DNA of 64,000 bases from Yuukianura sp. NJ FZ-2021 (taxonomy: Eukaryota): assembly GCA_046563655.1 (NCBI GenBank), contig CM102288.1, positions 2,418,001-2,482,000 of the forward strand, in the 5' to 3' direction. Positions within the stretch are counted from its first letter, which is position 1, and every line of letters begins with the position of its first letter. The translations under genes and the position numbers were made by a program. The notes beneath the pieces were generated by a model. That model ran no database searches. It worked only from the letters and a program-made list of their open reading frames with translations, and was not told the origin of the DNA. Positions 1 through 64,000 of this stretch are shown here, one piece after another.

Positions 1-763
1 TATGTCGGCTGTTCTTGTGTATGTGATGATGTCAAAATTTGGAAAGTGGCCTGTTGTTGGCTGGTTGCGAATCTTACGATCCTCCAGAACCACGTGGGAT
101 TTTGCCAAAGTGGGGAAGAGTGGTGAAAAGTATTGGCGTTTTTTAGGTTAGGGAGTTTCTGCGTTAGGTTTGGTTCTTTTATAAAAGTAAGGTTAGGGAG
201 TTTCAGCTGTAGCTTTTAAGGTTGGCTGATGCCAAATAGGGAATAAAAGGCTCCTTCACCACCGTCTCTTTCTTTCTTGTTTGCTTTCCTCTGGAAGCGA
301 CTGGATCCGGTAAAGAAAAAAGTTCTGGAGTGAAAATTTTCCACTGAAATTGGCGAATTTCCAGTTAAATTCTATTCATTCCAATTGTGTAACAAAAAAC
401 AACAAGGTTAAGGTAATACCATTTTTCAAATTTTTCACTACTGTTTCCACTTTTTGAAAAAATTTTAACAAAATTTGACAAAAATTAAAGAAAAAACTAA
501 AAATTGTTAAAACGTAAACGCCGCGACATAAAATTTTTAGTTTATGGAAAAAAAATACCTAGGCAGTAAATTTTTTTTTTGTAATTGGCGTCTTACTTTT
601 AAATATTTTTGCCAAATTCTAAATATTGTAGCATTGATTTTTTTTTAGATTTCAGTCATAAATTTTTTTAGTGTTAGTCTAACTTTGTGTTTTTTTATGA
701 AATGTGTTGAAATTTTTTGAGTTTACGACGTGTGTAAAACGTTTTGGTGTTTGTTACAGAAAA

Positions 764-3160
764 ATGGCTCCGACGAGCACAACTACGACGTTGACTCCTA
801 TTCCATCTCAAACCATCTTCCAATCAGAACCAATTCGGCAACGAAATGGCAGTAGAAAAACTACTGGCAGTACCACCAGCACTCCTGAAATTGATGAAGC
901 GACAGTTTTGGATCTAGAAGTTCCCACTAAAATTGTATGGCGAAATGTAGCTCTGTTTGCATACCTTCATGTGGCTGCTGTCTATGGTCTCTACCTCTTC
1001 CTCACGGCTCAAGTCAAATGGCAAACGTTTCTCTTGGGTAAGATTGCATAGATTCAATTAATAATTCATTAATCTAATTAATAATTACAACATTAATCAT
1101 ACAAATAATTAACCCAAACCATCACTTTCGGGTCAAAGGTCACACAGTTGATTTCCCAAAAGCAAAAGCATGAGAGTGGAGAGTGATGAAATGCATCGAA
1201 TTGAGAAAGCATAGAAGTGAGATGTGCAAAAAATAAATTCGCACACTTTCAGCAAAGGGCAAGCGCGCAAAAAATCTCCGTTCCGAGCACCACGTCCTGG
1301 ATATGTGCTTGCTTCAATTTGACCTTGACTCGGTCCTGTTGCGAGCAAAGTTTCTTTTCCATGTTCCAAAAAAGCATTGCGCAATTTAACCAACTTTCTT
1401 TTGCGCTTTTACTTGTTCAAAACGCGAGTCAGTTCAATTCCCAGAAGCTGAGAATTTTGTCTTAATTTGAAAAGAATTAATTAAATAATTACAATTAGCG
1501 AAACCAATTATGGACTTTTTTAACGTTCTTGTAAAACTTTTCCCACATGACGCTTTCACTAGTATGAGAAACTCTCACAAATTATGACGCATTTTGTGGA
1601 AAAATTCAAAGATTTGCACGATTTCGTCAAAATTAGTCAGACATAAGCTATAAAACTGAGGCGATGATTAAAATCGCAAAATTTTAAATTTGCTTTGGAA
1701 AAAGTAAATTTTTGCTAGGTATTTTTTTTTGCATTGATTCTCCGGGTTAAGAAGGAAAGCTATAAGGAAGCGATGCTAAAAATTTTCCATAAACACATAA
1801 AATTTTTGCACAAACATTCTAATTTTGATGTTTTTGGATTCCAGGAACTGTGTATTACTTTATGAGTGGTCTTGGAATTACCGCTGGTTGTCACCGGTAC
1901 TGGGCTCATAAATCCTACAAAGCCAAATTGCCACTCCAAATTCTTCTGACGATTTTCCAAACTGTTGCGTTCCAAAATTCGATTCATGAATGGAGTCGAG
2001 ATCACCGTGTTCATCACAAGTATTCCGAAACTAATGCTGATCCACATAATGCCAAGCGAGGATTCTTCTTTGCTCATATGGGATGGTTAATGGCCAAGAA
2101 ACATCCAGCAGTCAAGGTCAAGGGAGCTGGAATTGACATGTCTGACCTCGACAGTGACCCCATTGTCTCATTCCAGAAAAAGTAAACACAACAACAACCA
2201 TTTAACTCATTAATTTTGCCAAAAACTTTCCTAAAACTAAAATCTGACGAAATCAAGCCAGCAAAAATTCTCAAATTGCTTTTCTCAGAAAAATCCAAGA
2301 AGCTTCATAGCTTACATCCTCATCAATTTCTAAAAGGATCCGAAAACTTTTCAAAATTTTGAAAAAACTACACGAATTTTTTTTTCTTGTGTAGGTACTA
2401 CCTTCAAATGGTCTTCTTCCTGTCTTTCTTCCTGCCCACTCTCATTGCAATGACATTTTGGAATGAATCTTTCACTTCCGCCTGGTTCTTCATAACCCAA
2501 TTCCGATTTTGCGTCATTTTGCATTGGACATGGCTCGTCAATAGTGCTGCGCATATGTGGGGCAATCGGCCGTATGACAAGTAAGTAACAATATCATATT
2601 TCACTAACTGAAGCACTGATTAAAACACAATCTCAAATTAACTTTTGACCTGTAAATCTAATGATGTTTGGGGAAATTCAAGTACAGCGCATGTCCACTT
2701 CCTTCCTAAATATATCAATTGCGATTGAACTAATTTGACCTTTGACCTTAGGTCAATCAATCCATCTGAAAACAAGACCGTTGCAGTGTTGGCCATGGGT
2801 GAAGGTTGGCACAACTATCATCACACTTTCCCCTGGGACTACAAAACAGCAGAATTAGGCAACTACAGATTCAACCTAACAACAGCATTCATCGACTTCA
2901 TGGCAGCGATTGGATGGGCTTATGACCTCAAGACAGTACCAAAGAACTTGGTCCTCCAGCGTATCACTCGAACTGGTGACGGAACCCATGTCAGCCAAAG
3001 TCATGATCACCATGGAGACAGTCACGGTCACCATGGAGACAGTCACGGGCATGTCCATGAAGAAGGAGCACCGTGGGGGTGGGGAGACAAGGACATTCCT
3101 GCAGGAGATGTTGATCTCACACAAACACTCTATAGGCTCAGTAGTACTAGCACTGCATAG
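764..3160 (+). CDS. Acyl-CoA delta-9-type (stearoyl-CoA) desaturase, copy 1; exons 764-1037, 1845-2181, 2395-2580, 2752-3160
   Basis: His boxes HRYWAH, HRVHH and HNYHH; motifs KIVWRNV, ETNADPHNAKRGFFFAHMGWLM, NSAAHMWG and GEGWHNYHHTFPWDYK. All GT-AG junctions join in frame. Confidence 0.95.
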
Positions 3161-3307
3161 AAGACGGCCAAGAGCCAGTAAACAAGAAATAGTTAACACA
3201 TTTGACTAATCTTTGTAACAGTTTAGAACCCAATTTGAAATTAATTGTATGAAATATTAATGTATTTCTACATCCCTGCGACATAACTTATATTTAAAGA
3301 CTTTTAA

Positions 3308-4389
3308 GGGGGGATGGGAGCCAGCGTTTGTTTACGATTTGGTGTTAGCCATTGCCATTAGTAACAAAGCAAAATCACTGCTCAAACTTGCAAAAGTCGG
3401 CACTGTTTCCAATGGTTGACTAATCAAAGCTTTTCGCAGTATAGCAATTCAAACAACCTGGGACTCAACAAACAACTTGTATCCATGGAGACGGCTGATT
3501 TCAGTGCCGACATTTGCGAATTGCTAAATAATGTCAGAATTACATCTATTTTCTCTTATAAGTGTCTACATATCTTCTACATATTACAAGATAATGTGTG
3601 TCCACACCCAATGTTCGGCACTTTTGCTCCACATCCATGCACTCACTCTCCGATCTTTTGGCTTTGCCCTCTGTTATTCCTCCGAGCGAGAATCGGAGAA
3701 GTGCCGAATACTGCTCCCAATGCAAAAAGCATTGGCACAGGGTTTTCCCTCTGTTATTTTCTAATCTAAGTAGGCAATACACAGGCTCTGTGTCTGTCGT
3801 GTCGTATGTGCCCTCTCTACGTGGTGTGGCTAAGTCGGATCTCGGATTCCTCGGATTTCTATCCACCCTCTTTGCGCATGACAATTTACTCATGTTATAA
3901 AACACAAGGGTTGAAGTAAACTAAATACTAACTACCCAATTTTTGTTGGTCGATCTTTTTTTTTAATTTAACGATTGGGATATCGTTTTTTTTTTTTTAA
4001 ATTGATCCGTCAAACTGGTACGTACGCAACAATCAAGAATCTTTGGCTGGCCAAAGGCCAGCCAAGATTCTTGTCTTATTATAAAACCTAAAAATGCGTT
4101 TGAGGTGTCTAAAAATCCGGAAGACCATGGCGGACAATGATCAAGGACCAATTTCCCAAATTTTGGTGTCGTACAATGCTTAGACAAAATTGGACTTTGT
4201 ATCGTATTTTTAGCATCGTTTAGCAGCAAAATATCAAATTCTGACCCCTGATAATTCTTCCTCATGTATCAACGAATTTTTAGAGGTATTGTACAAATTT
4301 CTACGTCATTCCTGTGAGGACTTATAAGGCCTGGAAGTTAACCAATTTGAGCTGAAACGAGACCCCCCGTTGCTAAGGGATATGGGTCC
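3308..4389. mobile_element. About 1.08-kb non-autonomous insertion flanked by duplicated TTAA (Kolobok- or Crypton-like)
   Basis: TTAA at 3304-3307 and 4390-4393, with GG...CC termini. The paralogous copy has a single TTAA at 10734-10737 with matching flanks. Internal GC hairpin at 4034-4073. Confidence 0.75.
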
Positions 4390-5414
4390 TTAATTACAAT
4401 TCGTTCTCGTGTTATACCGGGTGTGTGACTTCTTCCTGACCAAACAGAACAGAGAGGACGAGGTTCGGGTTTTTATAAGTGTGACCTCAACTTAATCACG
4501 AGATTCGGATTTTTAGAGAACAAGAATTTTGGAAAAGAAAATCCTTAAAAAAATTCAAATAAACTTAATCTAAAAGGAAATTCGAAATCCAAAGTGTGCA
4601 GACATAAATCGAAATTGGGTTCTTCGAATTTTTGAGATTAATTTGAACAGCGTTTTTAGGAAATAGAAAGCTGTGACGGATTCGCCCAAAAACAAACTTG
4701 TCGAACAAGGTTTCTGACTTTGAAAATCTAAAAATTATCGAAATTGTGATATTGGGAAGTTTCTCGTCTTCATCTTCACGTCGGTTTCATTTTTCGGAGT
4801 GAAGGAAGCGGGTAGATTTGTGGAAATAATAATACTGCAGCCTCACTCGGTGGATACGGAAAAATTCTCGCCATTTCCAAGATCAAGTATGGTGGGCCCA
4901 TACTTCATCTTGGTTTTTGTCAGTTTGCAATTAAAAAGCTTTTCAATTGCATTTCTACTTCCGTTTCAAATGCGATTCACGTTGGTAAGAATTCAAATTT
5001 GCGACACCATTTTCTAGCGAGTTTTCAAAAGAAATGATCTGTTTATGATTAATTATGAAGTGGTGCTACAAATTTAAAAGGCTAACTTGAAATAATTTTG
5101 GACACAGCTATCCTTGCTGTTTTGTTTCTCTTTCCTGGAAATTGCAAACTACAACATCAGCCTCCCACAAAATGACCTTTATGAGTATGAGTTAATAATG
5201 ACATTAAGATTTTAATTTTACCTAATCAAGCCTAATCAAATTTTTAATGACAAGAATTTCACACTATTTCAACTTGTACAACTAAAGAACTAAACCAATA
5301 GTAAGCCACGTTTAAACTAGTTTTAAATTTTTGATAAGATTGTGTACTACGTTTTCTGTTGCGTATTACAATGAACTGTGGTAACCATTCAGTGAGAAGT
5401 CGCTGACCTTGACC

Positions 5415-5753
5415 TCAACGAATCCAGAGACACCTAGAGAAGCAATGATACCATACTGTACAATCGGAGTCCCTTGTACAAGTCTTGTAACTTTCTCCAG
5501 GTTCCCGGTTAGTTGCGTTTGAAGTCCAGCACCAGTTTGGCGCTCCACTTCCGCAATGGGCCCAGCAGTACCCCCTATTACATCCAGTTTCAAATCTCCC
5601 GGCCGGTTTGTCGACATATCGCTCCAGAACGGCTGTCATTCCTGCTGTAAATCCCGTCCCGGCAGACCCACCTTCTACAGTTTCCCAGAAAGTCACGGAC
5701 AGAAACAACGCCACGGCAATTGCAACTGCAAAGGATCCTGCGAACTTCAACAT
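5415..5753 (-). CDS. Secreted 8-Cys peptide, Tha p 2 allergen-like
   Basis: Single 112-aa ORF with a hydrophobic signal peptide and GCxxGYCWAxC...NWCWT...YxxCxxDSDC...WxxC...C pattern, matching my recollection of Tha p 2. Confidence 0.75.
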   Translation of the reverse strand: MLKFAGSFAVAIAVALFLSVTFWETVEGGSAGTGFTAGMTAVLERYVDKPAGRFETGCNRGYCWAHCGSGAPNWCWTSNATNREPGESYKTCTRDSDCTVWYHCFSRCLWIR

Positions 5754-7932
5754 TTTTCCAAAAGAAATTGAAAAAAAAAACTTTTTGCAAATTTTCTAAA
5801 AAGTCAACAAATGAGCCAAAAGCAAAAGTCTGTTCGTGAAACTTTAATTTTTGGCACTTAAAATGAGTCCTTAAGTACAATTTACACAGCAGCATCGCGG
5901 ATCAGTGTTAAAAGTTATGCAATTTCGTTCACGTCTTGAATTATCTAAGAAATTGTGTTGAAAATGTTAAAAATTAATTTGAACTAATTTTGGACGCGGT
6001 CATCCTTGCTGTTTTCCTTTTCTTCGAAATTGCAAAACTAAAACATTATCTTCCCAGAAAGTGGCGACCTTTTGAAACTTCGTGCGAAAACAAGTTTGAA
6101 ATTCGTGGAATTGAAAAATCGCTTTCAAAATTGTTATTTCCGACGAAACTTTTCTTTTCTCGTTTTCTTTTCATCTTTTCTAAAACGAAAAAGACTTCGT
6201 CCAGCGTCCCTGAAATCGAAATGTACAAAGTTAAAAAATCAAAACGTTACCGTTACCGTTGCCGGAATACATTACTGTTTATGTCAGCTTGAGTTTGGCG
6301 ACAAACTGACTACCACCGGGGATAAAAATAATTTCGTCAATCTGTTAAGAACAGCATCGAAAATCCAAACATACTTTCGGCAACATAACCTATTCTGTAC
6401 TTTTTTTTTGCGAATTTCGTGGCAGTAGCAGCGCTCGAACTTGAATTTAGGAGTGGACTACAGACTGTGTGGACTCTGTACAGTCCAGTGTACAATAAAC
6501 TTGACCAAAATAGACTTATTTATTTGCAAACACGTTGCAATCATGTTGCAATCAGCACAACAGGTTCAAAAGTATACAATTTTTTGAAGAATTGAACACT
6601 CACAGTCCAAATGCTTCCTGTGGAGTCCAACTTAATTCCTAAAAGAGGTGACACAGAGGTCAAAGGATTTTGACAACATTAAATTAGCATTGTCATTACA
6701 CTCACTGGACTTGAATCATCAAAACGTTTGCATGTGCTCAGCAAGTGCACCAGGAAACACCATAACTAACCTACGTGCAAATAACAAAAAAAGGTAGTGC
6801 AAAAAAAAATGCAAAAAAAAAAACCTTTCTCTAAGAACTTGTGCGAATCTGACGGTTGTCGGCTTATGAAAGTCAATGCCACGTCTTCTAGAGGTGGCAT
6901 GGCCTCATCCTCTCTCCTTTTAGCATCACACCATATCTGCAACATTGCAAAAAAAAAAGCTCGCAAAAAATTTGCACTTCCAGACTCGAGTCACCCGATT
7001 CTACACATTTGAACTTTAGTCCTACTTTTAATTGTGTCCGCAGAGTTTAACTAGAGTTAAAGTCCAAGTTAGGCTAGGTTAGCATGAGTGGAGGGGATTT
7101 GCGAATTTGCGAATAATTTGCCAATTCACCCATGCTACTGCTCCTGCCATTCACACGTATGTCGGCTGTGCTTGTGTATGTGATGATGTCAAAATTTGGA
7201 AAGTGGCCTGTTGTTGGCTGGTTGCGAATCTTACGATCCTCCAGAACCACGTGGGATTTTGGCAAAGTGGGGGAGAGTGGTGAAAAGTATTGGCGTTTTT
7301 TAGGTTAGGGAGTTTCTGCATTAGGTTTGGTTCTTTTATAAAAGTAAGGTTAGGGAGTTTCAGCTGTAGCTTTTAAGGTTAGCTGATGCCAAATAGGGAA
7401 TAAAAAGCTTCTCCACCACCGTCTCTTTCTTTCTTGTTTGCTTTCCTCTGGAAGCGACTGCATCCGGTATAAAAAAAAAGTTCTGGAGTGAAAATTTTCC
7501 ACTGAAATTGGCGAATTTCCAGTTAAATTCTATTCATTCCAATTGTGTAACAAAAAACAACAAGGTTAAGGTAATTCAATTTTCCGCATTTTTCACTACT
7601 GTTACCACTTTTTGAAAAAATTTTAACAAAACTTTACAAAAATTAAAAAAAAACTAAAAATTGTCAGAATTAAAAATCGTGTGGCTGAACGTGAATCTAA
7701 ATTTTTCAGCTACCACCCCCAGGCAGTAAAATTTTTTTTGTAACTGGTGTCTTACTTTTAAATATTTTTTCTCCAAATTCTAAATTTTGATCACGTCGAT
7801 TTCGACAATTTTTTTTTGAAATTTGAGTCATAATTTTTTTTAAATGCTAGTCTACCTTTTTTTATGAAAAATGTTGAAATTTTTTGAGTTTACGACGTGT
7901 GTAAATACGTTTTTGGTGTTCGTTACAGAAAA

Positions 7933-10660
7933 ATGGCTCCGACGAGCACAACTACGACGTTGACTCCTCTTCCATCTCAAACCATCTTCCAATCAGAACC
8001 AATTCGGCAACGAAATGGCAGTAGAAAAACTACTGGCACTACTCCTGAAATTGACGAAGCGACAGTTTTGGATCTAGAAGTTCCCACTAAAATTGTATGG
8101 CGAAATGTAGCTCTGTTTGCATACCTTCATGTGGCTGCTGTCTATGGTCTCTACCTCTTCCTCACGGCTCAAGTCAAATGGCAAACGTTTCTCTTGGGTA
8201 ACATTGCATAGATTCAATTAATAATTCATTAGTCTAATTAATAATTACAACATTAATCATACAAATAATTAACCCAAACCATCACTTTCGGGTCAAAGGC
8301 TTGATTTCCCAAGAACTAATCATGACAGTGGAGAGTGATGCATCGAATTGAGAAAGCATAGAAGTGAGATGTGCAAAAAATAAATTCGCACACTTTCAGC
8401 AAAGGGCAAGCTCGCAAAAAATCTCCCTTCCGAGCACCACGTCCTGGATATGTGCTTGCTTCAATTTGACCTTGACTCGGTCCTGTTGCGAAGCAAGTTG
8501 CTTTTCCATGTTCCAAAAAAATCATTGCGCAATTTAACCAACTTTCTTTTGCGCTTTTACTTGTTCAAAGTACGTCAGTTCTACTCCCAGAATTTTGTTT
8601 TGCTGAGAATTTTGTCTAAATTTGAAAAGAATTAATTAAATAATAACAATTAGCGCAACCAACTACGGACTTTTTTAACGTTCTTGTAAAACTTTTCCCA
8701 CGTGACGCTTTCACTAGTATGAGAAAATCTCTCAAATTATGACGCATTTTGTACAAAAATTCAAAGATTTCGTCAAAATTAGACAGACATAAGCTATAAA
8801 ACTGACGCGATGATTAAAATCTCAACATTTTTAATTTGTTTTGAAAAATGTGAATTGTTTACCATTTTTTGCCTTGATTCCTCCGGGTTAACAAGGAAAG
8901 CTATAAGGAAGCGATGCTAAAAAAATTTCCATAAACACATAAAATTTTTGCACAAACATTCTAATTTTGATGTTTTTGGATTCCAGGAACTGTGTATTAC
9001 TTTATGAGTGGTCTTGGAATTACTGCTGGTTGTCACCGGTACTGGGCTCATAAATCCTACAAAGCCAAATTGCCACTCCAAATTCTGCTGACGATTTTCC
9101 AAACTGTTGCGTTCCAAAATTCGATTCATGAATGGAGTCGAGATCACCGTGTTCATCACAAGTATTCCGAAACCAATGCTGATCCACATAATGCCAAGCG
9201 AGGGTTCTTCTTTGCTCATATGGGATGGTTAATGGCCAAGAAACATCCAGCAGTCAAGGTCAAAGGAGCTGGAATTGACATGTCTGACCTCGACAGTGAC
9301 CCCATTGTCTCCTTCCAGAAAAAGTAAAAACAACAACAACTCAAATTTTTGCAAAAACTTTCCAAAAACTAAAATCTGACGAAATCAAGCCAGCAAAAAT
9401 TCTCAAATTGCTTTTCTCAAAAAAATCCAAGGAGCTTCATAGCTTACATCCTCATCAATTTCTAAAAGAATCCGAAAACTTTTCAAAATTTAAAAAAAAA
9501 CTACATTTTTTCTTCTTGTGTAGGTACTACCTTCAAATGGTCTTCTTCCTGTCTTTCTTCCTGCCCACTCTGATTGCAATGACATTCTGGAACGAATCTT
9601 TCACTTCCGCCTGGTTCTTCGTAACCCAATTCCGATTCTGCGTCATTCTGCATTGGACATGGCTCGTCAATAGTGCTGCGCATATGTGGGGCAATCGGCC
9701 GTATGACAAGTAAGTAACAATATCATATTTCATTTTCATGCTAACTGCTAAAAAAAGACTTAAGATGTGCTGAGATCACCGTCAGGTCATTTCGTAATCC
9801 CAAAATTTTGCAATAATTCCTGTCCTGCTCTGTAACTATGCAAAAATTAGCCGAGCTGTGAAGAAAGAGATCATATTACAATGTCACCTCTGGACATGCC
9901 CTCTAATTGAACTCATCTCATGCCGAACTACTTCAACACTTGTTTAGTTCACTTCGCTTTGACACTTATCGTTAATCAAAAAACCCAAGTTATGAGGAAA
10001 TTGTTACTCCGCGGCATTATTTTAACATTGAACTTGACCGTGATGCTTTTTTTAATTTGCGATTCTACGAAATTGCTTAAGCCGAGGTTAATCTGTTGCT
10101 AACTGAAGCACTGATTAAACTACAATCTCAAATTAACTTTTGACCTAAATCGAACCATGTTTGGGGAAATTCAAGTACAGCGCATGTCCACTTCCTTCCT
10201 AAACATATACCATTGTATCAATTGTGGTTGAACTAATTTGACCTTTGACCTTAGGTCAATCAATCCATCTGAAAACAAGACCGTTGCAGTGTTGGCCATG
10301 GGCGAAGGTTGGCACAACTATCATCACACTTTCCCCTGGGATTACAAGACGGCAGAATTAGGCAACTACAGATTCAACCTAACAACAGCATTCATTGACT
10401 TCATGGCAGCGATTGGATGGGCTTATGACCTCAAGACAGTACCAAAGAACTTGGTTCTCCAGCGTATCACTCGAACTGGTGACGGAACCCATGTCAGCCA
10501 AAGTCATGATCACCATGGAGACAGTCACGGGCATGTCCATGAAGAAGGAGCACCGTGGGGGTGGGGAGACAAGGACATTCCTGCAGGAGATGTCGATCTC
10601 ACGCAAACGCTGCATAGGCTCAGTAGTAGCACTGCACAGGAGACAGCCAAGAGCCAGTAA
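7933..10660 (+). CDS. Acyl-CoA delta-9-type desaturase, copy 2; exons 7933-8197, 8987-9323, 9524-9709, 10255-10660
   Basis: Near-identical to copy 1, with the same internal exon lengths (337 and 186 nt) and all His boxes intact. Confidence 0.95.
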
Positions 10661-12178
10661 ACAAGAATTGACACATTTAGTTAATTGACACATTAAATTA
10701 CTTTTTGTAATAGTTTGTAATATTTAATAACTTTTAATTACTCGTTCTCAAGTTATACTTGACCTCCTGACTCCTTCCTGACCAATAAGAGCAGAGAAGA
10801 CAAAGTTATTCGGGCTCTTTAAGTGTAACGTTAACCACGAGATTCGGAATTTTAGAGAACGAGAAAATTTAAAATATACAAGAAATTTGTCAACAAATAT
10901 ATTTCAAAAACTTATCTAAACGGAAATTGTGAATATCGTCGAAAATGTAATTTTGTCGTTTTTAATAAATTGAAAATACTGGCAAGTTTCATTGTAAACT
11001 TGTCTTTAAAATCGGATGTGGAGAATACGAATCTTCAATTTGAAAAAAAAGTTTCTCAGGAAATAGAAAATTTTTCTAAAACTCGGATGTGAGGAACTTC
11101 AATCTTGGATTTGAAAATAGTTTTTCAGGAAATAGAAAAATGTGACAGATTCCTCCGAAAAAAACTTGTTGGAAAAAGTTTTTGATAAAAATCTAAAATT
11201 AGTTTTTGAAATCGTGTCATTGGGAAGTTATCTTCACGTTGGTTTCATTTTTCGGAGTGGTGGAGGCGGGTAGATTTTTGGCAACAAGAATACAACTTAA
11301 ATCTTCCGAAAAAAAAAATACAGCTTACTAGTAAGCGCTGTTTTCTAAAAACGGCTTTCAGCGATTTGCCAAATTTCTAAATTTCTTCACTTGACTTCGA
11401 AAGGTTCAAGGAGGAAGTGCTTGTCGCTCTGCCACTTTGCAAACTTTTGCAAAAATCATAAGGTATGTAAAATTCATAAAATTTTTCAAAATCTTTAACT
11501 TCAAAGAAAATGGAAACGCTAAAATTCAAAATTCGAAATCCAAAAGAAAACTTACTTCTATTTGCATTGTCGCTTCTATTAATTGCTTGCGAAAGATACA
11601 ATGCAACTATTGAAAATATTGTGAACTGGAAAGAGAAAATTTTGCATTAAAACTGAGTGGCAGCAAAACAAAATCAAAAAATCATTTTTTTTTCAAAATA
11701 CAGACGGAATTTTGGAAATTCGAAATTTTTTGTTACAGTTTTACAACAAGTGGGTGGGTGAAAGTGATTTATGGAGGAAACTGGCGCTGGAAGCGTTCCC
11801 ATTTCAGCACCACTTTTTTCATAACTGAATTTTTGCACATCCTCAAGTAGCAAATCGCTTGCGTTTCCGAAGATTATACAACATTACGCGTTGTGCCAAT
11901 TTTTTTTGTCTCAAATTATTGGCACTCCGTGTCCCACTTTATTTTTGCTCCACGATGACTCAATCTACTTTTAGGAATTTAACGCAAACGCCTTCGCTTA
12001 GCTTCCTGGATTCACTTTTTAGGAAATTAATGTCTTCAACGCGTGTTTCCTTCAAGAAATTTTGAAATCTGAAAAGATATATTTAAAACTTGTCAAAGTT
12101 TAAAAATTCACATTGCAAAATTAATGACTCGGTGAATGATTTGTAGACAGCAGAAGAGCAAAAATCAAAAACTTGGCA

Positions 12179-12871
12179 ATGTCGTCATACTACTCTTCAT
12201 CTCGGAGTTTCCGAGCGTCTTCGGCTCTTCCCGATTCGTTGCATCGTGGGCGTGGTTTAGACGAGCTGAGTTCGTTCGGTGGTCGCTCGTTGTCCGTTGC
12301 ACGGGAAATCCCGTCCATCGTCATTGAACCTTCGATCAAGTCACCAATCTTCAAAGATATTATGGAGACGAAAGACACTATGGGTAAAAACCCAAAATTT
12401 TAGTCCTAAAATTTCGAAATTTATGATTTTATGAACTCGAAATTATGAAATACAGACGAAGTCAAGAAAGCTTTTCGGCGATCCGATGACTACTGGCTTG
12501 GACGCTACACGGACACGATTCTGCGTGGATATGCACCGGAATCGAAGACTTACGTGGCAGTCACTGGTCGTCGACTGCCATTCTCTGTGTACACACCGTC
12601 ACGACGCATGTTCCCAAGTTCATACTGGTCATACTACCCTTACTCTACAACTCTGCCACCATTTTACTCTTATGGCAAGAAATCTTACCCGCTGAATGAC
12701 TACTTGAATGACAACTATGGACATGATCCATTCTATTCGCACTGGTACTCCCATCGTGGACCGTTTCTGCGATACCCCAATACGGACTGGAGGCAACAGA
12801 ATCCACATGCCAACAAGTATTCTAGCTACAGACCGCGATATACCCCCACGATACGCCGCTACTACTACTAA
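12179..12871 (+). CDS. Uncharacterized protein with Ser/Arg-rich N-terminus and Tyr/Pro-rich C-terminus; exons 12179-12383, 12456-12871
   Basis: A phase-1 GT-AG intron (12384-12455) joins the two ORFs in frame (…KDTM-DEVKKAFRR…). Protein ends RRYYY*. Confidence 0.75.
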
Positions 12872-14000
12872 ATGACCTTGATCTTGACAAAATACTTGGC
12901 AGTACTTTTGCCAGGAAATGTATTCAAATCTCGCCTTTGCTTCAATTAATCTCAATGTCTCTTGTTTAAAAAAACTGCTTTGCTCATTTCCTTCAAAACG
13001 GTGTGTTTTGTCTAAAAGTGAAAAATAAATTTGACAGTTTACTCAACTGAAAACTAGACTTCGAAAAGTAGAAAATATGAAATTAAAAATTGTTTAAGAA
13101 TTTACGTGTAACAAGGCACAAGTAACTATCTACAGGCTCATGAATGCAAAAAAAAATTGGATGTTAACTAACTAATTGCGATTAATTAGAAATCAGCAAA
13201 ATACAGCTCGAGATGGGAATGTAACAAAAGAAATTCTTTGTTCGAAGGAAAGTGATAACAAAATTTTACTCAACGCGCCGACGCCAACTTTTTCAAAATT
13301 TTGTTAGCGCGCTCTTTTTCAAACGGAGCGTCTTTTTACTCCTTACGACTACGAGCACTAAATTATTTTAAGAAATCTTTGGGATTGGAATTGGAACCAC
13401 GTTGTAAAGGTTGTGAAATCGTAAAAATTAGCATACTAGTTTTCCCAAACTATAACTTGCTACAAATTTGACAAGATCAAGTACTTTAATTGCAAAAATT
13501 TCCTGTTTTGCTGCAATTTGCAATATGATTACTCAAACGATTAGAACACTTCAGAGCTCGGATTTTAATCTGAAAGGTATGTGCTGTACAGAAATTCCAG
13601 AAATTACATAAACTGAATTCTGAAATGGGAACTTCCTTTTTGAAAGCTCGTGTTGAAAAACCGCACTTATTCTCACCATTGCTGAAAACGCTAATTGATG
13701 TAAATTTTTCCAAAAGAAGTAGAAGGTCAAGTGAGCTGGTTTATTTTTTCCTGATGAGTTACTCAACTTGAATTGGCGAATGACGACTTTATGGACATGA
13801 TGGGAAGCCCCTCAGGGCGCCATTGTTGATCTTAAGAGAAAATTAAGATACAGGAAAAAGGAAGGGATGTAGAATGTTCTTTGCAAAAGGCACTTTTAGT
13901 AAAGTCGGTGCCTCTAAGCAATCAACAGGTGAAATTCGCAAGTATAAATTCGCGATTTTGTTCTCAGACTTTACAATTTACAGTTCAACCGAATTTGAAA

Positions 14001-15303
14001 ATGTCGCCCGCTCCCAAAACGCCGGAAGAGAAAGCAAAGCTAATAGCAGCCGTAAGTTTCCAAAAGTTTGGAAGAATACACTAACGAAAAGTAAGTTTTT
14101 ATCTCAATTTTGAGTTTTTTTTCAAAATTCTGAAATTTTTAAACAGATGAAGGACAAGGTTTCGACTTACCTCACAGATGAGTACTGGACAAGTGATGAG
14201 TACTTGTACAAATGGATTGAAGGTGGGAAATTTTGAATTTTCACTAAAAGTTTGGAAAAGTTATTAATTTGTGAAATTTTGAAATTTGGACAGACAAAAA
14301 CTACAACGTGGACAGAGCGGAGAAGGCAATTCGAAAAGTAAGAAGGAAAACACTTTTATTTTTCAAAATTTCCTTTTCAATTTCAAATTTCAAACGAAAG
14401 ATTTACTTTTTTTTTTGGAATTCCAGACCCTGAAATGGCGCCTGGACAATAACATTGACGGTATTCTGGAAGAGAACTACGATGATCTGCATAAAAATCT
14501 TGTCTACTACATGGATGGACGAGACAAGGAAGGACGAATTGGTAAAAATTGAACTTCAAAAAAGTTCTTTTCAAAATTTAAAAATTTCAATTTCTGAATC
14601 TGGTTTTAGTGATAACGTTTCCCTGCAATCTTTGCAATATTCGGGCCGCCATTGACGCTGGAAACAAAGAACGCTTGACACGGTTCATTCTGCAAATGGC
14701 CGAGCGTGGAGCTGAGACAGTCCGCAAAGCATGTCTCGAAACTCCAGATCGTCCATCGACCATGGTCACCATCATGGACTTCCAAGGAGTGGACATGACC
14801 AAGGTCAAGCCAGACGGTAAGGAATCAACTCCTTTGACAATGGAGGTCAAAGTTCATTTGTAACTTTTGTTTTTGTAGGAATCAATTTTATCATTGGAAC
14901 AAGCGTTTCTTTTGAGGACCATTATCCAGGACACACTGAGCGCCTATTTATTATTAACGGTAAGGTCAAAAGTCAAATTCTGAGGTCAAAGGTCAATTAA
15001 CATTTGGATTTTGAACAAACTTTAGCATCAAAAGGAGTCAAGAACCTGTACAACTTTATAAAAACAACGTTGCGACGAAATACTTCGAAGATAGTGAAAG
15101 TTTTTGGACAGAAGCGGCACAAGTGGGAACCGGAAATACTGGCAATGGTGGATCCAGATCAACTTCGACCGCGGTTTGGCGGAACAATGCCAGACGCTGA
15201 TGCTGATGCTGAAACACATGACCTCACGATTAATTTGAAAGAGCTCAAGAAAATTGCCAAGAAAGAGAAAATCGATTTGAAAAAATTGGAAAAATCGGAT
15301 TGA
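14001..15303 (+). CDS. SEC14-like CRAL-TRIO lipid-binding protein (multi-exon)
   Basis: Spliced product contains LKWRLDNNID, GRDKEGR, IMDFQG, HYPGHTERLFIINA and VDPDQLRPRFGGT, which are CRAL-TRIO hallmarks. Confidence 0.85.
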
Positions 15304-15630
15304 TTTTTCGTTTCAAATTCCTCAAAAATCTAAGAAATTTAAAGAAGTTTTGATTTCATTGCTTATTGTAGTATGAACACAATCGCGAAATTTAATTTTA
15401 AAAATGATTTCCTAAAATTTTACGTCAAGCTCACGTATAACTACAAACTTATTAACCTTAAAAAAGTTAAACTTTGAACAAAGTGTTAAAAATTTGTAAA
15501 AACTGACACGTTTTAAATAAAATCTAAGCTAAAATTGAACTCAACGGGTCTAAATGGCTTAAAGAGAGCAAGAAATGAAGAAGTTCTTTTGCAAATGGCA
15601 CCGACGGGAAATGTTATAGTGACCTCAAGG

Positions 15631-16419
15631 TCAAAGGTCAAGTGACCACCAACTCTGGACAAACTTCAAAACGGCTAAGTAGGTCAACAGAGGCAGAAAT
15701 CTGAGGTCATTGACCTCGGCTCCAGAGTACCAACATCCAGAATTGTCCCGGTGTGGTGTATACCCCGGTTGGCATAGGCAACGCCCATTGTTTGTATCGT
15801 GGACATGCATTCCAGGAAATCCATGATGGTCCATAAGCGGTGGCCTGTCACAGGGATACCATCTTCTCCTGTCCCAATGATCCCAGTTACAAGTACACTC
15901 TGCATATTCTGTGCAGTACTGCGCAAACTCCGTGATTTTCGGTGAACAAAATGTCCCAATCAGTTGAAATTCGCAGCGATTTCGGTCGTACGACCACGCA
16001 GCTCCAGCGAGGTCAAAGCATTTGCAAGTTCTTGTGTACGGGTCACATCGGAGGCCACGTTCAGAGCGACATCTTCGTGTGTCGTTGACTTCTCGCGCCA
16101 ATTGTGCGTATCTTCTTTCAAGTTCTGCTTGTTCTTGGTCATTCCGCTCCCTCGGATAGTAGTGACGATTACCGTGACCATTGCGGTGTACTTGACCTGT
16201 GTACTGATCACCCGTGTATGGTCTGTTTTCATCTACATAGCCAGAGTACGGCTGTCTCTGACTATGTTGCTGGTGACCTCCGTAGTTGTCCAGAACTTCA
16301 AGCGTTTTGATTGGTTCACAAGCTTCACCATACTCACGGTCACCAATTCCCGAGGTCACGGCGACGGTTAGTGTCCAGATCCATAATCCAGCACAAACTT
16401 TGTTCCAAATCCGACACAT
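15631..16419 (-). CDS. Secreted or surface Cys-rich protein (EB-module/EGF-like) with hydrophobic C-terminus
   Basis: Single 262-aa ORF with signal peptide, CxSERGLRCD...CKC and CLCQPGY motifs, and a C-terminal hydrophobic tail (GPI or TM). Confidence 0.75.
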   Translation of the reverse strand: MCRIWNKVCAGLWIWTLTVAVTSGIGDREYGEACEPIKTLEVLDNYGGHQQHSQRQPYSGYVDENRPYTGDQYTGQVHRNGHGNRHYYPRERNDQEQAELERRYAQLAREVNDTRRCRSERGLRCDPYTRTCKCFDLAGAAWSYDRNRCEFQLIGTFCSPKITEFAQYCTEYAECTCNWDHWDRRRWYPCDRPPLMDHHGFPGMHVHDTNNGRCLCQPGYTPHRDNSGCWYSGAEVNDLRFLPLLTYLAVLKFVQSWWSLDL

Positions 16420-17573
16420 TCTGCTTACTGAACTCTCACTGGCACTAAAAACCTAATGTAAAAATTTCACTTTCTAACCTAACTAACCTAAATCGTCGTA
16501 ACTCCTAACATGATTTGAGCCTAAACCTAACTTTTGCGTGTCTCGTTAACCTAAATTGTATGCAATCAATTAATTAAAACACAAATTGTTATAGGAAATG
16601 AGATTTGAAAATCAGAAAATTACAACATTTCGAATCGCGTGTGTTACTTTTTTTCAAATTCCAATTAGTTCTAAAAGCCACTTTAACATTAGTCACATCT
16701 CAACATTTGTGACTTGAATAACCTGAATTGGGAGTGTATTGACAATAGTTCGGGTGGTGGTGCGACTTTGTACTTGCAAGTATGCAGCTTACCTAAAGTA
16801 TAACCTAAGTTTATAACAATCCAACCTCGTTAGCTTATAAACTTGTTATAACTTTCGTATTGAACTTTGTAGTAAACAGGGGGAAAAGCAACAATTGGAT
16901 GCGTGAGTTATATAATAATTTTTGCCAACGCAAATTCACCCAACCAAGGACGGATGAAGGCGACGCCTCTTCTGGTTGCAGTAAATAGCTCGTGGTTACT
17001 GGTCCATTGCGTAGATTTTGTTATGTTAGTCGATGCAAAAAGTTTTAAGGTTGTAGAGCGCCTGAAGCTCAAAGCCAAACTGAGAAAGCTTGTCTTGTGT
17101 GACTCAGGAAGTCGAAATGGCTTCCATGAATTAGCAATAAAGTTTTCGCAAAGTTTTTTATGCACATGGTAAGCAAGGAATTGGCACTAGGCAGTTCACT
17201 CACCTTAGCTTCCTCAGCCACAATCAATAAATCAAGTAAACATGCAATTCCTTCTGTCCATGCTTTTTTTCTTAGATCCTTGGACAAACAGTGTGCAAAG
17301 GCATTACAGCTACATCATGTACGTACACGGAACCTAACTTGCAAATTTTGCTAAGACCAAATTTTATGCAATGATGAAGATGAAACTAACATTTCAATTT
17401 TTCGAACTTTTTGACCAATCCAGCTTCAGAATTCGCAGGTCAGGGGAAGATAGTTCGACTGGAGCTGTAGGCTGAGGAGCAGTTCAGCATTTAGTGTACA
17501 AAAAAGCATAAGTTTTCGAAATTTTTAGTAATAGTGACCACTAATAGTAAATTTTAACTTCTTGAACTTGAAA

Positions 17574-20382
17574 ATGGCGGCAGGTCGAAATCCAAATTGG
17601 TTGTACAATGTGAGCGACGTGGGTGCTGTTGTACTACCGAAAGGAACGCTGGAACCGGTCAAGCGATTTGCAGTGTCAGTCGATTCTGGAGTAAAAAGTT
17701 ACGGAAAAACTGAAATTCTTAAAAATTTAAACATGCATGTCCAGGAAGGCACAATGTAAGTCCAAAAAACTTTGACCTCAAGTTGACCTTCATTTTTTTA
17801 CCTTGAGTTGATTCTACTTTAAATTTTGAATTGCAGTTATGCAATGCTGGGTTCTTCCGGTTGTGGTAAAACGACGCTACTCTCGTGTATTGTCGGACTT
17901 CGTCAACTGGACAGCGGAACAATTCGTGTTTGCGGGAGAGCGCCGGGGTCAAAAGGTTGCGGAGTTCCTGGGAAGCTGATTGGCTATATGCCACAGGTGA
18001 AATTTTTGTTTTTCAGGCTAAAAATAATTGCGTCAAAGTTCAAGTTAAAGAAAAGTTGCGTCCCTCGTCCAGGAAGTTGCTCTCAATGGAGAATTTACGA
18101 TCCGAGAAGCCTGTCAGTACTTTGGACGGCTCTATGGCATGGACCGGGTCAAAGTTGACGAACGGGTCAAACACCTTGTCAATCTGCTTCACCTTGGCAA
18201 ATGCCGTGGCTTACTCAAAAATTTTAGGTGAAAACATAACATCACTCACACACTCACAGAAGAAATCGAAATCTAATATTAGAAATTTTGAAACCTGCTG
18301 TTTTGCTCATTTTTTTGTTTAGTGGCGGCGAACGACGACGCGTCTCTTTCGCTGTGTCGCTGATTCACGAACCGGAAATTTTGATTTTGGATGAACCAAC
18401 TGTCGGAGTGGATCCACTTTTGCGTCAAGCGTAAGAAACTACATCAACAATTTTTAAAATTCAGAAAACTTTAGTCTGTTTTTTGAAAAACTTTCAACTT
18501 ACAGAATTTGGCAGCATCTTGGTGATTTGGTAAAACAGAACAACACAACAGTCATCATCACGACGCACTACATTGAAGAAACCCAGAACGCTCACATGGT
18601 GAGAGGTCAAAGTTCAATGAAATCAGAGGTCACCGAGGTCAAATTCCAGAATTCAGCGATTTTTTATTTTGTTTTCAGATTGGCCTAATGCGAAACGGTC
18701 GCTTGATTCTGGAAGACTGTCCAGCAGAACTTCTGAAACGCTTTGAATGTAAACTACTAGAGGAAGTCGTGCTTCGCTTTTGTTTAAAAGATGAAGGAAC
18801 TGAAAATCAGCGTAAATTGAAACCAGCGATTAATCAAGGATCTTCCAGAAGCGTCATCAGAAGCATCGCTAGTACAAAGACTCATTCTCGCCTCAAGGCT
18901 GAAGATGAAGAGGGCATTCAAGGCATTGAAGTTGGACAGAACGCTGATCCTGGACGCTGGAACACCAACAGAGACTACTCCACAAAATCATTCCAGCGTC
19001 TCCAGGCTATGCTTATCAAAAACCTTTTTGTACTTTTTCGAAGTATTGGGTAAGAAACTTCAAAATTTCAAAAAACTCCCAGGAATTTTGAAAATTCGTT
19101 TTCTTTTCACCAGATACTTGCTGTTCCTGTTCATTCTTCCAGCAGCACAAATCGTGATGATTTGTGTCTGTCTGTCATCGGATCCAAAGGCACTTAACTT
19201 TGGAGTTGTCAATCACGAAGTACCCCCTTCAGCCAATTGCTCATTTGAACAAGGACTCTGCTTAATTCAAAATTTCAGTTGTGGATACTTGCAAGCACTT
19301 AAGTCGGACACAATCAACTTGGTTCCTTACGAATCAGAAAGTACTGCTCTAAGGGCTGTCCAGAGTGGGCACTTAGTAGGGTACTTGACAATTCCTGAAA
19401 ACTTCACTTTCGCTCTCTTCGAACGTGTCATGGCCACTGGAAGTATGGACTTGGACAACACTACTATTCAAAATTCTCAAGTCTCCTTTGCCATGGATAT
19501 GAGCAATAGCCAAGTTGCGCTGATTTTGCAGCGACTTTTTCTAACCAGATTTCGAGATTTCCTGAGAGCCCTTATGGAAGCGTGTGGCCAAAATCCTGAT
19601 GGGAAGGACATTCCCCTGGTGGTAAGTCTACTAGAATTTTCGGAACTAAACCAAAATTTAAGAAAGTTTCAAAATTGAAAAAAGTTTCAAAATTTTGAAA
19701 AATTTTCAGTTTTTACCTCCAGTTTATGGAGAAGATGGCGGAAAGATTACGAACTTCGTGACTCCCGGGGTGACGACAGCATTTCTGTCGTTCCTGTCGT
19801 CACTGACATGCGGACTGGCGTTTATTGGAGAAAAGAAGGACGGAATGGTCCATCGTACGATTGTGGCTGGAGTTAAAAAGCTGGAAATTATGCTGGCCCA
19901 CTTATGTACTCAATTTTTAGTCCTTATTGCGCAGACGTCAATTGCCTTCTTGGCCATGTTCTTACTGTTCAACATTCCCCATCTCGGCTCAATTCCACTG
20001 GCATTTGTACTTGTAACGCTCAACGGAATTGCTGGAATGTCGCTCGGTATGTCCAGAAACCCTAAAATTTTAAAAATACTTGAATTTGAAAAGTTTTTTA
20101 CTTTGAGGATTCCTGGCTGCAACTTACTGTAACGAAGAGAAGCACGCCATGATGCTGGCGATTGGCACCATTTTGCCATGTTTCCTTCTATCTGGTGCCA
20201 TTTTTCCTTCGGAAGCTCTCCCCCTGTCACTTCAGTACATTGGTTACCTACTGCCGGGTACTTTGCCAGGGGAGGCCTTAAGGGCCATCTTACTCAAGGG
20301 GTGGGGCATGAACTACTACATTGTCTGGATTGGATTTGTGTCGGCTGTAGCCTGGATCGTCATTTACTGGACACTTACTGCA
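17574..20382 (+). CDS. ABC transporter, subfamily H (NBD followed by ABC2-type TMD); 3' end lost in assembly gap
   Basis: Walker A GSSGCGKT, signature SGGERRRVS, Walker [20 protein letters not shown], and TMD motifs EKKDG and LLSGAIFP. Confidence 0.9.
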
Positions 20383-20482
20383 NNNNNNNNNNNNNNNNNN
20401 NNNNNNNNNNNNNNNNNNNNNNNNNNNNNNNNNNNNNNNNNNNNNNNNNNNNNNNNNNNNNNNNNNNNNNNNNNNNNNNNNN
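20383..20482. other. Assembly gap (100 N)
   Basis: Run of exactly 100 N. Confidence 1.
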
Positions 20483-20723
20483 ACATCACCTCATATGGGA
20501 TTAATTACTGTAGGAATTAGTCGTCTTGTGGCAATTAGTCAACTGAATTTTACTTAAACTGATTTTTCAATACCTAAAAACATTTTAATTTTAAAAATAT
20601 TTAACAAACTACAAGTATTGAACTTAGCGATTCCTTTAGAATTTAGTAATTTGATCAATAATAATTCAAAATTCACCTAATTTCGAACAATTATCGCAAT
20701 AGTTTTAGTCTTTGATTTCGTCA

Positions 20724-21197
20724 TCAAGGAATTTGTTGCCTGCTTCTTAAAATATTTAGCTCCGTTACGACCTGCTCGTAATTTTTAATGAACGCGTCAC
20801 GATTGGTTTCAGCGAGTTCAGCAGTATCATCGTGGACAACCTTGTTTCGTACAGTGGCTAAAAATCTTAGTTTCTTGACCAATGCCGCTGGCAACTCCGT
20901 TTCAATGCTGGTCGTCCTTTCATGCAGTCCTCTTCCTGTTGCCCCAAATTGTGTTTCCAGTCGCTGTTCCAGTTGCTTCGAAACTCGAATGACAAGTTCG
21001 TACGTATTGGCAGGATATGCAGGAATCTGGGCTCTGGAATCTGGAATTTAGTTGAAAATAATACTCCATTTTAGTTGTAAGTTAACGTTAATGCTGGACA
21101 GATTAATTGAACGATTTCACGAACGTCTATTTCTGGAGCGGGTTGACCTTTCCCTGAGTGGGGAAGGATGTGGCGACGTTGAAAAACAGGAACCCAT
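20724..21197 (-). CDS. Small HEPN-superfamily (DUF4145-like) protein with N-terminal MGSC acylation motif; exon 1 21197-21121, exon 2 about 21033-20724
   Basis: Manual translation: MGSCFSTSPHPSPLRERSTRSRNRR / AQIPAYPANTYELVIRVSKQLEQRLETQFGATGRGLHERTTSIETELPAALVKKLRFLATVRNKVVHDDTAELAETNRDAFIKNYEQVVTELNILRSRQQIP*. RNKVVH lies at 20849-20832. Two GT-AG choices both keep frame. Confidence 0.75.
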
Positions 21198-21638
21198 TTA
21201 ACAGCACTTTTTTTAAGTTAAGTTTCCACCACAAAGTTCATAGAACTTTCAGCAAATGTTGGAGAAATCCATGAATCCATGAAATCCTGCAACATTATAT
21301 CAATAGAAATGTTAAGAGTATGCAATTTGGTTGGATGAACCAGAGGTTTACTATTCTTTTGAACAAAGTAGAATTGTGTCTGAAATCAGGACAAATAAAA
21401 GAATCACGCAGAGCTTATCAAATAACTGCCCACTCGACATTATAAAACGCGCATCAAGCAATTTGGAATTGTGAAGTAGGTATGTTGTTGAAAGAAAGAA
21501 AACAGAACTGAAAGAAAACAGAATGATTTTATTTCAACGAAATGAAAGGACTTATTATATTATATTATTGCCTACGTTTTCAAAGTAATTGTAAGAACGC
21601 TAACCCAATTTCAAAATGATGTCCGGAGAGGATGATTT

Positions 21639-22479
21639 TTAGGAGCTGGTTGACCCGAAATCCAGCATTACTTTCCCCAGATCAGTGGCTTTGTCTTTGT
21701 CCAGAAGAGCAGAAACGATTGCCAGAGAAAATTCCAAGGCAGTTCCAGGTCCCCGGCTGGTGATTAAATTTCCATCGACAACTACACGATCTTCCTTGTA
21801 GTGGTAATTGGATCCGGCTTCCAGAAATTTATCTTTGACTACTGGATGGGACGTTAGAGATTTTCCAATGCAGATTCCGTTTGATATGAATACAGTAGGA
21901 GCTGAAATTAAAAATTAAACGAGGATAAATTACGGTTTAAGCTTAAAGCCGTTTAAAACCTTTTTAATTTTGAGTAACCTGCACAAATTGCAGCAATCAG
22001 CCGACCATCGCCAGCTGATGCTTCTTGAGCCTTCAATAATTTGCCGACTTCAGGTGACTGACCGGCACATGGGAAATCAACATAAAGAAATCGTTTTTAG
22101 TGTCAATCTTAACGTTAATTGTCAATTGTTTATTGATTTTACCTGTGCAAATGCTTCGGCTCCCTTTGCTCCACCAGGGAGAACAATCACATCGTAAATT
22201 TGACCTTTAGAGGTTAGGTCAGCCAAACTTCCTTCAGGTACAATTACGACGTTTCTGGAACAAATTACTGGATCCTTCGACAGTAAACCAGCGACGGAAA
22301 CGTCCACCTTCAGTATTTAGGTAAATGTCATCATTTAACACAAGCAAATGTCACCAGAAATGTCAAATGTGACAAATGTCACTTACACCGGCACGACGAA
22401 GAACGTCAATTGGCGTGACAGCTTCAATTTCCTCAGATCCATCAGCAATAATCACCAGTGCTTTCTTGGCAGTTGTCAT
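21639..22479 (-). CDS. DJ-1: Protein deglycase DJ-1 (PARK7 family), 4 coding exons
   Basis: [35 protein letters not shown] (catalytic Cys) and [15 protein letters not shown] motifs. Confidence 0.95.
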
Positions 22480-23919
22480 CGTGCAGTAATTAAAGTAGGA
22501 ATTCTGGAAGTCACTGCAATAGTTTAATTGATTCTTCAGCAGCTGATGATTCAAGTGAGTTCGGGAAACTACTCTGCTGAAAATCAATTGACCAATTCTT
22601 TGATACATAAGTAAAAAGCTGTACAATGTCAAAGGTCAAGAAGCACTTACCAAGAAAAATCTTATGCTTTGTGCAAGTTTCCTTGAAAATGAGCAAAGTT
22701 TTTCTCCCTTTTTAAAATCTGGGCGCTGCTGTACGGGGCTTTCCTGTCCAACCTTTTTTGCGGCTTGAAATTCTACGAATTTGCAAAACAAAATTCGCAT
22801 AAACTTTCACCTAAAGAAAGGAACTTTACAAGACAGCGTTATTCGAATAATTGACAATTCTAATAATTTTTGATTTTTATCATTGACATTGTTTTCTGTT
22901 TGTTTTATACGCAGGTCAATACATAGTTTTCATGTGAGGAGGTCAAGGTCAAAGCGAAGCCATAAAGCCATTGCTGCTTACAAGGTTCGACATTTTCCAA
23001 AAACTTTTTTTCTCTTGCAAAATTTTTATGCAACTTTCACCACTTTCTCTTTGGTCAAATTCCTTTAGGACGCTTTTTCTGGAGTTTTCGATATTTTTTG
23101 AAGGATTTTTTTCTTCAAAAAGACGACGGACTTTGGTGCCTGGATCTCATCTTTTCATCTTCCTTGATCCTTATATCCCTCCACACATTGGTATGTTGTA
23201 ATCTTTTCCAAGCATAAAATCTTGATTTTTGCACAAATGTTGATCTTGTGAAGGTCTTGCTGCTGCGCCTTTGATGATGGCCGAAAGTGGTTACACGACC
23301 AAATAAGGCTTCGTGCAGCTCCCCTTGCCTAGCCTTGTTACTATCAGAAACTGTGCAATTTTGGTTGATCTTCCTTTGGTTTTTAAGGTTCTACTACAAC
23401 AGAGTCTCCCGTCATTTGTAACAAGAAAATCTGTTCTTGGAACAGAGCCAAAAGGAACGGAAAATATCGATTCGAACAGGCTCAAAACGCTTGAGCTCTT
23501 TGGCAAGTCGCAGCGACAGCACACCGCAAGGCACATAACCGTGTTTTCCAGCGCTCTAGTACTACTACAAGCGAGGAGTCTTCCAGAAAGCCCACTTTTC
23601 CTTAAAAGCCTTAATCCGAACTCAATCCCATCTTGTCCCTTGTGGTTTTCACTTTGAAGTTAGATCCGAGAACGACCTTCGGAAATCGGAAACATGTCAC
23701 TTCCCTGAAATCACTTTCAACACAACACCGTGATTTCACTTTTCAGGAACATTCGATACGACAGTGAACCGTTTAAGTGGTTCTGGAAGGCGGACAGTAA
23801 GGTCGTTTGTTGTTGTTGACAAAGTGAAAATTAAGTGGTAAGGACTTTGACAGCTAAGGAAGCAAGTATCTGCGAAGTGTTTTTTCACACCTCAATTTCT
23901 TGTACTTTTAGAATTGAAA

Positions 23920-26369
23920 ATGAAGTCTAGAGGGTACACGAAGGTTATTTTTGTAGTTTTTCTAATCTGTGCACTCCACAGTGCTTCTTCGGCGGCTTCA
24001 AAATCTAGTAAATATGACAGTGACTTTGAATTTGAAGATCATGAGGTAAGTTTAGCATAATTGGCCAACCATGACCTTAAAACTGCAGTTTTTGAGTGTT
24101 GAGTCTAAAACTATGTAACTGTGTTTAAATTTAGGATAAATCTGCAACTAAAAAGGAAGGCAAGAAGACATGGATTCTGGATCCTGGAAGTAAGTCAATC
24201 TTTCATAAAAATCGGATGTGATTAGCCTATTAATTGTTTGTTTTCATCTTAGGTGACCTCTGTCACGTTCTGAGGTGTAAGAAGAAAGAGCTTTGTCTTC
24301 TGGAAGATGAATTTACAGCTGTTTGTGTCAGCAAGAAGGACATTAGCCGGAACGGGTCAGTGACTGTCACCTTATACTGGAATTTCAGCGTTTTATGCTT
24401 CAAATTCGACTGTCAGAGGTCAATTTTCTTATGTTTTAGCGACAAGATCATCCCGAAGTCGAAAGCTACAAAGGGAACCAATGATGGTAAAGATAAAGAG
24501 TACGAAGGCGATGACGATCTGGACTCGGACTACTACGATGACGAAGAGTATGACGATAATCCGCACGAGTACTTCCAGGATGAAGAAAAGACGTCAGAAC
24601 GATTGACAGCTGACCGGTAAATCCATCAACACGTTATTAATTACTTTGTGTTTCACTACTAACGCTAAGTGTTTACCTTATTATACTTTGTATGTTTCCA
24701 GCACTTGTACCCCTTGTCCAATTATTACAAAACCGGTCGTGTTTCTCTGTGGTTCTGATAATCGAACGTACAGTTCTCCCTGTCGTCTCAATTACCACAA
24801 CTGCGTCCACCGTGGCAATGTGAGCATCAATTGTCCAGGATTTTGTCCTTGCAAATGTATGCACACATAACTAACATGAAACTAACAAGAAATTCAGAAA
24901 TGTCCAAGTTAACCTTGCAATTTTATTTTGATTTATAGCTCTTCTCATGTCACCGCCAGTGACGCAAGAGGAGAAGCTAAAATTGAAAAAGAAGCAATTT
25001 GAAGAGAATTATGAAACCAAAATGAAGGCACGCTTTAACAAGAAGTACAATTTGAAGGAGGAGGAGTCAAGCGATTCAGAAGCAATGATTGGCGTTGCAC
25101 CTTCGGCGAAAAAAGAAGTGAAAACGTTCAATGGAATCCCGCAGCCACCTCAGCAGTCTACACTTACACATGCGCAACTCAAAAACCAACAATTTAAGGT
25201 ACTGTGTTAAACAATTTTCGAAAAGTTCATGCTGGAAACTTCTTTTTTAACTTTTTTGATGAAATTCAGGACTACTACAACAAGCCCAAAAAAGTTTCAT
25301 TCGAGAAAGTAAAAAGTTATAACGACGTCCTCAAAGGGAATACAGGTAACTTGATTTGATCCATACTGCAAGTTAATTGATTAATTGATTGCAGATGACA
25401 ACTTTTTGTTTATTTCCCAGAATGTTCCACAGAAGCATTTGAATCAATTGGAAATCGACTCTTGGATTGGTTCTCAGTGATCATGGCAGATTCAAATGGA
25501 AGAAAGAACAAATCCAAGACAAGTCGAAAGGGACAAATCAATAGTAAGTTTGTCAGCAAATCAATTTCGAAATTCGTTTTTTGAAAAACTTTTGTTTTGT
25601 GCTTGCAGCATCTGAACTTGGATGCAAGTTTGAAGTGAGTTGGATGTTCGACCATTTGAACTCAGACAGTGACAGTGTCCTCTCCCTCCATGAACTTTTC
25701 AACATCAAAAATGATCACAATGAGAAGTGTATCAAACCTTTCCTGGACCAGTGTGACTCTGATGGGTAATTGGATGCTGGATTGACTTATAAAAACATAT
25801 TTTTCAAAATTTTGATAGAATTGCAAGGTTTTGTGGAATTTACGTAATTGATGTTTGATGTTATGCTGAAATGTTTACAGAGATTTGACAATGAACCGAG
25901 CTGAATGGTGCAACTGCTTCAAGAAATCTAATCCTCCATGTACGGCAATAAAAGAACAGGTCACGACTGGGCTCTTAGGTAACAACTCCGTCAAATTCAA
26001 ATTTTTGAACAGATTTTCAAAAACGTTTTTCAAAATCTGTAATTTTTTGAATTGTAGGAGGCTATGTTCCACAGTGTGACACAGAAGGCTTCTACAAATC
26101 TATCCAATGTCACTCTGGAATCGGCCTCTGTTGGTGCGTCGACAAGCACGGAATTGAATTTCCAGCAACAAGGACACGCGGGAAGCCTAATTGCAGTAAG
26201 AGTTTGAAAAGTTTTCATAAATTTGGAAAAGTTGACATTGACCTTTGACCTTTGTTGTCCAGGCTCGTTTTCCAGCCCAGAGAAAACCGAGAACGGACGG
26301 GATAATGAAGAGGACGATGAAGATTATGACGAAACGGAAGCTAGTGGAGATGGACCACTGGAGGAGTAG
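23920..26369 (+). CDS. Cow: Testican/SPOCK-family proteoglycan (Carrier of Wingless-like)
   Basis: Signal peptide, follistatin-N Cys cluster, Kazal (CGSDNRTYSSPC), SPARC EC domain (NRLLDWFSVIM, WMFDHL), thyroglobulin-1 (QCHSGIGLCWCVDKHG) and acidic tail with an EASGDG glycosaminoglycan site. Confidence 0.9.
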
Positions 26370-27979
26370 GGGGTCAAGGTCAACAGTGTTCCGTTCCACT
26401 TTCACTGTCCTTCACAAGTATTTCAGTCAGTATTAGATTTTTGGTATTAACCACATGCTTATTCACACGTCTTCACAATGCTAACCATTTTCTTAGAAAG
26501 TAGTTTCTTAGTTTACTAAAAACTTCATTTGCAGCTAACTGAAACGCAATAGACTTTTTATAAACGTTAGAACCAGTTTGAACTTAGCGGGAATTGACCT
26601 TCGCGTCAAGTTGACCTCGGTGACCCCATCCAAAACTGGAAACACTTTGAAAACTTGTAAACATAACTTGTCAGTCAAACTTTTTGCACTAGTGCCATGT
26701 TTTTTTACCCACAAGCAACAAAAACTTAACTTAATTAGTTAATTTTAATTAGTTTAGTCCAAGCCAAAATTGTTACTAAAGTAGCTTTAGAGACTGCGTG
26801 CTGTTCCCGTAAAATAATGTGATTAACTTACCCTGTTGTATGATGACGAGTATTAATTGATTAATTGACAATCGATTGTCTTTAACTTAACATTCCAAGA
26901 AACAGTGGGTAACTTCTTTTTTTAATTAAAAAGTTAATTATTAAGTTAATTAACTTATTTAAGTATAGTTTCACCTAAGTTTTGAGTCCTGAATTGTCCC
27001 GGTTCGGAAGTTGTACGGGGCAAGATCCTGGAAAGGTTCTTCAAAATGAAAAATGTTTTTAGAATTTTAAACTTGAACTTAATCAGTTAAACTTAATTGT
27101 TAAGTTAGTTAGCTCCAGCTTTGTGCGTTACTTATACAACCTGGATGTGTCAACCAGTAAAAAGGTCAATGACCCCGTTTAGAATTGGCAGCCATTTTCA
27201 AAATCCTGGAATTTGAATTTTCGAATTTTTCCCGCAATTTATTTCCAATTTGGGTTTTTTAATTCTATGGTTTTAGGTTTCACAAGGTTGAGCTACTTTT
27301 TTAAGTTTTAACATTTTTGAGACAAAAACTTAAGTTTGGTCTTAAACTTTAAAAAGTTAATTAATTAACCCAAAGTTAATTAACATTTAGTTATTAAGTT
27401 TTAAATAACAAGGGAACATTTTTTTAGTTATTAGACACACTTACACAAATTAGACGGAGCACACTGAAATCAAATTGCTATTTTTCCATTTCTTTTTGAA
27501 CCAAGTTCAAATTTTTGTACAAGAATCTCACTTTTTCTGTCTTTCCTCCTAAAATGATCGTTTCTGTTTCCAAACCATAAGCTTTTATACCCTAACTTTA
27601 ACTTTAACTTTAACTGTTTACTTAAGGACAGAAGTTAACTCTAACTGCATTATTTCAATTAACGTTCCAAATTAACTTTTGTTAAGTTCCCGTCGTGGTG
27701 GCGCGAAATATTTTTTACAAAGATGGAGACGATCAGTCGACGGCGTCATTTTTTTCAGGACATGTCAAACACGTACGGACTCGACACGCTCGACAACGTT
27801 CCAGGACATACGTGGAATGATTCGATTTTTGCTAAAGTGACCTCAAATGAACTCTAATTAACACATTAATTACGATTAAGTTAATTATACACCTTTGTTA
27901 AAGTCTTAAAGTTCTAAAATGAGTTTTTTGACCAAGGGGAGGGGCTTAGAGTATTGGGCCAATGGGAGCTCAGCTTTTC

Positions 27980-29703
27980 TTATACAACGACCCCTACCGA
28001 CTTGAGTTCTGAGAAGACTTCAGTAAAGAATGCTGGTTCGGCATTGATTCGGAGCATGTCACGCGACATGGCGTTGACAATGTGGAGACACCTAGAAGAA
28101 AACAGAGGTCAAGGTCAAAGGTCATGAAAGGTCAAAGGTCAAGGTCAAAGGTCAATGTTTGACTTACCGATCCCAGAACCTGTCCCGGTTGTCATCGACG
28201 AGGAACGGTTTGAGTGGATAGGAGATTTCATTGCCCATGTATGAGTAGGAGAGGTAGAGACAAGTGAGGACGTAACCGTGCAAGTCTCGTTCGCTTTCCA
28301 GCGATTCCCAGAAAGACTCGGGGGAGGCGGAGCCTGATGAGCGATCAAGAGCCAATGACAACGTCGTATTTGTATCTGGCTTGTCTTCCTTGGTGGTAAT
28401 GTTGCCATTAAGAGAGGACTGTGACCGTGAGTCTGCGCTGCTGGAACTGCTGGAACTGTCATCACTTTGAAAGAATTGAGATCGACGACTACTGGCTGAA
28501 GTGACGGTGGCTGATCGACGGAGTGGCGGCGGTGGACCGTACCAAGCACCCTCCCGAATCAGTAGGTAGACAAATACTATGTTGGCGGGATTAATAAAGC
28601 CGACGTCCTAGAAGAATCGAAAAATCTTAAAAATTTTGAACTTTTTTTGAAATTTTGAATTTGAGTCAGTACCTGCCAGCCTTGAAGTAGAAGACTCCGG
28701 TCGACTGTTCGTAACCACAAAATTGCATCGGAGGGCTGGAATTCCTTGAGTTTTCGACACTTCCGACTCAGGAACACGCCTAGACATTTGAGAAGTTCTG
28801 AAGTGGAGGCTTGGATGACCGTCCGCCGTCCTACTAATGGACCTGCGCACAAACAAATTTTGGTCAAAATTTCAAAAAATACTTTCAAAATTTACTTTTT
28901 CATTTTTATTTGAACTCACCTGAAGTGAGAATTGCTTTTGGAGCAAACTTTTGATTGTCCGTCTTATGCATTTGTGGAGGTCGGACGAGGTCAAGTCCTG
29001 GAATGAACAAAAGAACAAAGCGATGAAAGTCTGGAAATTCTTATTTCAATTGACTTTTGACTTTGACTTTTCAAATTGATTTGACACAAGCCATTTCAAT
29101 TAAAAACTGAACATTAAAAAATTGTCCTTCAAAATTTCTTAGAACTCCGTCGTAAAAATGAAACTTAACATTTTTAGCGTGTAAACAAAACGAGAGAGGT
29201 CAAGCTTTCAAAATTTCCACAACGCTTTGGTCAGAACTGGAAACCTAAGCTTATCCTCAATGAAAACCTACTTAACTTTTTAGAAAATCCAAATTTTCAA
29301 ATTTTTGAACTCTGAAATTTTGAAAATATTGATTCTTACCTCGATGTGAGAGTACTGGCGGTTGAGGTTTGGAGTTGTTGTTGACATTTTTGGTATTATT
29401 ATTTTGATTGTTGGGTAAAGCTAGATTGTTGTTGATGTTCGTCTGATTGTTCAAAAATGGTTGGATTGTGTCCAGTGGAATGCGATTGTTATTCATGAGA
29501 TTGTTGGAATTGGCCATAGAAGTGTTGAGTAACTTCCCTTTCGTCACTCTCTTCCAGGAAAGTCCGTTTAGGAAAGAGGCGTGTTTCCGGAATGGTTGAG
29601 TACTGCCGCCATTGTTGTTGTTGCACTGGGACTTGAGGAGGACGTCAGGCTGACTGTTGGATTCCGTAACTCCTTTCGGTGAGAAACTGAGGACAGTGCC
29701 CAT
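27980..29703 (-). CDS. CDK5R1: Cyclin-dependent kinase 5 activator (p35)
   Basis: [62 protein letters not shown] and [10 protein letters not shown] motifs. Confidence 0.95.
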
Positions 29704-30554
29704 GGTTGACCTCTTGACCTTACGTTGCTAGGATGCAGCGACTACAATGTCGAAGTGTAGAGGCTGGAGGGACTCCAGGCTGGCTCCAGAACAGAAAAGA
29801 ATGAATGGACTCCAGGTTGTCCAGAGCTTGAGTTCTCCAGGACTTGAGTTCTCCAGCAGGTATAGTTTGTAGACCGTGTTAAGACAAAATGGCGAAAGGG
29901 CGAGGAGTGAGAGAGGGGAAAGTTTTATTGATCGGAGCGGCTTGCTTTCTCGGGAGATGAAAGCAACTTTCTCCCTTCCACAAGAAACAAGGAGACACGC
30001 GTGTCAGAACAACAGAAGAGTCAGATTTGGCTCTTTTTTTCTACAAAGTCATCTCTGACTTGCTCCCGAATTTCGGTGGAGACCAATCAGCGTCGGCTCT
30101 TTTAACTTCCCACTCCAGCAGCCCAGCCTCCTTCAATTTGTGGGCCAAAGCTCCCTGCTGCTGGAAATCCTTTAACATGCCAACTTTTGTCGTTGTTGTA
30201 CTCCTGGAGACATGAAGTAGATGCTGGAACTCATGGCTTGACATTTCCTCTAGATTTGATGAGGGAGACGTCGTCGTTGTCGTCCTGCCTGGAGCCCATC
30301 AAAGAAAGACTTCCCAAACTCATTTTCAATTCAGCCCACACAGGGCTTTGGAAAAACAAAATTGGAAAATGAAAATAGGACTTGCTACTGTAGTCCTAGT
30401 TTCATTTTCCATGCTGGAAAAATGGGTGACACGAGGATAATAAATGAAAGATGAGACGCAGACTCCGGAGGTTCTGAAATTCTGAGAAAAAGTGGTTTAT
30501 TGAATGCGAAGAGAAACTTTAAGAACTTTAATAATTAACAGCTGAGTTAGCAAA

Positions 30555-31344
30555 TTATTGTTCCTTCATTTCTCTCAACCTCCTGACGGCGGATCGGACA
30601 GAGGCTGCGGCAGTGGTGGAGTATACCCAGGCACCTCCTAGAAATTAACAGAATGGGTAATTAATTGCTACATTGTTAGAAAATAGAAAATTGGAATGCA
30701 GGGTGAAAATTGAGGAGCAAACTTACCGGCGACAGTTCGTTTACACCGTTTGCAGCTCCAAATTCCTACGCAGGATCGTTTCATGGCATCCTATGACATA
30801 TGACACGAAAACATAAAAATTAGAAACCGATTCACTTTTCGTAACAGATCAGCGAGTTAGCGTATATGATCTTCTTACCTTTCCACAGAATGTGCAGGTA
30901 TATTTGGCATGCTGGGTGATTTCCATCTTCTTGACCATCTTACGCAGGGAGGCACCATACCGAGTACCGTACTTTCCGACGATTCCGACCTTCTTGGTTC
31001 GCTTTGCCTACGGAATAAAAAAACACTGGATTACTTTCACATTCATTCAGCATCCGATGTCATACCTTTATTTGGCTTTTAGCATCCTTACATCGTCAAT
31101 GCTAAGTATATCGATAACGGTAAACACTACCAGTCTACGATGTCAGCACCACAGCACCCAATAGAGCATTTAAATCATACTCAACAATTCTTAATTTTTA
31201 CCAATTACTTCCTATTCTAAACTAAATGTAACGGCAAATTTAACTTGCAGTTAAATTGTCATTCACAGAAACGTTTAGACGAATGTTACACCTTAGCAGT
31301 CAACATTTCAATAACCGTAGTACCATGATACTCATACTTACCAT
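30555..31344 (-). CDS. RpL37A: 60S ribosomal protein L37a (eL43); ATG alone in exon 1, then 3 exons
   Basis: [44 protein letters not shown]...[22 protein letters not shown]. Confidence 0.97.
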
Positions 31345-31401
31345 TATGTGATGTTAATTAGTAATTGAGACCGAACTTCCTTGACACGGCTTGTGACCTC
31401 T

Positions 31402-31414
31402 GAAAAGGGAAAAC
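31402..31414 (-). promoter_or_regulatory. Candidate TCT/5'-TOP pyrimidine initiator of RpL37A
   Basis: Minus strand reads gttttcccttttc about 60 nt upstream of the ATG, typical of ribosomal protein genes. Confidence 0.45.
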
Positions 31415-32200
31415 ACCACACGGAATTTCCTTTGCCTCAAAGCGGCGTGTTTGTCTTCTTCAAAATTTCCTACAATTCAAAAATGTGGCCACTCGTAATT
31501 TTACTCCACCTTACTAGCAGCTTCACCTTGCCACCTCAATCACACCAAATCATTTGCGGACGTCCACCCTAATTGCAAAACATTATCACCATGATATGTA
31601 AATTTCTTTAGTCATTACTTATGAAAGTTAAACAAACTTTAAAGTAAATTAATTAAGTAATGTACTCAAATTTTTTTTGAGCTTTAGAAGTAATAACACA
31701 TAGTAGATTAAGCAAAATTTAATATAATCAGAAAAATTGTATGCCCATTTATGAAGCGCAAATGTATTTCGTTTAGTAAATTTTTGTGCAACTATGTTCC
31801 GGGGATTTTTTGCACTAGTACGCTCATTGAGGGGCAGCTGACGAATTAAAATTGGCAAACGTTAATTAAATTAACGTCATTTTAACGATTTTTGTAGTGA
31901 ATGTAGTAAAACAATGGATGTTAAATTGATAGAATTAAAGTTAGTGGTGAGAATTGAGTTTAAAATGATATTGGATTGAAAAGGTGCATAAACGCTGTGG
32001 GGGTGTGGAAGATGAGGAGGTGGTGGCTTTTGCACACGTATATCTCAGGTGGATTAATAAAAAAAGTTGTTGCCGGCTAGAGAAGTCGTGACAGTTGACA
32101 GCGAACCGTGATCAGGAGACGAGGTGTTCTGAATTTGCTAACTGACGGCATTGTCAAGAGATCGGTCAAAGGTCAAGCACTTTTTCATCGTTTCGCAATC

Positions 32201-33257
32201 ATGGTAAGTCTTACGTAGGTAATTTCGTAAGTGCAAAAGCTTAAACAAATCGATACAAAAGGCCGACGCGGCCGGTTTCTCGCTATTACGGAGCTACTGA
32301 TTTAATACACTACAAACTAACATACAAGAGGTCACAAGTTTATGTCATTTATGTATATTTGTAGCAATTCGAGGAAGCAGCAGACAAGGTGAAATCCCTG
32401 AAGCAGAAGCCAACTGACGATGAATTGCTCCAGTTATATGGACTCTTCAAACAGGCAACTGTAGGAGATGTCGATACTGGTAAGGACGACATTGGTTGGA
32501 AGAACAAATTGACACAGTTTACTAGTAGATAAAAGTGCGCATTATCAGCATTATCATTATGCAGACTAAAATATTGGGATTCGGTTGTTGGAATATTGGA
32601 TCAACTTTTTCCCGTTTTAGCATTTAGATTGACAGTATTTTTCGACTATTTTTGAAAAAGAACTTTACTTTACTTTCTGTTTCTGGAAGGTGTTTGGTTA
32701 GAATTTAGCTTTCGAATATATGGATTTAGCATTGATTGAGCTGGCTAAATCGATTCTCCAAATAACGATACGCGTTTCCGGCAGCTAGTGTTTCAATAGC
32801 AGAGACTTTCAGTTTCAGTTCAAAGGAAAAAGTTGCCTCCACATCGCTTCGTTACAATCGATTTATAATTAATTTGATCTTGCTCTTTTCCAATGCTTTC
32901 CTATTCCAAATTGGAATTCAATAGAAGGTATTTCCAACCATTCATTTTTCGTAGTCCATAATTAAAACGTTGACTTCTACTTTTGTGCAAAATCAATCTG
33001 AGTTTTTACTGCACATTTCAGCAGCACAAGCGAAGCACATTTTACTTTGATTTGGTTGACTAGTTTTGGTTTTGAAAATTGATCAAATAGTAATTGACTT
33101 GATTTCATTTCTGTTTCCAGCTCGACCTGGCATTATGGATTTCAAAGGCAAGGCCAAATGGGACGCCTGGAACTCACGGAAGGGAATGGCAAAGGAGGCT
33201 GCCAAGGAAGAATACATCAAGCTCGTTGAGAAGCTAATTGAAAGTCACGGAATCTAA
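32201..33257 (+). CDS. ACBP: Acyl-CoA-binding protein (ACBP/DBI)
   Basis: [36 protein letters not shown]…[17 protein letters not shown]; introns join in frame. Confidence 0.95.
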
Positions 33258-34634
33258 ACCAAGACACCGTCCATGCTCAGCTCAATGCCTACTTAATACT
33301 TGCCAGCATAATCATCATCACAAAAGCTCATCTCCTGTGTGTAGCTCATTGGAAACTTAATTACTCTTTAGCATCTATATTTAGTTAACTGATTTCAAAA
33401 TCTAGACTGTCTGTCCTTAATTTCTTTGATTTCATATCTGATTTACCAAATGTCCAGAGGCATAAAACCAAATAAGAGCTAAAGCTTTAAACCAAACTTT
33501 CCTCAACGAAACTTTTTCTCAAGGACAAAGTTAGTACGACATGCTTACCTTGTTCTGTGGGAAACTAAGTTTTAATTAATTAAGTTAATTACTTTCTCAC
33601 ATTTTCTTTGGAATTCCTGAGAAAGTCATGACTTCCTTTCATCTGTCTTCCAGATTTCCAATTTCACATTTTTCATTTCATTTTTTTCTTCCCCTCGCTT
33701 TTGAAAATTGCACGAAATGCTTTTAAGTTTTACCGCTTTTGCGAAATGCAGTCCCCGCACTGCAATTTCATTCATTGCAATTTTTTCTTACTTTTTAGAT
33801 TTGTATGCTTTGCAAAACCAGTTTTGGTTTTTACATTAAAACTTTACGTGCTTATTTTCTTGTAACGGCATTTCTTAGATCTCTGACTAATTTGACACGT
33901 TTTGGCAAAAGCCCTTTCTCTGCTGGGTAATTTACCACCACATGAAATACTTGTTTGAATTTTCATGCTTCATTGACTCTCAAGTCCCCTCGACAGTCCC
34001 TTACAAAAAACCTTCATCTTTTCTCCTTTTCCCTTTGGACTAAATAACTTTTGCTATTTGCATAACTTGGGCATTACACATTTACACTTTCTTTGCTTTG
34101 TACTTAACCAAAGTGTCTTAAGTGCTAAGTCTTTGTTAGAGGCAGAACTTGATCTCTGCAGATCTGTAAATCTTTCGTCTCTCAATTTTGATCTAACGAG
34201 TTAGAAGCCTCGGAGCATTTTTTCTAGTGTTGCTCTCTCTCCTGTCCTGTTTGCGTTGGTCCTTACTCATCGCATCTTTATTCAAGGACTTCATTCAGTT
34301 AACTACACCACCACAGGGAATGTGTCAGTTCGGTATCATCGCGTAGATCAGCTTTTTAGTTTAAGTTTCAGCTTAATATTCAATTTAGTGGTGTTGTATT
34401 TCGGATTTTTTGAGTTTTTCGTAGTGACAGAATCTGCTCAAATTCTAGGCGAAATCCGGAAATTGAGCTGAACGTGACATCCTGTTTGGCGAGTGACGAC
34501 GATGATTGTTTCATCGTGCTACTAAAAAAGCCAAAAGCTTAGTTGATGTGAATCAGAATTTTCAACACTTGGGAATTTTGAATTTTCCGTGTTTGTTGCA
34601 ATTCGATTGTTTTTGTGTGTGTACAAATTTCGAA

Positions 34635-37600
34635 ATGGGTTCGTCAGTTGTCGGAATTCACGGAAGTGTCGCTCGGAAAATTGCGCTTTTTCAAGTGCAG
34701 GGAGTAACTGATGATTCTAGCAATGGAAAAAACGTACCACTGCGCTTGCACCGAAAAGATGGAATCAAGCGTAGGAAGTCAAGTGGATCACTGACGAGGC
34801 AAATGACTACGACGGAGTCAATGGACGTGGATTTCAGCGATAGCAGTAGCAGTGCGTGTGCTGCCAGTATCGTTTCGACAGATTCGTGCTACGGTGGAAG
34901 TTGTATCGACGAAACCCAAAGTTGGAGAGGGCTGGACACCGCTGTTTCGAAAGCTACCGCAACGCTTCCACGGTCGTGGACTAGAAGCAGCGATGACCTG
35001 AATTCAAGGTTAACTGAAACTAGGACGAACAATAGCAATCGAAGTTGCAATTCGAGACGGTCTAAGGACTCGTATTACCAAACGTTCACTTTACCTAGAC
35101 GACCAGGCAAACCGGTATTCCAGCTTGTCGAGTTCCTAGACAGCCAGTGCTCGTCGCTTGACCTTGACAGCGATCCGTCCGAAGGAGTTTACGAAGATCT
35201 GGACATCAATTGCACCTCAAATGATGCCAAGAGTGGTCCATCCATGTCTGTCCACACTTCAAATCGTAAGTGACAAGCTGTTCAAACGGAATTTTCAAAA
35301 ATTTCGGTCACATTTTTGAATTTGCACATTTGTGCAAATTTTGGATTTAACTTGTGTTCAAGAACGTTTTTTTTGTAGTTGTAGTTGTATTGCTGTCGGT
35401 GATACTTTGAACTCCTAAGCCAACAAATCCTGAATTGACATTTCAATTCCTTAGCCACGCCCCAATTCCGTGCTAATCCATCTGCACATCTCTTAATTTG
35501 TGGAATTTTTGCAATAATTTAGCAATTTGCGAAATAATTATTGCCCAAACAGATCAATCATTTATTGATCTTCCTTTTCTCACGTTCCCCCTCAGGTCAT
35601 CTCTCAGATTCTTTTGTTTCTTGTCGAATTGGAGTGGGGTGGGAGCTGGTTTTTGCAATTTCCAATTTGCAAATCTGTAAATCCAAGATTTGCTTCATCA
35701 GTTGACTCAGATAGCCACTTAAGGTATAAGTTTCAGTCACGTTATAAGGCTCCCCCACCCCAAAACCTACGCAAACCACCTCCCCCCCCCCATGTTGGGG
35801 GGAACCTTTTACAGCAGCCTTGGAGAGCCTTTTGTCTCGTATAGCTGTAAAGTTGGAAAATGGATTTGTGCTAAAATGAAACCAGAAGCCTCTAGTGCTT
35901 TGGATTGTTATAGAGATGAGGAATTCTATTGTTATGGGCAGTCCTTGAGTGTGGGTTCCCCTGGTCAATGGTCTTGAGGTATTTCCTTATTTAGAGTCAC
36001 TTGGGATGCTGATGCTGTGCTGATGTTAGGGCTGAGGGGAGGCAGGAGTCAAGCAGTACTTCAGTTCAGTACGGCACAGGGCCACCAACCACTCTTTTGA
36101 GGTCCAACTTTCACTTTTTTCCTTGAAAAATGATCTTGGGATTAGATCAGTGACACAAGCGGACCAACAAGTCCACACCTTCAACTTCAAAAGTACTCAA
36201 AATTTTGACAAATTCAAAATTTTCAACTCAACTCCGTATTCTTTGTTGTGCAAGTTGCAAAATCTTTGCAGTTTTTTCCTTTGCAACTCCCATCCCGTCT
36301 GATTTGCAAATTGCAACTGAAAAAACTGTTCCCTGTTACCCCAGTTTTTTTTTGTTGCTTTTGGGAAGTGAATGGGAACTAGACCGCCGCGGCCGCGGTT
36401 GATCGCAGAATTTTGCAAATTGCAAAATTTTTGCACAAACCCATTGTATTGTGATTGTTGTGCCTGATTGAGCAAAGACATCAGTTGACCATAATAAGTT
36501 TGAATGTTGGTGTGGTCAGAACGGCTGTTGGATCTGGGACAATGGAGATCGTGGTTTCGCCCAAGACGCGGGCGTTGGTCGAAGTGAATCCTAAGGGCTC
36601 CCCTGTCAGTACCAGGGGCCCTTATGTCCTAAGTCAACCGCATTATTTTGAGAACTTTGTATTTGGACATGGAGTTGTGCCGGATAGGAATGTCACGAGG
36701 TCAGGTGAAGTTGACCTGGACGTGACCTTTCGACCATTTCTGAGAACAAAGTGGTCAGTTTCCAGAAAAGTGACTAATCAAAGGAATTTCTATGAAAATA
36801 CTTTTGAAAACACGTTTTGCAAAAATAGAGGTGTGGAAGAGGATCAGGAAGTGAGCATCTTTGTGAGAGAGTGTCCTTGTAAGTACATTGGCAAAAAAAA
36901 TAGCAAAAAATGGCAACCTTTTTCAAAATTGCACATATTGAAGAAAATTAAATTATTGATGAGTTTCGACGCCGTTTGGAATTTAATTTGTGTTTTACGA
37001 TTTTGATTATACGGAAGGAAAAGTTAGATTTAGCACTTTGTTTTCCTTATGGCGTAAAATTTGTTGAAATTTTTTAAATGTCTTCAAATTTCAAAATTTC
37101 GAAATTTTTTGAAATTTTGTTTTTTTTAGATGAAGATGAGGAAAGAGTGCCGAGTCCGCCACCGTACGAGTCGATCTACGCTGAACCGATATACGGAGAT
37201 ACTGGATCCAGCGGTGGTAGTAGTTCATATTGGTCGCCAGCATCATCAGTATACTCCGCGGCTCCAACAAGCCACGCCCCTAATGTGCTGCTTAACAACA
37301 CTTCAGTCACGCCTCCTGCCGTGCCAAGTTTCCAGTTTCGTGAGCCCTTGACCTCTGACCTCATCGCAGGTCAACTCCCGCCTCTACCAAGTCCATCTTC
37401 CCAAAACAAGTTTTCGTCAATAGCCAAATCCGCTGGTCGGAAGTTAGCCAAGAAGCTGGACTACATTAGGCGACTGTCCAGAACAAACAGTATCGATGGC
37501 AGCAGTTTCTCTTTAAGCCTAACTCCAAGTCCACTGCCACCATCATGCCCCTCCCCTTTAAGAACATCCAATCACACCACGTCGTTGTACAACCTTAGCC

Positions 37601-39884
37601 AATCATCTTCTTCTTCGCTGAACCAGGGCAGTACTTCACCAAGGACAGAGGAGGAGCCAGTGAAAGTAAAGCGACCAGTGTTAAGACCAAGGATACCGCC
37701 GCCAGCACCTCCGCAGATCAAAAGAACTGAAACGCTCGACCGGAAAACTTCACAAAATGGCGGGAAAAGTTCAACGGAGGCCAGAAAAGTTCCGAATCGA
37801 CGCAGATTTGATGAGTTTTTGGAAGATTCAAGACCGAACGGAGATGCTGACGAATTTGTGGATTCGGATTTCTGTGATTCGGATTCCGAACTTATCCGAA
37901 ATTTTGTTTCGACTGTTCAACCAATTTACTCTATGGATGAAGAACCACTTTACCAGTACTACACTTATGGAATTTCACTTCAGGTAAGGATAATTTTTGA
38001 AAAAAAAATGAAAATTTTGAAATTATTGGTTTTTCTGCAGCCGGAAGATGATTACCAGCCAGTGATTCCAAAAAACTTGGGGTTGACCTTAGAAATGCTA
38101 ATTCCACGACAAGGTCAAAGGACGCTTTGGTGCCAAATTCCAGAAGTTACCAATTCAGGCATCCTCAGCATCCTCTCTGACAAACAAAAACAGTTACAGG
38201 AGTCTATTTTCGAAATTTTGACTTCCGAAGTATCTTATTTGAAATCTTTGGACGTTCTGATTTCACTGTTTTACCAAAATCAAGATCTGGATCAACTTTT
38301 GTCCGAAACAGATCGAGCGGCACTTTTCGGAAATATCAAACAAGGTCAGTTTTTCAAAATTTCCGACGACAAAAACTAATCGAGAATTTTTTAAAAGAAT
38401 TTAGATTTTTAGTAATGTTTCGTAAATTTTCAGTTCGAGAAGCCTCCAACAGTTTTCTAAAAGAACTGCTTAAAAAATGGGAAGAATCTTGGTACATCCA
38501 TGACGTTGGAAATTTGATTAACCAAAATTCAAAAAGACGCTTCAGCGTCTACGTCGATTACTGCAGAAATAAACCTTACCAAGATACAACGATTCAGCGT
38601 CTACGGTAAACTTTCCAAAATTTTGGAAATAGTGGCCACTTTTTACCTCCACAGTTTATACAAAATCCAGTTCCCGTTTATTTTTTCAGAAATAGTTGCG
38701 ACGAATTTTTGAACATGATCAAAAGTATTGAAGAAGATCGAAAATGTGAAAATTTGCGAATGGATTCGTTTTTGATGCTGCCGATGCAAAGGATAACGAG
38801 ACTCCCACTTCTAGTCAATGCAATTATTCAGAGAACGCAAAATCCAAAAGAAAAAGCCGAATGTGAACAAGCTCTTCAATCGCTAACAAATGTAAGACGC
38901 CATTTGAAAATAAAATGGTACAAACGAAATGAAATATTTGAAAAGTTAAAAAGGTTTGATGCCTGTGTCAATTTGTAGCTTGTTATTGAATGCAACGAAG
39001 CAGCTAGAGAAAGTCAGGACTTGGAAGAAACGAGCCGAATTATGGAGAAATTAGAATTTCACCGTGGTCATCGTCCACTCCAAAATCCTGGACAATTTGT
39101 ACTCAAGGGAGATTTTATGAAAAATCCATTTGAAACGAGTCGTGGAAATGCAAAAATCAACTGGACATTTCAAAAAGGAAAACGAACTTACTACTGCATA
39201 ATACTCTTCAAAAAGCAACTTTTTATTACGAAAAAACGAAGGTAGGAAGGTAGCGGTAGCAAAAAAAAAAAAGAGAAAAATAAAGAAAGATCCTAAAAAA
39301 CTATTAATCCCACACCTTGGTATAGTTGTCTAAAAGCTTCAAAATTTTGGTTTCAGTTCTGGAAAATTAGAAGTTGTGGATACAGCTTGTCCGAAAGATG
39401 TTCACATCAAGCTACTACCAACACTGGAGGGAATTTCGAAAGAGTACCAACATTATTTCATGCTCCATTTTGAAGGAAGAGATACCGTCTACGTATGATT
39501 TTCAATTTGAAAAAAGTTTGAGTTTAAAAGAGGAATTTGAATTTTAAACTTTTTGAAACTTTAGTTTCTTGCTGGAAAGACGCAGTCCGAACTGGATCGT
39601 TGGCGTTCGAAATTAGAGCAAATTCAAAGCGTGAAAGAGCTTCGAATGAAGGCAATTTTTCCTTACCAAGCAGAACGCTCTGATGAACTTTCATTTTCAG
39701 TTGGACAAATCATCCAAGTACAAGAAAATCAACCCGACGGTAAATTTTCGAAAAACGAGATTTTTTTTTTGCAAAATGCAAATCATTTAGAAATTTTTTT
39801 GGTTTTCCAGGATGGTACTTTGGCTCTACTGAAACTGGAGAAGAAGGCTGGTTTCCTGGAAATTACGTCACACCTGAAACCTAA
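34635..39884 (+). CDS. Ephexin/ARHGEF26-like RhoGEF (DH-PH-SH3), with probable alternative first exons
   Basis: EEPLYQYY, LWCQIPEV, LQESIFEILTSEVSYLKSL, SFLMLPMQRITRLPLL; SH3 YQAERSDELSF…GWFPGNYV. Confidence 0.88.
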
Positions 39885-40673
39885 TCACAGAAGGAACTTC
39901 AAAATTTCAAGTTAAACGACTGATTTTCTTCAAAATTTTCATTTTTTGCCAAAATCTGTATTAACTTATGTGACTCGTGTGTTCAAACTAAAATAATCAA
40001 CCTAGAATAAAGTATTTACCTGCTTAACTTTAGCCTGGTTAGTCACAATTAACTTTAAAAGCCCATCGCAACTAACCTAGGTGAAAAATCAGAATTTTAA
40101 GTTTGCAAATTTTCCTTTTCGTTTCGTTCCAATTCTTTTCAGTTCAACCGGATTTAGATCATAACTTTTTTTTTTTGCAAAGAAGAAAACAGAGAGAGTT
40201 AGTGAACCACAAAGGCCAAAGGTCAAGATCGATTGATCTCAAATTGTTTTGTTCTTCTTATTTTAAATTACACTTTTGTGTACTGTATCACTTGCTTTTC
40301 TAATTGAAAAAAGTACCCTGAAGAGTCAGCAGGAGTTAGGAATTTATAACTTTCGATTTTATTTTCGCATTTTGCAAATATGGAACAATTCAATCTGAAA
40401 GCGTAACGAAGCTTTGGTTAAGCTAAATTTTCATCTTTTGAGTTGGAGTTGCCATTTCACTGTTTGGATCAAAGATTGGAATCATCATCGCCCTGCATCT
40501 TCCTTTTCTTTTCTTATTTTTGGTCACAGTTGACTGTGTCCAAACTGTTTGGCAACAAAAATTTAGAAGATGCTTTCTTACTCACAAAGTTTATAAAAGC
40601 AACTCAAATTAACAAACGAAGGCTCAGTAGGTTTGTGAAGGCAGGCTTCGACTAAAAAATTGCAAAATTTGCA

Positions 40674-42072
40674 ATGTTGCAAAATGGTTGCCAGTTCCTT
40701 AGTGCCAAAATGCTGGTGTTGGGACTGGCTCTGGTTTTAGTTTCAACAGAAACTGAAGGTCAAGGGGCCCCTGGACCGAGTCAAGGGCCCCCACCGCAGG
40801 GTGGACAGCCTGGACCAAGACCGTTTGTAATTCCACCACAGATTGCTGCCAAGTTGCAGCAGCAGCAGTTGCAGCAACTTCAGCAACAACAGGTACATGT
40901 TGCAAAATTTTTGTTTCTCTTTTCTGCCATTCAAGATTCACCCGTACAGAAATTGCAAAAAAATAAAATCTGCGAAGTTTGTGTGTAATGCTTGAGCCTC
41001 AAAAAATTCGAAAAAGTTTTACATTTTTTTTGCAAAAACTTTTCATTTTATTTTTACATTATTTTTTATTTTATTTTTCAGCTACAGCAGCAGCAACTTC
41101 AGTTCCAAAGCCAGCAGCAGCAGCAGCGCCCTCAACAGCCACCTCAGAAACCGCAGCCACAAGCATCGCCAATTCCGAAATTCATTCCGCGAAATTCAGT
41201 TGAGTCCGATTCGTACCAAAAACGCTACTCTCCAGCCCCTCCAGGACCAAAACCACAATCACTTAAGGTAAAAACGAAAGTTAGTCTAAAATTTATGTTC
41301 AAATACATCAAAATGTCAGAGGTCAAAGGTCAACCTCATTTTTTTCAGCCACAACCTCAGCAAGCTTCTAAAGAAGAAGAGGAAGACTACTACGAAGATG
41401 AACAACCAGACAAACTTGCAATTTTGTTGCAAAAGAGTAAATTTGAATGCAGTTCTAAAAAAGATGGCTACTACGCTGATGAAACGCTGAATTGCGAAGT
41501 GTTCCACTACTGCCAGGATGCCAAGAAGCATTCTTGGATGTGTCCAGAAAACATGAACTTTCATCAAGTATGAACTTCAAAAATTGAGAATTTTTGGAAA
41601 ATCCGAATTTTCAAATTTTGAACTTTGCCATTTTGTTCAGGTCCACCTAATTTGCATGCCGCCATCTCAAGACAACATTTGCACAAAATCTGCAAATTTT
41701 CACTTCGTCAATGACTACTTGTACAGACCAATCAACGAAAAGGAAGCAGCTTCGACCAACTCCAGCCTCAAATATGCTGATCGCTACTACCCCCAAGTAT
41801 GCCATGACCTTGTGACCTACATTTGAATTTTCCCGCTAAAAACTTGACCTTTGACCTAATTTTCTGTTTTTCAGGGATACACGCCTGGCATGGCCATCGA
41901 TGAACTGCAGGATCAACAACCATATCAGCCCAGGGCTCCACAGAAATTTGGACAAAACGTTTTTTACAATTCAGAGGCAGTTAACATTCCGCTGAGCCAA
42001 AGACGACCACCGTCAAGGGCTGACCGAGACAGAGTACGGCAGCAGTCTACCACGGATTACTACGACGAATGA
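40674..42072 (+). CDS. Secreted Gln/Pro-rich protein with a CBM14 (peritrophin-A) chitin-binding domain
   Basis: Signal peptide, polyQ stretch and FECSSKKDGYYAD…CEVFHYC…HSWMCPENMNFHQVHLIC. Confidence 0.88.
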
Positions 42073-42403
42073 TTACTCAGACGATTACTTTAGCAATACT
42101 GGATTACTTTACGATTACTTCATACACGAAGAAGTATCTCCTTTAGTTTTACATTTTTTTGTAATTAAATTTTGCGTCATAATTTAAAAAGTGTTTTGTA
42201 CTTGCGCTTTTAGAGGTTTGCTGAAGGTGTCCAATTTTCCTTGTTTCATTGAGGAATTAATTAGTGTCAATTGACCAAGGTTTAATTAAGGCCGTGATTA
42301 AAAGAAATAGCTTCCGAGTTTTTTAGTTAGAAGGCTAACCGCTTTCCTTTGAGTTAGAGCAACTCAGCACACCGAAAAAAGAAAAATCAGTGTCACTTTC
42401 ATC

Positions 42404-43754
42404 ATGGTTCTCTCGGGTGTGTCCAATCGAGAAGCGCTCGTAGCGCTTGTGCTATTTGAAAGTGTAAGAAACCAAAATTGTTTTAAAACTTTAAATTTCT
42501 GTTTGAATTTGTCCAAAAAACGTAATTTTTAATCCAGGCTTGGTGGGGAACTGTATGTTTGGGAAGAACATTGCCATCATTTTTCATTCACAATTTTGAA
42601 CTTCCATCAGGTCAACACACTTTAAAAAACGTTTTTGAAACGAAATTGCAAATTCGTAGCTTACTTTTTGAAAACAGGAATCCAAGCCCTCGGATTTTTC
42701 AGTCTCATCGGTGTGCTTGCTCTCAAGCTGCTCAGTGTCGGCTTCTTTTGTGTCGCTGCCTTACAGAAGAAACGGGTTTGGTTTAATTTAATGAAAAATT
42801 TCATAACATTTAGCTTAATCTAAACAAATTTGACCTCGACCTTTAGCAAACCTCCAAAAGCTGCTTGAAGATTTGGTACTCCGGAAACCTGGTGCTGGAT
42901 ATAACGTTTCTGTCATTCTTATGTGGTTATGGAATTTACTACCACGTTATAATTGGCATGCCCTTCCCGGCTTCATTTTTCACCTTTTTGATTCTGCGTA
43001 TTTTATTTTGGATCATCGCGACGCTTGTTGTGCGCAGCGTCAATTCAGATGATGGCGGAAAACCGGAATCGGAGTTGGCGGGCTGGGCTTGGGAAAAGGC
43101 ATTTCTGCTCTGGGAAATATTTTGGTACCTTGCGGTTATCCTGGTCTTTATGGAGAAAGGGCTCCTGGGCCCTTCATGGGACAGTAAGTATTCTATACGT
43201 CAGAGGTCAAGGGCACCAATGATGTAAAACGTACAAGTTTTTTCATTCTAGTTATGCTACCGGACTACCATGTCACGGATTGGACCACGACAGCCACTTA
43301 CGGAACGATGCTCCTTTCGGCGTTGATCACCCTCCTGTCGATTCTGCGCGTAAGATTTTCAAGTTAAAGTGTTACTTTTTAAACAAATTGTCCATTTTTT
43401 CTAAAGAATTGGAAAGCATTTCTAAAATTTTGGCTTGCTTTCTACACCTTCGCTGGATTTGGACTTTACATTTTTTCAAATTTCGGAGAATTCGTATACC
43501 ATTGGGCTGCGGCTGGGAAGCAAGAACGTCTTGCTGCTTTGATTGATTCCGGCACGGCTATTTTCTTTGCTGGAACGGTGTTAGTCCTTCGAACGGTAGC
43601 GCTGATTCATTGCATTGGAATCGCTTACAGTCAGCCCGTTTCCAGCGAAGATACTGGAAAAGAATCGGCTGACACCAGTGGACTTCAGGGAACGGAATCT
43701 GAAAAACAGCCGCTAATTTCTTTGCCGCAAAAATCAAACGAATCCAAAAAGTAA
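42404..43754 (+). CDS. Uncharacterized multi-pass membrane protein (multi-exon)
   Basis: Successive hydrophobic exons with GT-AG boundaries. No family recognized, and the exon joins were not all verified. Confidence 0.6.
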
Positions 43755-44097
43755 TTCAAAATTCCCACCAAAACCGGACGTTAATTATTGTTGAATTGAC
43801 CTTTAATTAATTAAAATTGTTAATTAATCTTTAGTTTTAAGACTAAAGATTTTAATAAACTTGTCAAGGAATGTCATAAAACGAATCGAATAATTTCAAA
43901 AAAAGTTTTCCCGCCAGGCACCTCTGCCATATGGAAAATTCGTCCGCCAAATTCAAATTGAACAATAACGAATAGTGAACGTTTATTTCTCTGAAATACA
44001 AGAATGACAACGATTTTTTAAAAACAGTTTTCGATACACACGATACAACGGCCACCCGTCATTGGCAGGTTGAGATTATACTTAAGTTTTCGGTTGT

Positions 44098-45931
44098 TTA
44101 AAATTCATTGAAGTGAGCAAAAAAACTGGTGATCAGCAGTACCAGAACTGGAAAAACACTGAAAGTTTTGGACGGAGCGGAATTTGTTTCTTTGCCTTCG
44201 CTAAAGTAATCGTCGTCATCTGGAGGAATGTAGGCTTCTTTCTTTGGAGCCGACTGACCGGCCTTTGGTATCGACGGCTCCGATTCAACATCAGTGTACT
44301 CGCTAGTGACGGTAGTATCATATGGAGATACTGTGGAAACTGATCCGTAACCGGAAGTCGGCTTTGGTGTTTCGTATGGCTCATACCCATCAGCAGGATA
44401 ACGTTTCGTGGACGTCGAAGTGGCTGAACCGGAAGTTGGCTTTGGTGTTTCGTATGGATCATACCCACCAGCAGGATAACGTTTCGTGGACGTCGAAGTG
44501 GCTGAACCGGAAGTTGGCTTTGGTGTTTCGTATGGATCATACCCACCAGCAGGATAACGTTTCGTGGACGTCGAAGTGGCTGAACCGGAAGTTGGCTTTG
44601 GTGTTTCGTATGGATCATACCCACCAGCAGGATAACGTTTCGTTGACGTCGAAGTGGCTGACCCGGAAGTGGACTTTGGTGTTTCATACGTCTCATAACC
44701 ACCAGCTGGATACCGTTTCGTCGATATGTAGGATTCGGTGACTGGAGTCGGTTTCTCTGTGAAGCGCGGGTAAGTCCATTTTTGAGTTGTTTCAGTAGCG
44801 TATTTCGTAGTCGACGTAGAACCGTATCCCGGTACCGGGTATTTTTTTGAGGTGGGCTGGGTAGTATATCCAGGTCGTTCCGTAACTCCGAATCCTTGAT
44901 TCTGATTGGGATATCGCGGTCGCTCAGTCTGATAGCCAGGAGTCTGTACTGGATAAACCGGTCGCTGCGTTGGATACTCCGGTGTTTGTGCTGGATAAGC
45001 AGGTTGTTCCGTTTGGTATCCGAAGAACGGCGTCTGCGTAGTGGAAGCGATATAAGGTTGTCGCATTTGGTTTTGGTCGTAATATTTGTAATTTGGTGGT
45101 GGTGCTGTGGGGTCGGCAGTGGGCATGGGAGGCGCTTGTGTTCCTGGGATGTAGTATCCTGACCTTCTCATTGTCGACGTTTCTTGTTCAAAGTATGGCG
45201 CCTTTGTGGGTGCTTGGTGTAGCCTGGTAAAGGTTCGCCGAGTCGTTGTATACTGTTTTGGTCTAACACCCCATCCGTCAAGGTCATTGTCTACTGGTCG
45301 ACTGGGCCAATTTTGTTCTGGATAAGGTTGGCAGTTGATGAAATTGTTGACTTTGGCAGCAGAGTAGTATTCTTTATTGCCGAACTCCGGCTCTTCGTCT
45401 TGCATACCCTCCGGAGGACATTCTGGGAGGTTGTTGTACTGTTGACGTTGACCATTGAATTGATTCCATGATCCACTGCCAGCATTTTGATTCCATGATG
45501 ATCCACTGCCAGCATTTTGATTCCATGATGATCCACTGCCAGCATTTTGATTCCATGAACCACTGCCAGAATTTTGATTCCATGATGATCCACTGCCAGC
45601 ATTTTGATTCCATGAACCACTGCCAGCATTTTGAGACCAAGCATCACTTTTTTCGGTGGTAGTACTGGTAGTTGTCTCTTGAAATTGTTTACTTCCACGC
45701 CAGTAGGCAGATTGCCGTTGGAATCGGAGCGAGTGAACCTCCTCTTCGTCAACGTCGTCTTCCTAAAAATAATCAGAAATGCATTTTTCGGTTTCCAATT
45801 CTAAAAACAAAAAAGTTTAAAAATTTAGTGTTTTGGTGTTTTACTAGATTTTGATTTTCTTCTTCCGTTGAAGAAGCAATACTTGCAGATGCAAGTATTA
45901 CCAAAAGAAAATAATTTACTGAAAGTCGCAT
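44098..45931 (-). CDS. Secreted, probably GPI-anchored Pro/Thr/Tyr-rich mucin- or cuticle-like protein with two tandem-repeat blocks
   Basis: Signal-peptide exon MRLSVNYFLLVILASASIASS, a long exon from about 45762 open to stop at 44098, and a hydrophobic C-terminus. Confidence 0.85.
44349..44722 (-). repeat. Coding 78-bp tandem repeat, about 4.8 copies (KRYPAGGYDPYETPKPTSGSATSTST)
   Basis: Unit starts at 44349, 44427, 44505, 44583 and 44661. Confidence 0.95.
45461..45637 (-). repeat. Coding 27/30-bp tandem repeat, about 6 copies (WNQNAGSGS[S])
   Basis: Repeated ttgattccatga(tga)(t/a)ccactgccagcatt. Confidence 0.9.
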
Positions 45932-45990
45932 TTTGCTGAAAAAGTTTTCCTGGATGACCCGGAATAGTGTTTGGCTAATCACGATTGGAG

Positions 45991-46646
45991 TAACTGAACA
46001 AATAAATTTTTTTTACCCCAGGACTTCAAATGATTTCAAATGGTTCGGATGTGGTTGACATGTTTTTCAAAAAAAAATAAATAAAATAAAACATAATCTT
46101 TTGGAAAAAGTTTTCCTGTTCCAATTTCCGCTTCGATTCTCGTAAAACCTAAATAACATCATCAAATATTTTGGGCATCGGCTCGTTTCCTTCTGCATTC
46201 GGTAAAATTTCAAATGTAATTAACAATTTGCAATTTGAAACTTTTTAAATTTTAAACCTAACTTTTTAACGTGGCAAAAATTTCAGAAATTCAGCTGAAA
46301 TTCAAGTTTTGGATGTTTTTGAATGGCGTAAAATTCACCTTTTCTCTAACTTTTTGACGTATCAAAATTTTTAAAAATTCACTTTTACTTTACTTTTTGA
46401 GGAATTGGAATTTTGAAAAATTCAGGCGTAATAAACTAACTTTTGGGCTTGGCTGAATTGGGTAACTGAACGATAAAAATTTGTTTCTTTTTACCCCAGA
46501 AATTCAAATGTTTTCAAAATTCATTTGAAAATGGTCCAGATGTGGTTGACATGTTTTCCAAAAAAACACTCACTTTTTCGGAAAAACTTTCCCTGTTCCA
46601 ATTTCCGCTTCGATTCTCGTAAAACCTAAACAACATCATCAAATAA
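45991..46646. repeat. Local direct duplication of about 180 bp (45991-46170 and 46462-46646)
   Basis: Shared atgtggttgacatgtttt and ctgttccaatttccgcttcgattctcgtaaaacctaaa.aacatcatcaaata blocks. Confidence 0.85.
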
Positions 46647-47020
46647 TCTTGTGCATATTTTTCCTGCTCATGCATGGCTTGTCGTTGTCATTGCATTGAT
46701 ATCTTCTTGCATTCGATAGAATTTCAAATCTAAATTCTAACAATTTCATTTTGAGATTCGAAATTAAAATGTTTTCATTTTGAGTCATGAGGACTTTTTG
46801 GTCAAACAGGATTTCTAAAAAAGGTCGAGTCTTCTATCCATAATACTTTATTAGAACGCCGGTCACGGATGAGGAATGACATTTCTGTCAATTTTCAATT
46901 TTATATGATCAGATTTTTCGAATTTACTTTTTGACCAATTTCGAACAATTTTTTGGAAATGTTAAATAATAGTAATACTTGGCACGAAACTCAAAGACAT
47001 TGGAATGTTGGATGTATTTT

Positions 47021-47935
47021 TTAGAACATATTCTGGACGGAAGTAAAGAAAATGGCGACAATCAAAGCGGAAGTGGTGACGGACTGGATTGAACTGCCAT
47101 TGTGCGTGTGGCCACTGTTGTCACCTTTCTTCCCACTGGCCTCAGACTTCCCTTTGCCTGCTTGTGCCTGGCCCCCTGCTGGATTCTCATAGTCCTGGTT
47201 ACTCCCGTGAGCTCCATGTCCAGGGCCCTGAGCCGTTGTGTTGTGTTGAGGCTGGTATCCAGACGGGTTCTGTGGTGGGTATCCCGATGGGTTCTGTGGT
47301 GGGTATCCAGACGGGTTCTGTGGGTATCCAGACGGGTTCTGTGGTGGGTATCCAGACGGGTTCTGTGGGGGGTATCCAGGTTGGTTCTGTGGTGGATATG
47401 GTGGACCTTGATTGTTATATCTTCCCCCTGGCCCTTGATCCAAGTTTCCCATTCCTTGACCATGATAAAAGGATTCTAGAAGAAACATAACGTTTTCGAA
47501 AAAAATTCAAGGAAAGTTGTCCGAATTTCGAAAAATGGACTATAGGATGTTACCACATTTCTTTTGGTCGCAATTTTCAATTTGCTCTGGTGTTCCAGCC
47601 ACACATTCAAGCTTTTTTGGATCAAAAAATTGACCTTGGGTGCACACCGTGTTGGCTTCTCTCAAGAATGCACCGGATTGAACAGCGTCACACTTGTAGT
47701 AGGCAGTACAATTTGCAATCAGAGGGTACTTGTTTCCATCTGTACACAATTCTGTGTCATGTTTGAATACAATCTGTAACAAATCAGCAAATAATTAATT
47801 CAGTGCTTTCAATTTTTACATTTTTCGATAATTTTTATTATTTACCGATTTGCAAAATTCCAAATCTTCTTCTCCGAGTGCAAGGCACGGACAAGCCAAG
47901 GTCGCAATCCAAAATGTCAGAATTCTAAAATCCAT
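47021..47935 (-). CDS. Secreted CBM14-like chitin-binding protein with PPQNPSGY repeats and a GPI-type tail
   Basis: Signal peptide MDFRILTFWIATLAC, exon with CTDGNKYP…NCTAYYKC…CTQGQFFDPKKLEC, 24-bp repeats at about 47253-47395, and a hydrophobic C-terminus. Confidence 0.82.
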
Positions 47936-48516
47936 AATTCAAAAAAGTTAGAAACAAATTACGAGATTTGGAATCGACAACCAAAGTGAACTAAGACATC
48001 TAACAAACTGTACTTCTTATTTTATCCTCAACTAAAATTTCCTTTACCGTCACTATTTTTAAGAACTGAAGCTTAAGGAAGAATTTCCATGACTCAAGTT
48101 GCCTTGGATTGTCAATAGATAGGAGAATGACGAAAATGCCACTTAAAACCACTTCCGTTGAAGTAGGTTTTAAGGGGAAAAGTCTCCCAATTTGTATTGA
48201 TTTAATTTAAATGTTTTATCCTGGTAAACTAAATAATTCATTTTCTCTAACTACGTAAATTGCACTCGGAATTGAATTTGTCATCACTGGATGGATTTGA
48301 CTCTGGTCACTCCTAAAACTAAAACCTTGATGTCAAGGTATATCATATGGCAATCTTTGGTCCTTAGGGTAGCAAATCAGAATGGAGTCCAAGGCACTGG
48401 AAATTTTTTCAGTTTGAATGTTGGCGTCACACGCCTAACATTCTGACTGTAGCAAATGTAAGTCTTTTGGTCATGGAAGGAAGACGTAATTTGGACGTTT
48501 TGGTTCTCTAGAAAAC

Positions 48517-50683
48517 TCAGAGAACCGTAAACGTTTCTAGCAGTTGATGGCCAAAATGGGTGATGACATAATCTGAAAACAAGCATAAAAAGTTTTGTTT
48601 CAGTTGCAATTTGCAAGTATAATGTTTACGTTTTCATAACGAACGCACCGTGATAGTACATCATTATACAAAGAGGCTGTCCCAGAATGAGTGATGCCCA
48701 TACGATCATGTTTCCCCATCTTGCCCTCTCTCCGTTCTTTCCAACGATCATTTTGCACAGAAATGACAGCGGAAGTTGAGCCATCATTCCCAAAAAGGCC
48801 CAAATCTAAAAAGCCAAAAAGTAGTTTTAAAATGCATCAGGTTTCGTTCCAAGTCGATTGAATTAATTTGTTGTTACCTTGAACGTCCTCAAAGGAACTG
48901 ACACGAGATACTCGTGAAAAAATGCAGAGGTGAAGAAGACGATCAGGGCTGCTTTGAACTTTGAGCCTGTTGATTTGAGAATGGGGACGTACATGTGGCG
49001 AACGGCCCACCGATGGACAGGAGTATTCCAGGTTCTCCAGAAAGTGTCAATATCTAAACAATGCGGAAAATATTTGTTTTGTTGTTAACGTGGATAATGA
49101 AGTAAGGAAAATTGGAAACTTGCCTGGAGAGTTCCACCAATCGGAATAGAAATCTCGATCAGCAAACTTGAGCACTTCACCCATAACGTTGAGTGCACAA
49201 TGAAAGACCAAGTAGAAGAATACTAGCCATATCAAGTGATTTGGAATCTGTAAAGTTCAATAATTAGGCAATGCTGTTATGTTAGAACGAAGACTAGAGT
49301 AATTGATATTTTGAATTGTGCTTGTGACTCACGGATAACTTCAGCAGTCGCTCCTGGATTTTCACTACATCCATATTAGAAAATGGGATAAGCGAATTCT
49401 TCACTGTGGGAATGATCCACTGCTGAATCAAAGCCACAACCAGTTGAGCACCGAAGAAACATTCCAGTGCTCGTCGCAAAAGGAATCGCTTCCGAATTCG
49501 ATCTGATCTTGGAAAGTTGAGCTCGTAGCACAGAGTTGGCGCAAATATGAAATAGTAGAGATCCGTAATGCACAAATTGTTAGGATATTCTACGTCTGTT
49601 CCAGGCCCAGCTTTTGGAGCATCTTGATTGTTTCCTGAGTCTAAGATGACATGGCATTTATTACATTTAGTTGGATCAACTGCATAGAACTAGTGAAACA
49701 TTGTATTTGAGTGTTAGCTTACTTTTGCTAGAAGCAGAAGCATAGTTCTGCGATGACATTCGTCGTCGTCTGTTTGGGCCCACTTGGCATGCTGCGGCTC
49801 GGCACCACCCATTTACCTGAAAGTAATTGAAATGCTCAATTCTAACAAATTGTCAGTTCAGCTTCCTCTTTTATTTTGGCTTACTTGACCGTATGACCAC
49901 AACTTGAGGAAGATGACACAATAGGAGAAGCAGTTTACAGTTGCTCCCATCAGTGAAAATACATCCGTTCCCCACATATTAAAAATGGCAATAGGTGTCA
50001 GTAGAAGGACGAATAAGTTGGTGACCTACAAAAAGACGATTTCATACATATACAGAACGCAGAAGTATTTTAAATGGGACGATACTGTTGTATAAAAATT
50101 CACCTGAGCCACCATCCCTTGTCGTTCTGATAGAGCTCCGGATGCAAGTCCCTTGTCAATCAACAATCCCATCAAGATGTGTACATTCGAATCTGAAAAA
50201 ATCAGCCCACGATTTAGTTTGTAAGCTATTTTATTATAAGGTGTTAATACGAGTACGTACAAATCAGCAGGATTAGTGAAGGCGGAACAACGGTGATGTG
50301 CGTATCTCCCAAAAAGACTTTCAGCCATTCTTGCGGATTGACCCGTAACCCGTACTTGAGAACATTTTCTAGGAAAAGCCTTGACCCGCCGAGAAACAGG
50401 AGTAGAAACCCCCAGTTTACAAACCCACCAAAGTCGTTGAAGCCGGAAGACCAGGAAAATAACGAGTCACATGGCCGGTGAATACTGCGTTAAAAAGTAC
50501 AAAATCAGTTTGCCAAATTTTATGGACTATGAATTTTTATTAGTGAAAATGGTCTTACGGTTTGTCTGGTCGCTTCCTCCGAAGTTTCTGTTCTAATTGG
50601 TGTATGTCTTCCAGTTCTGTAGTGGATTTAATTCGACGTAACCTCGGTTTTCCGAAACTAGCATTGTCGCCATTGGTTGTCAT
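48517..50683 (-). CDS. DGAT1: Diacylglycerol O-acyltransferase 1 (MBOAT; midway orthologue)
   Basis: [60 protein letters not shown] and [12 protein letters not shown] motifs. Confidence 0.95.
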
Positions 50684-51521
50684 TCTTGGGGGTACTAAAT
50701 TCCTATTCCTACTGATTGTCTAGTGTTCAGTCAATGACCTGCCAGTCAGTTGATTATCCAGTGCTACCACTAGTCAGTGTTCCAGTTGTTCAGTTCTTCA
50801 AGTGCACGATCCACCAGCAGCAGCAGCAGCTCCACCCGTTAATCCTCTTCCTCAGCTGTTATCTGTGTATCTGTCACATCACATGGAGTTTATCAACAGG
50901 AAGAGATCATGTGGACAAGGGATGGACAATAACATTTATTTTTAGCACGGTCCAGACAAAGATTTCACCCTAATCCTAATGTACCTACAGCCTGTAAGTT
51001 AGAGGGCCCGTTAGTGCCGATATTATTGTTCATTCTCTCGTTCAGTTTCAGGTTAACTGAGAATTAATCATCAATTAATTAATCAATCGGTTTTGTGAAG
51101 AAAGGTTTATGTCGATAAGGTAAGGAAGCTTATTGTCCCAAAAAATTTCCGTCCATATGAGTCGCACGCGGGTTTTGAATTTGAATTTGGCGGTAGTTGG
51201 GTCATGTGGGTTTGAGTGGAAGTATTATGTATTTTGTGTTTATAGGAGTTGTCTATAGACAAATAATTTCTGTAGCCTCTGGCAGTAATCAATTCCAATT
51301 TGACGGATTTTTTATTTATAAAACTCCTCCTTTTCTTGTTTTTAACTTATTTTGACACTTGGAACAGCTGAACGAGTGACCTTAGCGAAGGTCAAGAGGT
51401 CAACATCCCTCGTACACTTCCCCAAGTATGTAGAATTCCACCAGTCAGAAAACGACCCACCAAACTTATATATGAAAAGGACTGAATTTTGTAACAAAGA
51501 ATACTGTAGTATGAAATCATC

Positions 51522-64000: not shown

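Follow-up and report, generated by a model that had tools for sequence, protein, structure and literature searches.

A probable two-exon gene for a putative membrane-tethered HEPN-fold RNase in the genome of Yuukianura sp.

The analysed window, the whole stretch of 64,000 nucleotides (64 kb) from contig CM102288.1 of Yuukianura sp. NJ FZ-2021, contains on its minus strand an open reading frame (20724..21047) whose coding part, 20727-21047, upon direct translation gives 107 intact codons, free of stops and frameshifts. The initial annotation had described a minus-strand two-exon gene that is missed by the ORF track, with a second exon encoding a quoted peptide and a helical tail. This peptide, YELVIRVSKQLEQRLETQFGATGRGLHERTTSIETELPAALVKKLRFLATVRNKVVHDD, is present exactly in the 107-residue translation and is followed by the helical tail. 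Since methionine is absent from the entire frame, an upstream exon is required. An ATG at position 21197 opens an upstream ORF, MGSCFSTSPHPSPLRERSTRSRNRRS, which ends in a stop codon and has MGSCFS as its start peptide. As determined by a script, this ORF can be joined to the domain by seven in-frame GT..AG combinations, all of which (7/7) retain MGS, while 5/7 retain MGSCFS. The three most plausible junctions are listed in Table 1; they are predicted from the sequence, and the choice between them is ambiguous. With its intact ORF, in-frame GT..AG joins and upstream ATG, the two-exon gene described earlier is borne out, the splice model being a predicted one. The encoded protein begins with a predicted lipidation signal (MGSCFS) at its N-terminus, which a short linker rich in proline, serine and arginine connects to a single, stand-alone DUF4145-like domain with a predicted HEPN fold.

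Table 1. Coordinates of the HEPN gene and the adjoining DJ-1 features in the window
Feature	Position	Strand	Remarks
ATTAAA, candidate polyadenylation signal	20584..20589	minus	~135 nt past stop; inferred from sequence reading only
Stop codon TGA	20724..20726	minus	no CaaX box before stop
Exon 2	20727..21040	minus	pre-domain linker (..AQIPAYPANT) and entire HEPN-like domain; C-terminus ..LNILRSRQQIP
RNKVVH, Rx4H motif	20832..20849	minus	residues 67-72 (R67, N68, H72); C-terminal end of modelled helix 54-72
GRGLHE, second conserved motif, family-specific	20919..20936	minus	H42 invariant in alignments A1, A2, A3
Intron, preferred model	21041..21124	minus	84 nt, GT..AG
Exon 1, preferred model	21125..21197	minus	24 codons + 1 nt; encodes MGSCFSTSPHPSPLRERSTRSRNR
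MGSCFS, N-myristoylation consensus (Gly2, Ser6)	21180..21197	minus	exon 1; Cys4 candidate palmitoylation site
Start codon	21195-21197	minus	ATG of exon 1
Splice option (exon 1 end / exon 2 start)	21125/21040	minus	intron 84 nt; protein 129 aa; preferred
Splice option	21148/21033	minus	intron 114 nt (21034-21147); protein 119 aa
Splice option	21121/21033	minus	intron 87 nt (21034-21120); protein 128 aa
Splice donors (exon/intron)	21125, 21148, 21121	minus	GAC/GTTCGT, AAG/GTCAAC, TTC/GTGAAA, respectively; read from sequence
AATAAA after DJ-1	21528-21533	minus	sequence reading
DJ-1 stop codon	21639-21641	minus	~440 nt upstream of HEPN exon region
DJ-1 last coding exon, upstream host gene	21642..21914	minus	Pfam DJ-1_PfpI, E 6.2e-16

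The gene lies directly downstream of DJ-1, the last coding exon of which has the 'DJ-1 beta' entry 4e08 as its best PDB sequence match (E 6e-18). A gap-free sequence from 20483 to 64000 joins the HEPN gene to DJ-1 and other animal genes, and the only run of N in the window, at 20383-20482, is situated approximately 240 nt downstream of the stop codon of the HEPN gene. The animal-type genes that are linked in the window comprise DJ-1, Kazal, CDK5 activator, RhoGEF and CBM_14 genes, which supports an animal origin of the window DNA and upholds the earlier claim that the contig is not a contaminant. The GC and GC3 values of the HEPN gene (0.452 and 0.402) are comparable to those of nine neighbouring exons (GC 0.34-0.52 and GC3 0.30-0.57, most near 0.42-0.44). 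Such a host-like composition implies a long residence in the genome, during which an ORF free of selection would probably not have remained intact. Within the 64-kb window no paralogue of the HEPN gene and no Rfam match were found, and no DJ-1, ABC or Kazal gene adjoins any of the 160 loci of family members (L001-L160).

For the window protein, a phmmer search against 1.84 billion representative proteins reveals 1090 homologues with E<=1e-3, of which 343 reach E<=1e-10, a signal that, judged by sequence comparison, is far above chance. The family ranges over oomycetes, crop pathogens among them, as well as diatoms, green algae, a chytrid and many bacteria; the relatives in Vibrio and other proteobacteria that the initial annotation had named were indeed found. 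None of the 23 organism-named matches among the 120 matches listed is from an animal. The best identities are 57% across most of the domain (P0017), 67% over a 60-residue segment (L003, from a planctomycete) and, likewise locally, 62% (P0005). A close orthologue was not found in any collection searched, and a collection of 15 billion proteins contains no identical protein. The nearest Atlas clusters of the window protein (P0001) are bacterial, an observation to be taken as a lead only. Two or more domain copies in tandem are present in 12 of the best 150 matches, which is offered as a hint for the idea of a dimer.

The window protein displays two conserved motifs, the Rx4H motif RNKVVH, in agreement with the HEPN catalytic motif Rx4-6H that had been claimed for it, and the family-specific GRGLHE. 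It keeps all residues that are invariant in alignment A1 (K24, H42, R67, N68 and H72) and in alignment A2 (H42, R67, N68 and H72); like H42, the motif residues R67, N68 and H72 do not vary in alignment A3 either. RNxxxH was found in 271 of the 275 family proteins fetched, and 265 of these 271 also contain a G..G.H-type motif. The Pfam DUF4145 model (PF13643, gathering cut-off 23.1 bits) does not match the window protein at E<=10, its sole Pfam match being DUF3644 at E 0.02. However, DUF4145 is the commonest Pfam family among the homologues, with 12 matches in 44, of which three reach or exceed the cut-off (30.0 bits for P0016, 26.6 for P0020 and 23.1 for P0021), and 16 matches in 128 at E<=0.01 in another set, and eukaryotic homologues carry the UniRef name 'DUF4145 domain-containing protein'. 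These matches indirectly support the view that the window protein is a DUF4145-like relative without Pfam-defined membership. The HEPN/DUF4145 call of the initial annotation is thus retained as a kinship, via the homologues and a HEPN-like fold, but not as a Pfam assignment of the protein itself.

The AlphaFold2 (AF2) model of the window protein (pLDDT 87.2, pTM 0.75) is a helical bundle with helices spanning residues 15-34, 41-47, 54-72 and 77-104. The top rows of a Foldseek search are HEPN toxins (6m6u, 6m6w, 1wwp with probability 0.95, 5yep, 7bxo, 7ae9 and 2hsb), all with E>=0.3 and none of the rows reaching E<=1e-3. In VIA-align the top row is the HEPN domain 2hsb, with Z 8.9 and an rmsd of 2.8 over 95 residues, a modest score for a helical bundle given that Z values under approximately 13 can reflect a generic helix arrangement. 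Further rows at Z 6.4-8.6 are HEPN or Csm6 proteins by entry title (1wwp, 5yep, 8xdj, 7ae2, HepS 9oik, 4nqf and Csm6), together with 1ylm and 1ufb, which we take to be HEPN proteins. Equally high scores are obtained for a non-HEPN helical row, the LPD-3 complex (Z 8.7), and for Roquin (Z 8.6), which contains a HEPN-like domain. A single-sequence search of the PDB gave no match to the window protein, and a profile search gave only a spurious 22-mer SuiA match (E 0.026). A two-copy complex prediction scored 0.12 against a mark of 0.32, which allows no call either way. The model and its structural matches indirectly support a HEPN-like fold, predicted as an all-alpha, up-and-down bundle.

Membrane attachment appears as a second constant of the family. 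MGxxxS/T is the established N-myristoylation rule, according to which the window protein would be lipidated; its MGxxxS start rests on the predicted splice model. In alignment A1, M1, G2 and S6 are conserved at 90% or more. The bacterial form of the family has a C-terminal transmembrane (TM) helix that follows a disordered linker, whereas the eukaryotic form, in oomycetes, diatoms, green algae and a chytrid, combines an N-terminal MGxxxS with a C-terminal CaaX box. A Cxxx ending is found in 145 of the 271 RNxxxH proteins, 115 of which start with MGxxx[ST] and none of which has a C-terminal hydrophobic helix. In the 126 proteins without CaaX a TM-like C-terminal segment occurs 93 times, accompanied by an MGxxx[ST] start in only four cases (4/93). 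At bacterial genome loci no CaaX ending is observed (0/80), and 64/80 are TM-flagged. The pre-domain sequence Y-P-A-N-T-Y-E of the window protein fits the motif [H/Y]-x-x-N-x-[Y/F]-E of the CaaX group, in which 108 proteins have H or Y at -5 and 133 have N at -2. Unlike most eukaryotic members, the window protein lacks the CaaX box, and a search of 19900-20760 for a further mini-exon that would supply one gave no plausible candidate, with a small doubt left by the 100-N gap. A similar CaaX-less copy (P0038, MGCLQS start) is encoded on a metagenome contig that carries an animal-type cadherin gene, so the gene is not unique to Yuukianura and another animal has one. Both proteins have a cysteine near Gly2, a feature of only 4 of the 115 MG-start CaaX proteins, and Cys4 may therefore replace the missing CaaX box as second membrane signal. 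As far as the sequences indicate, membrane anchoring would be a theme conserved across the family, with a type of tether that differs between the bacterial and eukaryotic forms. Literature searches yielded no description of tail-anchored bacterial or myristoyl-plus-prenyl eukaryotic HEPN forms.

The position of the window protein between these two forms bears on its origin. A carefully built tree of 53 rows, selected by hand so as to have short branches and named taxa, unites the window protein with 26 lipid-type proteins against 26 TM-type proteins (UFboot 95, SH-aLRT 81). Two larger quick trees place it just outside the lipid-type group; before the larger set of 98 rows was used, six rows had been removed as duplicates or for their long branches. 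An AU test prefers neither placement (p 0.49). When the profiles are restricted to the domain, the bacterial-type HMM gives the window protein 119.1 bits and the eukaryote-type HMM gives it 115.1 bits, which puts it outside the range of the eukaryote-type members, all 49 of which score 3.8 bits or more higher with their own profile than with the other. Trees and profile scores thus suggest that the window domain falls at the boundary between the bacterial and eukaryotic forms. A clade of the window protein and the cadherin-contig group is not rejected (AU p 0.475, lnL -0.7), and no bacterial sister or donor is identifiable in the trees.

The initial annotation had regarded the gene as bacterial-type and horizontally acquired. 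In its most direct form, the idea is that a DUF4145-like HEPN gene, tail-anchored in its bacterial source, passed straight into this animal lineage, lost its TM tail and became domesticated through the capture of a host 5' exon that happens to give MGSCFS. This account draws on the profile preference, the quick trees, the high local identities to the planctomycete protein and P0005, the Atlas lead and the lack of animals among the named matches, as well as on the intron, which separates the N-terminal extension precisely from the domain. It would, however, demand a convergent origin of both MGxxxS and the [Y]-P-x-N motif, which are missing from the bacterial ORFs, and it is opposed by the well-supported grouping in the careful tree, by the second CaaX-less MGC.. 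copy in an animal context, by the lack of a bacterial sister and by the host-like GC and GC3; we regard it as unlikely. What stands of the earlier claim is the boundary position in quick trees and profiles, while the eukaryote-form start, the pre-domain motif and the careful tree speak against the bacterial type. The gene is not a recent bacterial import, as the trees show no bacterial sister, another animal has a copy and the composition is host-like, in keeping with full adaptation to the host genome. As part of the best explanation, it would branch as a divergent member at the base of the eukaryotic lipid-anchored lineage, or as the sister of that lineage. It would then either have been inherited vertically from early times and lost in most animals, or have been acquired long ago from bacteria or another eukaryote. 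A giant virus as shuttle was also considered and rejected: none of 31 IMG/VR pattern matches are eukaryotic-form relatives, and only 2 of 48 are bacterial-form relatives.

Several known systems allow a comparison. Pfam DUF4145 is a HEPN family of the clan KNTase_C. The DUF4145 domain of E. coli RAZR, a ring-activated zinc-finger RNase, is an experimentally active HEPN RNase, and both RNA cleavage and phage defence depend on its conserved arginine and histidine (PMC13017515). The window protein resembles this domain in its predicted helical HEPN-type architecture with conserved Arg and His. RAZR differs in having an N-terminal zinc-finger and an Rx7H arrangement (R146/H154), in forming 24-mer rings on phage proteins and in being soluble (PMC13017515), whereas the window protein consists of a single small domain with Rx4H, an additional invariant GxGLHE motif and a predicted lipid anchor (TM in the bacterial relatives). 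The best structural matches of the window protein are the HepT/HEPN toxins of HEPN-MNT systems (5yep, 6m6u, 7bxo, 7ae2, 8xdj) and minimal HEPN proteins (2hsb and 1wwp, together with 1ylm and 1ufb), with Foldseek probabilities up to 0.95 and VIA Z 7.4-8.9 over approximately 90-97 residues. The toxins are similar in size and likewise contain an Rx4-6H motif, but they share only 7-17% identity with the window protein and are cytosolic and AMPylation-controlled, whereas the window family is predicted to be membrane-anchored. Solved HEPN toxins have a dimeric, composite active site, as stated in the paper on RAZR (PMC13017515).

The idea of a HEPN RNase that processes RNA at the cytosolic membrane face is likewise found in the Ire1 KEN domain, in the predicted C6orf70/ERMARD and in three bacterial TM-linked HEPN groups. 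These proteins differ in that their TM helices are N-terminal or internal and are combined with sensor domains. One of the three bacterial groups, present in Vibrio, shows overlap with DUF4145 (PMC3710099, section 15). Its TM helix is N-terminal and accompanied by a WP signature, whereas the bacterial relatives found here have a C-terminal helix. In this 2013 HEPN survey DUF4145 is recorded only from bacteria, archaea and dsDNA viruses (PMC3710099). The proposed anchor itself has its parallel in dual-lipidated proteins. Src-family kinases and G-alpha subunits follow a myristoyl-plus-second-signal rule, and the MG(C/xC)xxS start of the window protein and P0038 is similar to theirs; the likeness concerns targeting signals only and implies no homology. 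To our knowledge, the combination of N-myristoylation and C-terminal prenylation in one protein of approximately 120 residues is unusual.

The best explanation for the segment 20724-21197 (minus strand) is an intact two-exon animal gene without annotation, which would encode a putative membrane-tethered HEPN RNase of approximately 119-129 amino acids. We hold this joint reading with a confidence that is only slightly better than even. Gly2 would be myristoylated and Cys4 palmitoylated, the latter modification substituting for the missing farnesyl group, such that the domain would be tethered to the cytosolic side of a membrane. There two copies would pair, in the manner of other HEPN RNases, and build a composite active site from R67, N68 and H72, which would cut RNA near the membrane in a metal-independent way. 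A stress or antiviral role of the window protein is a guess.

The gene could also be real without encoding a nuclease, its product binding RNA or nucleotides at the membrane as an adaptor or regulator, comparable to the HEPN domains without catalytic function in nucleotidyltransferase partners, Swt1 or sacsin. The 2013 survey describes many HEPN families as non-catalytic (PMC3710099), and the invariant GxGLHE motif lies outside the classical HEPN active site. Furthermore, an unregulated stand-alone RNase would be toxic, yet none of the 12 bacterial loci examined has a conserved antitoxin-like neighbour or an adjoining MNT antitoxin gene. Defence-like neighbours are present at three of these loci (HsdR at L009, NERD proteins at L041 and L076), and among the PADLOC models the window protein has only a weak match, PDC-S19 (E 0.025, 11.8 bits). 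Against a non-catalytic role, the retention of RNxxxH in nearly all family proteins (271/275) is the pattern of catalytic HEPN families, and the sole characterised DUF4145 domain, that of RAZR, is an RNase dependent on its conserved R and H. A non-nuclease function is therefore considered rather improbable.

Still less probable is that the copy, intact as it looks, is a silent relic, untranscribed or decaying, with a fortuitous upstream ATG and fortuitous splice sites. The splice donors GAC/GTTCGT and AAG/GTCAAC are weak and seven combinations fit, the CaaX box of the eukaryotic form is missing, the ORF track lacks the gene and the large protein collection holds no identical protein. On the other hand, the 107 codons are uninterrupted and keep every invariant residue, the upstream ORF gives exactly the MGxxxS start of the family, and the composition implies long residence. 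Finally, a DJ-1-HEPN fusion isoform, in which the HEPN exon would serve as an alternative 3' exon of DJ-1, given the common strand, the distance of approximately 440 nt and an AG acceptor just upstream of the domain, is barely credible, as DJ-1 has its own stop codon and AATAAA, the in-frame upstream ATG yields the family-typical MGxxxS, none of the 275 family proteins fetched shows a DJ-1 fusion, the scanned homologues show no Pfam DJ-1 match and DJ-1 adjoins none of the fetched loci.

HEPN RNases are central to bacterial defence, in Cas13, Csm6, toxin-antitoxin and abortive-infection systems, whereas those known in animals are mainly RNase L, Ire1 and a few processing enzymes. If the putative membrane-tethered RNase is real, the animal repertoire gains a stand-alone HEPN protein with a predicted lipid anchor. 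A wider reading, to which we assign a low probability, is that the window protein is the animal member of an ancient, undescribed class of RNases working at membrane surfaces in both bacteria and eukaryotes, and that it acts as an innate-immune or stress effector. In that case the catalytic HEPN domain would have been conserved while the tether was swapped, from a tail-anchor helix in bacteria to myristoyl plus farnesyl in protists and myristoyl plus palmitoyl in animals, and RNA would be cut, e.g., at membrane replication sites of RNA viruses or at membrane-bound ribosomes, when clustering pairs the domains. The simpler tale of a bacterial gene that jumped into an insect-like animal is corrected, since an old eukaryotic lineage fits at least equally well. 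The analysis exposes an uncharacterised family whose constants, as read from sequence, are an active-site motif and membrane attachment, and provides a testable hypothesis on where and how small HEPN proteins act: one domain, attached to membranes by predicted anchors of different chemistry in different domains of life.

The minus-strand open frame that encodes the HEPN-like domain (P0001, 107 residues, with RNKVVH at residues 67-72) contains the peptide quoted in the initial annotation letter for letter, and is not a gene by itself because it contains no methionine. An ATG approximately 150 nt upstream opens a frame of 26 codons (MGSCFSTSPHPSPLRERSTRSRNRRS, then a stop). A script trying every GT..AG pair yielded seven in-frame joins of this frame to the domain, three of which are plausible candidate junctions (see the table), and all three retain MGSCFS at the N-terminus. 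Since the upstream ATG joins the domain by GT..AG, the segment can be read from stop codon to start codon as a two-exon gene, and the hidden spliced gene of the initial annotation is a solid prediction.

Coordinates of the candidate gene, its neighbours in the window and features on related loci
Feature	Coordinates	Strand	Remark
Predicted HEPN gene	20724-21197	minus	stop codon to start codon
Domain frame (containing exon 2)	21047 to 20724	minus	TGA at 20724-20726
Upstream ATG	21197	minus	
Splice candidate 1	exon 1 end 21125, exon 2 start 21040	minus	84-nt intron, 129 aa
Splice candidate 2	exon 1 end 21148, exon 2 start 21033	minus	114-nt intron, 119 aa
Splice candidate 3	exon 1 end 21121, exon 2 start 21033	minus	87-nt intron, 128 aa
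Assembly gap	20383-20482		only gap in the window
Fatty-acid desaturase, two exons	1829-2182 and 8971-9324	plus	Pfam sweep
ABC transporter (ABC_tran, ABC2_membrane_3)			Pfam sweep; converges on 3' end of HEPN gene
DJ-1		minus	Pfam sweep; directly upstream of HEPN gene
Kazal inhibitor			Pfam sweep
CDK5 activator (p35)			Pfam sweep
RhoGEF-SH3 protein			Pfam sweep
CBM_14 chitin-binding protein	40989-41570		Pfam sweep
MBOAT			Pfam sweep
Mucin-like open frame	44101-45762	minus	554 codons
L009 (Vibrio plasmid)	508-3762		type I restriction R subunit adjoining family member
L041 (Ferrimonas)	5960-6982		NERD-domain protein adjoining family member
L076 (Xanthomonas)	2092-3729		NERD-domain protein adjoining family member
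L011 (Moraxellaceae)	2573-6094		FtsK with HEPN-like domain
L033 (Moraxellaceae)	2603-6028		FtsK with HEPN-like domain
L091 (metagenome contig)	156-851, 3179-3742, 5869-6333		Laminin-G/EGF, cadherin cytoplasmic-domain and P0038 ORFs

The genomic setting was examined by a Pfam sweep of 138 ORFs, comprising 126 hand-chosen from 194 ORFs with a length of 75 aa or more (overlapping and antisense frames being dropped) and 12 more. The DJ-1 exon has 'DJ-1 beta' (4e08) as its best PDB match and human DJ-1 as the next, and the CDK5-activator exons match human p25/p35. The CDK5 activators are known as an animal family; together with the CBM_14 and Kazal proteins they make it likely that the DNA comes from an arthropod-like animal. 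The HEPN gene is linked gap-free to DJ-1 and on to position 64000, and the composition of exon 2 (GC 0.452, GC3 0.402) falls between the extremes seen in nine exons nearby (GC 0.34-0.52, GC3 0.30-0.57), in agreement with the initial annotation, which had placed the gene next to the host gene DJ-1 and held that the contig is not a contaminant. Elsewhere in the window, the two desaturase exons, 7142 nt apart, are identical at 348 of 354 positions, which suggests a recent tandem duplication of the desaturase gene. The mucin-like frame near the CBM_14 gene is Ser/Thr/Pro-rich, with GSGS(S)WNQNAG repeats, at least five copies of ..TSGSATSTSTKRYPAGGYDPYETPKP.. and a hydrophobic tail at its end; it has no Pfam match.

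The window protein itself is not matched by the DUF4145 model of Pfam, its sole Pfam match being DUF3644 (E 0.02), but DUF4145 is the commonest family among its homologues. At E≤0.01 it matches 12 of 44 homologues, of which three reach the 23.1-bit cut-off (P0016, 30.0; P0020, 26.6; P0021, 23.1 bits), and there are weaker matches to HEPN_Apea, Swt1-like HEPN, RiboL-PSP-HEPN and HepT. In a second set it matches 16 of 128 members; UniRef labels the eukaryotic members 'DUF4145 domain-containing protein'. An AlphaFold2 model (128-sequence alignment, pLDDT 87.2, pTM 0.75) consists of helices 15-34, 41-47, 54-72 and 77-104, the third of which is closed by RNKVVH. A Foldseek search with this model gives no row at E≤1e-3, but HEPN proteins occupy seven of the first ten rows and ranks 11-12. 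These include the HepT/MntA entries 6m6u, 6m6w, 7bxo and 7ae9, then 7ae8 and 2hsb. In addition, ranks 3-4 are taken by the HEPN proteins 1wwp (probability 0.95) and 5yep, and rank 8 by a redesigned protein with no relation to them. The first row of an independent all-against-all structural search is the HEPN domain 2hsb (Z 8.9, rmsd 2.8 over 95 aa), and further entries within its top 35 rows include 1wwp, 5yep, 8xdj, 7ae2, 9oik (HepS), 4nqf and two Csm6 entries, with titles naming HEPN or Csm6, as well as 1ylm and 1ufb, presumably HEPN too. For a helical bundle such scores are modest, the unrelated helical LPD-3 reaching Z 8.7, and the fold evidence alone is supportive, not decisive. The Rx4-6H motif of HEPN RNases, pointed out in the initial annotation, is present as R-N-x3-H in 271 of 275 fetched family proteins, with R, N and H invariant in the alignments. 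A second invariant motif, GxGLHE, contains His42; no published description of it was found. Given the invariant R-N-x3-H, the profile-level link to DUF4145 and the modelled fold, the prediction of a HEPN fold of DUF4145-like type is accepted. One DUF4145 domain, that of the phage-defence protein RAZR, has been studied experimentally, and is described as an RNase needing the conserved Arg and His (PMC13017515).

The family is large. Against 1.84 billion cluster representatives, phmmer finds 1090 matches at E≤1e-3 and 343 at E≤1e-10, with identities of about 35-68%, a best E of 2e-24 and none at E≤1e-30; a word-indexed search gives only nine matches, the nearest at 58-62% identity. Neither collection holds a close orthologue or an identical protein, which fits the earlier remark that the gene is unannotated. 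Four relatives (P0007, P0009, P0010 and P0003) form a subgroup with IKNDYELVIRVSKQLE, in which the sequence either ends or turns into read-through beyond ..GLHEKV(S/T)..A(R/K)V, suggesting that their genomes, probably algal, have a mid-domain intron at a position differing from that in the window gene. Prokaryotic-style gene calling on eukaryotic metagenome contigs cuts certain proteins short where an intron begins; P0007, P0009 and P0010 are examples.

When the 271 proteins with RNxxxH are sorted by a crude hydropathy rule and simple motifs, two architectures emerge. In the 145 proteins ending in Cxxx, the last residue is mostly S, M, C or A, i.e. of farnesyl type; 115 start with MGxxx[S/T], and 131 have this motif upstream of the domain, a count that allows for mis-called starts. 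A hydrophobic C-terminal helix is present in none of the 145, so the two kinds of C-terminus never occur together in one protein. Among the other 126, such a helix is found in 93, after a disordered Pro/Arg/Gln-rich linker; in this group of 126 the domain begins at residue 2-4, and only 4 of the 93 start with MGxxx[S/T]. Among prokaryotes, scanned with a single genome for each species, 204 of 462 pattern matches are relatives. The 80 best of these all come from bacteria, namely Planctomycetota, Cyanobacteria, Verrucomicrobiota, Actinomycetota and Gammaproteobacteria (Vibrio, Ferrimonas, Acinetobacter and other Moraxellaceae, Xanthomonas), so that the relatives which the initial annotation placed in Vibrio and other proteobacteria do exist; none of the 80 has a CaaX end and 64 are flagged for a C-terminal helix. 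A profile of the MG/CaaX alignment gave 600 matches at E≤1e-5, the best 120 of which include five MMETSP transcripts and 23 proteins with organism names: 18 oomycetes, two diatoms, two green algae and one chytrid, with no animal or bacterium among the 23. Haptophytes were added as a lead from a language-model atlas. From these sequence patterns, the domain looks to be held on the membrane by a tail-anchor helix in bacteria and by lipid anchors at both ends in eukaryotes.

Neighbour genes are not conserved across the 12 bacterial loci that have complete flanks, and none of these loci shows an antitoxin-like partner. Defence-type neighbours adjoin the family member in three of them (L009, L041 and L076) and not in the other nine; most of the remaining loci place it beside housekeeping genes. 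In two Moraxellaceae loci the HEPN-like domain has no gene of its own but forms part of FtsK, occupying roughly residues 480-570 of a protein of 1142-1174 aa, in the linker between the 4TM and alpha/motor domains; L031, L090 and L095 probably share this arrangement, in which the DNA translocase would incorporate a membrane-tethered HEPN domain. Tandem domains occur in 12 of the 150 best matches, as two copies each (P0012, P0014, P0016, P0020, P0021, P0022, P0031, P0036, P0056, P0069 and P0110) or four (P0032), and several of these proteins have a TM helix at the C-terminus. The tandem forms may represent 'pseudo-dimers' within a single chain, as expected if the working unit is a domain pair, as in other HEPN RNases. 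Among 2.9 million IMG/VR viral contigs, bacterial-type relatives are found on only two (L161 and L162) and the eukaryotic form on none.

By architecture the window protein is predicted to be of the eukaryotic type. Exon 1 supplies MGSCFS, with Gly2 and Ser6, and the domain is preceded by Y-P-A-N-T-Y-E, matching the pattern of the CaaX group, in which position -5 is H or Y in 108 cases and position -2 is N in 133. There is no C-terminal helix and no CaaX box, and a search for a hidden downstream CaaX exon found none. The domain sequence alone appears to leave the protein on the fence between the two forms. In two quick trees (86 and 98 rows) the lipid-type proteins group together (SH-aLRT 87 and 61) with the window protein just outside, whereas in a careful tree of 53 hand-picked rows it lies inside, at the base (UFboot 95/SH-aLRT 81). 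The deep branches are weak because the alignments are short (about 100 columns), and an AU test does not tell the two placements apart (p 0.49). A direct bacterial origin, in line with the 'bacterial-type' label of the initial annotation, is slightly favoured by domain-only profile HMMs, which give 119.1 bits for the bacterial and 115.1 for the eukaryotic type, their own profile being preferred by 48/48 bacterial-type (minimum difference 0.7 bits) and 49/49 eukaryotic-type members (3.8 bits). This origin is nevertheless unlikely, as three independent N-terminal features of eukaryotic type and the careful tree outweigh a difference of 4 bits.

The window gene is not unique to its animal. A metagenome scan gave 104 relatives among 296 pattern matches, none above 66% identity and the best at 50-53% over the full domain. 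One of the metagenome contigs, L091 (GC 0.40), encodes P0038 in a single exon, with MGCLQS.., a long Pro/Ser spacer, RNKVVH and a polybasic end without CaaX. It also carries an ORF with Laminin-G and EGF domains and one with a cadherin cytoplasmic region (PF01049, E 3e-12, 46.8 bits against a cut-off of 24), presumably the tail of an invertebrate classical cadherin, which identifies the contig as animal; by this reading of its ORFs, another animal carries a family gene. Further members are found on L081 and L114, contigs with the same name prefix as L091. P0038 groups with P0015, P0017 and P0019 in the careful tree (100/97), a group named after the tree was seen, though on independent features, and including the proteins most similar overall to the window protein (57%, 52% and 52% identity). 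Constraining the window protein to this group lowers the log-likelihood by 0.7 units (AU p 0.475). Three features are common to the window protein and P0038: the lack of CaaX, a Cys adjoining Gly2 and RNKVVH; an early Cys is found in only 4 of the 115 MG-start CaaX proteins. A myristoyl group needs a second membrane signal, and the early Cys in these two CaaX-less proteins fits this rule. The second signal would be farnesyl in most lipid-type members, and a palmitoyl-Cys or polybasic tail in the window protein and P0038.

In the proposed mechanism, Gly2 of the window protein would be myristoylated co-translationally and Cys4 palmitoylated, and the protein would reside on the cytosolic face of a membrane. 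Two domains would pair to form the active site, with metal-independent cleavage of RNA close to that membrane; as guesses, local crowding or a partner might be the trigger, and the role might be in stress or antiviral responses. A 2013 HEPN survey proposes, by analogy with Ire1, that signals lead the TM-linked HEPN proteins of bacteria to break down RNA on the membrane's inner face; its listing of DUF4145 is confined to bacteria, archaea and dsDNA viruses (PMC3710099). The TM-linked groups covered there have N-terminal or internal helices, unlike the C-terminal tail anchor of the bacterial form described here. Searches of the main text of papers found no paper by title or abstract on eukaryotic DUF4145 members, no relevant paper on HEPN domains with myristoyl or prenyl anchors, none on this gene under HEPN horizontal transfer into arthropods, none on a tail-anchored HEPN domain and, among the papers listed, none on HEPN in Phytophthora, in diatoms or as eukaryotic homologs. 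Within the scope of these searches, neither the lipid-anchored form of eukaryotes nor the anchor swap has been described; eukaryotic members are already in databases as uncharacterised DUF4145 proteins. Since both forms appear to be membrane-anchored by different means, membrane attachment looks to be part of the function of the family. The two membrane-anchoring forms are the main new point, a tidy observation at the level of the family.
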